A stretch of DNA of 64,000 nt from Candidatus Bathyarchaeota archaeon. Lineage in GTDB: Archaea; Thermoproteota; Bathyarchaeia; Bathyarchaeales; Bathycorpusculaceae. Shown here in pieces: positions 1 through 64,000 of the stretch. The position numbers and the translations under genes were made by a program. Every line of letters begins with the position of its first letter. Positions within the stretch are counted from its first letter, which is position 1. The stretch spans positions 1 through 64,000 of the forward strand of contig CAVZKL010000022.1 of the NCBI GenBank assembly GCA_963775895.1, in the 5' to 3' direction. Under the pieces are notes generated by a model. That model was not told the origin of the DNA. It saw nothing but the letters and a program-made list of their open reading frames with translations, and made no database searches.

Positions 1-2104
1 TTGCCATCAGCTTCTCTTCACGGGTTTTCTATTCTGACGAGCTGTATCGGAAGTGATATTTTCTTCGCTTTCGTCCAAGAAGTCTCTAATCTCTTCGTCG
101 AAGCATTCGGATTGAAATCTTCACTTTGCTTTTTTTTTTTTTTTTTTTTTTTTTTTTGTTTTGAACCTATGCTGGAATAGTTTGGAGCCAGATAACTCCA
201 CCAGATATATGTCTGTCACGTTTGCGGTCCTTTCGAAGTGTTCTCTTGCAGCTTCGGTAAATCCCGTTTTTCACGACGGTTGGCTTTGTCCTCTCGATCT
301 CGCCCCAAGCCTCCATGTAGAGCGTGTAGTTTTTGTAGAAGTGTTTTTAGTGGGAGACTTCTCCCCTACGAGCTGAGAAGTTTTGGAGGAAAGCTAAAAG
401 TTTTCTGCGGCTTTGGCGGTTAGTCACCACGAAGGTCGAGGAGCCTAGCTGCTTTCCAGTAGGCTTCGGCTCTTCGGCTGGGCATTCCAGCCTTCTGAAA
501 CAATTCGGCGGCACTTTCGTCGGCTTCGATTGCCCTGTCGATCACTTTCTCGTCTTTTGTGAGTGAATAGAGTTGGGCAAGGACGCGATTGAACCAATCG
601 TGGAACCAGCCGAGAACTGTAGTTTCTTGGCGCGGGAACGATGTCTTTTTTCATGTATGTCTTGCATATTTCTATGTATTTTTCCATGCGTTGAACGGCT
701 TCTTCAAGAAGACGCTCTTCTTGTCCTCATCTTTTTCGAGTTCAGCCAAGTCAGTGTTTATCAACGCTAGGTAATTTTGGAATACGCCGTTGTCCCAGTT
801 GTCAGGCCGATTTAGGTGATCGGATATCTTGATGGTTTTCTCCCTGAGATCAGCGCCTCGATAAGTAGTTTCTTTTTGTCATCGGCATTCTTCTCAGTTT
901 CAGAAAGAAAAAGCGTAGCCTTGCTGAGAGAATGCGAAACAGCTGATATGGACTGTTCAGAACCAGAGAGCTCAGCGTATTCTGAGCCTTTCAAGCCGAC
1001 GTTGACGGCTTCTTCCAATAGGGCACGCTTTTTGTCGAGACCGGTTTCAAGCTCTGCCAGCTTGATGTTGTTTTCGACAAGTGCCTGGTACGCATCAGCG
1101 ACCCTGTCGTAGCGACTAACTATCAGGAAATGGGTGATGGATTCTTTGGCGAATTCTATGGCCAGTTTGTGCTTTTCTTTTAGCCTGTCTGGGTCCTCTT
1201 CTGTCGTGGCTAACCAGTTCGCTACGAAACTCTTTATGTAGTATGCCATACCGATCAAAGAGTGATCTTTAGACTTCTGACCCTGTTGAAGGTACTCTTC
1301 CACGTACTTCGATACAGCTTGCCAATCTCCTTTGATAAAGGAACTGTTTCCGCCAAGCGCTGCGTACACGAAGTAAAGAAGGTAGGCATCTTCCGTTTTT
1401 TCTGAAAGACTTAGGGCTTTTTCCAAGTAACTCGGAATGGTTGACAGTAACTCTGTTCTTCTTTCCTCAAAGAAATCGAACCAATAGATCTGGAAATATG
1501 ACGTCATGGTATAAGTCCATGCCTGCTCTTTTATCCCCAAATCCTTAGAGAGTTTTGAGATGGCATTCTGACCATATTTCACGGCCTCTTCGGCGATGTT
1601 TTTGCGTCTATGCCAGTCTCCTTCCAGGGCATCTCTGTCGATGAGGCAGAATGACAATCCATGAAAAGCTTTGCAGTAGTCTATCACGTCTTCGGCGGAA
1701 TCAAAAACCTCAAGTGCTTCTTTCATCAATCTTGAGCAATCGTCTAATGAAGCTCTTTTCTGAGTGAAATCATCGATTGACCAGAAATCGGAATACTTGG
1801 CCATAGCCCTGCAGTACAGACTTTTCCCAGGGCTGATCTTCTGCAGCAATTCTGCAGCATGCTCATAAGACTCAGCGGACAGTCGCATACGCTTTTTAAA
1901 CTCTTCAGCACTGTCCGCTTGAAAGGCAGCTCGGAACGAAGTTCGACCGATCTGCTCGTGAAACTCACCTCTCTTCAAGCAGTCTGATTCAGGCAGAAGT
2001 TTCAAGACTGCATCATAAGACACAGCAGCTCCTGTCCAATCGTACTCTTTTTCCTGCATCGCTGCCCGATTCAGAATTGACTCTGCGCTCAACGGTTCCG
2101 GCAT
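1..2104 (-). pseudogene. Left-arm partial, frameshifted copy of the large TPR/alpha-solenoid gene
   Basis: ORF 812..2104 matches the N-terminus of 7000..8966. It degrades toward the window edge with indels and a poly-T at 130-157. Confidence 0.85.
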
Positions 2105-2220
2105 AAGAGCTTGCCCCTAGAAGGTAACTATCAAGTCTCTGAAAAGGCTTTTCATGAATCATAAAATTCCGATAGTAACAAAAACTATTAAGTAGCTTAG
2201 TTCAAAATGTAGTGTCTCAT

Positions 2221-2974
2221 ATGAACTTTGACGCAATTGCTCTGACTGTTATTACTTGTTTCTCAACCATGTTTGGAGGTATCTTTGCAGCAAGATATAG
2301 GAAAAAACATTGGAATTCTTGGGGCTTTTGCGGCAGGTGTGTTGATTACTACTTCCTTGCTCGACATATTGCCACAGACTTTCAAGCTTGCTCAATCCGC
2401 CAATGTGCTTCTTGAAGATGTTATGGCTCTCACAGTTGTTGGATTCCTTTTCCTCTACATCATTTCCAGATTGATAAGTGAGCATGTTTTCAGCAAAGAT
2501 GGTGAATACATTGAAGTTAAACATCCTTTCGGTGGAGTTTTTGCAACATCAGAACTTTCGGTTCACAGTTTCATAGATGGCTTGGCAATTGGGTTTGGTC
2601 TGGAAGCAGACATTCATGTTGGGATTATAATTGCATTTGCTGTCATATGCCATGACTTCACTGATGGACTCAGTACAGTTACCGTAATGCTGAATTCTGG
2701 CAACTCACTGAGGAATTCTCTAAGGATGTTGTTCTTGGATGCCATTGCTCCAGTCTTAGGAGCAGTTGTCACACTTTTCCTTCAATTGCCACCGTATTAC
2801 ATAGTCCTACTTCTGCCTTTCTTTGCAGGTGGTTTTCTGTATCTAGGGGCAAGTGACCTCTTACCACAAGCGCATGAAGAGAATCCTCCAACACTTACAG
2901 TAATCACGTGCACAGCTGGATTCGTATTGATATTCATCCTGACTCTCATCCTGACCGGAGTGTTGAACATGTAG
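2221..2974 (+). CDS. ZIP-family metal transporter, left-arm copy, frameshift near 2305
   Basis: HSFIDG and CHDFTDG motifs, about 8 hydrophobic helices; mirror of 6134..6886. Confidence 0.85.
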
Positions 2975-3294
2975 CGCGCAAGCTTGTTCCCTAAAATGGT
3001 GCGAAAAGGGTTAGATCTCTTCAAGAGCTTAAGCCACTTCTGAAGCTTGAATCTGAATAGAGATCAGGAGAAAGCACGAAGATAGAAGGGGAATGAGAGC
3101 AGCTTTAGACCTTTTCGAACAGCCAGCGTGCGCTGCTATGAGTGTAATTAGTGAAGGAAAAAATCCTTGACTGGGAACGTGTGTGGAAGCGAAAAGCCTA
3201 AAATACCTAATGTTATATATATCTAACATAATGTCAGTAAAAACAAAATAAAAAGTTATTATGAACTAAATAAAAAACAGAAGGGGGCCAAAAT

Positions 3295-3700
3295 ATGAAA
3301 GACAAATTAGTAAATGGCACTCGGATTGCTGGTAGCAGTCTTGGTAATTGTGTCACTTGCAGCTCACTCTATGTTCTGAGTGCAAGCGGCTATGCGGAAA
3401 TTAGCTCCTGCAGAAATAGTCACAAGTTCCTGGTTGCATTCTCCTCAACATCCTGTGGGAGAGAGTCAGGTTCTGTTTCAAAAGGATTGCCTGCAAAGGA
3501 TGAAAGACTAGAAAAAATAAACTATAAGGGAGGATATTACGGGTTCATTGCGGCTATTTGGAGTGCTGTCGGTGGTCCACTCCTCGTAGATGTCCTCTTT
3601 GCGTGAATTTGAAGACCACCTGGTCACTGCGGTTGTAGTGATCGTCTCGGGATTTGTGTTTGCCGTTTCATATCTGTACCTGTCCCGGAAGGGGAACTAG
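3295..3700 (+). pseudogene. Left-arm frameshifted copy of the DUF2178-like membrane protein
   Basis: Mirror of 5418..5822 with several indels. Confidence 0.8.
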
Positions 3701-3702
3701 GC

Positions 3703-3899
3703 GTGAAGACGAGGATTAAGGAGCTCAGAGCCAGGTATAACCTTACTCAAGAAGATCTCGCGAAGAAAATTGGAGTGCGGAGAGAGACTATCCTCTTCAT
3801 AGAAAGGGAAACTATAATCCTTCGTTGAAATTGGCACACGACATTGCGAAAGCCTTGCAGACAACGATTGATGACTTGTTCATCTTTGAAGACGCTTAG
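3703..3899 (+). pseudogene. Left-arm copy of the Xre/Cro HTH regulator (1-nt deletion)
   Basis: Mirror of 5218..5415. Confidence 0.8.
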
Positions 3900-3919
3900 C
3901 GCGCGCTAGGCGATTGGGC

Positions 3920-4577
3920 TTATTTCGCGAGTCTTCTGGTTATCAGTTTCCTTGTTTCCTCGGCAAGAACGACTATTCCGGCGATGAGTGCTAGGAACGC
4001 CCAGTCCCATGGGCCAGGCCGGTGGTGCCGAAGAAGTACTGCAGTACCGGAATGTAGACTATCGCGGATATCAGGGATATCTGTGATGCTATTCCGAGCC
4101 ATATCCACTTGTTGCTCTTTATGCTCGTGCTGAATATTGATGCTTTGCTGGTTCTGGACGCGAGCACGTTGCCCACTTGCCGATGACTATTCCCGTAAAG
4201 GTCCTCGTTGTTCCCTTAACGTAAGCGATGTTGCTGGGGCCCTGTGACATTCCAAGGTGCCATCCGCCTGCCTGCCATGCCATGAAGCAGCCGATCATGG
4301 CTCCAGTGGCTATGATGACTCCGATGTAGAGAGATCGGAAGAACACTCCCGTGCTGAAGAGTCGTTCTTTGATTCCTCTTGGTCTTTCTTCCATTATGCC
4401 GGCTTCTGGTGGCTCTCGGCTCAAGGCCAGGGAGGGAATGACGTCTAGACCCAAGTCAATGGCTAGGACTTGCTGGACGAGAAGTGGAAGAGGTATTCCC
4501 AACACGGCAAAGAGCACGTAGGGAACCAGTTCAGCCCAGTTGTGTGCGAAGACGTAAACGATGAATTTTCTTAGGTT
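3920..4577 (-). pseudogene. C-terminal fragment (about TM5-TM10) of a type II cation-transporting P-type ATPase
   Basis: ENLRKFIVYVFAHNWAELVPY, QVLAIDLGLDVIPSLALSREPPE and EETRK are typical P2-ATPase C-terminal motifs. The gene is truncated at the fold-back centre. Confidence 0.88.
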
Positions 4578-5197
4578 TTCGCACACAACTGGGCTGAACT
4601 GGTTCCCTACGTGCTCTTTGCCGTGTTGGGAATACCTCTTCCACTTCTCGTCCAGCAAGTCCTAGCCATTGACTTGGGTCTACAACTCATTCCCTCCCTG
4701 GCCTTGAGCCGAGAGCCACCAGAAGCCGGCATAATGGAAGAAAGACCAAGAGGAATGAGACGACTCGTCGCACGGGAGTGTTCTTCCGATCTACTCTACA
4801 TCGGAGTGATGACAGCCACTGGAGCCATGATCGGCTGCTTCATGGCATGGCAGGCAGGCGGATGGCAGCTTGCAATGTCACAGGTCCCCAGCAACATCGC
4901 TTAGGTTAAGGGAAAAACGATGACCTTTGCGGAATAGTCATCGCGCAAGTGGCAACGTACTGGCGTCAGAACCAGCAAAGCGTCAATATTCAGCACGAGC
5001 ATCAAGAGCAACAAGTGGATATGGCTCGGAATAGCATCACAGATATCCCTGATATCCGCGATAGTCTACATTCCGGTACTGCAGTACTTCTTCGCACCAC
5101 CTCGCCCGATGGGACTGGGCGTTCCTAGCACTCATCGCCGGAATAGTCGTTCTTACCGAGGACAAGGAAACTGATAACCAGAAGACTCGCGAAATAA
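4578..5197 (+). pseudogene. Mirror copy of the P-type ATPase C-terminal fragment, with many indels
   Basis: Reverse complement of 3920-4550. Confidence 0.85.
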
Positions 5198-5217
5198 GCC
5201 CAATCGCCTAGCGCGCG

Positions 5218-5415
5218 CTAAGCGTCTTCAAAGATGAACAAGTTATCAATCGTTGTCTGCAAGGCTTTCGCAATGTCGTGTGCCAATTTCAACAAAGGAT
5301 TATAGTTTCCCTTTTCTATGAAGAGGATAGTCTCTCTCCGCACTCCAATTTTCTTCGCGAGATCTTCCTGAGTAAGGTTATACCTGGCTCTGAGCTCCTT
5401 AATCCTCGTCTTCAC
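5218..5415 (-). CDS. Xre/Cro-C1 HTH transcriptional regulator
   Basis: 65 aa, [30 protein letters not shown]_3 signature. Confidence 0.92.
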
Positions 5416-5417
5416 GC

Positions 5418-5822
5418 CTAGTTCCCCTTCCGGGACAGGTACAGATATGAAACGGCAAACACAAATCCCGAGACGATCACTACAACCGCAGTGACCAGGT
5501 GGCCTTCAAGTTCACGGCCAAAGAGGACATCTACGAGGAGTGGACCACCAACAGCGCTCCAAATTGCCGCAATGAACCCGTAATATCCTGCCTTGTAGTT
5601 TATTTTTTCTAGTCTTTCATCCTTTGCAGGCAATCCTTTTGAAACGTTCCTGACTCTGTCCCACAGGATGTATAAGGAGAATGCAACCAGAACTGTCACT
5701 ATTACTGCAGGAGCTAATTCCGCATAGCCGATTGCACCTGAGAACATTAAGTAGGCTGCAAGTGACACAATCACCAAGACTGCTACCAGCAATCCCAGTG
5801 CTATTACTAATTTGTCTTTCAT
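5418..5822 (-). CDS. Small membrane protein (DUF2178-like) in an operon with the HTH gene
   Basis: Four hydrophobic segments and a [13 protein letters not shown] motif. Start taken at MKDKLV, which follows a GGGGTGA SD. Confidence 0.75.
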
Positions 5823-5842
5823 ATTTTTCACCCCTTCTTGTT

Positions 5843-5903
5843 TGTTAGTTAGTAATAACTTTTTATTTGTTTTTACTAACATTATGTTAGATATATATAA
5901 CAT
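5843..5903 (-). promoter_or_regulatory. Palindromic operators overlapping the promoter of the DUF2178-HTH operon
   Basis: ATGTTA-N8-TAACAT at 5884-5903, CTAACATTATGTTAG at 5876-5890, and a degenerate TGTTA-N8-TAAC near 5843-5859. Confidence 0.6.
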
Positions 5904-6133
5904 TAGGTATTTAGGCTTTTCGCTTCCACACACGTTCCAGTACAAGATTTCCTTCACTGACGCGCTCATAGCAGCGCACGCTGGCTGTTCGAAAAGGTCT
6001 AAAGTTGCTCTCATTCCCCTTCTAGTCTTCGTACTTTCTCCTGATCTCTATTCGGATTCAAGCTTCAGAAGTGACTCAAGCGCTTGGAACAGAATTGACC
6101 CTTTTTTCACCATTTAGGGAACAAGCATGCGCG

Positions 6134-6886
6134 CTACATCTTCAGCACTCTGGTCAGGATGAAAGTCAGGAAGAATATCAGTACGAATCCAGCTGTGCAC
6201 GTGATTACCGTAAGTGTTGTGGGATTCTCTTCATGTGCTTGCGGTAAGAGATCGCTTGCCCCCAGATACAGAAAACCACCTGCAAAGAAAGGCAGAAGCA
6301 ACACGATGTAATACGATGGCAATTGAAGGAAAAGTGTGACAACTGCTCCTAAGATTGGAGCAATTGCATCCAAGAACAGCATCCTCAGAGAATTCCTCAG
6401 TGAGTTGCCAGAATTCAGCATTACGGTAACCGTGCTGAGTCCATCGGTGAAGTCATGACAAATGACGGCAAACGCAATTATGATCCCAACATGAATGTCC
6501 GCTTCCAGACCGAACCCAATTGCCAAGCCATCTATAAAACTGTGAACCGAAAGCTCTGACGTTGCAAAAACTCCACCGATAGGATGCTTAACCTCAACGT
6601 ATTCACCATCCTTGCTGAAAACATGCTCACTTATCGACCTAGAAACGATATAGAGAAAAAGGAATCCAACAACCGTCAGAGCCATTACATCTTCAAGAAG
6701 CACATTGGCGGATTGAGCAAGCGTGAAAGTCTGTGGCAATATGTCGAGCAAAGAAGTAGTGATCAAAACACCTGCAGCAAAAGCCCCAAGAATTCCTATG
6801 CTTCTCCTATATCTTGCTGCAAAGACACCTCCAAACATAGTTGAGAAACAGGTAATGACAGTCAGAATAATCGAGTCAAAGTTCAT
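6134..6886 (-). CDS. ZIP-family (ZupT-like) divalent metal transporter
   Basis: 250 aa with HSFIDG and HDFTDG metal-site motifs and AGGFLY...DLLP. Confidence 0.92.
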   Translation of the reverse strand: MNFDSIILTVITCFSTMFGGVFAARYRRSIGILGAFAAGVLITTSLLDILPQTFTLAQSANVLLEDVMALTVVGFLFLYIVSRSISEHVFSKDGEYVEVKHPIGGVFATSELSVHSFIDGLAIGFGLEADIHVGIIIAFAVICHDFTDGLSTVTVMLNSGNSLRNSLRMLFLDAIAPILGAVVTLFLQLPSYYIVLLLPFFAGGFLYLGASDLLPQAHEENPTTLTVITCTAGFVLIFFLTFILTRVLKM

Positions 6887-6999
6887 ATGAACACTAAGTT
6901 TTGGACTAAGCTACTTAACAGTTTTTGTAACTATCGGAATTTTGTGATTCATGAAAAGCCTTTTCAGAGACTTGACAGTTACCTTCTAGGGGCAATCTT

Positions 7000-9900
7000 A
7001 TGCCGGAACCGTTGAGCGCAGAGTCAATTCTGAATCGCGCAGCGATGCAGGAAAAAGAGTACGATTGGACAGTAGCTGCTATGTCTTACGATGCAGCCTT
7101 AAAACTCGCGCCTGAATCAGACTGCCTGAAGAGAGGTGAGCTCCACGAGCAAATCGGTAGAACCTCGTTCCGAGCTGCCTTTCAAGCCAACAGTGCTGAA
7201 AGAGTTTCAATAAGCGTATGCGACTGTCCGCTGAGTCTTATGAGCATGCTGCAGAATTGCTGCAGAAGATCAGCCCTGGGAAAAGTCTGCACTGCATGGC
7301 TATGGCCAAGTATTCCGATTTCTGGTCAATTGATGATTCCACCCAGAAAAGAGCTTCGTTAGAAGATTGCTTAAGATTGATGAAAGAAGCGCTTGAGGTT
7401 TTTGATTCCACCCAAGATTCGGTAGACTACTGCAAAGCTTTTCACGGATTGTCATTCTGCCTCATCGACAGAGATGCCTTGGAAGGAGACTGGCATGCAC
7501 GCAAAAACATCGCTGAAGAAGCCGTGAAATATGGCGAGAATGCCATCTCAAAACTCTCCGAAGATTTGGGAATAAAAGAGCAGGCATGGACCTATACCAT
7601 GACGTCATATTTCCAGATCTATTGGTTCGATTTCTTTGAGGAAAGAAGAACAGAGTTACTGTCAACCATTCCGAGTTACCTGGAAAAAGCCCAAAGGCTT
7701 TCAGAAAAAACGGAAGACGCATACCTTCTTTACTTCGTGTACGCAGCGCTTGGCGGAAACAGTGCCAATATCAAAGGAGATTGGCAAACCGCATCGAAAC
7801 AAGCGGAAGAGTGCCTTGAACAGGGTCTGAACTCTAAAGATCACTCTTTGATCGGTATGGCTTACTACATAAAGAGTTTCGTAACGAACTGGCTAGCTAC
7901 AACAGAAGAGGACCCAGACAGGCTGAAAGAAAAGCACAAACTGGCCATAGAATTCGCCAAAGAATCCATCACCCATTTTCTGATAGTCAGTCGCTACGAC
8001 AGAGTCGCTGATGCGTACCAGGCACTTGTCGAAAACAACATCAAGCTGGCAGAGCTTGAAACCAGCCTCGACAAAAAGCGTGCCTTATTGGAAGAAGCCA
8101 TCAACGCCGGCTTGAAAGGCTCACAATACGCTGATCGCTCTGGTTCTGAACAGTCCATATCAGCTGTTTCGCATTCTCTCGGCAAGGCTACGCTTTTTCT
8201 TTCTGAAATTGAGAAGAATACCGATGACAAAAAGAAACTACTCATGGAGGCACTACATCTCAGGGAGAAAACCATCAAGATATCAGATCACCTAAATCGC
8301 CCTGACAACTGGGACAACGGCGTATACCAAAACTACCTAGCGCTGATAAACGCTGACTTGGCTGAACTCGAACAAGACGAGGACAAGAAGAGACGTCTTC
8401 TTGAAGAAGCCGTTCAACGAATGGAGAAATGCATAGAAATATGCAAGACATACATGCAAAAAGACATCGTTCCTGCGCCAAGAAACTATGCAGTTCTAGG
8501 CTGGTTCCACGATTGGTTCAATCGCGTCCTTGCCCAACTCTATTCACTCACAAAAGACGAGAAAGTGATCGACAGAGCGATCGAAGCCAACGAAAGTGCC
8601 GCCGAAGTGTATCAGAAGGCTGGAATGCCCAGCCGAGTGGCCAAGCCTACTGGAAAACAGCTAGGCTCCTCGACCTTCGTGGTGAACACACCAAAGCCGC
8701 AGAAAACTTCCAGCTTGCCTCCAAAAACTATGAGCTCGTGGCGGAGAAGATCTCCCAGTTTAAAGACCTCTACAAAAACTACGCGCTCTACATGGAGGCT
8801 TGGGGCGAAATCGAGAGGGCAAGGAACCATCATGAAAAACAAGAATACGAAGCTGCAAGAGAACACTTCGAAAAAACCGCAAACATGCACGGACTACTCA
8901 GAGAGTGGAGTTATCTGGCTCCAAACTATTCCGCGTGGGCTCAAATCGAAAAAGCCGAGGAACTGAGCAGAAAAGAGCAAAGTGAAGATTCAATCCAAAT
9001 GTTCGAGCAGGGCCTCAAGCTCTTCAACGAGAGCAAAGAATCACTCCAGATACAGCTCATCAGGATTGAAAACCCTGAAGAGAAGCTGATGGCAACCAAC
9101 ATGATCAAGGCAACAGAAATCCGACAGAAATATTGCAAGGCCAGAATCGCCGTTGAAGAAGCAAAAATCCTCGACAAAAAAGGCGATCACTACTCCAGCT
9201 CCGAAAAGTACAAGTCAGCAGCAGACAACTTCGAGAAAATAAGCCAAGCATTAGATTCTGAACAAGAACGCAGAGAATTCAAACTCATCATCGGTCTCTC
9301 AAGAGCATGGCAGAAAATGACGTTTGCGGAGGCAGAAGCCTCGCCCTCGCTGTACGTGGAGGCATCCCAACTTTTCGAGCAAACCAAGGATTTCAGCCCA
9401 AACGAAAAAACAAAGATGCTACTCCTGGGCCACAGCCGTTTCTGCAGAGCACTGGAAGCAGGAACAAAATTCGCTGACACCCGAAACATGGAAACCTATT
9501 CTGAAGCAATAAAATCCCTGGAAAGCGCCGCCAACTACTACATAAGGGCAGGTTTCCCGAAAGCTTCCGAATACTCTGAAGCCACAAAACTGCTTCTCGA
9601 CGCTTACCTGCACATGGACAACGCAGCAAAAGAAAGCGATCCTGAAAGGAAGACCAAGCTTTACGCAATGGCGGAAAAGGTCTTGCAGACCTCGGCTGGC
9701 TCTTTCATGAGGGCGGAGCACCCGGAGAAGAGAGAACAGGTGCTGGGTTTGTTGGAAAAGATAAGAAAAGAACGAGAACTCGCCATATCCCTAACCGAAG
9801 TGCTGCACGCTCCTTCCATCGTCTCCGCAACAACCTCCTTCACGACTCCAACACCAACCCGCGAGGAAGCAGTGGGTTCAGAACGGTTTGAACACGCCGA

Positions 9901-10288
9901 CATACAAGCCAACCTGATAATCCGCCAGAAAGAACTGAAGATAGGCGAAAACCTCGAACTAGAAATAGAACTTGTCAACGCCGGAAAAGGCCCCGCGTTA
10001 CTCATCAAAGTCACGGAAATCATTCCCAACAGTTTTGAATTAGCCGAAAAACCCAACATCTACCGCGTAGAAGACAGCTATCTCAGCATGAAAGGAAAAC
10101 GACTCGACCCGCTGAAGACAGAAGAAGTAAGACTCGTGCTCAAGCCAAAAGTTCAAGGCGTGTTCTCCCTAAAACCAACAGTCCTCTATCTGGACGAGAA
10201 CGGCAAATACAAAGCACACATGCCAGAACCAATAAGCATAACCGTGAAAGAGTTGGGAATCAAAGGCTGGCTCAAAGGAGAAAGATAA
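7000..10288 (+). CDS. Large TPR/alpha-solenoid protein (about 1090 aa) with a C-terminal Ig-like beta domain; split by frameshifts near 7200 and 8640
   Basis: ORFs 7000..7362, 7218..8966 and 8429..10288 overlap in successive frames. Helical repeats are followed by a beta-rich tail (ELEIELVNAGKGPA...LKPTVLYLD). The left-arm copy reads through the first shift. Confidence 0.8.
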
Positions 10289-10353
10289 CGGCCAAACCAG
10301 TTCTGCAGAAATCACGTAGCGTGCGCTCCCAACCAACGATCCACGGCAGTGAC

Positions 10354-13092
10354 TCATTCGTGTTTGTTGAAGTAGACCACACATATGGCTATGTCCTTCA
10401 TGTTTACGACGCCGTCGTCATTCACGTCCACGTTAGGGTTCCACTTTGGCGAAGTTGGCTTGCTGTTGAACTGTGCGATCATGAGCGCGATATCTCGCAT
10501 GTTCACGGTTCCATCGTAGATGCCTTGCGTCGGACCTGAAATGTCACCTGGGACCCCAACATGAACCGGGGTTGTGCAAGTGTAGTTGTTGTCTGCAATG
10601 TCTATCTCACCTTGCAGTGGCTCGGCATAAACGTTTACAGTGTAGTTGCCGAAGGCAAATCCCGCGGTGTTCCAAGTGAAATTCAATATGACTGAATCTC
10701 TGCCTGTCACAGTGATGTTCGTGGCAGAACCAATCAAGCTGCCGTTTGAGTACGTGAGCACGCTGAAGGTTTCAGTGGTCGTAGCATAGTTCATAATGAA
10801 AGCGCTGAGACTTACGGCTAGGTCCTTTCCTGCGATCGTTCTCAACGGAAATACCGGACTGTTCAGCGTCTCAGAGTATACTCTTCCAACGTAAGCTATT
10901 CCAATGTCGGTTGAGCTCCACGGGTAGGGTTTCATCAACGGATAATCGGCTTTGCCACTCCAATCAATGCTCTGAGGAGTATCGCCCAGTCCATCGCTTC
11001 CAGTTTCGTTTTGATATTGACCCTTGTAACAGTCAAGACCTGAATAATCACTCCAGTAGTTGCCACCAGAAGGATAGCCGTCATCCCACGTGCTCGATTC
11101 GTCGACTCCGCCGCCGGGGCTTACGTTACCCACGAAGTTGTTGTGGTGAATAGAATTGCCGACCGACAGGTAGAACCACACTGGGTATCCGCAGCCCGTG
11201 AAGTTGTTACCCATAACGATATTGTAGTTCGAGGAGTAGCCAACTTCGAGGCCAGTGTCATAGTCAATTACATCATTTTCCATTATGGTGTTGTTTGAAG
11301 AATTCTCGAGGTCTAAGCCGATGTCAAAGTCCCAATTCAGAGGGCTCTCGTCGATAATTCTGTTTCCTGAAACCTGGTTGTTTGAAGAAAATAGTAGTCG
11401 ATACCATTGTGCAGATTCCCAGTGATTTGGTTTTCGATTATTCGGTTGAAGTCTGAGAATTGAAGGCGTATCCCATCGTAATTGCCTGAGACGGCATTCT
11501 GCGTTATTGTCGAATTCTGGACACCCACCAGGAGTATCCCATTCGTATTGTTCGTCAGCACGAGACTTTGGACGGTCATGTTGGTGCACTGCACAAGAAC
11601 AACGCAACCAGCGTCTGAAGGAACGGTTCCGTCGGTCATGTTTGTCCAATAGTAGACTGGTTTCCCGTTAACAGTGTTTGATGCATCAATATCGTTGATA
11701 AAATCTGAAACCGCCATTCCATCGACAAAGAGATTTAGACCGTTATTGTTCAAGAGATTGCTTCTCATGAAATTGTTTGGAGAACGATCAATCAAGAGGC
11801 CATGATTGACGTTGTCCGTGACGTTATTTTCAGAGACAGTGTTTCCTGTACAATTATAGAGTGCCAGTCCGTCGCTATTGTTGGTTAGCGCATTAAAGCT
11901 GACGTCGGATTCGTTCGTGTTGACCATCACGATCCCGTGTCGGTTCTTGCTCAGGTTCAGGTTCCTAGCGGTTACGTTAACGCAGTCTATGAGATGGACG
12001 TATCCAGCGTCTTGTGGGATAATTTGGTCTGATTTGTTGACTAAGAAGTACATTGGCTTTCCGTCAATCGTGTTTGAAGCGTCAACATCCTCATAGAGCG
12101 CTGGTTCGGCTCCGAAACTCAGGGAGTTGCCGCTCATTCGATTGTTTCGAAATGTGTCATTTGAACCTGCATCGAGAGATATGCCATTCAAGTTTGATAT
12201 TATGTCATTGTTAATCACTGTGTTGTTGAAATTTAGTGAGCCCGCTGGGAAACTGATGCCCCCTGTGTTGCTCATGATCATGTTGTCGGAAAGTCTATTG
12301 CGGTAAGAGTCTATCACGGTGATGCCTTGCCCAGTGTTCTCGGTTATGTTGTTGTTTGACACGAGATTGTCGTGCGAAAATCGGTAGATGAAGATGCCAT
12401 TGTAGTTTTTGGTAATGTTGTTATCGAGCAGACTGTAGTTTTGGGTCGATAGAGACAGAACTAGGCCAGTCCCAGTATTCATAGCGATATTGTTTGAAGA
12501 TACCGTGCTGAGGAGAGAGGATTCCCAGATGTATATACCATTTCATATTCTCAGTAACGTTGTTTTGGCCTATCGAAATATTGCCGTATCGATATGATAA
12601 ACAAAGATTCCATAGGCTGATTCAGTGAAATTTGATTGCCCTGAACCGTAAGGTCAAAAGTTATTGCGAAATCTGAATCCCTTCATCATTCTCTTTTATG
12701 ATGTTCCCTGTTATTGCTAGCACGTGCGTGTTAGAGCGCATATATCCCATAATAGAAAGTCTGATCGTGGTATTTTTGAGCGTGATATTGTTTCTTCCCG
12801 AAACATTCACCCCATTTGAATACTGTGTACCATTCCCCTGAAGCGTGAAGCCGTTCCCGTCTAGAGTCATATTGTCTCGTTCGATGATGATTCCATCAGA
12901 TTCAAAATAAATGTTGTCCGTCAGAGTGTAAATGTCGCCATTGCGTTCGATCGCAGCACTTGGTGGGTCTATCGAGCCATCAGCTCTAATGTATATGGTG
13001 CCAATTCCTTTGACCGGGTAGATCGAAAGCACAGAAACCCAAACAGTTGTCAAGATTGTCAGAATCAAAAACAAGGCAACTGTTCTCTTCAC
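10354..13092 (-). CDS. Secreted NosD/CASH beta-helix protein with an Ig-like domain and a C-terminal dockerin-like duplicated Ca-binding motif; frameshifted
   Basis: Signal peptide plus TIYIRADGSIDP, Asn-rich NNxIxxN repeats, WDDGYPSGGNYWSDY, and GDISG...DGTVNMRDI...DVNDDGVVNMKDI. Pieces are 12661..13092, 11337..12482 and 10354..11649. Confidence 0.85.
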
Positions 13093-13310
13093 TCTTTTCC
13101 CCTAACCTACTACTGTCGTTGAGCTTCTTAGACCTTTCGCGCGATTCGTCAGCGCAGTCGTTGATAGTGGTGCTGAAGCACATCTTCCTACACCCAATGG
13201 CATGGAGTTGATTTGTTGGCCAAAAGAAGGCTGAACCAATCCCGATGTGCTCAGAAAACGCGCGCGTTCCTTGATGGCATCAGTTTTTATGAGCAGCAGG
13301 CGAACTATCG

Positions 13311-14201
13311 TTGATGTCGGGCAAAGCATTTTTCATCGATCGTTACATGAAACTGGGCTGGGAGTACAGCAAACCCCAGTTGAAACAAGCTATCAGAATC
13401 AACTCCGCAAACGTTAAACCTGAAAAGACTCTGGAAAGACTGCGAAACCTGGGGTTGAAACTCGAAAAAACCTCGTTTCTCGAAAACGGTTACTGGGTAG
13501 AAGAAGCAAAATTCTCAGTCGGCGCCACCTCGGAATACCTTCTGGGACTCTATTCAATTCAGGAAACGGCCGCCCAGATTCCAGCCACGCTCTTCACGGA
13601 TGTAGAGTCCAAATCAGTTCTCGACGCCTGCGCAGCTCCAGGAGGAAAGACAACTCAGCTAGCGGATCTGATGCACAACACCGGCATGATAGTTGCTCTG
13701 GACGTTGACAAGCGAAGACTAGCCGCTACAGCGAATCACTTGGAAAGATGTCGAGTGAAGAACACTGCACTTTACGAGTTGGACGCAAGAGAAGTCTCTC
13801 GTCTCAACATGAATTTCAATCGAATCCTTCTTGACATGCCCTGCTCAGGCAACTTCGCATCGGATAAGGAATGGTTCAAGAGAAGAACCATCAAAGACGT
13901 GCAGAGAAATGCAAGGTTGCAAAGAGAAATACTCGCAGAAACGGTCAAGACCCTCGATGATCATGGAGAAATCGTCTACTCAACCTGCTCTCTGGAACCT
14001 GAGGAAAACGAGCTGAACATCGACTGGGCCATAAGAAACCTGAACCTCAGGGTTGAGAAGATCGACTGCTATGGACAAGAAGGACTCACAAACGTCTTCG
14101 GCAAAACGCTGGATGCTTCTCTGAGCAATTGTAGGAGAATCTGGCCTGGGCAAACGCAAGGCTTCTTCGTGTGCAAACTGAAAAAAGGAGAGTCCGCATG
14201 A
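13311..14201 (+). CDS. RsmB/Nop2 (NSUN) RNA m5C methyltransferase
   Basis: LDACAAPGGKT, LLDMPCSG and VYSTCSL motifs. Confidence 0.95.
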   Translation: MMSGKAFFIDRYMKLGWEYSKPQLKQAIRINSANVKPEKTLERLRNLGLKLEKTSFLENGYWVEEAKFSVGATSEYLLGLYSIQETAAQIPATLFTDVESKSVLDACAAPGGKTTQLADLMHNTGMIVALDVDKRRLAATANHLERCRVKNTALYELDAREVSRLNMNFNRILLDMPCSGNFASDKEWFKRRTIKDVQRNARLQREILAETVKTLDDHGEIVYSTCSLEPEENELNIDWAIRNLNLRVEKIDCYGQEGLTNVFGKTLDASLSNCRRIWPGQTQGFFVCKLKKGESA

Positions 14202-14668
14202 TCAAAGAGATCAACGATTTCGCAAGTCTCTTCGGTTCCAGCCTCAACCTAGACGAAGAACTAACGGTAAGAAAGCAAAACCGAGTCTTCCTCATCAACG
14301 ACGTCTTGAAAAAGACGGCGCCCAAGGACTTTTTCTACGCTGGCACGTACATGGGAAGAATCGTCAAAGGCAAACTTTTCCCAGGCTTTGAATTACTGAT
14401 GATGATTGCAAGGAAAAAAGCCAATGAAATCATCGTAGACAAGAAAACGGAGTGGCTTTTCATCTGTGGACGAGATGTCTTCAAACAGGGAATAATGAAG
14501 ACCATCGGATCGGGTCGCAAGGGTGAACATGTTCTGGTTCTCAACGATCACGGTGAGTGTCTGGGTTACGGCAGAATACTGTGCGATCTTGAGAAGACAA
14601 AAAGCGGGCTTGCCGTGAAAAACATGCTGGATATAGGAGACTTTCTGAGAAGAGAGAAACAAACGTAA
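14198..14668 (+). CDS. Nip7-like PUA-domain ribosome biogenesis protein
   Basis: EWLFICGRDVF, GECLGYG and DIGDFLRRE motifs; ATGA overlap with the methyltransferase gene. Confidence 0.8.
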   Translation: MIKEINDFASLFGSSLNLDEELTVRKQNRVFLINDVLKKTAPKDFFYAGTYMGRIVKGKLFPGFELLMMIARKKANEIIVDKKTEWLFICGRDVFKQGIMKTIGSGRKGEHVLVLNDHGECLGYGRILCDLEKTKSGLAVKNMLDIGDFLRREKQT

Positions 14669-14674
14669 AGTCTT

Positions 14675-15971
14675 CTAGCGCTTTATTTCGTCAACCACTT
14701 TCTTAATTGGTACAATGCGCTGTTCTCTCTTGGACAGGTCACGTAAAACAACGGAGTCTTCCTTGAGCTCCCTCTCTCCCACGATTATCGCATAGCTAAT
14801 CTTTCTCCTGTCCGCATCTTCCAGAGCCTTCGTCATCTTTCGACCCATGACTTCCACTTCAACCATCATATCTGCGTCTCTGAGCATCCGGGCGATCTTC
14901 AGAGCTTCAACCCTCAACTCCTCTTTAACGGGTACAACGATGATAGTGCTTCCTTTCTTGGCTTTGAAGCCGATTTTCTGAGCCTGCACCGCAAGGGCTA
15001 TACGGTCTAATCCATGCGCAACTCCAACCGCAGGAGTGGGTTCGCCTCCGAACAACTCAATCAGCCTGTCGTATCTTCCACCGCCTCCCAGCGCAACGTC
15101 CATTTCGGGCACGAAAATCTCAAAAACCATCCCCGTGTAATACTCAAGTCCTCTGGCGAAACCCGCGTCAACCGTCAGGTCAATATTGCTACCCGCTCTT
15201 GGTGACAAGTTCCAGAATTGCGTTCAGGTTTTCCACTGCTGCAACAGACTTTTCGTAGTCTTTCACAAGTTCCCCAATTCTACTCACTACATCGACGACG
15301 TCCTTGCTTCTGCACTCCACAAGTTCACGGATGATGCTGATGCACTTCCCTGACGCTCCAAGGTTTTCAACAAGCTTCAACGCATCATCATACTGTTTCT
15401 TGTCCATCAACTGCATCACAGCGTTCTGATCTTTTTCAGCCACTTTCTCTTGACCCAGCATCCCCCTCAGAACACCGACATGACCGACTTTCATCGTGAC
15501 CTTCTTCAACCCTGCCTTCTGGAACAGGCTGTCCGTCAACATGAGAATTTCAGCGTCTGCTTCCGGCCTGACCGTTCCCACCAGTTCAAAGTCTGACTGC
15601 CAAAACTCTCTGTACCGTCCTCGCTGGGGCTCATCATACCTGTACGCACTGCCCATGCAGAAAATTCTGAAGGGCTTAGGCTCATTCCTCAACGCAGTGG
15701 TCACAAGCCTCGCAACCGAAGCAGTGAACTCAGGTCGCAGTGCAACGGCTCTTCCGCCGAGATCTTTGAAAACGAACATGCGGGACCTGACTTCATCACC
15801 AGCCTTTGCCGCGAGAAGCTCGTATGATTCAACAACCGGAGTCACTATTTCCTTGTAACCATAGAGTCTGGCAACTTTTCTAGCGGCTTCTTCAACGTAC
15901 ATCATCCTTTCCGCGTCTTCAGGAAGCAGATCCCTCATTCCGCGCAGTGTTTTGAATTCAGACATCGCCAA
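14675..15971 (-). CDS. hisS: Histidine--tRNA ligase, frameshift near 15195
   Basis: LRPEFTAS, YRYDEPQRGRYREF, ARGLEYYTG and GGGGRYD motifs across ORFs 15189..15971 and 14675..15208. Confidence 0.95.
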
Positions 15972-15981
15972 ATATCCTTCG

Positions 15982-16536
15982 CTATTTTAGGGTCAATTCT
16001 GAAACCGAATAATAAACTGTTTCGCCTCTGCGATTTATGACCGCCATAACCAGTTCTTTTTTCAGGCTGAGACTCTCCGTCAACGACCTTGTCAAATCCT
16101 CAATCGAGATCGGTTTACCCTCCTGAACGCTGATGATCAGGTACTTGGCGGCGTCTTTACTGTAGTCTCCTCGGTCATAAACGCGAAAGTCAACCTTTGA
16201 ACCAAAGCCTTCCCTCACAACGTAGCCCCGGCTTCTCAGATCACGGTAAACCAGGTATCCCGCCCAAGCATTCTCATTGACACTCTCGTAGCGTTGGACC
16301 AGTTTTTGAAAATCGATCGGCTTTCCCTTTTCATCCTCAATTTCCAGCATCTGCTTGTCCAACAAGTACAGCGCCTCATAGAACGTTAGAAGCAGTTCTT
16401 TTCGATCGGCAACACCGTATCCGCGTGATGAGAGTTCATCCACGTGCGGCCTGTCGGAGACTCGAACTCCATTTTCAACAAGCAAACCTTTTGCCTTGAG
16501 TTCAGGGCTGCTCTGCGTTTTTTCTTTGTTGCTCAT
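15982..16536 (-). CDS. endA: tRNA-splicing endonuclease subunit, probably the structural subunit
   Basis: LTFYEALYL, YRDLRSRGYVVR and DFRVY motifs; the usual catalytic His position reads DAAKYLI. Confidence 0.85.
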   Translation of the reverse strand: MSNKEKTQSSPELKAKGLLVENGVRVSDRPHVDELSSRGYGVADRKELLLTFYEALYLLDKQMLEIEDEKGKPIDFQKLVQRYESVNENAWAGYLVYRDLRSRGYVVREGFGSKVDFRVYDRGDYSKDAAKYLIISVQEGKPISIEDLTRSLTESLSLKKELVMAVINRRGETVYYSVSELTLK

Positions 16537-16576
16537 CAGATTTCACGGCTGGTATAAGGTTGTTGCTCCTTCTTAT

Positions 16577-17596
16577 TTAGCGATTAGCCTCGCTCTTGCG
16601 GAAGAAGTCGGGTTTGAAGATACCTTTCTCGCTGATCACTGCCGTGACGTACTTCAGAGGGGTAATGTCAAAAGCAGGGTTCAGTACGTCAACGTCTTCA
16701 ACCGTGATGCACTTCGAGCCTATGTGAGTGACTTCTTCGCGCTTTCGCTCCTCAATCTCAACTTCTTTTGAAGTGCGAGTCAGATCAAACGTCGACGTGG
16801 GCGCCGCAACGTAGAAAGGAACCTTATGCTCTTTAGCCAAGACCGCTACCGCGTAAGTTCCTATCTTGTTGATCACAGCATCTCTGACTATTCGATCTGC
16901 GCCGACCACAACCTTGTTAATCATTTTCCTGTACATCGCGTAACCCACCATGCTATCCGTGATCAGAGTGACCGGAATGCCTTCCTTTTTCATCTCATAA
17001 ACTGACAGTCTGGCGCCTTGCAGTAGCGGACGAGTCTCGGCTGCTATGACTCTGATGCGTTTGCCTTCCTCCCAAGCTGCGCGCACAACGCCAAGAGCAG
17101 TACCATATTCAACTGTAGCCAAGGCTCCAGCATTGCAGTGCGTGAGAACCACGTCCCCGTCCTCTATCAGCTTGGCTCCACACTTGCCGATCGCTCTATT
17201 GGCTGCCGCATCTTCATCGGCTATCCTGTTGGCTTCTTCAACGACGAACATCGCCAGCTCCTCACGATTCACTGCCAATCGCCTTGCTTTGCTCATGATT
17301 CTGTCCAAAGCCCAGAAAAGGTTGACAGCCGTAGGACGCGTTCGCCTGATAATTTCCGCTGAGCGCTCCAAGTCTCGAAGCAGATCCTCTTTACTTGTTG
17401 CTTTCGAGTGGCTGGCCGTCAATGCGAGCGCGTAGGCGGCTGCCGCACCCAACAAAGGGGCTCCCCTAATCTTCATAGTCTTTATTGCCTCAGCCATCTC
17501 CTCCGGGCTTTTGACGCTGATGAACACTTCTTTGCCGGGAAGTTTCGTCTGGTCAATCGTCGATACGGTTCCGTCACGCCATTCTATGGTTCGCAA
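16577..17596 (-). CDS. mtnA: S-methyl-5-thioribose-1-phosphate isomerase
   Basis: IRGAP, RPTAVNL, THCNAGALAT, ETRPLLQGARL, NKIGTY and NPAFDITP motifs. Confidence 0.93.
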   Translation of the reverse strand: MRTIEWRDGTVSTIDQTKLPGKEVFISVKSPEEMAEAIKTMKIRGAPLLGAAAAYALALTASHSKATSKEDLLRDLERSAEIIRRTRPTAVNLFWALDRIMSKARRLAVNREELAMFVVEEANRIADEDAAANRAIGKCGAKLIEDGDVVLTHCNAGALATVEYGTALGVVRAAWEEGKRIRVIAAETRPLLQGARLSVYEMKKEGIPVTLITDSMVGYAMYRKMINKVVVGADRIVRDAVINKIGTYAVAVLAKEHKVPFYVAAPTSTFDLTRTSKEVEIEERKREEVTHIGSKCITVEDVDVLNPAFDITPLKYVTAVISEKGIFKPDFFRKSEANR

Positions 17597-17646
17597 GGCT
17601 CCGTCCCCGTAACCCGTTTATGAGTTAACCGTATAAGACTTACTGG

Positions 17647-18372
17647 ATGATGAAAAAGGTTATGAAAAAAGAAGAACTTCGAGCGCTCGTTGAGACTCTG
17701 GGACGAAAATACTCTGAAATCTTGGAGATCCGCCTGTCGCGTGGAACAGATGAAGAGCTTTTCAAATGGTTCCTTGCTTCAATGCTTTTTGGAGCACCGA
17801 TATCAGAAGCCGCCGTTCTCAAGACCTACAAGTGTTTTCAGAAGTACAAGATACTGACTCCGAAGAAAATTCTTCAGACCGGTTGGGATCGACTCGTCAA
17901 GGTCTTAGACGAGGGGAGCTACACTCGTTACGATTTCAAGACGGCAGACAAACTTCTACTCGTTTCGCGAAGCCTTCTTGAAAGATATGGAGGAAGCATG
18001 AATAAAATTCACAGTCAGGCGTCTGATGCCCGTGATCTGGAAAGAAGGTTGAAAGAGTTGGGCAAAGGAATAGGCGACGTTACTGTGAGCATTTTCCTGA
18101 GGGAACTGAGGGACGTTTGGAAGAAAGCCGATCCTTACCCAACGCCGCTCGTCATCAGGGCCGCGGAGCAACTTGGGATTGTTAAGATGAATGCGTCTCC
18201 TGAAGAGGTTCTAGAACGGTTGAAGGACTTTTGGCGGAGGAACGCTATAGCCGGGCAATCTTTCGTAAACTTTGAGACTTCTCTCCTGAGGTTGGAGAAG
18301 GATTATCTGAGAAAGGGCAGACGCTTTCGTTCTTTGGTCAGTACCGTGTCATTTGATCGTAGGGCGGTTTGA
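17647..18372 (+). CDS. HhH-GPD superfamily (endonuclease III-like) protein
   Basis: LFKWFLASMLFGAPI, LDEGSYTRYD and the HhH KGIGDVTVSIFLREL. Confidence 0.7.
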   Translation: MMKKVMKKEELRALVETLGRKYSEILEIRLSRGTDEELFKWFLASMLFGAPISEAAVLKTYKCFQKYKILTPKKILQTGWDRLVKVLDEGSYTRYDFKTADKLLLVSRSLLERYGGSMNKIHSQASDARDLERRLKELGKGIGDVTVSIFLRELRDVWKKADPYPTPLVIRAAEQLGIVKMNASPEEVLERLKDFWRRNAIAGQSFVNFETSLLRLEKDYLRKGRRFRSLVSTVSFDRRAV

Positions 18373-19096
18373 CATAAGTTATCATTTCAATCGGACATTC
18401 GCCTGAGAGCTTCAGCGTCTTCTTCCACTCTTCACCCACTGCGATGAGGGAGAAGATTCCTGACAATTCTGCCTTGGCTTTTCGCACAAGGCTCACAAGC
18501 GCTGCTTGCGTCTCTCCTGACTTGATCATGTCATCCACGATCAGAACGCTGTCGCGTTTCTTTATTACTTCCTTCGGAATGTAGAGCGTGTTCGTTACGC
18601 CAGAGCCTTTGAGCAGCACGTAAGTCTCCTCGAGAAACGCTTTGACACCGATTTCTTTGTTTCTCTTGGCAATCACAAGGTTCACTCCAAGAGCGTTTGC
18701 GACCATCGTTGCAAGCGGTATACCATCAACAGCCGCCGTCAAGACCTTAGTCACTCTTTTTCCAGCAAAGTTCGCCAGCGCGTGGTTGGCCGCTTGCTGC
18801 AATATGTTGAAATCACCGATTATCTCGGTGTTGTCGAAATATCCATCCTCATCAAACTTTATTCTGCTGCGAAGCTCAGTCTCAAGACCGACGAGTTTCG
18901 TCAGAACCTTCCATAATTGTCGTGCTCGCGACGTGTTGGGAAGAACGTGTCCCTTGGCATATCTGCTCAGAACCGTCACGGGCAAACCTGTTTTTGAAGC
19001 CAATTCGCGGTAAGTGATATTTCGCTTGTACTTTGCGGTTCTAAGCAGTTCGATCGTCATGAGACGAAGTTTCAAATCTTCTGCGTGAGTGCTCAT
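18338..19096 (-). CDS. HTH plus phosphoribosyltransferase (PurR-like/APRT-like) protein
   Basis: N-terminal TYRELASKTGLPVTVLSRY HTH and PRPP-binding VLIVDDMIKSGET. Confidence 0.88.
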   Translation of the reverse strand: MSTHAEDLKLRLMTIELLRTAKYKRNITYRELASKTGLPVTVLSRYAKGHVLPNTSRARQLWKVLTKLVGLETELRSRIKFDEDGYFDNTEIIGDFNILQQAANHALANFAGKRVTKVLTAAVDGIPLATMVANALGVNLVIAKRNKEIGVKAFLEETYVLLKGSGVTNTLYIPKEVIKKRDSVLIVDDMIKSGETQAALVSLVRKAKAELSGIFSLIAVGEEWKKTLKLSGECPIEMITYVKPPYDQMTRY

Positions 19097-19241
19097 AATT
19101 ATCGCCCTTATACAGAGATAACTCAAATACTGAGTGTTTACAATGTATTATTTCATAGCAGATTTATAATTTCCGCTTAAGAAATGAGCACGAGTTGAAA
19201 CAAAGGAAATTTAGATGGGAATTGCGGTGGCGGATTGCCGA

Positions 19242-20138
19242 CTAGGTCACGACGCCCATTCGGTGCAGTTCCTCTCTCAGACTGTCTCTTGTTCTCTTGA
19301 GACTCTGTCTCTTTTCCACGTATTCGTCACCGCCAATCTTGCTGGACTTAAAATCCTCGTCCAACTGTACCGTTTGCGCATCTATTTCACTTATTCTGGT
19401 CCTCAGTTGATCAACGTATGATACGGCTTTTTCCTCGCCGATCATTTCAGTCGGAGCCGATGCCATCTTGATCACGCCGTCTTCTATGCGCAAGATTCTG
19501 TCGGTTCTTCTTGCAACGCTCGGATCATGTGTAACCATTATGATGGTTTTGCCCAGTTCTCTGTTAACTTTCGACAGATAGTCCACGACGATTTTCGCGT
19601 TGACCGTGTCTAACTCGCCTGTAGGCTCATCAGCCAAGATAACCGGTGCGTCATTCGCAAGCGCCGCGGCCATGGCCACGCGCTGCTGTTCTCCACCGCT
19701 AAGCTCTTCTGGCTTGTGATTGGCACGATCGGATAGACTGACTATTCCAAGAAGCTCTTCCACTCGTTCTTTCCTCTTTCCTCTTGAAACCCCGCGTGCA
19801 ATCATTGGGAGTTCAATGTTTTCTGTTGAAGTCAGCGTTGGAATCAAGTTTAGTGTTTGGAATATGTGACCCACCGTTTCTCTCCTGTAATCTACGAGCT
19901 GTGTTGTGTTCATGCTAGTCAAATCTATGCTTCCTACCCGCACCGTGCCCGCCGTTGCAACATCCAAACCGCCCAATACGTTGAGCAGAGTGGTCTTTCC
20001 GCTTCCGCTCGGCCCTATGATGGCGATGAATTCTCCGGCGTTGACGTCCATGTTCAACCCTCTCAGAGCCTGCACCTCAATCTTGCCGAGCCGGTATGCC
20101 TTGACCAGATTGTTGACTCTCACGTCTAGACCTTTCAT
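19242..20138 (-). CDS. LolD/MacB-type ABC ATPase with a C-terminal coiled extension
   Basis: [16 protein letters not shown] and ADEPTGELD motifs. Confidence 0.95.
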
Positions 20139-22924
20139 CTAAGTCTAACCATCCTCTCAAGTTTAGTTACGTATCCCTTCGATATGATCAATATTGGTCC
20201 TATCGTCGACACGAAGATGAGCGCAACATACGAGATCAACATCAGGATCGCATCCCACTGAAGTATAAACCGATGTTTGACCAAAGCGGAGGTCGCGATG
20301 AAACTGTTGGTGGCAGAAATGTTTCCATACGCCGCGATGAACCCCACAGAAATCCCCAAGACTACTGCGAAAGTCACGACCGCAAGGTTTTCCGTTACGA
20401 ACATTATTACAAGCTGCTTGTACGATAGGCCTTTTACACTCATTATCGTGGCTTCACGGTTTCTCTCCCTCATGCTCACCACGCTGACGAGCGCCGTCCC
20501 AACCGATGCGGCTAAGACCGCAAAGACGATGCCCAGTCGCTGAGCATCCAGTGATCCGACCGTGGCAACGTCTGATTGAGAGCGCGTATACTCCTCAGCA
20601 AACGAGTCCACTTGACTTGTATTCAAATCAAGACTGCGAATGTTCGTCGCAACTTCTGTGCCGTTGACTCCGGGTTTGAGCTTGAACAGTATCCTTGTGC
20701 TGTAAACACTGGCGGAACTGTTGACCTCCTTATAGAATTCTTCGGAAACGAACGACCAGTACAGCGAGAGGGCGCCTTGTTCGTCTCCTGCTTCGGGTCC
20801 AAAGTAGCCAACCACAATCATCCTCTTTGAAGTGTCCCCGATGGTTAGCGTGATGGAGTCGCCGACATTGAGATTCAAGAGTTTCGCGACACTTCTTTCC
20901 AGGATGATTGCATCTTTTTGAGTCAACAGGCTTTGGAAGGCATCTTCGACATTCTTTCCGGTGAACATGTCGCTTTCATAGTATGCGGCTCTGAGCCATG
21001 ATTCAGGCTCGACTGCTTTCATGTTTACTGCTATGTAGTTGGCGCCAGTTGACGTGCTACTGAGAGAGTATTCTATCGTGGAGTTCTCCACGCTTGCAGA
21101 GAGGTTTGCGAGTATCACAGAAGAGATGTTTGTTGCCTCACTTGGAGTGTTGACGTAGACACTGAGGTCCGCGCCTACCTGCGTGTAGATTGTTCTGGTG
21201 GTGAAGTCTTGTTGGCTGGCCAGCTGGATGGTGACTTGGGCGCCGTAGCTTATTATCAATGCTATCAGGAAGGCGATTGCGGCTGAGCGTGCGGGGTTTC
21301 TCCTCACGTTTTTGGTTGCTAACGCGCCTAGATCACCCAGGAACCTCGCTGCTCGTGTCGTGAGTTCTTGAAACTTGAGTGAGCCCTGAATGAACAGTTT
21401 TGTGCTTCCCCAGAAGAAGAGCAAAGGGCCGACGTAGGTTAGAACGTAGTCAACCCCAACTGCGAGCATGATGAAAATCGCAAAAATAAAGTTCTGTCCT
21501 GCCATGCTGATCCTGGTCAGTAGGACTGTCACATTCACGCCGAAAACGAAGATGATCAGCTTATACGTTCCGAGGATGAACGCGACCCAGGGCCACCTTT
21601 TCTTGTACGATTTCGTTTCCTGAGCAGGAAGATACTCCCGGAGTGCGTCCACTGTGGAAAGTCGGGAGGCTCTCTTGGCAGAGCTGTACGTTGAAAGTAG
21701 GGCAATGATGACTCCGAAAATGATGGTCGAGACAAGGGTGTAGGGGCTGATCACCATCGGATTGAACAGCATTTCAGTACTGAGTTGAGAGAAGATTGGG
21801 TTCAGCAGAAAGCCTGCTAGGACGCCGAGCGATCCTCCCAGCAGTCCCAACATTATGGTTTCGATCAAGAATATTCTCCGAATCTGTCCTCCGGAGAAGC
21901 CCTTCGTGGACAGGAGCCCTATTTCTCGTCTGCGAAGGCTGAAGGATACGTCTGAGACCGTGGTTCCCATGTACCAGGCCATGAAGAATATCGGGATAGA
22001 AAGAAGCGTGAACGTGAACTGGATTACTAACGACTTGAATCGAAAACTGCTGACAACCATTTCTAGGTTGTTTTGAAAATAGTAACCTGCCGTGGTTCTG
22101 GTCTGGATTTGAGCCTGCAAGGCTCTGATGTTGTTGATTGATGTGTCAATGTCCCATGGACTTATCAGGGCATTTCGGTCCAGATATATCAGGAGGTTTG
22201 TTCCAATCGATCCGCCAGACGGGTTGAGGTTCCATTGCGTCTCAATCAGTCTCTGCATGGTCTTTTCCCAATCAACGATGAGAGTGTCGATTCCTCTTTG
22301 TCCATAGGACGGTTCATTCACAACCACAACTTGGTAGTAGGGAATGGAATAGTCTCCTAGGGCAATCGCCTTTGATTTGTCATCAAGTTGGGCGAAGCCT
22401 TTCACTGTCAGATTCAAGGAAACAAATACTGGTGAACCTTCGGACGTGTAGATTGAAATGTTAATGGGGATAACGTCTCCAACCGCAAATCTCTGCGCCA
22501 AACCTGAATCTTTGAGAACGTAGGTTTCGTTTTCGCCTATTTCTTCAGGCCGATCAAGCCAGCCATCATAAACGCGTGAATGATTCTGAATCCCAACTAT
22601 TGTCGTAAAGTCAGAGAATGTGCCGTTTACTCCGAAGCCTGTCAGTCCTTCAAACGCGGAGATGACCTCTGCTCCTGCAACTCCTGACAGCCCTGCCACG
22701 TCTTTGGAAGCATTCAGTATGTCCTCAGGACGTTTGTCAGATTTGCCTGCAATCATGTCAACGTAGACGTGGCTTAGGTCTTGTTCCAGAGCTTGCTTTG
22801 CTGTCACGTTTGCTTTGATGTCGATACCCGCGAAAAACGTGGATGCCAGCGTTATGCCAATCAACAGTGCAAGGAACAGTTTCCATGAGCGAAAAACATG
22901 CGTTACGGCATACAGCACTGGCAC
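20135..22924 (-). CDS. FtsX/MacB-type ABC permease with duplicated FtsX domains
   Basis: RRREIGLLSTKG and RERNREATIMSVKG FtsX motifs with large extracellular loops. Confidence 0.9.
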   Translation of the reverse strand: MPVLYAVTHVFRSWKLFLALLIGITLASTFFAGIDIKANVTAKQALEQDLSHVYVDMIAGKSDKRPEDILNASKDVAGLSGVAGAEVISAFEGLTGFGVNGTFSDFTTIVGIQNHSRVYDGWLDRPEEIGENETYVLKDSGLAQRFAVGDVIPINISIYTSEGSPVFVSLNLTVKGFAQLDDKSKAIALGDYSIPYYQVVVVNEPSYGQRGIDTLIVDWEKTMQRLIETQWNLNPSGGSIGTNLLIYLDRNALISPWDIDTSINNIRALQAQIQTRTTAGYYFQNNLEMVVSSFRFKSLVIQFTFTLLSIPIFFMAWYMGTTVSDVSFSLRRREIGLLSTKGFSGGQIRRIFLIETIMLGLLGGSLGVLAGFLLNPIFSQLSTEMLFNPMVISPYTLVSTIIFGVIIALLSTYSSAKRASRLSTVDALREYLPAQETKSYKKRWPWVAFILGTYKLIIFVFGVNVTVLLTRISMAGQNFIFAIFIMLAVGVDYVLTYVGPLLFFWGSTKLFIQGSLKFQELTTRAARFLGDLGALATKNVRRNPARSAAIAFLIALIISYGAQVTIQLASQQDFTTRTIYTQVGADLSVYVNTPSEATNISSVILANLSASVENSTIEYSLSSTSTGANYIAVNMKAVEPESWLRAAYYESDMFTGKNVEDAFQSLLTQKDAIILERSVAKLLNLNVGDSITLTIGDTSKRMIVVGYFGPEAGDEQGALSLYWSFVSEEFYKEVNSSASVYSTRILFKLKPGVNGTEVATNIRSLDLNTSQVDSFAEEYTRSQSDVATVGSLDAQRLGIVFAVLAASVGTALVSVVSMRERNREATIMSVKGLSYKQLVIMFVTENLAVVTFAVVLGISVGFIAAYGNISATNSFIATSALVKHRFILQWDAILMLISYVALIFVSTIGPILIISKGYVTKLERMVRLR

Positions 22925-23036
22925 GTTCGAATCATGTGCTATTCTTTCGTGAGGGCTTTTAAGTCTAATGTTTAGAACACTTGACAGAGCGGGTTAGGGG
23001 TCTACTATTTGTCTAGGAAACAGTAGCGCGCGCTGA

Positions 23037-23148
23037 TGGCGGATCCGCTGGGATTTGAACCCAGGACTTTCGGCTTTCTTCAGCACGACGCGTTAGAAGG
23101 CCGACGCGCTTTATGGCTTAACCTGTATCCATGCTGCGCTACGGATCC
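23037..23148 (-). tRNA. tRNA-Arg(UCU) with encoded CCA and two introns (D-loop 23111-23126; anticodon 37/38 at 23076-23093)
   Basis: Acceptor stem GGATCCG/CGGATCC-G-CCA, D stem GCGC/GCGC, anticodon stem TCGGC/GCCGA, TCT at 23095-23097, T arm CTGGG-TTCAAAT-CCCAG. The BHB central helices are ATGG/CCAT and CTTC/GAAG. Confidence 0.95.
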
Positions 23149-23189
23149 ATTTTTGCGCAATTAAAGAGGAAGAGCTAGGCTGATATATT

Positions 23190-26106
23190 TTATTCTATGA
23201 AAATCGCCGGCCGATAGGGTCTTGCAAGCTGCGCCCTTGATTTCGGATCGTACCGCTCTGTTTCTTCCTCACCGTAGACGTCGACCTTTGCTTTCAGCTC
23301 TCTCTCCAAGAACCTCTTGGCCTCGTTCAAAGCTTGAATCTCGTCGATTGACTTGATCTGCAGCAGTTGCTTCTTCCTTTCCTCCGACATACGGTTCAGG
23401 TCATCCACTGTTTGACCGATGAACTTGGCCGCTTTGTCAGCTTTCGCCCTCAGCTCTGGTTTTGCCATCAAGTTCTTCATCACGTCTTTCTGAGCTACCT
23501 TGCCAGCGACCGCTTTTTCAAGCGTGCTCATCCATGCTTTCCATTTCCACGGTGCAGCGGCATAGAAACACACTCTCTTCGGAGTGGTGCCCGTTGCTTT
23601 CAGTATGTTTTGCGTGTCCTCCAGCACGTTCATGATCAACGTTTCGTTCTCTTCGGCACTGATATCCGTCTTTGATGCGTTCGGCGAAGGCCAGGAAGCC
23701 AATGAAACAAACCCTTTTCCGCCCATCATTTCCCAAAGTTCTTCACAAACGTGAGGAGCGACTGGCGCCAGCATTCTCACTTGCGCCTCCACCACCTCTC
23801 TAGCCACGTAGTCGACAGCAGGTTTTCTTTTTTCACTCTTTTCGGTCGTCCGTCTCTGATACCACTGAAAATCCTGGTCCAGCTCGTACATGATCGTGTG
23901 CACCGCCTTGCGCACGGCCAACTTTTCCATCGCTTCGGTCGCTTTTCTGATGTGTTCCTGCAGTCGGCTGAGCATCCACTTGTCTATAGCGGTCAAAGAT
24001 TCCTTTCGAATCTTGACGCTACGCGTCTTGGTCTGTTCAGACACGAATTTGTAGAGACGTTCCAGTCTGTCCCGCATCGTTTTGGCAATCGCGGGGCTGA
24101 AATCCGCATCTTGCAGCAGTTCAGCCGCTGACATGACGCTCAGTCTGACGGGATCCGCGCCAAACTTTGCCAAGGCTTCCCTGAGCGGAATGATGTTTCC
24201 GAAAGATTTGCTCATCTTTGCCCCTTCCATCATAACGCTTCCGTTCGTCGCTATCTGTCGGGGCCACAGGCTCTCAGGGAAAATGGCCGTATGGTTGAAT
24301 ATCATAAAAGTCAAGTGGTTCGGAACCAAGTCACGTCCGGAATGGCGACTGTCCAACGGGTAAAAGTACATGAACTCCTTGCGCATCCGCTCCAGAGTCT
24401 CAGCGTCCAGTTTGGTCTTTTTCGCCAGCTCTTCAGGCTCGCCGATCCCCAGGAAGACGTAGTCGAAAACTTCATCCGTGAGCTGATCAGGCTTGATCTT
24501 GTACTCCTTGATGCTCCTGACCATCGTGTAGTACGCCATGTAGATGGTCGAATCAGACAGTGACTCGATTATCCAAGCCTTGTCCCACGGAAGTCTCGTG
24601 CCCATCCCAGATTTTCGTGCGCAGGCTTTCTCGTGCAACCAGTCGATCACGTTGTTGAATTCTTGGCGGAGCTCCTCCGGCAGAATCTCCATCTCGTCGA
24701 GGTTCTTGTGTGCCAAGACTTTCCACTCTGGTTTTCCGTAGTCGATGAACCATTGGTCTTCGAAGATCTTGACGATGCACTCAGTTTTGCAGCGGCAGAA
24801 GACGGGTCTGTTGAGCAGTTCGTACATCGTTGTGGCTTTGCCTTCCCTAATCAGGTCTTGCTTAACCTTGTCTTTTGCTTCATCCACTGATACACCCAGA
24901 GTATTTGCCCGTGTTCTGTTTCATCCTGCCGTTATGAAATTCGTGTCTGTACAGTTCCTTTGTGGCTGCTTCCAGTTTCGGATCAGTCTGGTCTTGAATG
25001 TTCATCTTCTTGACCACGTCCGCGGCTGGAATTCCTGAATAGCCCGACACGTCAATCAGAGAGATTGGATTGACCGAATCCATGATTTCAGGCTTGACGC
25101 CGTACCGTGTTAACTGTGAACGTGTTTTCTTCAGGTTTTCGAGCGCGACAAAATCGTAGGGCGCGTGTGCTGGAACGGACATCACAACACCCGTCGCATT
25201 CTTCGGATCGACGAAGTCAGCTGGCAGTATCGGTATCTTGGCTCCCGTTGCCGGGTTCTCAACGTATTTTCCGATCAGCTCCTTTCCTTCGAAAGTCGCA
25301 AGGATCTTGACCTTGTGGTTGAGGTAGGTCAGCTTCTGAGCGCCTTCTTGACTGACTATCCATTGTTCGCCATCAACGTCTGCCTTAACGTATTTGGTCT
25401 TCGGGTTCAGCCAGATGTTTGTGACTCCGAAAACTGTTTCAGGACGGAGCGTACCTGTTGGAAAAACAATTCCGTCTTGCATGAACTTCAACAAGGTAAA
25501 TTCGCCGATTTCCGGTTCAACGTCGCCGACCGTGTCATGCTGACCCACAGGGTTTCCGTCTTTCGGACACCAACCAACGGGGTGGCTTCCTCGGCTGATG
25601 TAGCCCTTCTGCCGAAGCTTCTGGAACTGCCACTCAATAAAACGATTGTAGTGTGGATCTATCGTCGTGAATTCGCGTCTCCAGTCTATCGAGTAGCCTA
25701 TCTCCTTCATGCCGCTCTTGATCTCTCTGTGGAAATAGCGCGCCATCGCCATCGGGTCAGCAAGGGTCTTCAGGTTTTCTTTAGGGATCTTGTAGACGTT
25801 GACAAAGTCGGAGATGAGTCCAGTGTCGTTATCCTGAAGCCGCTTGGCCATGGCCAAAACAGGAGTGCCAGTGTAGTGAAACGCCATTGGCAACAGTACA
25901 TTGTAGCCGCGCATCCTCTTGTAACGCGCGTGCACGTCCGCGAGCGTGTAGGTCCTGCCGTGACCGATGTGCTGTGGACTGTTGGGGTACGGGTAGGCCA
26001 CGGTTATGAAACATTTAGGCTTCTTCGGGTCCGGGTCAGCTTCGAAAATCTTGGCGCTTTCCCATTTCTTCTGCCATTTCTCTTCGATTTGCCTGAAAAA
26101 TTCCAT
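23190..26106 (-). CDS. leuS: Leucine--tRNA ligase (archaeal type), frameshift near 24885
   Basis: YPYPNSPQHIGH, TLRPET, GVVMSVPAHAPYD, IESLSDSTIY and KMSKS motifs. Confidence 0.96.
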
Positions 26107-26239
26107 AAAACTGTCTGTTTCGGGTTCAGGGATATTAAAGGTTTCGTTATCAGGAACAGAGAACTCTATTCCTCACATCAGACACCGCACAACAAGTGTG
26201 CAAACTCGCATTAATGTCTTTCTACTTCAAATGAACGAG

Positions 26240-26605
26240 TCATTTCACCGACTCGTCTGCCTGCATTATGCCGAACAAATTTCCCTCGGTGTCTTTGCAG
26301 TAGGCAAAGTAGCCTACACCCGGTATAGTCCTCTTCTCAGAAACCCGTTTTCCCCCAGCTTTCTCGATCTTCTTGATGAATTCGTCCACTGAGGGAACGT
26401 CTATGGTGTTGATGGTGGTTGATTTTCTCATCCTCTCCATTATTGCTCCGTCTATACCCGGTTGCTTTTCATCGCCCGTTGACACAAGCCAGTACTCGGC
26501 TGGTCCTTCCCATTTCTTGATTTTCCAGCCGAAGACTTTCTCGTAGAACTCCACGGCCCGTTTTGGGTCATCCGCGCTAATCTCAAAATGTATAACTCTC
26601 GGCAT
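26240..26605 (-). CDS. VOC/glyoxalase family protein
   Basis: HFEISADDPKRAVEFYEKVFGW...DTEGNLFGI. Confidence 0.9.
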   Translation of the reverse strand: MPRVIHFEISADDPKRAVEFYEKVFGWKIKKWEGPAEYWLVSTGDEKQPGIDGAIMERMRKSTTINTIDVPSVDEFIKKIEKAGGKRVSEKRTIPGVGYFAYCKDTEGNLFGIMQADESVK

Positions 26606-26651
26606 GCTGACTCCTCCACATCCTCATCCTAAACTACTAATATAAAGCCGT

Positions 26652-27395
26652 TCAGGTCAACAATTCAATCAGTTGTATAGCATCGGCCGTCGGTTCTCCG
26701 GAATAGTATTTGCTGAAGTAGCCAAACACCTCGTCCACTTCTTTGAGAAACCCTTTGATTTTCTCTCCCCATCTCTTTGTCTCGTCGGTTTTGTCAACCT
26801 CAACCTTTCCAAGAGTGCCGTTAACTTTTTTTCGATCTCCCTCCCACCTGACGTAAGCGAAGTCAGCGGTCATCTCGTTGATTTCAGGCATGAAAGGGCT
26901 CGCAACAATGGCTAAGGCGACGTGATTTTCTCTCAACAGAGCGAAAAAACTTGAATTCAGTAGTTGAGCATTTCTTACTTCCACGGCGTACCGATGCTTC
27001 TTTGGCAACTTGGGCAAGAAATCCTTCAGGAGAACGGCCTGCTTGCTCCCAAACATGGAGGGAAACTGAAGTAAGAGTGGCCCGAGCTTTTCCTCAAGCG
27101 CAGAGATTCTTTCAATGAAGAACTGCAACTCCTGTTCACAGTCTCTTAGCATTTTCTGATGAGTGATGACTTGTGGAAACTTGGCCGAAAACAGAAACTC
27201 GGAAGGCGTTTGTTCTTTCCATTTTTCTAAAACGCTTTTGTTCGGAACTCTGTAGAAGGTGTTGTCAACTTCAACGGTGTGGAAGTGTTTCGAGTATTCT
27301 GTCAAGAACTCCGTTGATTTCAGTCCTTTCGGATAGAAGTTGCCGACCCAGAAGTTGTAGCTCCAGCCCATGGTTCCGATGTGAACTCTGTCCAT
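26652..27395 (-). CDS. DUF72 family protein
   Basis: IGTMGWSY, VEVDNTFYR, KFPQVITH and LGPLLLQFP motifs. Confidence 0.92.
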   Translation of the reverse strand: MDRVHIGTMGWSYNFWVGNFYPKGLKSTEFLTEYSKHFHTVEVDNTFYRVPNKSVLEKWKEQTPSEFLFSAKFPQVITHQKMLRDCEQELQFFIERISALEEKLGPLLLQFPSMFGSKQAVLLKDFLPKLPKKHRYAVEVRNAQLLNSSFFALLRENHVALAIVASPFMPEINEMTADFAYVRWEGDRKKVNGTLGKVEVDKTDETKRWGEKIKGFLKEVDEVFGYFSKYYSGEPTADAIQLIELLT

Positions 27396-27396
27396 G

Positions 27397-28792
27397 TCAG
27401 TCTCTCACCTTCAGGAGAACCCAGTCTTTCTCTCCTGCTTTCTTGAACTTTGCGAGGACGTATCTTCCTTGAAGTCTTCTTCCCTTCAACGTGAACTCGA
27501 CCATGTCTTCTTTCCAGACTTTCGCTTCAAAAATCCCTTCATCCCATATTTTCACCGTTCCGGCCCCATACTGGCCTTCAGGGATCGCACCCTCAAAACC
27601 AGCGTACTCTATCGGATGATCTTCTGTCTGAACAGCTAACCTTCTTTCGCCCGTCTTCTCAGGAATGCCCTTTGGGACAGCCCAGCTTTTCAGTACGCCT
27701 TCCTTCTCCAGACGAAGGTCGTAATGAAGTCTTCTGGCATGATGCTCCTGCACGACAAAGATTTGTTCATCAGTCTTCTTCTCGCCACCAGTGGGCTCGG
27801 GCGTAACGTTAAAGTCGCGTTTTCCAGCGTACTCCTGGAGGCTGCTCGTTCTTATCTGGTCAATAGTGCATTCGACAGGCTTTTTGTCAGTTCTCAGAGA
27901 CCGAAACCTCGGCATCCGCAGTCTGTAGTCCTTTGTGACAGCTTGATAAACGATTTCGCAGACCAATTCGGGTTTAAGCCACGTAATCCCTTCGGGAACG
28001 TCGACTTCTTCCAACGTTCTCTCAGTCGTCTGCAAACCCTTGAAAAGCCGCATCAACTCTGCTAGTGTGCTTTCGGAAAAGCCTGTTCCCACTTTGCCAA
28101 CATACACGGGCTTGTCCTTTTCGTACAGTCCAAGTATCAAAGCGCCGAACGCTTCCTTTCTGGCTCCTCCCCCGGTGGTGTATCCAAAAATGACGCATTC
28201 GCAGGAGTGCAGTTTCTTTATTTTGAGCCAGTTCTCGCTTCGCACTCCAGGCAGATATCGGCTGTCTCTTCTTCTTCGCCATTATGCCTTCCACTCCTTT
28301 TTTTATGGCTTCTTGATAGTACGTTTCTCCTTCCTCTTCGACGTACATTGATAGAACGACATGTTTGCCTTCCTTCAAAGTCTGGCTAAGAATGTTCTTT
28401 CGTTCGGTCAGTGGAAGGTCGATGAGTGGTTTGTCATCTTTTTCGAGTATGTCAAAAACAATGTACGTGACAGGAGATTCTCCTGCCGCGTGTTCGATTT
28501 CGCGCGTCGAAGTCAGCTTGCTTCTTTCCAACAACGTTTGAAAGTCTGCCTTTCCTTCCTTCATCACGACTATTTCGCCGTCTAGCACGACGTTCTTGAC
28601 AAGATTTGTGAGTTCTTCGAGTTCAGGGAAGTTGTCTTTCAACTCTTTGTCGTTTCTGCTTCTGATCGTCAATTTGTCGCTGACGTAGCTTATCGCTCTG
28701 ATGCCGTCCCATTTGACCTCGAAAATCCAGTCTTTAGAGGTGAAGGGGGCTTGTGCGGATTGGGCTAGCATCGGCTTGTAATGCTTGTTCAT
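27397..28792 (-). CDS. ligD: NHEJ ATP-dependent DNA ligase fused to a C-terminal LigD 3'-phosphoesterase (PE) domain; frameshift near 28268
   Basis: EVKWDGIR, LDGEIV, FDIL, EGIMAK, WLKIK, VGKVGTGF and RMPRF, followed by YAGKRDFNVTPEP, QEHHARRLHYDLRLE, SWAVPKG, TEDHP and YGAGTV. Confidence 0.92.
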
Positions 28793-29592
28793 TTCTTCTT
28801 CAGCTGTTTAAGCGTCTCTTGCAGCGCAACCATGAGTTCCTTAGCTTCTTCTTTCACCGGTTTTTCAACGGTAATGGTTTCGCCTTTCGTCTTCTTTTCG
28901 AGAAGCTCATCGATCTTCTGTTTGAACGTGTCCTTGTACTCCGTTATGTCGAATTCTCCTGAAAGGTCAGTGATAATCTTCTTCGCCAGATCCAACTCTT
29001 CCTTCTTCGGCTCTTTAAGTTCCTTGATCTCTTCAAGCCTGTTGGGATCAGAGACTTCGTACGCGTAACGAAGAGTGGTCAGTACTAGGGCTCCTTTGTA
29101 AGGATGTACGAGAATCGGATATTCCTTCGTTCTCAGGGTTATTCTTCCGACGCCGGCCTTGCCCATTTTCTCGAGGGCGGTGAGGAGCAGGCTGTACGCA
29201 TCACTGTTGTTGTCAGGAGTCAAAATGTAAGACCTGTCGAAATAGACAGGGTCTATTGACAGGTAGTCGATGAACTTGTCTATGCGGATTCTCTGATCGG
29301 ACTCTGGTCTGGCTGCCTTCAGCTCTTCGTCTGTGAAAACGACAAACTCGCCTTTTCTCACTTCGTACCCTTTTTCAACATCTTGCCAAGGAACAACCTT
29401 GTCTTCTTTTATGCAGACTTTCTGATATTTCAACGGCGACCCATCTGTCTTGTGTAGGAATCTGAACGTGACGCTCTTGTCAAAAATCATCGTGCGAAGC
29501 CTAACTGGCACGTTGACCAGTCCTATCGTGATCGTGCCACTCCAGACCGATCCCTTGCGGGCTCGTGATTTTCCTTCTTCAACCATCATCAA
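28789..29592 (-). CDS. ku: Prokaryotic Ku end-binding protein
   Basis: WSGTITIGLVNVPVRL, KGYE, IDPVYFDRSY, LTTLRYAYEV and LMVALQETL. Confidence 0.95.
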   Translation of the reverse strand: MMMVEEGKSRARKGSVWSGTITIGLVNVPVRLRTMIFDKSVTFRFLHKTDGSPLKYQKVCIKEDKVVPWQDVEKGYEVRKGEFVVFTDEELKAARPESDQRIRIDKFIDYLSIDPVYFDRSYILTPDNNSDAYSLLLTALEKMGKAGVGRITLRTKEYPILVHPYKGALVLTTLRYAYEVSDPNRLEEIKELKEPKKEELDLAKKIITDLSGEFDITEYKDTFKQKIDELLEKKTKGETITVEKPVKEEAKELMVALQETLKQLKKK

Positions 29593-30452
29593 ACATCTCC
29601 AAGTTTCTGTTTGTCCTCAAACAATCCTCGCCAAGGATTGTCTGCGATCTTGACGACGCTAAATAGATTGAGGGTCTCTGGGTTTAATCCTTTCTTAACA
29701 TCACTCCAAGCCAGCGGCGTTGACACAGTAGCTTGTGCTGTGGCTCGAAGGCTGTAGGGGCAAACCATCGTTCTTCCATGCGAATTCTGCACGTAATCTA
29801 TGTAGATTTTGCCCGGCGTCTCTGATTTGGCACGTTCTGTTACCACTTTGTCCGTTTGTTTCTTCAGGGATTCTCCGATTTTTTGAACGAATCGTCTGGT
29901 CTGCTCGAAGGTGTGCCCTTCTTCTGCGGCTATGAGAACATGGAACCCCTTTTTGCCCGAGGTCTTAACGTATGACTTGAGACCGAGAGCATCCAGCTTT
30001 TCCTTGAGCAGATTGGCAACCTCAATTGCGTCGTCGTGACCTGCTGGAGATTTTGGGTCTAGGTCAAAAACGACGAGATCTGGGTTTTCAAACGCGTTCG
30101 TCTTTGAGAGTGTCATGTGGATTTCCAAAGCTGCTAGATTCGCCAGCCAGATCAGAGTGTCAAGATTGTTGCAGACTACGTAGTTCAATTCGCGTTCTGC
30201 AATCCTCGAATAACTTCTGAAGGTTTCAACCCAACTCGGTGTTCCCAGTGGCGCATCTTTTTCGTAGAACCCTTCTTCTTGAACGCCATTTGGGTATCTG
30301 GTCAAAACGAGTGGTCGATCAACGAGTAAGTCGAGCATTTTGGGCGCTATCTTGATGTAGTATTCAATCACTTGTCTTTTGGTTATTTTGAGCTCCGGAT
30401 AAAGGATTTTGTCAAGATTCGTGAACTCAACTTTCGTGAGTCTTTCTGACAT
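29589..30452 (-). CDS. Stand-alone LigD-type primase-polymerase (AEP) domain
   Basis: TNLDKILYP, RYPNG, FYEK, LEIH, VFDLDP, KTSGKKGFHV, YIDYVQN and PYSLRA motifs. Confidence 0.93.
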   Translation of the reverse strand: MSERLTKVEFTNLDKILYPELKITKRQVIEYYIKIAPKMLDLLVDRPLVLTRYPNGVQEEGFYEKDAPLGTPSWVETFRSYSRIAERELNYVVCNNLDTLIWLANLAALEIHMTLSKTNAFENPDLVVFDLDPKSPAGHDDAIEVANLLKEKLDALGLKSYVKTSGKKGFHVLIAAEEGHTFEQTRRFVQKIGESLKKQTDKVVTERAKSETPGKIYIDYVQNSHGRTMVCPYSLRATAQATVSTPLAWSDVKKGLNPETLNLFSVVKIADNPWRGLFEDKQKLGDV

Positions 30453-30474
30453 AGGAGCATGGTCCTCATCGTTT

Positions 30475-31122
30475 CTACTTGAGCAACTCTTGAAGGTTCA
30501 ATCTAGAGAAGTCTTCGATCTGTGAGTCAGCTTTTGAGAGATCCTGGTTTCCGCTGCTCGGGTTGATGTAGCCTAAACACTTCATATTAGCTTTTTTTGC
30601 TGCTTTCACGCCAAGTTCGGAGTCTTCGATCACCAAGCATTCCTCGGGCTTCACTTTGAGTCGCCGTGCAGATATGAGGAATATTTCAGGGTCAGGTTTG
30701 CTGCGCGTTATGTCTTCAGCCCCTACGACTGAGTCGAAGAAGTCAGCAATCTCGAGCTTCTTCAGGACGTATTCTATCATTCTCCTGTGAGAGCTCGAAG
30801 CGATTGCCAGCTTTTTCTTCATTTTCTTGAGTTTGAACAGTAAGTCGACGACTCCTTTTGTCGGCTGGACACCTTCCTCTAACAGTTTGAACAGAACTTT
30901 TTCTTTCTCGTCGAACATCTTGTCAAAAGTCGTGTTGAGACCGTATTTTTTTATGAGCTCCGTAAACATGACTTTGGCAGTGGTGCCCGTGTATTCATGA
31001 AGTTCATCTTCGGATATTCTTATTCCGTATTTTGACATGGTCTGCATTTCTGCTTCTATGTGTATGCGTTCAGTTTCTGCGACCACTCCGTCCATGTCGA
31101 AAATGACGGCTTTGATCATCAA
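30475..31122 (-). CDS. HAD-superfamily phosphatase (beta-PGM/CbbY-like)
   Basis: FDMDGV, IASSS, KPDPEIF and IEDS motifs. Confidence 0.92.
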   Translation of the reverse strand: MMIKAVIFDMDGVVAETERIHIEAEMQTMSKYGIRISEDELHEYTGTTAKVMFTELIKKYGLNTTFDKMFDEKEKVLFKLLEEGVQPTKGVVDLLFKLKKMKKKLAIASSSHRRMIEYVLKKLEIADFFDSVVGAEDITRSKPDPEIFLISARRLKVKPEECLVIEDSELGVKAAKKANMKCLGYINPSSGNQDLSKADSQIEDFSRLNLQELLK

Positions 31123-31131
31123 TTCTCAGGC

Positions 31132-32274
31132 TCACGTTTGCTCGAATATCCAAGCTGCTCTGTTGAGAACGTCTCTTACTGGCAGCTTCTGTGGGCAAAG
31201 CTCTTCACATTTTCCGCATCTGGCGCATCTCTTGGCTTGGCTTTCCGGCGTGATTTGCTCCCAATATTTTTTCTTGATTTCATCATTTTTGTCCTTCATG
31301 AAGTATTCGTTGTAGAGTGAGATTATTGTCGGTACGTTGACCCCTTGAGGGCATGGTTGGCAGTATCTGCAGCCTGTGCATCCTACGTAGCCGTATTGTT
31401 TGTACTGTTTTTCCACCCGGCTGATGAGTCGAAGTTCCTTCTTCGATAAACTGCCAGGTCCCGAGCGACTCGCGCTCTTCACATTCTCTATCACTTGTTC
31501 GATTGTGCTCATGCCGCTGAGTGCAACTGAGACTTCGGGCTGATTCCAAACCCACTGTAACGCCCACTCGGCAGGTGATCTCTTCTTTTCTGCTTTATCC
31601 CAAAGGGCGCTTATCTGATCCGGCGGTCTCACGCCCAATCTTCCGCCGGCGATCGGTTCCATGACGACGACCGCGAGTCCCTTTGACGCGGCATACTTTA
31701 GTCCTCGTGTTCCAGCTTGATAGTGGGCATCGACGTAGTTGTACTGGATCTGACATAGAGTCCAATCATCAGAGCTGTCTATGATCTTCTTGAACACTGG
31801 ATATTCATCATGAAAGCTGAATCCCGTGTACTTGATCTTTCCTTCATCTTGTTTTCTTGTAAGCCAATCCAGGACTCTCAGTTCACTCAGCTTTGTCCAG
31901 CGTTCACCGCCTAGACCGTGAAGAAGATAGAAATCCACATAATTCAGGCCAAGTCTTCCGAGCTGTTCTTCCAGATATTTGTCCATGTCTTCTTGTGACT
32001 TGACCAGCCACGTGGGCATCTTGGTTGCGATTCTGACTTTCTTTCTGTAACCATCTTGCAGGGCTTTCCCAACCAGTGTTTCGCTGTTGCCGCGGTGGTA
32101 CACATAGGCCGTGTCCAAGTAGTTTACTCCATGGTCAATGGCGTACCTTATCATTCGAATGGCTTCGGGCTCATTGATCTTCGCCGCGTCATTTCCGATT
32201 ATTGGAAGTCGCATCGCTCCAAAGCCCAGAGCTGAAACCTTCCAGTCTAGTTTTCCGAAGTTCCTGTATTTCAT
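31132..32274 (-). CDS. Aldo/keto reductase with a C-terminal Fe-S domain
   Basis: LGFGAMRLP, DTAYVY, CTGCRYCQPCP and CARCGKCEELCPQ. Confidence 0.92.
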   Translation of the reverse strand: MKYRNFGKLDWKVSALGFGAMRLPIIGNDAAKINEPEAIRMIRYAIDHGVNYLDTAYVYHRGNSETLVGKALQDGYRKKVRIATKMPTWLVKSQEDMDKYLEEQLGRLGLNYVDFYLLHGLGGERWTKLSELRVLDWLTRKQDEGKIKYTGFSFHDEYPVFKKIIDSSDDWTLCQIQYNYVDAHYQAGTRGLKYAASKGLAVVVMEPIAGGRLGVRPPDQISALWDKAEKKRSPAEWALQWVWNQPEVSVALSGMSTIEQVIENVKSASRSGPGSLSKKELRLISRVEKQYKQYGYVGCTGCRYCQPCPQGVNVPTIISLYNEYFMKDKNDEIKKKYWEQITPESQAKRCARCGKCEELCPQKLPVRDVLNRAAWIFEQT

Positions 32275-32320
32275 GAACCTTCCTCGACCGATTCATTGTG
32301 TGAATGAGGTGCGTTGAAAC

Positions 32321-35152
32321 TTACGATTTGATTTGTTTCTTCAGCGTCTCTTCGGCCTTCTTCACAGCTTCTTGCAGCTTCGAAGGTTGGGTGCCGCCGC
32401 CTTGCGCAAAGTTGGCGCTGCCGCCCCCTCCTCCACCTATGAGGACCGAAGCTACTCTGACGATTTCACCCGCATTCAAACCCTTCTCTATCGCGATTTT
32501 CCCAGCCATCACCATAATCCTCGCGTTCTTCTCATTTGCCCCGAAGAATATTACTGCAACTGCTTCGTCTTTCTTGATGATTTCGTTTGCTGTCTGAACC
32601 ATTCGTTCAACGTCGGTTGAGTCTTGAAAGTCTCGCAGAACGATTTTCACGCCGTTGACTTCTTCACACTTGCCTGGTGCTTCTACGCCTACTTCTGTGC
32701 TTTCTCGTGACGCAAGCTCCTTGATGAACTTTCTTCTTTCGGCGTTTGCTTCTTTCAATTCCTTGACAAGTTTCTCGGCTGTTTGGTCCAGTTTTTCAAT
32801 GGGGGCTGTCAGCGTTTCAGACACTTTCTTGAGTAACCGTTCATTGATTTGAACTGCCCTCACCGCCGACATTCCGACCGAGTATTCTAATCTTTCAACT
32901 CCGTCCTGCACTCTTTCCGAATGAATGATTTTTATGAAACCGATTTCGCCAGTATTCTTCAGATGGGTTCCCGCACACGCCTCAACGTCCCAGTCTCCAG
33001 CCCGTACCACGCGTATTTCTTTGCCGGGAACGACTCCACCCTGATATAGCCTATAGCCGTAGCGACTTTCAGCTTCGTTTCTGGGCATCCACGAAACATC
33101 GACTGGTATGTTTCTCAAAACAGCCTCATTAGCCAATGTTTCTATCTTCTGCAGTTCTTCCAGTGAGAGTCTTCTGTAATGGGAAATGTCCAGTCTTGAA
33201 CTCTCGACACCTTTCTGGGTTCCGAACTGCCACACGTGTTGTCCGAGCACGCGTTTTGCGGCTCCTCCGATGACATGCGTTGCCGTGTGGTTTTTCATAA
33301 GACCGTAACGTTTGTCCCAGTCAATCTTCCCCTTCACGATTTCCCCCTCCTTTGGGACGTCACCCTTGATCTTGTGGACGATTGCAACAGCAACCTTCTG
33401 AACATCGATTACCTCGGCTTTTTTGCCTTTGAACGTTATACTCCCACTGTCGGCCGGTTGTCCGCCGCCTTCGGGGAAGAAGCAGGTCCTGTCGAGCACG
33501 ATGAACTCATTCTCAACCACTTTCAGAACCTTGGCCTCAAATTCCTTCATGTACTGATCCTCATAGTAGAGGGGCTCCGTTGGTGGAAGATTTGCCACGG
33601 CTTTTTTGAGCCATTCTTCTGACGTGGCTTCTTGTTCAGCCGGTTTGGTTGCCGACATGTGTCTCTGAGCAATTAGAGTGTAGAAGTTTTCTGGGACGGC
33701 AACCTTGAGGTTTTCTTTTTCCGCAGCCTGTCGGACGATTTCTGGAGGAAGCCCATGCGAATCGTAAAGCTCCGTCAAAGTTTCCATGGGCACTTCTTTC
33801 TTGCCGTGCGCCTTCAATTCGTCGGAGATGCGTTTTACCATTCCTTCGCCGCGCTTGATCGTTTCTTCAAACTTTTCTTCCTCAACTTTTACCATTTCCG
33901 CTATTTCGCCGCGCATGTTCTTCAACTGTGGATAGTCCTTTGACCACAGGTCAACTTGCATGTCCATAATCTCATGAAGCTTGTCCTGTATTCCAAGGAT
34001 TCTCAGTAATCGGTATACTCTTCGAAAGATGAGTCTTGCCAAGTATCCTTCCTGTATGTTTGACGGGACGACGCCTTCAGAGAGTATGAAACTCAAGCAT
34101 TTTGTGTGGTCTGCGACTGCAAACGCGTTCTCGATGGGTGTTATGAACTTGTCCAGTTCAGACAATTGAAGTCCGGCCAAATGGGCTTCCTTTTTCCTCG
34201 TTTCCATTCTGCTGACCGTCTTATCAAGGTTGACCACCCCAGAGACTCTTGATACTCTAACGAGCAATTCCTTGTCGATTTTGGTGAGTCCAGCCATCTT
34301 GAATATTCTGTCCAACAGTTCTCCGTAGATAGCGTGAAAGCCGCTTGGAACTCCTTGTGAGATCCACGTGTAACGGTCTATTCCGTATCCCGTGTCAACG
34401 GTGCGGATGGGAAGTTTCACAAACTCGTCGTTGACGATTTTGTACTGCATGAAGACAAGCGTGTCTACTTCTAACCCTCGAATGATTGATTCGACGCAGG
34501 GTCCCGCGTTTCCGCCGCCGGCCCACACCGCTTCCTTGTAGGTTATCTCTTCAGGTTTCACGCCCAGATCTTTTGTCACCCATTGATGTTGGAACCTGAC
34601 GGTTTGGTCCTTCCAGTACACCTCTTTGTCCGGGTAGTTGAACGCGTGTGCGCCGCCCATCTCGAAAAGCGTCAGGTGACGCCCGAAGGTTGGACCAGTG
34701 TTGTCGATGTCCACCAGCCTTATGCATGGCTGCGAAATGACAAGTGGGTTGGCAGGCGCTGGAGCAAGTCCATCGGTTACGTATGGTTGGAAGTCGATTA
34801 TGCTTGCATGAGTAAGGTAGAGGTCTTCTCTCCACCTGGCTACAACGGGGTAAGGTTTAATGCGCGTATGACCATGTCTTTCGAAGAATGAGAGAAAAGA
34901 TTCCCGCATTTCTGGGAAGCTGTAACTCTTCTTTGTCGGTGGGTCATCAATGAAAGTGTATTCTGCACATCCCTTCGATGATGCTTCTTTGCACGTTTCC
35001 TGTTCAGGGTTCAGGGTCCAGAAGTGCGAATTGCATCTTGGACACAGTTTTCTGATGAAACCTGTCTCGTGGAAAAAGGGAAGATCGTACTCTTCTGCAG
35101 GAAACTTGTTCAATCCTGTTCGCTCCGATGATTTTGAAATTATGTGTCTCAA
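32321..35152 (-). CDS. alaS: Alanine--tRNA ligase
   Basis: QPCIR, HLTLFEM, VDTGYG, DHTK, LYDSHG, HTATH...CAGTH editing site and GGGGG. Confidence 0.97.
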   Translation of the reverse strand: MRHIISKSSERTGLNKFPAEEYDLPFFHETGFIRKLCPRCNSHFWTLNPEQETCKEASSKGCAEYTFIDDPPTKKSYSFPEMRESFLSFFERHGHTRIKPYPVVARWREDLYLTHASIIDFQPYVTDGLAPAPANPLVISQPCIRLVDIDNTGPTFGRHLTLFEMGGAHAFNYPDKEVYWKDQTVRFQHQWVTKDLGVKPEEITYKEAVWAGGGNAGPCVESIIRGLEVDTLVFMQYKIVNDEFVKLPIRTVDTGYGIDRYTWISQGVPSGFHAIYGELLDRIFKMAGLTKIDKELLVRVSRVSGVVNLDKTVSRMETRKKEAHLAGLQLSELDKFITPIENAFAVADHTKCLSFILSEGVVPSNIQEGYLARLIFRRVYRLLRILGIQDKLHEIMDMQVDLWSKDYPQLKNMRGEIAEMVKVEEEKFEETIKRGEGMVKRISDELKAHGKKEVPMETLTELYDSHGLPPEIVRQAAEKENLKVAVPENFYTLIAQRHMSATKPAEQEATSEEWLKKAVANLPPTEPLYYEDQYMKEFEAKVLKVVENEFIVLDRTCFFPEGGGQPADSGSITFKGKKAEVIDVQKVAVAIVHKIKGDVPKEGEIVKGKIDWDKRYGLMKNHTATHVIGGAAKRVLGQHVWQFGTQKGVESSRLDISHYRRLSLEELQKIETLANEAVLRNIPVDVSWMPRNEAESRYGYRLYQGGVVPGKEIRVVRAGDWDVEACAGTHLKNTGEIGFIKIIHSERVQDGVERLEYSVGMSAVRAVQINERLLKKVSETLTAPIEKLDQTAEKLVKELKEANAERRKFIKELASRESTEVGVEAPGKCEEVNGVKIVLRDFQDSTDVERMVQTANEIIKKDEAVAVIFFGANEKNARIMVMAGKIAIEKGLNAGEIVRVASVLIGGGGGGSANFAQGGGTQPSKLQEAVKKAEETLKKQIKS

Positions 35153-35269
35153 AGATTAACAAACCACGGGCATTTAAAGGATTTTGCCGTCGCTTTCCAT
35201 CCAGTTCTGAGGATACGCGGCTTGGTGGTTTGAGGAAGTGAACTACCTGCTACAATCTGCAGTGGGCTT

Positions 35270-35578
35270 TTATCCGACTTTGAGCCCGATCAGGAAACCT
35301 GCTACGAAACTTCCTGCAAAGGGAATAAGAGAAATGACGCCTACGATCCATGAGAACGCTGAACCGGATAGGCCCACTAGGCCCGAAAGCGCGCTCCATA
35401 ACGAGGCGTAGTTTATGTTGATTATCCCTTGCGTGCTGAGATAGATCAGCAGGATTATGAACATGCCCGTCAGGAAAAGAATCAGTTTGCTCAGCTTCTT
35501 CAGAGCAAAACCAACGATGAAGCCTCCGACTCCTCCGACGCCTAATTGAAAAACCAGAGGTGAGATCACTTCACTCAA
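35270..35578 (-). CDS. FUN14-family membrane protein
   Basis: LGVGGVGGFIVGFALKK...GIININY...FAGSFVAGFLIG; TTG start inferred. Confidence 0.85.
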   Translation of the reverse strand: MSEVISPLVFQLGVGGVGGFIVGFALKKLSKLILFLTGMFIILLIYLSTQGIININYASLWSALSGLVGLSGSAFSWIVGVISLIPFAGSFVAGFLIGLKVG

Positions 35579-35675
35579 GGCGAGTCTTCTCTTGTTGCTG
35601 GTAATTTGAGCTTGGTTTAAATGTGTTTTGCTGATAAAATAGGATACAAAAACTGTTTCATGGAGGTGAGCGAAC

Positions 35676-35930
35676 ATGGATGAGCTGTTGGCTATTTATT
35701 TATTGAATCTTGTACTGACTTTGGGCATGTTTGCGGTGCTCATGTTCAGAGCTTGGCTTGAACTGAAAAATTACCGTTTGATGTGGCGAGAGATGGAATG
35801 GCAACAAACATACCGCACTATGTCTAGGATACTTAAAGCGGAAAAGGATCTCTTTTCGAAAGTTGAAGGTGGCGACGAACTCTATCAATTGCTTCTAGAA
35901 GTCTTCAAGGCCGACGAAAAACACGTTTAG
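35676..35930 (+). CDS. Small single-TM hypothetical protein
   Basis: GGAGGTGA SD and an N-terminal hydrophobic helix. Confidence 0.7.
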   Translation: MDELLAIYLLNLVLTLGMFAVLMFRAWLELKNYRLMWREMEWQQTYRTMSRILKAEKDLFSKVEGGDELYQLLLEVFKADEKHV

Positions 35931-37267
35931 GGAAGATGCCATTGTTCAATCATAGGATCAACTTGATCACGGTGTTTTTCCATTCCATAACGGATAGCAG
36001 GCTTGGTCAAATGTCTTTGCGATCTTGATGCGGTGATGTACAATCCTCTTTTCACGTCGCGCTTCAGTCTCACCCTATCCTTTGTGAGCGAATTGTATCT
36101 TGAGCCACACTTGTCACACCTGAACCCCTTGTTTGTACCCATCGATTTCAGTCGTCTACCACATTTCAAACATATAGGATTCCTATATACGAACTGGGGC
36201 GCAAGCCTTAGTATTCTGAGCTTCTCGAGGTTTATCGTTAAGGGTACATCCCGTGAAGGGGGGCGGACGCCTCCGTAAACTTCGACGTTGTCACCCACCG
36301 CCAATTTTCTGACAACATTTCGCAAAGACCCTGTCGGTTCATAGGCTGCACAGTCAACCTCAGACGTTGCATCTCTGATCCGAAAGATCACGTGCCGTCC
36401 TCTGATCATTTGCGGGTCTGCTGAAACGGTTCCTCTAGTAACAACAGGATTGTAAGGTCTTATTTCAGACAGTTGCTCCACCTTTTTGAGATGCGCGTCT
36501 GTCCCTTGATTCGTGCGAAAAATGACCCATCTTTCGACAGGCTCCAGAGTCCTGACCATGCCAAACGCTCTCTTCACCGTTTCAGCCTTTTCACCTCTTA
36601 TGCCAAACAAGATAGGGTCTGGTCCTCGAGGCGTGATTATGATCCGTTTCTTCTCAATGTCCACGTTGTTGAAAGTGTACGGCTTCGTAGCTGCATCCAT
36701 TCTAAAAACGGATTCTTGGTCGACTCTGCGTTTTGTGCCCCAATTTTCGGGCTTGCGGTAAGCGATGATTTCGTAGGTGTGGTCAGCTGCAAGTGTTTCA
36801 CCTATGGCTGCGAGAGCTCCAATGATTCCTCTGCCGTCCTTGAACGCTAGAGCTTCGCCTCTGAACTTACCGATGAGTCTTATCGCGTCGCGAAGGTCCA
36901 CTATTCCTCTTGTGGCGTTCTTTGCAAAGAGCTGCACTTCGACCGGTGGCCTCTTTCTCTTGAGGAACACGATGCCTGGATCAGTGCCTCGGCTTTCAAG
37001 GTCTGACTGCTCTTCCACTGTTGAGACTACTGTCTCCTTTATCCTGGACTCGGAGTTTTCGTCGCATCGTATTCTTAGACAGAGGGCGCCGTTTCCCCTT
37101 GTTTTCCATGGAGCGTTGGGGTTAAGTCTTATCAGGTTCGGATAGTCGATGAAACTGGCACCGAGTTTTTCAAGTCTCTCCACTAGTAGAGCCGCAACGT
37201 ACGTCGTACATCCTTTTCTCGTGGAATCTGTGTCATCAATTCCGATGTGCAGTATGCTGTCTGTCAT
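35927..37267 (-). CDS. tiaS: tRNA(Ile2) agmatinylcytidine synthase
   Basis: HIGIDDTDS...CTTY, RLNPNAPWKTRGNG, TNQGTDAH, AAYEPT, a Zn ribbon and RHLTKP. Confidence 0.95.
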   Translation of the reverse strand: MTDSILHIGIDDTDSTRKGCTTYVAALLVERLEKLGASFIDYPNLIRLNPNAPWKTRGNGALCLRIRCDENSESRIKETVVSTVEEQSDLESRGTDPGIVFLKRKRPPVEVQLFAKNATRGIVDLRDAIRLIGKFRGEALAFKDGRGIIGALAAIGETLAADHTYEIIAYRKPENWGTKRRVDQESVFRMDAATKPYTFNNVDIEKKRIIITPRGPDPILFGIRGEKAETVKRAFGMVRTLEPVERWVIFRTNQGTDAHLKKVEQLSEIRPYNPVVTRGTVSADPQMIRGRHVIFRIRDATSEVDCAAYEPTGSLRNVVRKLAVGDNVEVYGGVRPPSRDVPLTINLEKLRILRLAPQFVYRNPICLKCGRRLKSMGTNKGFRCDKCGSRYNSLTKDRVRLKRDVKRGLYITASRSQRHLTKPAIRYGMEKHRDQVDPMIEQWHLP

Positions 37268-37355
37268 CTGGTGCAACTCGTCGGATTTTAGCTGAAAATG
37301 CCTGAGCGACGTAGATAAAGAATTGCTTGTTGTCAATAAAAAGGGGGGAGCGCTT

Positions 37356-37604
37356 TTACTTTGCTCCTTCTTCAACCACTATCATGGTCAACGTTGACCT
37401 AACCTTGTCCAGTCTTCTGACTTTCCAGGTTACGATCTCCTTCAAACGGTCCATCGTGTCTGCTTTTACTCGCGCGATAATGTCGTAAACTCCGTAAACT
37501 GCGTTGGCTTCTTCGACTCCCTCGACCTTCTTCAAATCCTTCAACACGTCCGCTTCTGAACCGATTTCTGTGTTTATCAACACGAAAGCTGTTGGCATTT
37601 GCAT
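37356..37604 (-). CDS. Stand-alone Lrp/AsnC ligand-binding (RAM) domain
   Basis: AFVLIN...VYGVYDIIARV...VRSTLTMIV. Confidence 0.9.
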   Translation of the reverse strand: MQMPTAFVLINTEIGSEADVLKDLKKVEGVEEANAVYGVYDIIARVKADTMDRLKEIVTWKVRRLDKVRSTLTMIVVEEGAK

Positions 37605-37742
37605 CTCCTCACCTATTGTTCGTTTCTATGCTTTAAAATATTTTGCTAAAGTACAGTCAAAACTGCTACACTCCGTCGTGCTGTTTTGTCAATGATTCAG
37701 CGGGCATGGATATGCTTATCTTCAAAAGTGCCTCATTACGTT

Positions 37743-39293
37743 ATGAGGACTCAAGACTTGGCGGAAGAAACCATCACTAGCCGCGAGATGCGCGCCCTTG
37801 AGATGAATTCTGAGTACTTCGGCGTTTCCAGACTACTTCTGATGGAGAACGCTGGACATTGCGTTGCCCGTCAAATAGGAAAGAAGTTCAAGCCAGGGAA
37901 GTCTGTCGCGATTTTCTGCGGTCTGGGCGGGAACGGCGGAGACGGTTTTGTGGTGGCCCGGCACCTCCTTTTGAAAGATTACAGAATCACTGTCATACTT
38001 GCTGGAAGAGGAAGGGAGATATCTGACAAGGCGGCACTTGAGAATTGGAAAGCGTTACAGCCTCTGGCAGATAGCTTAAGCATAGTCGAGGTTTCTGACA
38101 GCAGCTTGATTCCAGACGTTGAAACCGATGTCGTGGTTGACGCCTTGCTGGGAACAGGGGCGAAGGGAAAACTGCGGCCTCCGATCATGCAGTTGGTTAA
38201 AAAAATCAATTCGATGGAAGCATTCAAGATTGCCGTTGACATACCAACTGGAGTTGACGCTGACACCGGAGAAGTTTTAGGGGAAGCAGTAAAGGCGGAC
38301 ATGACCGTCACGTTTTACAAGCCAAAGAAAGGCCTCGTTAAGGCAAAGAAGCACGTTGGAGAATTGGTTGTTGACGACATCGGGTTGCCAAAAGAGTTTG
38401 AGCGTTTCGCAGGTCCAGGCGATGTCTTATCGGTTGTGAAACCTCGGTTGCCAGAATCACATAAAGGCGACTTCGGCCGTCTACTGGTCATCGGCGGAAG
38501 CGAAACGTTCTCAGGTGCTCCAACACTCGTTGCTCAAGCCGCGCTTCGAACCGGTGTGGACTTGGTTTATGTTGCTGCTCCAGAGAAGACGGCCTACGCC
38601 ATTTCTTCTTCGTCACCTGATCTCATAACCATAAAACTGAGCGGAAACCAGCTGAACCCCGGCAATTTGAACCAGCTGAAAAAGTACATAGAGGTATGCG
38701 ACGCTATTGCTGTCGGTCCGGGTCTAGGACTAGAAGATGAGACGAAGAAGGCTGTGAAACTGATCGTTAGTGTGGTTGAACGGACAGGCAAGGCTCTGGT
38801 TCTCGACGCAGATGGTTTGAAAGCGTTTGCAGATTTCAAAAGAAAGCTAAAGATCCCCCTAGTTTTAACGCCGCACAAAGGAGAATATGCGATATTGACT
38901 GGAAAGACACTTCCTGAAACGTTGGACCAGAAGGTTGTAGACGTGCAGAAGACTTCGGCAAGCTTGAGTGCGGTGGTGTTGTTAAAAGGGCATGTGGACA
39001 TCATCTCTGATGGTAAACGTGTCAAACTCAACTTCACCGGTAATCCAGGAATGACGGTGGGCGGAACAGGAGACGTTCTTACCGGCGTGGTTGGAGCTTT
39101 TCTCGCTCAACACGTTGGCTCTTTCGATGCAGCCGTTGCAGGGGCTTTCGTTAACGGCGCAGCCGGTGATTTTGTCTTTCGTGAGAAGGGCGCCCACATG
39201 GTTGCTTCCGATCTCGTAGACTGGATTCCGCATGTTCTGAACGATCCGATGGACCATTTGAAGGTGCAGATCACTGTTGCAGACACACGTTAA
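37743..39293 (+). CDS. nnr: Bifunctional NAD(P)H-hydrate epimerase/dehydratase
   Basis: LMENAG, GNGGDG, DIPTG, SHKGDFG, GPGLG, TPHKGE and GGTGD motifs. Confidence 0.95.
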   Translation: MRTQDLAEETITSREMRALEMNSEYFGVSRLLLMENAGHCVARQIGKKFKPGKSVAIFCGLGGNGGDGFVVARHLLLKDYRITVILAGRGREISDKAALENWKALQPLADSLSIVEVSDSSLIPDVETDVVVDALLGTGAKGKLRPPIMQLVKKINSMEAFKIAVDIPTGVDADTGEVLGEAVKADMTVTFYKPKKGLVKAKKHVGELVVDDIGLPKEFERFAGPGDVLSVVKPRLPESHKGDFGRLLVIGGSETFSGAPTLVAQAALRTGVDLVYVAAPEKTAYAISSSSPDLITIKLSGNQLNPGNLNQLKKYIEVCDAIAVGPGLGLEDETKKAVKLIVSVVERTGKALVLDADGLKAFADFKRKLKIPLVLTPHKGEYAILTGKTLPETLDQKVVDVQKTSASLSAVVLLKGHVDIISDGKRVKLNFTGNPGMTVGGTGDVLTGVVGAFLAQHVGSFDAAVAGAFVNGAAGDFVFREKGAHMVASDLVDWIPHVLNDPMDHLKVQITVADTR

Positions 39294-39795
39294 TGTGGTT
39301 GTCTACAACGCGAAACAGGATGACCCTCGAAAGTGTTCAGCGGCAAAGCTTCGCCGGTTCGGGTTGGTGCGCGAGGTGGTTCAGATAAGGTTTTTGCCGA
39401 AAAGGGCTGTCGTGCTCAATCCGTTCGCAGAAGTCGCCTTTTCTCCCAGCGACAGGGAGCGCATGGAGAGATACGGACTGGCAGCTCTGGACTGCAGTTG
39501 GGAACACGCTGAAAAAGTGCTTCTAACGCATGTCAGAGGAACATCTCGGTGCTTGCCAGTTCTGATTGCTGGGAACCCCGTGAATTTTGGAAAGGCGACC
39601 AAGCTCTCAACAGTAGAGGCATTGGCTGCGGCGTTGCACATCGCAGGCTTCGAGGATGAAGCAAGAAAAATGCTCTCCATATTCAAATGGGGACACACTT
39701 TTCTGGATCTGAACCACGACTGGCTGGAAAGCTACAAGAAGGCCAGAGATAGCAGGGAGATCGTGGAACTTCAGGAGCGTTTCTTTGGCACATGA
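39277..39795 (+). CDS. tsr3: 16S rRNA aminocarboxypropyltransferase
   Basis: DDPRKCS, LDCSW, GNPVNFG, LSTVEALAA and FKWGHTF motifs. Confidence 0.93.
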   Translation: MQTHVNVVVYNAKQDDPRKCSAAKLRRFGLVREVVQIRFLPKRAVVLNPFAEVAFSPSDRERMERYGLAALDCSWEHAEKVLLTHVRGTSRCLPVLIAGNPVNFGKATKLSTVEALAAALHIAGFEDEARKMLSIFKWGHTFLDLNHDWLESYKKARDSREIVELQERFFGT

Positions 39796-39829
39796 AAATC
39801 AATCGGGTGTCGATTAGGCGAGATGAGCT

Positions 39830-40402
39830 ATGAGTCATGCAGAATTTCATGTTGGGAAGACTCGAATTCGTCTCATTCAGGGAGACATCACCGACGTTGA
39901 TACGGATGCCATAGTTAACGCAGCAAACTCTTCTCTAATGGGAGGTGGAGGAGTAGACGGCAGCATCCACAGAAAAGGCGGCACCAAAATACTCGAAGAA
40001 TGCAAATTAATACGCGCTGTCGACTGGCCAAATGGTCTTCCGACGGGCAAAGCGGTTGTCACCTCTGGTGGAAACTTGAAAGCGAAGTACGTGATCCATA
40101 CCGTAGGGCCAATGTGGGAGGGCGGCTCGCATCAAGAGGCTGAACTGTTGGCTGACGCTTACAGCAACTCGCTAGAGCTCGCCGTTTCGAAAGCACTTAG
40201 AAGCATTGCTTTCCCATCGATTAGCACAGGAGCCTTCGGGTATCCTATCGAAGACGCGAGCAAAATTGCTCTAAGCGTCGTGAGACGTTTTCTTGAAAGC
40301 AGAGACGATCTTGACGAAGTGGTTTTCGTATTGTTCACAGAGCGTGACTTCGAAGTCTACAGAAAGAGTGCGAGTCTGATCCTAACCGACAGTCTACGTT
40401 AG
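39830..40402 (+). CDS. Macro-domain O-acetyl-ADP-ribose deacetylase
   Basis: GDIT, NAANSSLMGGGGVDG, IHTVGP and FPSISTG motifs. Confidence 0.93.
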   Translation: MSHAEFHVGKTRIRLIQGDITDVDTDAIVNAANSSLMGGGGVDGSIHRKGGTKILEECKLIRAVDWPNGLPTGKAVVTSGGNLKAKYVIHTVGPMWEGGSHQEAELLADAYSNSLELAVSKALRSIAFPSISTGAFGYPIEDASKIALSVVRRFLESRDDLDEVVFVLFTERDFEVYRKSASLILTDSLR

Positions 40403-40493
40403 ATGATAGCGAGTGCAGACGTCTTCCTAACATTGGTTCTGACGCTTTTGTCGGGTTCCATCGGAATTTGAAAAGACCGAGCCGTTTTGCGGT

Positions 40494-41267
40494 TCACTTT
40501 GCTTTCCACCTAATCAGAACTGTCACGATGAAGATTCCGATTCCTGAAATAACAACCAGCGGTCCAGTAGCTAAGCCCCAGTAGCTTGACAGAAGAATAC
40601 CAGAACAGGCGCTAATCAGTCCGAAGGAAGCGCTCAGTAACGCGTATTTAGACAGGTCACCGCTAACGTTCTTTGCTGCCGCCGCGGGGACTATCACTAG
40701 AAAACCGACCAGAAGCGTTCCCACGATTTTGATGCCTACCGCCACCACGAGAGACACGAGCAAGAGGTAAAGCAGGTTTATTCTGCTGATCTCGATGCCT
40801 TTTGAAATTGCCAGTTCCTCTGAAATCATTCCCAGTACAAGTTTCCTGTAAATCAATCTGGTCAAGATCACAGCTGCAATAGAGGCTGCAATGGCGGCAC
40901 CAGTATCAAGTATTGCCACTTTAGTTATATCTCCGAAGAGTGCTTCGAGAAGTTCGGCTTGTGGGATTATCAATACGCCGATGGCAAGGGCAAGAGTGAA
41001 CATTGCGCCAACGATTGTTTCATATGAGAGTTTTGTAACTTTGCCCAGATACCAAATGGCTACTGCTGAAGCAAACAGGAAACCAAAGGCTCCTAGGAAG
41101 GTAGGAAAGCTGAAAAGAATTCCTAAGGCTAGTCCTGGCAAGGCTACGTGTGAAAGAGCGTCGCCGACCAAGGCCATCTTTTCAAGGACCATGAGAGAAC
41201 CCAAATATCCTGCCGCGACTCCGACGAAGATGCCAGTTAGCAGGCTGAGTATCAACGACTCTAGCAT
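40494..41267 (-). CDS. Zn/Mn ABC transporter permease (ZnuB-like)
   Basis: GDALSHVALPG, LFGDI and VGTLLV motifs. Confidence 0.92.
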   Translation of the reverse strand: MLESLILSLLTGIFVGVAAGYLGSLMVLEKMALVGDALSHVALPGLALGILFSFPTFLGAFGFLFASAVAIWYLGKVTKLSYETIVGAMFTLALAIGVLIIPQAELLEALFGDITKVAILDTGAAIAASIAAVILTRLIYRKLVLGMISEELAISKGIEISRINLLYLLLVSLVVAVGIKIVGTLLVGFLVIVPAAAAKNVSGDLSKYALLSASFGLISACSGILLSSYWGLATGPLVVISGIGIFIVTVLIRWKAK

Positions 41268-41273
41268 AACTGG

Positions 41274-41969
41274 TCACGTCTTTTCGTCGGGCGTTCCAGC
41301 GCAAACGGTTTCACCGTATATTATCTTTTGCACCGATGGGGTCATAATTTCCTTTGATTCGCCGAAGAACGTGACGCACCTGTTGAGTGCAAGCAAGTAG
41401 TCCGAATATTCTCTGACGATGTGCACATCATGCGTGATCAGAAGTATGGTTATGTTCTGTTTCTTCTTCAGTTCTTCAAGAGTTGCAAAGATGGGTTCTT
41501 CGCTGTCGTGGTCGACGCCTGTTGTCGGTTCATCGAAGAGGAGAACGTTTGGGCTGTCCATCAGAGCCCATGCGATCAACACTCTCCTCAGTTGGCCTCC
41601 GGATAGTACGCCTAGGGTCTTATCCGTCACGTTCTTGTTTCCGAGTCTCACGGGGGAGAGGGAACTCTCCACGTTCACGTTGCTCTTGAACGACAAAAAA
41701 TCCTTTACAGAGATTGGAATATCGTCTACGGCAATGTTTTGTGGAACGTACCCTATCTTCACTTTTTGCGCCCATTCTATCTTTCCTGTATGCGGCACGA
41801 GGTTTAGCAGTGCTTTGAAAAGCATCGTTTTTCCTGCAGCGTTTGGCCCGACTACAGCTAAGGACGTTCCTCTCTTGAGCTTGAAACTCACGTTATCTAG
41901 GATGGTTTGATTCTGAAGTTTAACGCCCAGATTTGATACTTTTAACACGTAATCGTCGAGGTTGTCCAT
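41274..41969 (-). CDS. Zn/Mn ABC transporter ATPase (ZnuC-like)
   Basis: GPNAAGKT, IGYVPQ, LSGGQ and DEPTTGVD motifs. Confidence 0.92.
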   Translation of the reverse strand: MDNLDDYVLKVSNLGVKLQNQTILDNVSFKLKRGTSLAVVGPNAAGKTMLFKALLNLVPHTGKIEWAQKVKIGYVPQNIAVDDIPISVKDFLSFKSNVNVESSLSPVRLGNKNVTDKTLGVLSGGQLRRVLIAWALMDSPNVLLFDEPTTGVDHDSEEPIFATLEELKKKQNITILLITHDVHIVREYSDYLLALNRCVTFFGESKEIMTPSVQKIIYGETVCAGTPDEKT

Positions 41970-42083
41970 GGTCTACCATGGACATTTGATTGCACTACCA
42001 ATATAGACTTTGCTGATAAGTTCAATTATCTTCTAGGAAGTTAGACAAGGAGTTGGTTGCCAAAAAACGATTCATGTATAACC

Positions 42084-42617
42084 CTATTTGGAGTATGCCT
42101 TTGCAAGTATTCTTGGTTCCTTCCATTCTTCTCTGAGGATGCTATACAGAAACGCGTCTTTCCATTCTCCGCTGATGAAAGCTGCTTTCCGAATTAATCC
42201 TTCCCTGGTGAACCCTGCTTTTTCCAAGACTCTTTGGGAAGCTGTGTTCTTCGAATTCGTCTGAGCTTCGATTCGCACCGTTTCTTTTGAAAGAAACAGA
42301 TAGTCCACAATGATTCTGACAGCCTCAGTGCAGTGTCCTTTGTTTCTTTCGTTTGGAATGACCCTGTAACCTATAGAATAATGAGGCCCCTTGGGAAGGT
42401 AGAGAATTTGGCCGATTCTGTCTCCGTTCTTTTTCTCTATGATAAACCATTTCTCTCCAGTTCGAGGGCTGTCATACCACTTCTCAACTTCTTCGCAGGA
42501 GTTCTGGTCGAGTGATTCATACTGGCCGACAAACGCGGGATCGTTGTTCCATTCTGTGAATAGTGGCAAGTCTTTTCTTTCCATCACTCTCAGGTTTGTG
42601 TTCGTGCCCTCAAGCAA
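42084..42617 (-). CDS. RimJ/RimL-type GNAT acetyltransferase
   Basis: RNKGHCTEA, NTASQRVLEKAGF and YSILREEW. Confidence 0.9.
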   Translation of the reverse strand: MLEGTNTNLRVMERKDLPLFTEWNNDPAFVGQYESLDQNSCEEVEKWYDSPRTGEKWFIIEKKNGDRIGQILYLPKGPHYSIGYRVIPNERNKGHCTEAVRIIVDYLFLSKETVRIEAQTNSKNTASQRVLEKAGFTREGLIRKAAFISGEWKDAFLYSILREEWKEPRILAKAYSK

Positions 42618-43138
42618 ATTGCTTCAACTCCTCGTTCTATTGCTTCACACTCACGCTTTATGGATTTTGGAGAATCCCCCATTGAAATTCGTGCTTAGGT
42701 TTTTGCCCTCGTGCGTGTGCGCAACAAGGCGCTGTGTGCCAAAGTGGTTGGCAGAAAGATTTAACTCAGTTGTGCGGCAAATTGAAGATTGCGGGTAAAT
42801 GACGTTCGTTTCAGGTGGTCAGAATTGGCTAACTACAGGTCTAGCACCCTTGCAACCATAGTGGCTCTCATTTGTCTTCCACTTGCATATCCGATTTTCA
42901 TCGGTGATTGGCTCGTACGATCAATTTTGATACAAAGCTACAGTGTGCAGGAATGGTTCAGAGAGTTTAAAGATCTCTGGTGATCAACACGCTGCGGTCT
43001 ATGAAACACAGGCAATTGACGTTCAGTCTGGAATCTGGAAAACGATTCTTGCACCGTTGAACACGCAATAATTTAATATCGAGATGAGAGAATGGATGTG
43101 GACATATTACGGGCTTGATTTGAGGAAGGCGGGGCAAC

Positions 43139-44410
43139 GTGGAAAGGAAAACGTTTGATGTTGAAAAAACAGTAACGGAATTGATTCTGAGCGATGATTC
43201 GGCTGAAAAGAGACTGTTGGCCAAAGAGATTTTTGATGTCGCCTTCAACGAAGGAGTTTATCCAGCGAGTATTCACGAGTTTTACATGGCGCGCGGCAGG
43301 GGCGAGTTCAGCGGTTTCACTGTTCCCGCGATAAATCTGAGGGGGATGACCTATGATCTGGCTCGCGGCATATTTAGAGTGGCAAAGAAGAACAATTCTG
43401 GAGCGTTTGTTTTCGAGATTGCCCGGTCTGAGATCGGTTACACCAATCAATCACCGATAGAATATTCAAGTGCGGTTCTGGCGGCAGCGATAAAAGAGAA
43501 TTACTCTGGTCCTGTTTTCATTCAGGGAGACCATTTTCAGGTCAATGCAGCCAAGTTCAAGGAGAACCCCGAAAAAGAAATAGAAGCTTTACAGGCGTTG
43601 ATAACTGATGCAATCAGTTCAGGCTTCTACAACATCGATATTGATTCTTCCACGCTGGTGGATTTGTCGAAGCCCGATTTAGAAAAGCAACAGCTTCTGA
43701 ATTACGAGATATGTGCAAAGCTCACACAGTTTATTCGTCGCACTCAACCGAGAGGAATTATGATATCAGTGGGTGGAGAAATCGGCGAGATTGGGCATCA
43801 AAACTCAACACCAGAGGACCTGCGTGCATTCATGGCCGGTCTCAAGACGAGGTTATCCAAGGAAGCGACCGGAATAAGCAAGATTTCAGTCCAGACGGGA
43901 ACAACTCACGGCGGCGTAGTTCTCCCAAATGGCTCAGTTGCACAGATAAACCTTGACTTCAATACCTTGAAGACTCTTTCCAAAACAGCACGCGAAGAGT
44001 ACGGTTTGGCAGGAGCCGTGCAGCATGGAGCATCAACGCTGCCCCCTGAGGCGTTCCACAAATTTGTCGAATGCGAGACTGCCGAAGTGCACTTGGCAAC
44101 CGAGTTCCAGAACATGATTTATGAGTCAAAACACTTCCCAGCAGCCTTGAGGAAGAAAATCTATGAATGGCTAAGAGTCAATGCTGCAAATGAAGCTAAG
44201 CAAGGCGAAACTGAGGAACAATTCATTTACAAAACCCGGAAAAAAGCCTTGGGGCCTTTCAAGAAAGAGATTACGAGTCTGCCACGAGAGACGCGTGATG
44301 CGATTGCGACCGAAATCGAAGACAGATTTGACTTCCTCTTCAAAGAGCTCAACGCCGTAAACAAAAGAGATTTGGTCGACAAGTACGTGCACGAAGGCTC
44401 TGCTTCATAA
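43139..44410 (+). CDS. Class II aldolase-like protein (FBP/TBP aldolase fold)
   Basis: VPAIN, QGDH, GEIGEIG, GTTHG, QHGAS and HLATE motifs. Confidence 0.85.
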   Translation: MERKTFDVEKTVTELILSDDSAEKRLLAKEIFDVAFNEGVYPASIHEFYMARGRGEFSGFTVPAINLRGMTYDLARGIFRVAKKNNSGAFVFEIARSEIGYTNQSPIEYSSAVLAAAIKENYSGPVFIQGDHFQVNAAKFKENPEKEIEALQALITDAISSGFYNIDIDSSTLVDLSKPDLEKQQLLNYEICAKLTQFIRRTQPRGIMISVGGEIGEIGHQNSTPEDLRAFMAGLKTRLSKEATGISKISVQTGTTHGGVVLPNGSVAQINLDFNTLKTLSKTAREEYGLAGAVQHGASTLPPEAFHKFVECETAEVHLATEFQNMIYESKHFPAALRKKIYEWLRVNAANEAKQGETEEQFIYKTRKKALGPFKKEITSLPRETRDAIATEIEDRFDFLFKELNAVNKRDLVDKYVHEGSAS

Positions 44411-44551
44411 AATCCATGTGCGGGGCAGCATTGGATCTGGTATGGACACTGCAAATATCTGTTCCTTCTAGATTTCATAAGACAGCGTCAGAACACGTAC
44501 TAGACGGATTCTGATTGGAGACTGAGCATTAGCGTTAAAGCCGAACGTTTT

Positions 44552-45001
44552 CTAGTATTCGATGCTGAGGTACAGCAATACGGCAAGTGCTGCAAGCGTG
44601 AAAAGGTCCGGCAACATGGCAAAGGGCCCGAGTCCGAATGCGCGGAAGCCAAAAGCCCACTGAACGAACGGATTTAGGGCAATAGCATTCATGAGAAATA
44701 CTCCCGAAAAAATGGTCAGTCCTATCGTGAATTCTGACCGTGTCTTCCTGTATATGCTAATGTATATGAGCAGGAGAAAGGTTGAAAGCGTCACGTTTAT
44801 CGTGGAAACGATAGTTTGTATCGTGTAGAAAAGTTCGATGTCGCCTTGAATTCTCTCCGGTTCGTGCGGCTCAAAAGGATTGAAAGGATAACGGGGATAC
44901 CATATTGTTGATGTGGCCCAAAGCGCTGCTAGTATGGCGACCACTATCAACGTTACCAGTATTAACAGGTTTCTCAAGTTCTTGTTCATATGATTGTTCA
45001 T
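44552..45001 (-). CDS. Four-TM membrane protein downstream of the HTH regulator
   Basis: Four hydrophobic helices; 18 nt downstream of the HTH gene on the same strand. Confidence 0.8.
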   Translation of the reverse strand: MNNHMNKNLRNLLILVTLIVVAILAALWATSTIWYPRYPFNPFEPHEPERIQGDIELFYTIQTIVSTINVTLSTFLLLIYISIYRKTRSEFTIGLTIFSGVFLMNAIALNPFVQWAFGFRAFGLGPFAMLPDLFTLAALAVLLYLSIEY

Positions 45002-45019
45002 CTACGTTCTCTTCCTTTT

Positions 45020-45322
45020 CTACTTTTTCCAGATTTTCTTCATAATCTCTTCGAATTGTGCATAATTCTCTTCCATTGCCGGAGACAAGAAATACGTGAT
45101 GCCGTACCCCTCTCCGGCGGATGTGATTATCCTGTTTTTCTCAAGCACCTGAAGATGATGCCGTATCGTTCTATAGTCCATGCCAAGCAAGTTCGCTAGT
45201 TGATTCGCGTTCTGCGGAGTCTCATTTAGGGCTTGAATTATCTTGGCACGGCTCAAACCGCCTCTCGTTCCTGCGATGAGCCAGCCCAGTAGATACTTGA
45301 ACGGACGTGCACCAGCAGCCAT
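45020..45322 (-). CDS. ArsR-like winged-HTH regulator
   Basis: WLIAGTRGG...NANQLANLLGMDYRTIRHHLQVL...YGITYFLS. Confidence 0.9.
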   Translation of the reverse strand: MAAGARPFKYLLGWLIAGTRGGLSRAKIIQALNETPQNANQLANLLGMDYRTIRHHLQVLEKNRIITSAGEGYGITYFLSPAMEENYAQFEEIMKKIWKK

Positions 45323-45428
45323 TCACACAGCTCCGCATACATCAAAGGGTTTTGGATAAACTATTTGAACTGGCATAATAAATGTGTCTCTCCAGTTTTC
45401 GCCATGATCTCGGGAAAGAGTAGGGCCA

Positions 45429-45473
45429 GATTAGGAACAGAATCGGGTCTAATTCTGAAAAACCCCTTAATAA
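45429..45473 (+). promoter_or_regulatory. Operator plus BRE/TATA, copy 1
   Basis: GATTAGGAA-CAGAAT-cgggtcta-ATTCTG-AAAAAC-ccc-TTAATAA. Confidence 0.8.
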
Positions 45474-45753
45474 TTCGTGGTTACTGATAGGGGTTGGAGG
45501 TTGAGAACGAGTTAACAGCTGCCTATTCTTCAAAAAGCCTCGGAAGGGTCCAGAAAGACTGAAGATTGTTTTTCCCTTTCCCCTCTCCACTCTCCTTTCT
45601 CCTCCAGTTGCTCTGGACCTTACCGAGAACCAAAGGAGAATAGACGGGACGTCCAAGAAAGGAGTCTGCTGTTGATGTCGTGCCCAAGGCGGCAACAAGG
45701 AAAGTCGCAGCCTCCCATTTCCTTTTCTCAAAAACCAAATTAAGGAGGAAAAC

Positions 45754-45951
45754 ATGGTGAGCAAAACAGAATCTCTGACCGCCAAATTCCAAATCTTAGT
45801 TGCTAAAGAGAAACGCGCTATTCGAATGGCACGCATGGAAGTTGTGAGAGATGCGCAGGAAGCCGTTCACGTGCTCAAAATCATGATTTTCTTGCATTCT
45901 GCCCAAGACTTTGAATCGATCCTCAGACTTTACGGGAAGGACGGTTCTTAG
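45754..45951 (+). CDS. 65-aa hypothetical protein
   Basis: AAGGAGG SD 5 nt before the ATG, downstream of operator copy 1. Confidence 0.55.
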   Translation: MVSKTESLTAKFQILVAKEKRAIRMARMEVVRDAQEAVHVLKIMIFLHSAQDFESILRLYGKDGS

Positions 45952-46042
45952 GGCCGAATGAAAAACGGCAAAGCGGCGCACGAACTTCAATGATAAATGT
46001 GTCCTTCGACTCGTCGTAACATTCGACAACTACGCACGATTG

Positions 46043-46087
46043 GATTAGGAACAGAATATGGTGTAATTCTGAAAAACAGTTTAATAA
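46043..46087 (+). promoter_or_regulatory. Operator plus BRE/TATA, copy 2
   Basis: GATTAGGAA-CAGAAT-atggtgta-ATTCTG-AAAAAC-agt-TTAATAA. Confidence 0.8.
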
Positions 46088-46206
46088 GGCGGTCTTCTTG
46101 ACCAGCCACTATAGCCAATCATGGAGACGGCAATAATGAAGCAACGACAGAACTGTGATTTTAGTCCAATCGAAACCATGCCAAGAACACTTGGGCTAAA
46201 CATGAC

Positions 46207-47624
46207 ATGGTCGTTAAGGTGAGGCATTTGGGTGCATTGACAAGAGCAGTCAGGAATATTTCGAGGAGGAAAGTGAGGGCATTCTTGGTAATCATTGCCT
46301 TAGGTTTTACTCTGGCAATAATGATTTCCGTTCCCGCGGGTATAATGGCGAACCAAGACTCCACTCAGAACCTAACTCAAAATTTCAACAGTACTATCAG
46401 TAATATGGAAGAGGAAATCAATAAGACAGCTACACTGATAGAATGTTCAACTTCATCTGGACAAGGCATGTTTTCTGGCTCACCGTCTGGTCCGCCCTCC
46501 GGCACATCCCGTTTTGGATTCGGACAAGAAGAGGTTTTCATAAATGAAACCGTTGGCGATGAAATTCGCTCTATTGATGGTGTTAAAGATGTTGTGCCAT
46601 TCCTTGTGAAGTCATCCAAGGAGAACACTTCGGAAACCATAAGTACACCACGTGGGGACTTCACCATTTCTAGACCCCTCTACTCGATTACGGGTATTTG
46701 TCTGAATTCCTCCTTAATCGACGAATATTCCATACTGCCGACAAATGTAACAGCGGGGAGAAATCTGCACGAAGGGGATAGCGGTGTTCTTGTCATGAGC
46801 CTTAACCTCTCAGATTACTTTGGAGTAGGAGTAGGTGACAGTTTTGAGGTCAACGGCGAGTCTTTTACAGTAGTAGGAGTCTATAACTCAACGAGTCAAG
46901 GCTTCACGGGAACAAGAATGGTGTACATGAACCTTTCTGATGCTCAGAGCGGCAACTGGCGAAATAGGAAACGTAAGCAGGTTTGATGTGTATGCAGAGG
47001 ATGCTTCTTATGTGGATGGAATAGCCCAAGTGATAAGGGCAGCGTATTCAGACCTTTACGTTACGACGTATAAAGATCGCTTGACAAGCCTTCAGAGCAT
47101 GCAAACAAGATATACGGAGACGTTGAACAGTGCTGAATCAACCATAGCTCAGACGCAGACAGTCGCAACCCAAGAGATCATCGTGGCAGTCGCCGCCACA
47201 AGTCTCATAGTCCTGTTTGTGATGCTGTATACCGTACGTGAAAGGACGAAGGAGATTGGCACACTCAAAGCGATAGGCTTCAGCAGCTGGGACGTTATGG
47301 GCCAGTTTATGCTCGAAGGAGTACTGCTGAGCTTGGTCGCAGGTCTAGTTGGCATTGCGATAGGAACCGTGGGAGCGCCCGTCCTAACGGGTCTTCTGCT
47401 GCCTCACATAAACCCGTTTGGTTCATCAGGCACATTCGGAACCGCTGGCGATCCCCAATTTGGTCAAGTCCCGAGACCTCTGGATCAATAGGTGCTTCAG
47501 CCTCTATAAGCCCGCAGCTTATGCTGATTGCGATTGGTGCAGCTGTGTTGCTTGGGGCCGTTGGCAGTCTGTATCCAGCTTGGAGAGCCTCAAGAACAAG
47601 ACCTGCGGAGGCAATGAGGTATGA
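46207..47624 (+). CDS. MacB/FtsX ABC permease, frameshifts near 46945 and 47470
   Basis: RNISRRKVR, a MacB periplasmic-like domain, RERTKEIGTLKAIG and YPAWRASRTRPAEAMRYE. Confidence 0.88.
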
Positions 47625-48404
47625 GTGAAGTCGTTCTGAAAACAGAGAACGTGTCCAAGAACTTCACCATGGGCAAACGCAAGATCCAAGCCTTATCCGA
47701 TCTGAGTCTTCAAGTGAACAAAGGCGAGTTTGTGGCAATCATGGGGCCCTCTGGTTCAGGCAAGACAACGCTGCTAAACGTCTTGGGCTGTCTTGACAGA
47801 CCGAGTAGTGGAAGAGTGGTCTTGGACAACGTTGATGTCGCCAAATTGCCCGAAAGAGGAACTCTGCAAGATAAGACGGAACAAAATTGGGTTTGTCTTC
47901 CAGACTTTCAACCTGTTGCCATACCTGAACGCGGTCGAAAATGTGGAACTGCCCATGGAATCGACCAAAAAGTCTGGGAGCAAAAGAAGAGAACGGGCCC
48001 GCGAACTGCTGGCTTTGGTGGGGTTGGCGGGAAGAGAAGAGCACAGGCCGCAGAAGCTGAGTGCCGGTGAGCAGCAAAGAGTGGCGATTGCGCGAGCCTT
48101 GGCAAATGATCCAGCAATAATTTTGGCAGACGAACCCACCGGAAACTTGGATACAGAAAACAAATACGAGATTGTCAGGCTCCTGGCAAACTTGAACATT
48201 GATCGGGGAACAACCGTCGTGATGGTGACCCATGACAGTCAGGTGGCTTCACACACTGAAAGAATGCTGCTTTTGAAGGACGGGAGAATTACTAAGGAAA
48301 AGCAGGGGCTTCATCTTGCAAAGAAGAAGCTCATTTGTCCTTATTGTGGGGGCAAGATTCAACCCACTGATCAGAGGTGCCCCAACTGCAAAAAAAGACT
48401 ATGA
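47621..48404 (+). CDS. LolD-type ABC ATPase with a C-terminal Zn ribbon, frameshift near 47855
   Basis: [24 protein letters not shown] and CPYC...CPNC. Confidence 0.9.
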
Positions 48405-48430
48405 AAAAATAGGGAGGAATTTGATTGGAA

Positions 48431-49655
48431 ATGTCTGAAAAACCGAAAAAGTCGCGACTTTACGTAGTTTTAGTCGTGGCGGTTATTATAAGTCTGTTGA
48501 TCGGAGGAATGTTCGGCTACGCAATAAGCAGTCTGGTCGCTGGAAACGAAATCGGCGGTCTTCAGAGCCGTGTTTCAGATCTCGAGAAAACTGTTTCTGA
48601 TATTTCTGCCGCAAAACGACACCTATTTGTTACAAAACGACACTTATTTGTTAGGGGATAATGTTTCGTTGTCTCAACTTTACGGGCGGGTGAATAGCTC
48701 TATTGCTGTCGTTGAAGGAATAATAGTGGAATACGACATTTTCAACAGACCTTACTACTCGACGGTGCAGGGATCAGGATTTGTGTCTAATCTAACAGGA
48801 CAATCCGTGATCATCACGAACTACCACGTTGTTGATGGCGCAACCAACATAACTGCAACGTTCATAGATGGAGACACGTACGCGGCCAAAGTGATAGGGA
48901 CGGATGCTTACGCGGATCTTGCGGTGCTTTCAACGAACGCGTCAATGACTGAATACGAACCCCTTAAAATCGTAAGCTCATCGACATTGAGTGTTGGTGA
49001 CCCTGTGCTTGCTGTTGGTAGTCCTTACGGATTAGCTGGAACAGTGACCCTGGGAATAGTCAGCGCGCTTGGCAGAACGATCACCGAAAGCACATCAGGC
49101 GGGTATGCCATAGCTGACTGCATTCAGACAACGACGGCTATAAACCCCGGAAATTCAGGAGGGCCACTTCTGAACTATCAGGGGGAAGTCGTCGGCATTA
49201 CTACCGCCATAGTGAGCGGTTCGACAGGTTTAGGCTTCGCCATTCCATCGAGTTCAATATTGAGAGAAATCCCATCCTTAATTGCAAATGGTTCCTTCAC
49301 TGGTCATTCCTCGCTGGGGGCGTCTGGAACGGACATGAACTTCGGAATTGCGCAAGCGATGAACACCAGCGTGACCTACGGGTGGCTAATCGCTCAAGTC
49401 ACACCAGGAGGGGCAGCAGACAAAGCCGGACTTCGAGGCGGCACAAGCACAGTTGAGGTTGCAGGAACAATGGTGGCTATAGGGGGCGACATAATAACGG
49501 CGATTAACGGTGCGAGAATCAGGAACGGTGACGACCTCTCAACTTACTTGGAAGAGAACACTCTGCCAGGTCAGACAATCAACGTAACATTAGTGAGGGG
49601 TAATGAGACTCTGACACTATCGGTCGAGTTGGGAGAACGGTCACCGCTTACTTAG
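48431..49655 (+). CDS. Membrane-anchored HtrA/DegP serine protease with a PDZ domain, frameshift near 48610
   Basis: N-terminal TM, TNYHVV, DLAV, INPGNSGGPL and AADKAGL. Confidence 0.92.
48612..48653 (+). repeat. 21-bp tandem duplication (QNDTYLL x2)
   Basis: caaaacgacacctatttgtta followed by caaaacgacacttatttgtta. Confidence 0.9.
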
Positions 49656-49922
49656 TCCGCATGGTTTTCGAGTAAGGTCAAGTGTCAGGGCGAGCCCGCT
49701 TTTCCCTTGCGTGGTATCATCGATAGACTTCGATGAAACAGAAGACATGCATTGAATTCTGGTTGTCACGAGGCACTTACAGCACGATGCATCCTTCCTA
49801 ATACTCCTCTTTTCTGTTCTTAACGCTTGGAATCTGCCTCGTAATTCTCTACACGCGCGATGCGCACAAGTTTTAAAAATTGAAGCTCGGTTAATCAACG
49901 ATGAGATCGGGAGTTGAATTGA

Positions 49923-50510
49923 ATGAAGCTTGCTATAAGTTCTATCGCGGGTGTCGCCGTCATAGTTCTGTACTGTGCTTTCACTTTTTCTTCTTGGGCT
50001 CTCTTCTCAACGACCTACAATCCCGTGAACAACTGGTTGAGCGATTTAGGCAACTCGAGTTCCTCGTACAATCCCAGCGGTGCAATCCTTTACAATCTGG
50101 GCTGTGTACTGACGGGCATTGCGCTGTTTCCCTTTTTCATCGGGCTCTACAAGTGGTACACTGATGAGAAATGGAGAAAGATATCTCTGATGATTTCGCA
50201 AGTCGTCGGCTGTTTAGCGGCGTTTGCGTTGATCATGATCGGTGTTTTCTCGGAAGACTCGGGTTCGCTGCACAGTCTTTGGTCAAACGTTTTCTTCTTG
50301 CTCAACCTCGTGGTTCTGGTGCTGGTCGGAGCATCTTTGTTCACGCATACACGGTACATACGAGCTATAGCCATCTATGGATTTGTCGTTGCCGCAGTTA
50401 ACCTTGCGTTTCTCCTGGTTGCTGATACGCCTTTGCTGGAGTGGTTCACGGTGTTCACGGCGCTCGGGTACGTTGGTTTGATGGCATACAACATGGCGAA
50501 ATTGTCTTAG
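49923..50510 (+). CDS. DUF998-like membrane protein
   Basis: NWLSDLG, GVFSE...LH and several TM helices. Confidence 0.8.
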   Translation: MKLAISSIAGVAVIVLYCAFTFSSWALFSTTYNPVNNWLSDLGNSSSSYNPSGAILYNLGCVLTGIALFPFFIGLYKWYTDEKWRKISLMISQVVGCLAAFALIMIGVFSEDSGSLHSLWSNVFFLLNLVVLVLVGASLFTHTRYIRAIAIYGFVVAAVNLAFLLVADTPLLEWFTVFTALGYVGLMAYNMAKLS

Positions 50511-50590
50511 TCGGCGCGCTTAACAGTCCTCGTTTTTTTCTGTTTTGCGCTACGCGCGATTTTGTTTATGCTTTTGATCTGGGTTCTTGC

Positions 50591-50983
50591 TTAATGTTCT
50601 TTTCTCGGACGAAAAATCTCGCATGCTTCTTGTCTTCTCCACAGCTCCTGGTCGCTGCTGTAGTCTCGTGGACATTTCCGTTTCAGATAGAAGACGCATG
50701 CTCCACACTCGGTTTTGCCTGAGTAACCTAGATTTGAATCGGGCGCAGTCGAGGGCGGTTCTTCTTCTCTTTCCTGTCTGTGTTCAAGCAGATCGCATTT
50801 TATGTCACACTTTTCTCGGAGCTCGCATTTGTAGCAGCATTTATCTTTGGTGTCGTTTTTGCAGGCTTCTGTTCTGAGGGGGTTGACTTGTTCCTCTTTT
50901 ACGGCTGAACAGGTGTCGTCTCCGATCAGATATTCGCATTCGCTTTGATGATCAGCGTCTTTCAAGTCGGGTTCTTCCGTCAA
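50591..50983 (-). CDS. Cys-rich hypothetical protein, probably metal-binding
   Basis: 12 Cys in 130 aa, in two clusters. Confidence 0.7.
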   Translation of the reverse strand: MTEEPDLKDADHQSECEYLIGDDTCSAVKEEQVNPLRTEACKNDTKDKCCYKCELREKCDIKCDLLEHRQEREEEPPSTAPDSNLGYSGKTECGACVFYLKRKCPRDYSSDQELWRRQEACEIFRPRKEH

Positions 50984-51006
50984 AGTACATCACGGTTTCG
51001 TCAAGC

Positions 51007-51549
51007 TTAAGGCTTGAGGATCTGCAATAGTTCTTCGATGATTCTGTACGTTAGTCCCCATATGACATCGCCGTCAACTACGTAGGCTGGAACCTTTCCG
51101 AACTTGAGAGCGACGGTCGTCCTGTGCCTTGCGAGTTTTTCGATGGGAATCCATACGTATTTTTCGAGTTCTTTTTGATTCAACACGATCGTGGGTTTGT
51201 GTTCTAGGAGAATGACAAAGGGTAGGACTCTGATTTCTGGCCTTGGCGTTGATGCGTCTGCGTTCATGACTCCGAGAAAGCGGCATTGGTCAAGGTTGAT
51301 GCCCGTTTCTTCGAAGGTTTCTCTTAGGACGGTGTACTTGAGGTTGATGTCTTTTGGGTCTCGTTTTCCTCCGGGGAGCGCCATTTGTCCTGACCATGGG
51401 TCTGCTGGGTTCTGGGCGCGTTTTACGAAGAGTACGCTTGGGTTTGAGTTTCCGTGGAGGAGTAGCGCCACCGCTGCGTTTGCGTTCTGTTCGTCTGATA
51501 ACGTTTTCAGGTTTCGTGAGAGTCTCTGGGCAATGTTTGCATGAGTCAA
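51007..51549 (-). CDS. Nudix hydrolase (CoA pyrophosphatase-like)
   Basis: GQMALPGGK, LRETFEETG and IWGLT motifs. Confidence 0.9.
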   Translation of the reverse strand: MTHANIAQRLSRNLKTLSDEQNANAAVALLLHGNSNPSVLFVKRAQNPADPWSGQMALPGGKRDPKDINLKYTVLRETFEETGINLDQCRFLGVMNADASTPRPEIRVLPFVILLEHKPTIVLNQKELEKYVWIPIEKLARHRTTVALKFGKVPAYVVDGDVIWGLTYRIIEELLQILKP

Positions 51550-52076
51550 CGTTGATCAGTTTTTTCTTGGGCGTGTTCTTTCTTCATGGCTTCTGCCAAG
51601 AACTTGAAGGATAGGTTTCTCAGTATGTTGTCGCTTTGCAGGCTGACGATGAACGAGGAGAAAGATTCAAAGTATTTTCCCCATCCGGCCTTGTAGTCTT
51701 GCATGACTTTTGAATAGTCGCTGTAGTTTTTGTGGACTGATATGCCCATTCTGTCGGCGCCTGAGCCTGAGCCTGTTGAAATGAATATTACGTTTGGGTG
51801 TTCTTTGATGAACTTTTTCATTTCTTCAACGTGCGTGTCAGGGTGCTCTTGAAAGTTCCATTTGCCGAACGTGAATGCTAGGATTTCATAGCCGAGTTTC
51901 TTCAGGTCTGGGATGGCAGTGTAGTCGATCAGTTCTTCTTTCTCAAGTTCTGTTCTTCTTCTTGTGACGGTGGGTTGAGAAGTCTTCAGGGTTTTGGCCA
52001 TCTGTCTGTCGCTTAATCTAGGGTTATTGATCAACTCGGAGATGATCGCGTAGTCAACCTGCTTCAATTTTCTCAT
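51546..52076 (-). CDS. Lrp/AsnC-family transcriptional regulator
   Basis: NPRLSDRQMAKTLKTSQPTVTRRR...DLKKLG. Confidence 0.9.
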   Translation of the reverse strand: MRKLKQVDYAIISELINNPRLSDRQMAKTLKTSQPTVTRRRTELEKEELIDYTAIPDLKKLGYEILAFTFGKWNFQEHPDTHVEEMKKFIKEHPNVIFISTGSGSGADRMGISVHKNYSDYSKVMQDYKAGWGKYFESFSSFIVSLQSDNILRNLSFKFLAEAMKKEHAQEKTDQR

Positions 52077-52211
52077 TGGATCGCCTTTGAAGGTGACTTT
52101 TGATAACGTGAAGTTAAAGGGGGCTTTAAGTCTTTTCAACGAAAACGGCAAAGAATACGAAGCGCGCATGGGATAGTCCCAAGTGCTTTAGTACTTGAGA
52201 AGCATACCGAT

Positions 52212-53036
52212 GTGGTAAGTCGAGAGATGCGGATGAGTGCGTTTGGTGCGTTCCCAGAACCGGTGCCTCCGCCCCCTCCTGCAGAGAAGAGGCGAAGGGT
52301 TTCCGTGGTGTTGTTGGCTCTCTTGCTGGTTTTTGTGCTGGTGTCTGCCTTGGTCGTTGTCTTTCCTTTTGTGACGAGTCCGGCGATTGAACAGATGGCT
52401 AGTGCTGACTGGTCGGGCTATTCGGTTGCGTCGGATTTGAATTCACCGCAGCCAAAGGTCACGAGTGTGAATGGTTCTTGGACGGTTCCGGCCGTGAACG
52501 TTTCAGTAGGAGACTCTTACAGTGCGGTGTGGGTTGGAATCGGTGGGCAATTCGACGACACGATGATTCAGGTGGGGACGGAACAAGACTCCATAAACGG
52601 GCAGAAGGTGTACTCGGCTTGGTATGAGTTGTTGCCGTCCGATGCGGTGACGATTGATTCTTTGAGCGTGTCGGCGGGAGACAGGGTCACGGCTTCGGTA
52701 TCTCTTTTGGACCGAGCTGGGAATGTGTGGTCGGTGGAAATCACGGATGTCACGCGTGCGCAGTCGGTGAGGAAGAGTCTTGTTTATGCTTCTTCGATGC
52801 TTTCGGCTGAGTGGATTGTGGAGCGGCCAACGATATTCAACCGTCTGGGCGCTCTGGCCGACTTTGGCCGGGTTACTTTTACAGATTGCGGGGCAACGAT
52901 TGGCGGCAAGGCGGGCACGATCAGCGATTTTCCAGTGGAAGAGATCACGTTGATCAGTCGGGCGAACGTGAGACTGGTGAGTGTTTCGTCGCTTGCCTCT
53001 GGAGGTTCGTCTTTTGATGTCAGCTACTTGGGTTAG
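52212..53036 (+). CDS. Membrane-anchored glutamic peptidase (family G1)
   Basis: SADWSGY, WVGIGG, IQVGT (catalytic Q), AWYE and SAEWIVERP (catalytic E). Confidence 0.88.
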   Translation: MVSREMRMSAFGAFPEPVPPPPPAEKRRRVSVVLLALLLVFVLVSALVVVFPFVTSPAIEQMASADWSGYSVASDLNSPQPKVTSVNGSWTVPAVNVSVGDSYSAVWVGIGGQFDDTMIQVGTEQDSINGQKVYSAWYELLPSDAVTIDSLSVSAGDRVTASVSLLDRAGNVWSVEITDVTRAQSVRKSLVYASSMLSAEWIVERPTIFNRLGALADFGRVTFTDCGATIGGKAGTISDFPVEEITLISRANVRLVSVSSLASGGSSFDVSYLG

Positions 53037-53107
53037 CAAATCAGCATTGTGTCTGTGCTGATTTATGTGCGCGCTGACTGCGTCAGGCTCATGTGAAGCG
53101 TGCGTGA

Positions 53108-53152
53108 GATTTGGGATGGAATTGGGTGTAATTCTGAAAAACGTGTTAATAG
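53108..53152 (+). promoter_or_regulatory. Operator plus BRE/TATA, copy 3
   Basis: GATTTGGGA-TGGAAT-tgggtgta-ATTCTG-AAAAAC-gtg-TTAATAG. Confidence 0.72.
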
Positions 53153-53182
53153 GCGGGTGGGTTGCTGTTTGGATGGTGATGT

Positions 53183-53762
53183 GTGAAGTTGAGGAAAGCT
53201 CTGAAGATAGCTGCTGTAGCTGCGGTGCTGTGTTTGGCGTTGGGCGTCGTTGCCTTCGTGTACGCGAGTTCGCAGGATGCTTTGAGCGCTAGTGCTGATG
53301 GACAGACGGGCGTGGAGAACGTGCAGGGTTTCTTGGCTTGGCATAACTTTACGCTGTCGGACAACGCTTCATCGCCGTGTACTTTTGGGCGTATGCCGCG
53401 CGGACGGGGAGATGATTTTGGAGGCTTCTATGGGTTCTTGGAGAACGCCACGCTTTCGTCGGTTGCAGGGAACGGTGGTTTCAGAGGTTAGGAGCATGCT
53501 GATCTTGGACACTGATTCGAGTCAGGTCAGGGTTTTGCTTCCTAAGGACTGGACATTGGGCAATGATGTCGTGAGTAGCGCTGCTTTGTTCAACGGAACG
53601 TTTGCGAGTGCGGGGCAGAGTGTGACGCTTAAGGTGTTGGAGAGCGAGGTTTTTAGCAACTCGAACTTCAGCATCAGCGTCATGATGGGTTACGAAGCGA
53701 TCAACGCGACGGGTGCGCAGGCTTACGCTGTGTTGCCGTTCAACATAACGCCGAGCAGCTAA
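53183..53762 (+). CDS. Secreted/surface hypothetical protein, frameshift near 53462
   Basis: Signal peptide in 53183..53491 continues into the beta-rich ORF ending at 53762; several NxT/S sequons. Confidence 0.7.
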
Positions 53763-53819
53763 ATCCCTCTCCTTTTTTTTGTATCGTGTTGCAGGGTTTG
53801 GCGTTTATCGGGGTGTTGT

Positions 53820-54141
53820 TTAGTCTTCTTTGGTGAGTTGTGCGACTTTGTTTTCGAGGTCTTCGAGTTCGGTGTTGATTTCTGTTTCGTCGTAGGTTTT
53901 GCTTATGCCGTTGATGACTTGGCTGATGTAGGCTGCTAGGCGGGTCCAGTCTTGTTTGGTCTGGGTTTCTGTTGGGTGGGTGTCGTGGGCTTTTTGTTGT
54001 GCCATCTCTGCCAGTGTTTTCAGTTGGAGGATGAGTTCGAAGCGGATTTTCTGGGTGTCGAGGGTGAATTTGTCGGCGATTGACGTGATTCTTTTGTGCA
54101 CGGTGGCTGGTGAAAGGTTTATTCGCTGTTTTTTCAGCCAT
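53820..54141 (-). CDS. Small helical hypothetical protein; start uncertain or frameshifted
   Basis: DTQKIRFELILQL...WTRLAAYISQVINGI...ELEDLE. A GGAGG SD precedes the ATG at 54141, which is one frame off. Confidence 0.6.
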
Positions 54142-54417
54142 TGTGTACCTCCCCTCCTCGGTTTCAATGTATCATGAATATTAGGATCCAAATATGCTCC
54201 TCTTCCAAAGCTTTGTCTATGCTGGTGTGCGCTGGCGATGATTTGTTCGGAGCGGTACTCTCAGTGGGCCGTCGGCTAGAGTGCGCTTGTTCTGTTTGAG
54301 CGGCTGTGTTCACTTTTCAGAACAGGGTGTTCTAATGACTAGAACTAAATCTTGCGTAGAATGTGCGTTAAGTGATTGGGCACGTCAGCGCGATTGATCG
54401 ATGTGAGTTGATGTCTC

Positions 54418-55011
54418 ATGGAAGGGTTGGGTCGTGGAGCGAGTCTTCGAGGAATATCCTTCCATGGACGAGTTAGAGTTGTTGTTGGTTGTGTGTTGGC
54501 GTTTATTGCCCTTGTCCTGCCGTTCTATAATGTTGAGGTGTTTAATCGCGGCTTGGATGGTTCGTGGAGCGCAAGTGATTACTCAGCTTATTATTGGTCT
54601 TTTAAGTCTTCGGCGATGACGTATCATTCGCTCGAGACCTTTATCAGCAGATTTGGGCTTGATCATCCTTTCTACACTTCATGGAAAAATGATGTGACAG
54701 AGGCTTTCAGCTACCCGAGTGTTTACTTCAGTGATTACTGGTTTGATTCCAGATTGAACGTGAAAGGTCTCTCGGAGTTGCTCATAGTGCTGTTTGCTAT
54801 GCAACTTTTGGTTCTGGCAGTAGGATTGGCCTCTCTTTTCATTCATGGACGGTTCATCAAACTTGCGACAGCGTTGTTGGGCGCAGCAGTCATCATCATC
54901 ATGCTCCAGTTAAACACGCTCTACTCAAGCATGAACAATCTCCTTTCCGTACATTTTATTCATTACGACTGGGTTTCTGGTTTGCAGTCTTGGCCGAAGT
55001 CGCTTTCTTGA
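54418..55011 (+). CDS. Membrane hypothetical protein; C-terminus probably frameshifted
   Basis: Three or more hydrophobic helices. Confidence 0.6.
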   Translation: MEGLGRGASLRGISFHGRVRVVVGCVLAFIALVLPFYNVEVFNRGLDGSWSASDYSAYYWSFKSSAMTYHSLETFISRFGLDHPFYTSWKNDVTEAFSYPSVYFSDYWFDSRLNVKGLSELLIVLFAMQLLVLAVGLASLFIHGRFIKLATALLGAAVIIIMLQLNTLYSSMNNLLSVHFIHYDWVSGLQSWPKSLS

Positions 55012-55144
55012 CAAGTTTGGTTAGGAACCTGAGTCCAACGCAGGCGGCGGAATGTACTATTCGCACAAGGTTTCCATAATTCTTTTATAATTTTTGTTCA
55101 CCAATTGTCTTGTGCGCATTAATTGTGTGTGCTGGTGTGTGTGA

Positions 55145-56695
55145 GTGAAAATGAGCAGAATGATCAGGGGAATAGTGTTGGGTTTTCTTATTGAACTGGT
55201 GGTATTTTCGGTTGCGTCTGTGGGTTTTGCACAGATGCGGCCGCTTCAGAGTGCAACTTTTCCTGCTGGCACTTACGTTGTTCCCATGGATGAAAAGCAG
55301 AACGCGCTGAAGCCGGGAGATGTCACGGTGTTTGGCTTCATCTGGGCGATTCTAAACGAGGGCGCCGACATATACAGAGTTATTGAACCCCCTGACGTCA
55401 CGCTTAACACGACGACTAATCCGGGTGGTGCTGTTTATTCTGGAGGAGTGATTCTCGTCAGCGCGTCCTACGGTGCAATCATTATGGCACAGAAGGTCAA
55501 CTTTTCAACGGTTGTGGTTGATACATTAACGGAAGCGTTCACTTCCAATAAAGTCTTGTTCGTCGATAGACCGACGAGAATCCTGGTTATCCGAGGATTC
55601 GAGGAGTTTGGCCACACGGAGATCACTTTGGACTGGATGAGAATCCCTTACACCATCAAGAATGCAAGTGATGTTCAAGGCGATCCTGCTATGCTGCTTG
55701 ATTATGATCTCGTCGTTGATGACTGCGAGGGATTTAATGGATATGTGATGAATGATGTGGCTAGTAACATGACGGCGCTGGCAAGCAACGGTGGCGAACT
55801 CGTTTTCACCGACATCGCACTTAAGGACTTGGCAGATGCGTTCCCAGGCTACGTCCACGTCGTTTACGGCAACGTTGATAACTGGACTGACAACGTTAAC
55901 ATTTACAATCCGCCGATCAACTTTTCAGCAGAATATCCAAGCCAGTATTCTGCTACGTTCCCTTCAAAGATAAAAATCCACGCGATGGGCGGAATGTACG
56001 TGGTTGACAACGTTACAAGACCTGCTGACGTAAGAGTACTCATGGACACGTCCGTTTTCAACTACAGTTACACTCCTCCTGCTCCTTCTCATTACGCTGT
56101 CTTGGGCTTCTACTTCCCATACGGAAATGGGCTTGTGGAAGGCTTTGCCTATCACCCCTTCGAGCAGACCGAAAACCTCACCGGCGATCCCAACTCCTAC
56201 TTGTGCGCTGCCATCCTTTACGGAAACAAATTCGTCACGGCCGTTCCTCAACCAAGCCTGTACTCCTCAGATGCCTCGGGAAACGAGAAAAACTCGTTCG
56301 ACACGTCAGAAACTGTTTACGCAACAGTCAAGGCAACGGGCCAAGATGTAAGGCTGTACGTGGTAAAGGACCAAACCACATGGACTACCGGGGATAACCT
56401 CACAGATGTTTCGAGCGACGGATTCCTAGAAATAACCCTAAACGACAACGGAACCCAAACTGAAGCATTGTGGAACCCACCATTGACGGCTGGGAATTAC
56501 GACATCGTTGAAGATGTCAACCGCAACGGCAAGTATGACGCGGGAATAGACGCGGTGGATTCAGTAACTCTGGTAGGCTTCACGGCGATCCCTGAATTTT
56601 CCTTCGTCACCGCAATGACAGCCTTCATCATCATGACCGCCGGTTTAGTAGGATTCCGAAAATCCAAACGCTTCAGAAAGTCACCGCTGAGATAA
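55145..56695 (+). CDS. Secreted surface protein with a PEF-CTERM-like sorting signal
   Basis: Signal peptide; C-terminal IPEF followed by a TM helix and RKSKRFRK. Confidence 0.85.
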   Translation: MKMSRMIRGIVLGFLIELVVFSVASVGFAQMRPLQSATFPAGTYVVPMDEKQNALKPGDVTVFGFIWAILNEGADIYRVIEPPDVTLNTTTNPGGAVYSGGVILVSASYGAIIMAQKVNFSTVVVDTLTEAFTSNKVLFVDRPTRILVIRGFEEFGHTEITLDWMRIPYTIKNASDVQGDPAMLLDYDLVVDDCEGFNGYVMNDVASNMTALASNGGELVFTDIALKDLADAFPGYVHVVYGNVDNWTDNVNIYNPPINFSAEYPSQYSATFPSKIKIHAMGGMYVVDNVTRPADVRVLMDTSVFNYSYTPPAPSHYAVLGFYFPYGNGLVEGFAYHPFEQTENLTGDPNSYLCAAILYGNKFVTAVPQPSLYSSDASGNEKNSFDTSETVYATVKATGQDVRLYVVKDQTTWTTGDNLTDVSSDGFLEITLNDNGTQTEALWNPPLTAGNYDIVEDVNRNGKYDAGIDAVDSVTLVGFTAIPEFSFVTAMTAFIIMTAGLVGFRKSKRFRKSPLR

Positions 56696-57019
56696 ACGGA
56701 AGAGCAGTAATCTTCTCGGGGCAGGGGCTCTAGGTGTTGTTCGCTTCATAGGGTATGGTTTTTGTATCCGCATTTTGCTTGGCAATCACATGTACGATAC
56801 TTCTAGGCATCTTGATCTCACGAAAAAAGTGACTTGTTAGCGCCATTTTCTGTAATATAGTATGAGGAAGGCAGAAGCCTTTTCTGTTTTTGAGTTCTAA
56901 ACAACTAGCGCGTGCTATGCGTGTGGAGAAAGCTGAAGAAAACCTAATCAAAGAAGGTTTAGATACTTGGGGTTACATATTAAGCGTTAGGAATTGTCTG
57001 CAATTCCTACGTGAAATGA

Positions 57020-57256
57020 ATGTCGCCTCCAGATGTTTTGATTGAGATCAATCGGCCTGGACAAATCTTTGAACGATTTAGAGTTCATATCGTAAAGAAA
57101 AGAAATGTAGAGCCAGAATACTTTAAGGTAGTTCCAAAGATGCACCCTGCGTTAGCTATTAAACAGGTGAATGTTGGACTTAAAGTGAAAGATGAAGAAG
57201 TTATTCAGTTTCTTAAAAGTTACTACGGAACAGATATCTTGATAAGAACTCTCTAG
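57020..57256 (+). CDS. 78-aa hypothetical protein
   Basis: ATG start; its TAG stop begins a TAGCGCGCGCC motif. Confidence 0.55.
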   Translation: MSPPDVLIEINRPGQIFERFRVHIVKKRNVEPEYFKVVPKMHPALAIKQVNVGLKVKDEEVIQFLKSYYGTDILIRTL

Positions 57257-57308
57257 CGCGCGCCTTACGGAACCGCGAGCGCGATGGGGAGCTGTGGTAC
57301 AATAGGCA

Positions 57309-57380
57309 TCATTTCTGCTTCATTGCTTCTTTCTTCTTTTTTTCTTCTTTCATCCTTTCTTTCTTTCTTTTAGTTGTCAT
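57309..57380 (-). CDS. 23-aa charged, Lys-rich micropeptide MTTKRKKERMKEEKKKKEAMKQK
   Basis: Hand translation; AT-rich TATA-like sequence about 25 nt upstream. Confidence 0.45.
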   Translation of the reverse strand: MTTKRKKERMKEEKKKKEAMKQK

Positions 57381-57612
57381 CGCATCGCGTTCTATTTACC
57401 ATATATCTCTAACAATTTCGTAGACTTGTTGTAAAGAATGTCTATTTCTATGTTTCCTTGCTAATTTTCCTATTTCACGCGCCCTTACGGAACCCGCGCG
57501 CGTCTTGTGGAAAAAGAAGCGGAAGAAGAGGTAGCCCATTGTTTGGGTTTGGGATAAAACTTTACCCCACGCACTGCAAAAGAAGCCTACGTTGCGCTCC
57601 TTGGAGGTCATC

Positions 57613-57822
57613 CTACGATTTTGGTTTTTTTCGCCTGAAACTGTCAATCAGCCGAGTGGCTCTCAATGACAAAACAAGAACTATGAGCAGTAGCAAGATG
57701 ACAGCAACTAGTGGCCAATCCTGAAAAATGTAGAAGACAACTAATGCGACTATCAAGGTAGTCAAGACTGCTGCCACAAGAGAAAGATGGAGACCATGCG
57801 CACGCACTCCACTGAGCCTCAC
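57613..57822 (-). CDS. Small two-TM protein
   Basis: Two hydrophobic helices and a basic tail. Confidence 0.55.
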   Translation of the reverse strand: MRLSGVRAHGLHLSLVAAVLTTLIVALVVFYIFQDWPLVAVILLLLIVLVLSLRATRLIDSFRRKKPKS

Positions 57823-57882
57823 TTTTGTGACTTGTCAACATCGACTATTGAATTTGTTTCTTGAGGTCTTGAAGCATCTGTT

Positions 57883-58461
57883 CTATGTTTTCGAGGCGGC
57901 CAGTCTATTTGTGACTTTGTTTCTTTCATCTTTCAGCGCTTTCAGCACTTCAGTATATTCAGTTTCCGGGCGATTCTTCATTGCATCACTGTATTGGTTC
58001 ATTTTTAGACGCAAAACATTTCTTATGATAATCATCTTGGAGGAATATTGTTCTGGCGTAATTCTATTAAGCAAACTTTCTAGGTCGGTGATGACCTGTT
58101 CGAGTGCGATCAGCCTGTAAAGATTCATAATGAGATCAACCACCTTATCCAGGCGCAATTTGTGTAGTTTTTGAGCCTTTTGTTCTATGTCAAGCTTTCC
58201 TAATTCTAGGTCTAGTTTTGGAATAATCAATGAATAAACGACCTGTTGAGCCCCCTTCTTTGTTCTTTTAACAAACTTGCCTTCGAGTCCATCCAGATGT
58301 CGTTGCAACCGGGGAGCTGAATACTTTGGATCAATTGTCTTTCGGCATAGTCTTAGCAAGGCATTGAAACGGATGGATGAATACTCCGGCTGAATAACAA
58401 GAAAGAAGATCTTGCTGCAATCTTCGCAAGTCTCTATTCCATGAACTGTCTTCTTGACCAT
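57883..58461 (-). CDS. Winged-helix domain protein
   Basis: IRFNALLR...SAPRLQRHLDGL...VKRTKKGAQQVVYSL, followed by a helical C-terminus. Confidence 0.65.
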   Translation of the reverse strand: MVKKTVHGIETCEDCSKIFFLVIQPEYSSIRFNALLRLCRKTIDPKYSAPRLQRHLDGLEGKFVKRTKKGAQQVVYSLIIPKLDLELGKLDIEQKAQKLHKLRLDKVVDLIMNLYRLIALEQVITDLESLLNRITPEQYSSKMIIIRNVLRLKMNQYSDAMKNRPETEYTEVLKALKDERNKVTNRLAASKT

Positions 58462-58629
58462 TGAAGCACCACTAACTTATGCGTACTAGTACGAATACGT
58501 TAGTGTCTTATATAATTGTGCTACTATTCGATACACCGACTAGTATGATACCAGAATAGCGTGCGCGATCCTTGTTCCAGAACATTAGGATTCTATCAGC
58601 ATTTTCTAAAACAAGAGAAATCGCATGTG

Positions 58630-58866
58630 TTATTGCTCGCGGGCTTGTTTGTATCCGCATTCTGGGCAAAAACGTGATGAGTTTGGAATTCTGTTGTTGC
58701 AGTTGGGGCAGATTCTTAATATCAGTTTGGTTCGTAGCAATGTCCCGCAGAAATTACAGTATGTTGAAACTGAGGGAACTTGTCTGCTACAACTTGGGCA
58801 GGTCAAGTATTGCCCAGGCAAAGGAAGGGGAATCAGAACCCAAGCTCCGACATTCAATTCGTTCAC
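58630..58866 (-). CDS. Double zinc-ribbon protein
   Basis: CPSC...CNFC...CPNC...CPEC. Confidence 0.75.
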   Translation of the reverse strand: MNELNVGAWVLIPLPLPGQYLTCPSCSRQVPSVSTYCNFCGTLLRTKLILRICPNCNNRIPNSSRFCPECGYKQAREQ

Positions 58867-59014
58867 TTCGATTTAATAGAGAACGTGCTGTCTCTTTTCT
58901 CTTCTCATTTGTTTCAGTGTCTTCTCTCAATGAAAGCGTACATTAGAATTCTGTCTCAGACGCTTTCTAATAACAGTCGCTCATGGTGCGGCGCTATACC
59001 AAACCAAGCACGTG

Positions 59015-59287
59015 TTAGACTGGCTTCATAGATGACTCCTTCGGTTTGGCCATCAGTTCCTTTGGTATATCAACTGTCCTGACAACATTCTGAGAGTTAA
59101 TAAGATAAAGGGGCGTTCCGTCAGGATTGTGCTTTTTTAATCTCTTAATGCCGACAAGAATCAACTTAACCTTGAGTGTCGTGCCATCTTTGAGCTTATA
59201 GATATTCCAGTGTTCTTCTTTTTCCTCAAAGTCAATGTCGTCACTCTGTGCTAGGTCCTCTGGCGTTATCGGACTTGGCGTAGCCAT
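59015..59287 (-). CDS. 90-aa hypothetical protein
   Basis: ATG start with a GGAGATGTGA SD-like sequence; EHWNIYKLKDGTTLKVK...PDGTPLY. Confidence 0.7.
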   Translation of the reverse strand: MATPSPITPEDLAQSDDIDFEEKEEHWNIYKLKDGTTLKVKLILVGIKRLKKHNPDGTPLYLINSQNVVRTVDIPKELMAKPKESSMKPV

Positions 59288-59505
59288 TGCTTCATCACAT
59301 CTCCAAACAGCAGAATAACTAGCTCACTTTAATAGCTTTCATGAAAGGTCGACTGGACTTAGGAGTCGTCATGCATGGCATTTTTCTATCCAAAAGATAA
59401 ATCCAGCAGCGCTTTTTGCTTTCTGTTCAAACACTTATGGTGGGCTGCGCACGCGTTTCCACGTTCATGTAATGGATTTCGACTACCACGACAATCTTGA
59501 TCCTA

Positions 59506-59580
59506 TCATTCCTCTTCTTCCCAGTCTTCCTCTTCCTCTCCTTCTTCCTCTTCTTCTTCCCAGTCTTCCTCAAACACCAT
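59506..59580 (-). CDS. 24-aa acidic micropeptide MVFEEDWEEEEEEGEEEEDWEEEE
   Basis: Hand translation; strong GGGGGTGA SD just upstream; mixed GAA/GAG codons. Confidence 0.6.
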   Translation of the reverse strand: MVFEEDWEEEEEEGEEEEDWEEEE

Positions 59581-60404
59581 TCGCTTTCACCCCCGTCACA
59601 TATGGATTAGATAGATTGATAATGCTCATGAAATCTTGAAAGTTATCATTCATTGATTGTCGAGAGAACGCATGTGTGCTATTTAAATCTTACGACTCAC
59701 TACACTGCGTTGGGTTTGGGCACAAAACTTTACCCTTTTTCTCTTCTTTCAGTTGCTCTGCAAGCTCACTGTGAGCCTACTTTAGAAGATGGTGTTGTGG
59801 CGCCTCAGAATCAATTTAATGTCAAATCATCTTGGGAAAAAAGAACCAAACTTAAATCCCTTCATACTGACGTGATATCATCATAGGCGCCATGATTATT
59901 TCGACTTTCACCAGCTAAGCCTATGAGAAACCGTTGAGTTAAAGCTCGCTATCGCGCGCGCTTGTGGAGACGCAAAACCTAGCATGCTAGACTTTTTAAG
60001 TATGCAGAACAAAAATATGTCAAGGTGCGCGCTAGACCTCAATGATTGAATGGCATCTAGGACAATTCCTAGGATTTCCTTCTGTCTTAAACTCCAGCCC
60101 ACAGTTCTTACATCTGCAGTTCTTTGCTCTACCATATTTTCTGTATCTTTCACTCATTCTTTTTCCTTCTTAGCGCGCGCGTTGAATTAGGTGGTCAATA
60201 ACGAATGCAAGTTCCTTGTTTTCTTCGGTTACCATATCAGAATATCAGACTAGTTGACACAATCTCTTTAACCTTTTCAAGGTTTGTCTGAGTAAACGTT
60301 GCCGTCGAAGAATTTGACCAATATCCAAAAAACAAGAAAAAGCACGCGCTACTAACCTATCAGACCTATAAGAAACAATGAACATAGATAGACTCGGTAA
60401 GAAG

Positions 60405-60464
60405 ATGCCAAAGAAAAGAGCACACGCAGGACTCAAGAAGAAGAAGAAACGTCAAGAAGCATAA
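60405..60464 (+). CDS. 19-aa basic micropeptide MPKKRAHAGLKKKKKRQEA; alternative start at 60378
   Basis: Hand translation; CTATAAG TATA-like box at about 60366. Confidence 0.45.
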   Translation: MPKKRAHAGLKKKKKRQEA

Positions 60465-60884
60465 TCAACGCGCGTTTTGAATCAGAACACGTGTTCACAA
60501 AAAAGTCTTTTCGTAGATGTGGCGCTCGCTTCTTCACAAAACAAGGATGAGGAATGTGTCATTAAGTTGGATAGGGGAACATTAGATTTATTAGTGGTAC
60601 TGTCAGAGCATGCCACTAAAATATTACGCATCAACAGTATTCATGATAACATTCTATGAGCATTTTTCAAAACACGGAAAACCCCATATACTATCTATAG
60701 GGGAAAATCCCTGTTTTGACTTGTGGGACAGGACTGTTCAAGCTTTGAAAGTTATAAAACCATCAATCTAGGAGCGCGTCTGAGCAGGTTAAGGAAAGTA
60801 GAAATCCAACTTCAACCGTTTGTTCTATGTGTTTAAGACTGCCGAAGCTCGCGCTAGACAGCGAATCATCCTGGTGGATCAGGC

Positions 60885-61571
60885 ATGGAAATCAAATTCA
60901 TAATGCTTGTCGGCACATTTTTTATTGTTCTAGGAATGTTTAACGCAGACTTGGTTTATGCCGACTTTGGAGTCCATGTCAGCGACCAGTTCTTATATTC
61001 GATGGAATCATCTTGGTACACGAACACTGGTGTTTCACCACCATCCGACCTTGCAAAATCTCTTGATCTCGCGGTAATGAATTATACGATATATGGAATC
61101 TCGGGACCGCGGATTAGTGTCAATCGAACATACTCTTACAAGAATGGAACATTTTGGAGCGAAACTTTTTCGGGCGATTATGGCGGCGGGGATTTTCTAC
61201 CAACGAATCTTAATGCGGGTGACGCCATACCAGAAGCAAATGGTTGGATGATAAACGGAACAATCACGCGGGCTTATGGAAACGCAAATCGATTGACAAA
61301 TTACGTCAATGTAAACATCACACTTTGGGAACAGTTTCCGAACGCGAACTTTACAGAGTATTGGGACAAGGTCACTGGGGCGATGGTGGAAAGACGCATT
61401 TCTTATTTCAACGAATCTGGCGCTAATACCACAGATTTTGATGTTTTGATTAAGATCAAATATGCCAGTTTATGGACGGTGCCCGAGTTTCCATCATTTC
61501 TTATTCCGTCACTCTTCATGATAACAATGCTAGCTGCGATCATAGTCTACAGAAGAAGACGTCTGACCTGA
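60885..61571 (+). CDS. Secreted protein with a PEF-CTERM-like signal
   Basis: Signal peptide, YWDKVTG, and C-terminal VPEF followed by a TM helix and RRRR. Confidence 0.85.
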   Translation: MEIKFIMLVGTFFIVLGMFNADLVYADFGVHVSDQFLYSMESSWYTNTGVSPPSDLAKSLDLAVMNYTIYGISGPRISVNRTYSYKNGTFWSETFSGDYGGGDFLPTNLNAGDAIPEANGWMINGTITRAYGNANRLTNYVNVNITLWEQFPNANFTEYWDKVTGAMVERRISYFNESGANTTDFDVLIKIKYASLWTVPEFPSFLIPSLFMITMLAAIIVYRRRRLT

Positions 61572-61628
61572 ACTCCATAGAACCTCTTATGTGGTTTTCA
61601 GAACAGAAAAAGAAAAAAAGGAAACTCT

Positions 61629-62517
61629 TTATTTTCGTTTTCTGAAGAGCTTCACTCCATCAACATCAGTGACATAGTCAAAGCCCTGCTCGATGAGCTT
61701 CGCTGCTTCATCAACAGTTTTTGCAGTTGCAGAATAGTACTCTTCTTTGTCGTTGAACTTCACCAAATGCGTGTAGATCAGAGTATTGTTGATGTTCCTG
61801 TGTCCCAGTTTCTCTTTAACGAGCAAAATGTCCTTAGTTCTGTAGTATAGCATCGTTGCATAATAGTGTCTCAAATCATAGAGCCGAATCTTCTTGAGTT
61901 CAGAATCGTTAAGCTTCTTCGCTATGGATGCTTTCAGTCTCTCATAAGTATTGCTGATAACCCCTCCTGAAGGGAATATTCTGTCGTTTACCCCGAATTT
62001 CCTCTTCTTGACGTAATTCGTGAGCAAAGCGTGCGTTTCTTCTTTGAGTTTCAACATCCTCGGATTGCCATGCTTTGCTGACACAATTGAGATTACTCCT
62101 TTATCCAAATCTATGTCGTTAAGCGTCAAGCTGCCTAACTCAACAGGCCTAAGACCGCACTCCATTGCAAGTCTGTAAACGATGACATATTTCTGCGATG
62201 CATGACCAATTATCAGATTGATCTTCTCTTCTGTCGGCACCCTCGGAATCTTGTTGACCTTCACATACCTCGGTTTAAGAAAAGAGATCCCATAGAACTT
62301 GCAGTATTGATCGTAGAAATCACAAAGATTCGCTTTGTAGCTGTCGCGCCATTTTCCTCTTGCAACGTATTCCAGAACAGAGCTCGTATTGTTGAATTCT
62401 GTCTTCGATGCAATCAGATTCAGAGCCCTAATCAACGTTGCCAAATAAGCTTCAGAATAGCCTCTGTTTCTAAGCTCAAAAGCTAACTTTAGAATCTTGC
62501 CTCGAAAATCTGAGAGT
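61629..62517 (-). CDS. Tyrosine recombinase/integrase; N-terminus unresolved
   Basis: CGLRPVEL (R), SAKHG (K), LYDLRHYYAT (x-x-x-R with Y at the His position), LGHRNINNTLIY (H, Y). The frame stays open upstream of the TTG at 62444 as RLSDFRGKILKLAFELRNRGYSEAY. Confidence 0.9.
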
Positions 62518-62868
62518 CTACGAGTATTCTCTGAACGTGTAGTTGCACTTGGTGCAGCGCAAGAACTGAGTTGAGGATTCGTCCGCTCCCCTGGTCTGCA
62601 CCTGCCAGACGTAGGCCAAGTTGTTTCCGCATTTCGGGCATTCGATCCTTACGGTTGGCAACGTTCTGAGTTTCTGTTCTTCTTTACCTATCACTGCCAC
62701 GAGCTGCTCGGGTTTGTGCTGGATCACTTTCGCAACCTTGGGTTCCGCTTTGCCGCTGGATGCGTGCTTCTTGTAGCCGCATTTGGGACAAGCAAGCATC
62801 AACGTCTCTCCCTTCCCTTTCCCTTTTTTCGGGGCCAGCCTAGAACCGCACTTCGGGCAGAAATCCAT
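62518..62868 (-). CDS. tfs: Transcription factor S (TFS/RpoM)
   Basis: FCPKCG...CPKCG and CPKCG...QTRGADE...RCTKCNYTFREY. Confidence 0.95.
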   Translation of the reverse strand: MDFCPKCGSRLAPKKGKGKGETLMLACPKCGYKKHASSGKAEPKVAKVIQHKPEQLVAVIGKEEQKLRTLPTVRIECPKCGNNLAYVWQVQTRGADESSTQFLRCTKCNYTFREYS

Positions 62869-62947
62869 AAAACGATTCACCAGTGCCGTTTCATTAGCCT
62901 TAGCATTGTCCCTCTTAAATCTTTTCTCACAGAGATCAATAGTGAAA

Positions 62948-63535
62948 CTACACGTCAGCCAGACCTGAAGCGACAAGGTGAGCAACCCGCAGAGCCTCAG
63001 GGACGCTACTACGAGTCGACGTCAACTTCACGATTTTCCGCGCATCTTCTTCCAATAACCCGCAGATCTCAATGTACACTCTTTCACGAGTGCTCCTTGT
63101 ACTCACTTCGAAAATCGGACCGGCGTTCAAAAGAGCCTTCCACCTCTTCTGAGGCTGGGGCAAGTTTTTCAATGCCTTTTTGATGTCCTCAAGATCAGGT
63201 CTATCGCGGGTCACCGCGATAACGGGAAGTTCGGTCTCAGCGTTGAGTCGTTTGAGGTCGACAACATTGAACCCTGCCAGTGTCACACCGTCCAACATTA
63301 TGACTCTCAACTGACGATGATGAGCTGAACTTGTCACCATAGAAGCGACCTTGTCAGTAGCGTCGAACCCGTCTATCTTCACCTTCGTGCTCATCACACC
63401 ATCAAGCCAGTATCCACCGCGAAATACGACACCGACAACCGGGGCAAAGCCCCTCGAATGAGGAATAAACACACCATCGTCGACGCCTAAAACGCGAATT
63501 TCGGGCTTGATCGTACGGAATTTCTCCAAGGACAA
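62948..63535 (-). CDS. DUF99 (endonuclease V-like) protein
   Basis: RVLGVDD, DGFDAT, LAGFNVVD and VPEALRVAHLVA. Confidence 0.9.
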   Translation of the reverse strand: MSLEKFRTIKPEIRVLGVDDGVFIPHSRGFAPVVGVVFRGGYWLDGVMSTKVKIDGFDATDKVASMVTSSAHHRQLRVIMLDGVTLAGFNVVDLKRLNAETELPVIAVTRDRPDLEDIKKALKNLPQPQKRWKALLNAGPIFEVSTRSTRERVYIEICGLLEEDARKIVKLTSTRSSVPEALRVAHLVASGLADV

Positions 63536-63683
63536 AATTCATTCCTCGAACAGTAAAAATATCATATAAAGAGACGTTATAAGGATAATCGAGACACTGA
63601 TCGTGAAGTCTCAGTTTGGACGAGTCTGGAATAACAATGTTTTTTCCCTGAAACGTAATGGTCCTGTGGAAGGTTTGGCTGCA

Positions 63684-63701
63684 CTTTGACCGTGGTCAAA
63701 G
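63684..63701 (-). terminator. Perfect hairpin just downstream of rpoL
   Basis: CTTTGACC-GT-GGTCAAAG; the terminator role is a guess. Confidence 0.35.
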
Positions 63702-63707
63702 CGAGAA

Positions 63708-63992
63708 TTACTTTTCCTTGAGAGCTCTGTTCAGCTCCTTGCCGAATTCTTTGTTCATTTCACGCGTCTTCTCTATCGCATTCTTGAGTACTTGTTCAGG
63801 TTTCACTTTGCCCTTCGTGCGGATGTAGATAATGGAGTTTGAGGCTAAGGGATGTGGAATGTCATATCCGGCGAAGTCCACGTTTTCTTCTTCCAGCAGG
63901 TTCTTCTGCAGCAGATTGCCGATAGTGTGACCTACTCCTTCAACTTCGATCCTCAGTTCATTTGGACTTTTTTTGAGGACGCTAACTTTCAT
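63708..63992 (-). CDS. rpoL: RNA polymerase subunit Rpo11 (L)
   Basis: EGVGHTIGNLL...AGYDIPHPL. Confidence 0.95.
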   Translation of the reverse strand: MKVSVLKKSPNELRIEVEGVGHTIGNLLQKNLLEEENVDFAGYDIPHPLASNSIIYIRTKGKVKPEQVLKNAIEKTREMNKEFGKELNRALKEK

Positions 63993-64000
63993 TCTCTTCG

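Follow-up and report, generated by a model that had tools for sequence, protein, structure and literature searches.

The palindrome (T)A-GCGCGCGC-T(A) is a joint element of the flexible genome of a whole genus of Bathyarchaeia and of several other Bathyarchaeia families. In the window, by which we mean the whole 64-kb stretch of DNA that was analysed, it recurs in a patchwork of small DNA modules within a variable, low-GC island adjoining tfs, the gene for transcription factor S. We compared this locus with other loci of the genome, with ten other species of the genus and with four unrelated metagenomes. Gains, losses and swaps of sequence break at the CG palindromes far above chance, in keeping with what a sequence-only reading of this DNA had expected of the breakpoints. 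We consider it an evenly balanced proposition that the modules are joined at the palindrome by a putative trans-acting break-and-join activity. Palindrome seams between mobile modules hint at an undescribed way of gene swapping.

A fixed palindrome and its distribution

All 13 motif strings listed in the sequence-only reading are present where it had placed them, although those at 60773 and 60848 are 5-nt CG runs only, and reverse-complementing the core of the 56906 string gives AGCACGCGCTA, found at 60341. The motif had been read loosely as (CG)n, a form that we rejected in favour of a fixed palindrome. GCGCGCGC occurs six times in the window, three of them inside the flagged stretch, against 0.74 expected, and none of 100 dinucleotide shuffles held six or more. 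Relaxed sites (a CG run of 6 or more, or the 8-mer with one transition) number 11 between 56890 and 60900, or 2.7 per kb, compared with 0.43 per kb in the remaining window.

The genome holds 263 runs of 8 nt or more in 35 clusters, and 195 of these runs (74%) lie outside ORFs of 100 aa or more, which make up 85% of its length. Among isolated octamers, GCGCGCGC (n=125) is far commoner than the other phase, CGCGCGCG (n=27); it has A at position -1 in 82 of the 125 and T at +1 in 82. No base is conserved in this genome more than 2 nt to either side, and the nearby flanking motif described earlier was not confirmed as a general feature. The continuation CTTGTGGA is indeed present at 57504 and 59961, but CGCGC followed by TTGTGGA within 3 nt occurs only three times genome-wide, two of these being the examples already given. 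The full TA..TA flank is present in 13 of the 125 isolated octamers of this genome and in 39 of 94 10-mer sites of another, G080.

Outside long ORFs GCGCGCGC is found 198 times, against 0–5 times for eight other GC-only or GC-rich palindromic octamers. The motif occurs 56 times in this genome versus once for a reversed control, and 7–114 times versus 0–4 in ten other genomes of the genus. Every one of the 11 genus members is rich in it, and its presence in other families is patchy; one genome from a distant family has 39 copies of the 12-mer TAGCGCGCGCTA (reversed control, 0), and in the genus g23 one of 12 genomes has 14 copies and the rest 0–3. Hexamer CG runs are frequent within genes as well, which would fit a compositional accident in which CG runs are merely common in this genome. 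That reading, whose probability we put close to nil, is refuted by the excess over window shuffles, reversed controls and other palindromic octamers, and by the phase specificity.

On a crude gene map, the motif lies within 20 nt of a stop codon in 52 of 195 measured cases and within 20 nt of a start in 9 of 156, with no fixed distance from gene starts. Convergent genes flank 52 of 172 classified intergenic sites, an enrichment, as gaps between such genes make up 18% of intergenic length. A run of at least 7 is found within 60 nt of the 3' end of 6 of 34 tRNA genes and of the 5' end of none; about 0.44 genes with a nearby run would be expected. In G080, 20 of the 22 sites examined are dispersed and intergenic. 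The positions near stop codons and between convergent genes, the dispersed sites of G080, and a fixed-length palindrome with flank information that fades outward, like a dimer binding site, are all consistent with passive shuffling. The palindrome would then serve primarily as a signal (3'-end, insulator or operator) recognized by a dimeric protein, and short-homology or microhomology repair would act at the modules' only shared sequence with no dedicated recombination enzyme. Such a concept is documented for T4-type phages, in their PeSL cassettes (PMC2839356). We regard passive shuffling as unlikely here: no T-run or stable hairpin adjoins the palindrome, where folding (0 to -3.8 kcal/mol) is no better than in shuffles, its distance from gene starts is not fixed, copies decay through CpG transitions, and 8–12 bp is very short for homologous exchange.

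Modules and the integrase fragment beside tfs

The stretch is AT-rich, as the sequence-only reading had described, with a GC content of 0.40–0.43 in 1-kb bins from 57001 to 62000 against 0.476 in the genome, and ORFs of 78, 69, 192, 78, 90, 41 and 228 aa lie between the motifs on both strands. Its picture, in which most intervals hold one or two tiny genes, applies here; 59953–60025 and 60773–60848 contain no ORF.

Table 1. Palindrome copies, modules and genes of the island (window positions)
Feature	Position	Strand	Basis
Palindrome copy TAGCGCGTGCTA, one CpG-to-TpG change	56906..56917	.	Motif match
Palindrome TAGCGCGCGCC, then CTTACGGAACC, second CG run	57254..57283	.	Motif match
Direct repeat of the 57254-57283 unit (CACGCGCCC TTACGGAACC CGCGCGCGT)	57476..57503	.	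Right end of module 57254-57502
192-aa-ORF module, terminated by palindrome TAGCGTGCGCGA (58557-58568)	57883..58568	-	
78-aa double zinc-ribbon gene (module 58645-58987)	58630..58866	-	Pfam DZR 5.9e-11, Zn_Ribbon_1 1.6e-12
Palindrome copy TGCGCACGCGT	59446..59456	.	Motif match
Module with end exactly at next palindrome	59483..59951	.	Homology
Palindrome copy CGCGCGCGC	59953..59961	.	Motif match
Palindrome copy GTGCGCGCTAG	60025..60035	.	Motif match
Promoter-less cassette: 41-aa zinc-ribbon gene (60032-60157) and 13 nt upstream	60033..60170	-	Pfam rubredoxin-like ribbons
Palindrome copy TAGCGCGCGCGT	60171..60182	.	Motif match
Second module, palindrome AGCACGCGCTA (60341-60351) at its end	60183..60351	.	
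Module with 28-aa basic mini-ORF (60379-60465), from palindrome 60341 to AACGCGCGTT (60467-60476)	60351..60489	+	
int(C), catalytic fragment of split SSV-type ('suicidal') tyrosine integrase	61629..62517	-	PF00589 5.9e-21
tfs (transcription factor S), 3' end = attachment site	62518..62985	-	Pfam Zn_ribbon_TFIIS 4.3e-18

At the first palindrome, homology to C7 (98%) stops at 56909 and homology to C9 (96%) begins at 56914, and the X7 contigs continue unlike the window behind 56909. The TAG of the 57254 palindrome is the stop codon of a 78-aa ORF (57020–57256), and X2, X4 and X7 contigs diverge before 57254/57256. This palindrome unit forms the left end of module 57254–57502, which G009, G005 (twice) and G002 carry at 93–97% identity. 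The 192-aa ORF has no family match in Pfam, PHROG or NCBIfam, and 57885–58558 is 92% identical to G094, a genome of another genus. Copies of the double zinc-ribbon module, 75–92% identical, are present in C7 and in the genomes of eight further members of the genus. In a metagenome contig of X1, 28 other letters replace 59446–59951 (506 bp), with a joint from 59445 to 59952. The sub-module 59711–59951 is found in G009, G002, G005, G004 and G008 at 93–99% identity, and the X2 and X7 contigs diverge behind 59951. An X2 contig leaves the window sequence at 60171 (joint 60171 to 60259, with 39 other letters between). Positions 60029–60349 are 95% identical to C10:42843-42524 and 97% identical to G009:C27, with different neighbours on both sides, and 60351–60489 recurs at 90–93% identity in G001, G002 and G008, there in another, conserved context. 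Many inter-palindrome units of related arrays are 58–108 bp and thus too short for a gene.

A second type of conserved box also recurs as a module boundary, at 57541–57568 and 59709–59735; a recurrent boundary of this kind fits passive recombination at any short shared sequence.

At its start the island carries the C-terminal half, now dead, of a split SSV-type integrase. The int(C) frame is open upstream, lacks a start codon and reads on into the 3' end of tfs; from stop to stop it has 340 codons, and its first ATG, GTG or TTG is at 62444. PF00589 is its sole Pfam match. L001, L002, L003 and L007 share this tfs junction. Homology to nine other genomes of the genus begins at 62467–62524, with synteny conserved from tfs on, and contig C6 begins at the equivalent of 62522. 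Genes for SSV-type integrases contain their own att and become split when the element integrates (PMC8371274). Like such integrases, int(C) reads into its target, and its paralogues and relatives read into tRNA genes likewise. It differs in that its target lies at the 3' end of a protein-coding gene, and in that int(N), a second att and PF16795 were looked for here and not found.

The sequence-only reading had proposed that this locus may be analogous to an integron, with the neighbouring tyrosine recombinase capturing or shuffling cassettes at a minimal CG core. Part of it stands, namely breaks at the motifs and a cassette-like unit, and an array of such units does adjoin a tyrosine recombinase gene. 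In addition, palindrome clusters elsewhere carry GNAT, SnoaL-like, DJ-1, cupin, NUDIX and isochorismatase genes, a cargo that resembles that typical of integrons. However, the neighbouring integrase is not the engine of shuffling: it is an N-terminally truncated int(C) with its att in the tfs 3' end, not in the CG core. With the NCBIfam integron-integrase models it reaches 69.7 and 40.3 bits, far short of their cut-offs of 265 and 435, and no attC-like fold was found at the motif in the folding test. Nor is the motif tied to this locus or integrase, as it is spread over the genome's 35 clusters; most clusters examined have no integrase, only 3 of the 125 ORFs in 12 clusters are of the integrase family, and the same tfs-int(C) pair in L001 is accompanied by only three CG runs of at least 6 nt within 16.8 kb. 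The integron reading is largely refuted, and we hold it to be very improbable.

Breakpoints, a travelling cassette and new joints

Intragenomic repeats end within 3 nt of a run in 31 of 455 cases, compared with 0.4% of random positions, and 30 of 91 junctions of repeats with at least 85% identity bear the motif, compared with 0.6%. Match ends fall within 5 nt of the motif in 15 of 69 cases in the window island (4.1% expected) and in 19 of 58 in an independent island (3.3% expected); neither the match ends nor the related genomes represent independent events, and P values therefore overstate the case. Metagenome contigs split from the window at 56909, 57254 and 59951; the best read run contained 18% of the sampled words and was not from this strain. 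A point against the break-and-join reading is that most breakpoints lie elsewhere: 61 of 91 junctions bear no palindrome, and neither do 54 of 69 match ends in the window island or 39 of 58 in the independent one lie close to it.

The 41-aa gene unit behaves as a promoter-less cassette in many contexts, and is at least one such unit. It has palindromes at both ends, and its gene has its own ribosome-binding stretch and a stop codon that abuts the palindrome, the TAG being supplied on the minus strand by the 60025 copy. We found 35 copies, six in four genomes of the genus (98–99% identity) and 29 at metagenome loci located by an exact 30-mer. By our reading, the module has 13 distinct left contexts, in 11 of which it adjoins a CG run directly, and 12 distinct right contexts, 8 of them with the palindrome. 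Across these at least 13 contexts the break is usually at the palindrome. Palindrome-bounded modules share 90–99% identity between species whose core genes share only 72–78%. The same junction shows the register variants GCGC, GCGCGC, TGCGCGC, GCGCGCGC and GCGTGCGCGC, and such slipped variants accord with the break-and-join reading and would also fit the annealing of a repeat under passive shuffling.

Three comparisons show the palindrome in place of ordinary sequence of an intact allele; for two of them polarity was judged from gene intactness alone. In C2/C16 comparisons it takes the place of gene-bearing stretches of 427 bp and about 1.3 kb, and in L066/L090 it replaces 16 nt relative to four other copies. 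These replacements suggest that the palindrome is the joint of a break-and-join process. Moreover, 22 of the 30 palindrome-bearing junctions have it in only one of the two sequences compared. Both observations count against passive shuffling, and neither fits reciprocal site-specific exchange between two pre-existing sites.

The de novo appearance of the palindrome together with the loss of neighbouring DNA (16 bp, 427 bp and about 1.3 kb) also suits a different explanation, that it is a footprint marking old breaks with no function of its own. It would consist of two 4-nt tips (GCGC + GCGC) between TA duplications after cut-and-paste excision, or of end-joining filler. The consensus TA-GCGC-GCGC-TA, gene-less units of 58–108 bp, CpG-transition decay and a patchy distribution even within one genus are what scars would leave. 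However, no mobile element with GCGC tips was found, the IS630-type transposase (DDE_3) is present in only one of six palindrome-rich genomes searched (the other five include two single-contig assemblies), and the TA..TA flank is often incomplete. In 11 of its 13 contexts the cassette retains a 3'-terminal CG run, which looks like a travelling site and not like independent scars. We think scars improbable.

In the preferred reading, a putative sequence-specific activity acting in trans would cut at the palindrome or leave it behind. The GC core is self-complementary, and ends could therefore anneal in either orientation and in slipped register, so that segments would be deleted, captured, exchanged or inverted. 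Each seam would keep a palindrome whose length varies slightly, selection would leave such seams in dispensable DNA only, and modules would travel between species on integrative elements targeting tRNA genes and tfs. Profile searches for methylases and transposases yielded no candidate break-and-join enzyme. Of the 31 genomes searched, 28, among them the present one, gave no cytosine-5 methylase (PF00145), N4/N6 methylases occur in 28 of 31 regardless of motif presence, and Y1 transposase was found in none of the 31.

Comparison with known systems

Integron cassette arrays and CALINs have been reported in Archaea too (bioRxiv 10.1101/2022.02.06.479319). The arrays here are similar in consisting of mostly single, unrelated accessory genes with a recombination-type site 3' of each, in having at least one promoter-less unit, in units that move between species, and in that arrays can lie far from any integrase. 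In contrast, the site here is a perfect duplex palindrome of 8–12 bp without a single-strand fold, whereas theirs is an imperfect attC hairpin of 55–140 nt. Units here occur in both orientations, many are gene-less, IntI is absent, and the palindrome can arise at a new joint.

PeSL are mobile regulatory cassettes of T4-type phages (PMC2839356). They share with our motif short conserved intergenic sequences, hyperplastic regions rich in small ORFan genes, and insertions, deletions and replacements that end at the motifs. However, each PeSL combines a promoter with a terminator stem-loop and recombines by homology, while the 8–12 bp motif here has no promoter or terminator features and resides in cellular chromosomes of many species.

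Lineage-specific palindromes that are highly repeated outside genes, frequently shortly after stop codons and in the gaps of convergent gene pairs, are also characteristic of REP/BIME elements with RAYT transposases. REPs are imperfect hairpins of 20–40 nt with a cognate Y1 transposase; the motif here does not fold, and no such transposase was found in the 31 genomes. Tc1/mariner-IS630 elements leave TA-flanked palindromic excision footprints, which share the TA-xxxx-xxxx-TA form, arrival at sites without it and local deletions, but here no such element was found, nor an IS630-type transposase in five of six genomes, and TA flanks are incomplete. Short GC-rich palindromes that multiply lineage-specifically are known as well from the mobile GC clusters of yeast mitochondrial DNA, found in AT-rich spacers and at deletion junctions, and from HIP1 of cyanobacteria. 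GC clusters measure at least 30 nt, unlike the 8–12 bp palindrome here, and HIP1 is frequent inside genes, whereas the excess of our palindrome lies almost wholly outside them.

Sequence, placement and distribution of the palindrome

The window is positions 1-64000 of contig C22 in an assembly of 1.77 Mb and 28 contigs, with 47.6% GC. The sequence-only reading had described 56890-62517 as an AT-rich array of tiny genes in either orientation, separated by short alternating purine-pyrimidine motifs, and this description stands. All 13 of its motif strings were found where it had placed them, GC is 0.40-0.43, and small ORFs of 78, 69, 192, 78, 90, 41 and 228 amino acids occupy both strands. Of the eight products scanned (these seven and the integrase), three have a family match, namely the integrase and the 78- and 41-residue zinc-ribbon mini-proteins; PHROGs matches were likewise limited to integrase and zinc ribbon. 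Scans of viral_contigs with exact 30-mers and 20-mers gave 0 matches each, and on these and the PHROGs results a viral origin of the modules, the segments bounded by palindromes, was rejected. An Rfam scan of 54000-64000 gave no match above gathering scores.

The motif is more frequent than in shuffled background, its octamer occurring six times in the window against 0.74 expected. Across the genome, alternating C/G runs of 6, 7, 8, 9 and 10 nucleotides number 313, 118, 155, 79 and 26, a distribution with a second peak at 8-9 nucleotides. The phase is biased, with GCGCGCGC isolated 125 times versus 27 times for CGCGCGCG, and the 9-mers consist of the former core plus a flanking G or C. Among the 125 octamers, A precedes and T follows in 82 each, with T at -2 in 50 and A at +2 in 45, and no conservation was found beyond two nucleotides on either side. 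The full form is the 12-mer TAGCGCGCGCTA. Extension of the site by CTTGTGGA or GTTY, both of which had been noted next to some motifs, is not general across the genome and was discarded. Single-stranded folding of 30-nucleotide windows at the motif yields 0 to -3.8 kcal/mol, no better than shuffles.

Runs of at least 8 nucleotides total 263, of which 195 (74%) lie outside ORFs of at least 100 amino acids, although such ORFs make up 85% of the genome DNA. The octamer is found 198 times outside long ORFs, compared with 0-5 times for each of eight other palindromic octamers that are GC-only or GC-rich; inside (79% of the genome in this comparison) it occurs 55 times versus 6-27 for the same controls. 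Mutation bias of the HIP type was rejected as an origin because the excess is almost wholly outside genes. The runs are also clustered, 149 of the 263 falling in 35 clusters of at least three (mean 58 and maximum 88 in 200 random placements), and many clusters are low in GC. On a crude gene map, a stop codon lies within 20 nucleotides of the motif in 52 of 195 cases and a start codon in 9 of 156; no fixed distance to gene starts was found. Of 172 classified intergenic sites, 52 lie between convergent genes, in spacers that account for only 18% of spacer length. An open frame of at least 30 codons precedes 36% of TAGCGCGC versus 25% of all TAG, an excess so modest that a role of the palindrome's TAG as a regular stop codon was dropped. 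A run of at least 7 nucleotides lies within 60 nucleotides of the 3' end in six of the 34 tRNA genes, with about 0.44 expected, and at the 5' end in none of them.

A seventh case of the tRNA type lies in the window, where the octamer at 23026 is 3 nucleotides past the 3' end of an intron-bearing tRNA-like gene. This gene, with an insert of about 20 nucleotides, was missed by ARAGORN and scores 20.6 bits in Rfam, below threshold. The region 23037-23198 is 91% identical in another genome (G005), and the octamer marks a synteny break relative to five other genomes of the genus.

The sequence AGCGCGCGCT is present 56 times in this genome (reversed control, once). Each of the ten other genomes of the genus has 7-114 copies (controls, 0-4), and the 20 nearest genomes from other genera have 0-1. 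In a class-wide sample, 20 of 201 genomes carry at least 10 copies with a control of at most 5, and G197 is a borderline 21st with 11 copies versus 4. Palindrome-rich genomes belong to families f1, f26, f27, f29, f35 and f36. Within one genus (g23), a single genome of 12 has 14 copies and the remaining 11 have 0-3. A single-contig genome of f35 contains the 12-mer 39 times (control 0), spread along the chromosome. No ORF of at least 80 amino acids spans 20 of the 22 sites fetched from it, and 10 of the 22 have a stop codon within 25 nucleotides, which in four is the palindrome's own TAG. The palindrome is conserved as a sequence across distant Bathyarchaeia, yet patchy in presence. No modules shared with the distant palindrome-rich families f26 and f35 were found in the four genomes compared, and a word search of open-access full text and bioRxiv returned no published description of the palindrome.

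Breakpoints, modules and new joints

Blocks of the flagged stretch recur on eight other contigs of the same genome (C6, C7, C9, C10, C11, C16, C18 and C20), and many block ends coincide with motifs, including those listed in the table.

Features of the window, with recurrent blocks and the contigs on which they recur
Feature	Position	Strand	Details
Zinc-ribbon cassette	60033-60170		138 bp; 41-aa zinc-ribbon gene; palindrome on both sides
Unit with palindrome at both ends	57254-57502		
Unit with palindrome at both ends	60025-60351		
Unit with palindrome at both ends	60351-60489		
Recurrent block	56914-57464		C9; 96% identity; end on motif
Recurrent block	59483-59951		C20; end on motif
Recurrent block	60029-60349		C10; 95% identity; end on motif
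Recurrent block	60342-60600		C7; end on motif
Tyrosine recombinase ORF	61629-62444		PF00589, 5.9e-21
tRNA-like gene	23040-23130	-	
85-nt repeat	54114-54197		
G-rich box	57541-57568, 59709-59735		
24-aa mini-ORF	59495-59570	-	
Module with C/D-box-like sequence	59711-59951		
C/D-box sRNA-like sequence	59798-59892	-	
28-aa mini-ORF	60379-60465	+	
Imperfect inverted repeat	60648-60722		about 70 nt

Genome-wide, 31 of 455 ends of repeats of at least 100 bp lie within 3 nucleotides of a C/G run of at least 6 (0.4% of random positions), and for repeats of 100-3000 bp with at least 85% identity, 30 of 91 junctions have the motif within 9 nucleotides (random, 0.6%). Comparison of the window island with the ten other genomes of the genus gave 69 distinct match ends, 15 of them within 5 nucleotides of a motif (4.1% expected); a second, independently chosen island, on C10, gave 19 of 58 (3.3% expected). 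The match ends in both islands are non-independent events. The prediction that gains and losses among relatives would end at the motifs was therefore borne out beyond random expectation. Parts of the stretch also occur on contigs from four unrelated metagenomes (peat, wetland and sediment), which diverge from the window sequence at 56909, 57254/57256 and 59951; one contig has 28 other letters in place of 59446-59951. These are contigs of relatives, the best public run holds 18% of sampled words, and uncovered parts are uninformative. Within the genome only three collinear indels were found, and aligned strain-level duplicates contained no informative palindrome polymorphism.

The zinc-ribbon cassette is one such unit. 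One palindrome lies 13 nucleotides from the ATG of its gene, and the TAG of the gene overlaps the palindrome at the other end. Six copies in four genomes of the genus are 98-99% identical, and copies were found at 29 metagenome loci. In a reading of aligned contexts, a C/G run abuts the unit at 11 of 13 distinct left neighbours, varying among GCGC, GCGCGC, TGCGCGC, GCGCGCGC and GCGTGCGCGC, and a palindrome is present at 8 of 12 distinct right neighbours. At the core genes (tfs and its neighbour), genomes of the genus share only 72-78% identity, and the modules have therefore moved recently. The small modules here are 90-99% identical across species with core genes at this level, and their seams have one palindrome of 8-12 bp. 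The form of one ORF plus a 3' site is seen for this cassette; many units of 58-108 bp between palindromes in related arrays are gene-less, and some modules cut through genes.

In 22 of 30 motif-bearing junctions, the motif is present in only one of the two compared sequences. Contigs C2 and C16 are 90-93% identical, and C16 has TAGCGCGCGT where C2 has 427 bp completing a 151-aa ORF, while C2 has GCGCGCGC where C16 has about 1.3 kb that includes the start of a 160-aa ORF. Beside the zinc-ribbon cassette, AGCGCGC in two loci (L066 and L090) replaces 16 nucleotides that are kept by four other copies of two subtypes, both flanks being otherwise collinear.

That the sequence is defined and conserved across families suggests that a protein recognises it or that it is the fixed product of a reaction, and breakpoints this precise suggest that DNA is broken or joined at the palindrome. 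A palindrome that appears at new joints, and in only one partner, speaks against simple reciprocal exchange between two pre-existing sites. Slipped-register variants are consistent with a self-complementary repeat annealing. Passive shuffling by short homology at a regulatory palindrome is in our judgment unlikely. Sequence, breakpoints, new joints and slipped register together therefore favour a break-and-join process, and we put the prospects that a trans-acting process of this kind uses or leaves the palindrome at about even.

Similar clusters occur elsewhere in the genome. Twelve of them contain 125 ORFs of at least 70 amino acids, of which 41 have a Pfam match and three are integrases. 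The cargo includes GNAT, SnoaL-like, DJ-1/PfpI, isochorismatase, cupin, NUDIX, dodecin, HSP20, ABC transporter and glycosyltransferase proteins, and the 322 ORFs across 44 clusters are almost all single-member families. The cluster on C10 (within the locus 41000-54500) is a 12.1-kb insertion that none of the ten other genomes of the genus has at this site. The insertion is flanked by a 14-nucleotide direct repeat, TAAGTATTTAAGCA, at 131-144 and 12261-12274 of this locus, and its last bases are TAGCGCGCGC. It contains 21 of the 23 runs of at least 6 nucleotides in the whole 13.5-kb locus, and there is no integrase among the locus's ORFs of at least 70 amino acids.

Several other elements were noted. 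The 28-aa mini-ORF is rich in Lys and Arg and recurs in three other species, in another context, with 90-93% conservation; the 24-aa mini-ORF, read by eye only, is almost all Glu, Asp and Trp. The C/D-box sRNA-like sequence has C and D boxes and a terminal GGCGCC stem, and matches Rfam snoZ118 at 28.9 bits (E = 0.066), below the gathering score. Five other genomes of the genus have the module in which it sits, at 93-99% identity, and the summed contig depth of this module in metagenomes is very high. The G-rich box, GTTTGGGTTTGGG(A/C)(T/A)AAAACTTTACCC, recurs at module boundaries in the window, elsewhere in the genome and on metagenome contigs, and might be a promoter read on the minus strand. 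The 85-nt repeat (...TTTATTCGCTGAAAAAAAGC...CCTCCCCTCCTCGGTTTCAATGTATCATGAATATTAGGATCCAAATATG) is present at 35 other places in the genome, giving 36 copies of about 87-100% identity without an Rfam match. Each copy is followed by unrelated sequence, often with an alternating GCACGCGTGC-type run directly after it.

The integrase beside tfs

The integrase frame is open for 340 codons, has no start codon before 62444, and enters the 3' end of tfs (transcription factor S) in another frame. The same junction of the C-terminal integrase fragment, int(C), with tfs is found in four other species (L001, L002, L003 and L007), and paralogues on C18 and C23, as well as relatives elsewhere, read into tRNA genes likewise. 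SSV-type 'suicidal' integrases are described as having att inside their own gene, which is split on integration (PMC8371274). The reading of int(C) into its target, here tfs, is the hallmark of this type. Neither int(N) nor a second att was found, 62430-62640 having no repeat longer than 12 nucleotides in contig C22 and only chance matches of 12-17 nucleotides in a short-word blast against the genome. PF00589 alone was reported at E <= 0.01 for the window integrase; PF16795 (Phage_integr_3), not reported there, is present in a paralogue on C9.

The sequence-only reading had proposed an integron analogue run by this integrase, which does lie next to the array. This is now nearly excluded and we regard it as highly improbable, since the integrase is truncated and scores below integron cut-offs, with 69.7 bits for TIGR02249 (cut-off 265) and 40.3 bits for NF011946 (cut-off 435). 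It is well under the XerA cut-off too. In L001, int(C) is 90% identical, yet there are only three C/G runs of at least 6 nucleotides in 16.8 kb. Homology with related species stops at the integrase stop codon, and the region searched to the left, which reached 51.5 kb, showed no synteny. A duplicate of 62522-68030 with 97.5% identity is found on contig C6, which starts at the tfs stop codon, suggesting a second strain whose content there is different.

This duplicate gives a 5.5-kb contig overlap (62522-64000, continuing on C22 to 68030, with C6 1-5509). Other contig pairs overlap at 90-98.5%, and the bin probably mixes two strains; contig ends are often in or beside palindromes. On C7 (locus 1500-10500, at about 2807-3870), a Xer-like integrase ORF lacking the last catalytic segment is followed by a 31-aa SSV-type C-terminal tail, 90% identical to the window integrase, with an octamer palindrome 35 nucleotides beyond. 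This is another chimeric joint. In L001, L002 and L021 the imperfect inverted repeat (TCAAAACAGGGATTTTCCCC...GGGGTTTTCCGTGTTTTGA) recurs at 84-95% identity, each time 0.6-2 kb from the tfs-linked integrase end and in unrelated surroundings. RNAalifold gives 20 pairs, 0 with a compensatory change; the repeat could be a DNA site (an origin or att partner) or a small RNA.

A possible exchange system and its relation to known systems

In sediments and peat, Bathyarchaeia rank among the most abundant archaea. They have a large accessory gene pool, and to our knowledge none of them is genetically tractable. The palindrome seams provide a concrete, searchable marker of recent gene flow, and the palindrome a defined DNA substrate for fishing out the responsible protein. 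We tentatively raise the possibility, with more doubt than for break-and-join as such, of a dedicated genome-wide system of gene-cassette exchange in Bathyarchaeia. A putative enzyme recognising duplex TAGCGCGCGCTA would cut at the palindrome and rejoin the DNA in either orientation. Such a system would explain the passage of single genes between species of uncultured Bathyarchaeia and, if enzyme-driven, would represent a DNA rearrangement system of a new kind. Should the palindromes instead be scars, they would record the activity of an unseen mobile element.

Searches for PF00145, PF01555, PF01797 and PF13358 identified no responsible enzyme. Scars of transposons or of end joining are an improbable source. 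TA flanks both sides of 13 of the 125 isolated octamers in this genome and of 39 of the 94 10-mer sites in G080, the single-contig f35 genome. PF13358 (IS630-type DDE) is present in just one of six palindrome-rich genomes searched, on which an IS630-type transposase was rejected as the source; no Tc1/mariner-IS630 parent element was found. REP/RAYT elements have a cognate Y1 (IS200-like) transposase, but PF01797 was found in 0 of 31 genomes (a control search was positive in 6 of 14 named genomes), and this origin was also rejected. HIP1-like repeats are in excess inside genes as well and have a cognate cytosine methylase, whereas here 55 copies lie inside and 198 outside long ORFs and PF00145 (cytosine methylase) occurs in 3 of 31 genomes, not including this one. 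PF01555 is present in 28 of 31 regardless of the motif; neither family tracks the palindrome, and restriction-modification was rejected as the cause. As with PeSL-type regulatory cassettes, insertions, deletions and replacements end at the motif, but there is no promoter with terminator stem-loop, no stable fold and no conserved flank.

Integrons have an IntI-type integrase, attC sites that are imperfect inverted repeats folding as single strands, and cassettes in uniform orientation downstream of attI and Pc. In contrast, the window integrase is not of this type and is truncated, the motif is 8-12 bp without a stable fold, and ORFs lie on both strands. The proposed exchange system would follow an integron-like logic, but its site and its enzyme would differ and it would have no fixed platform.
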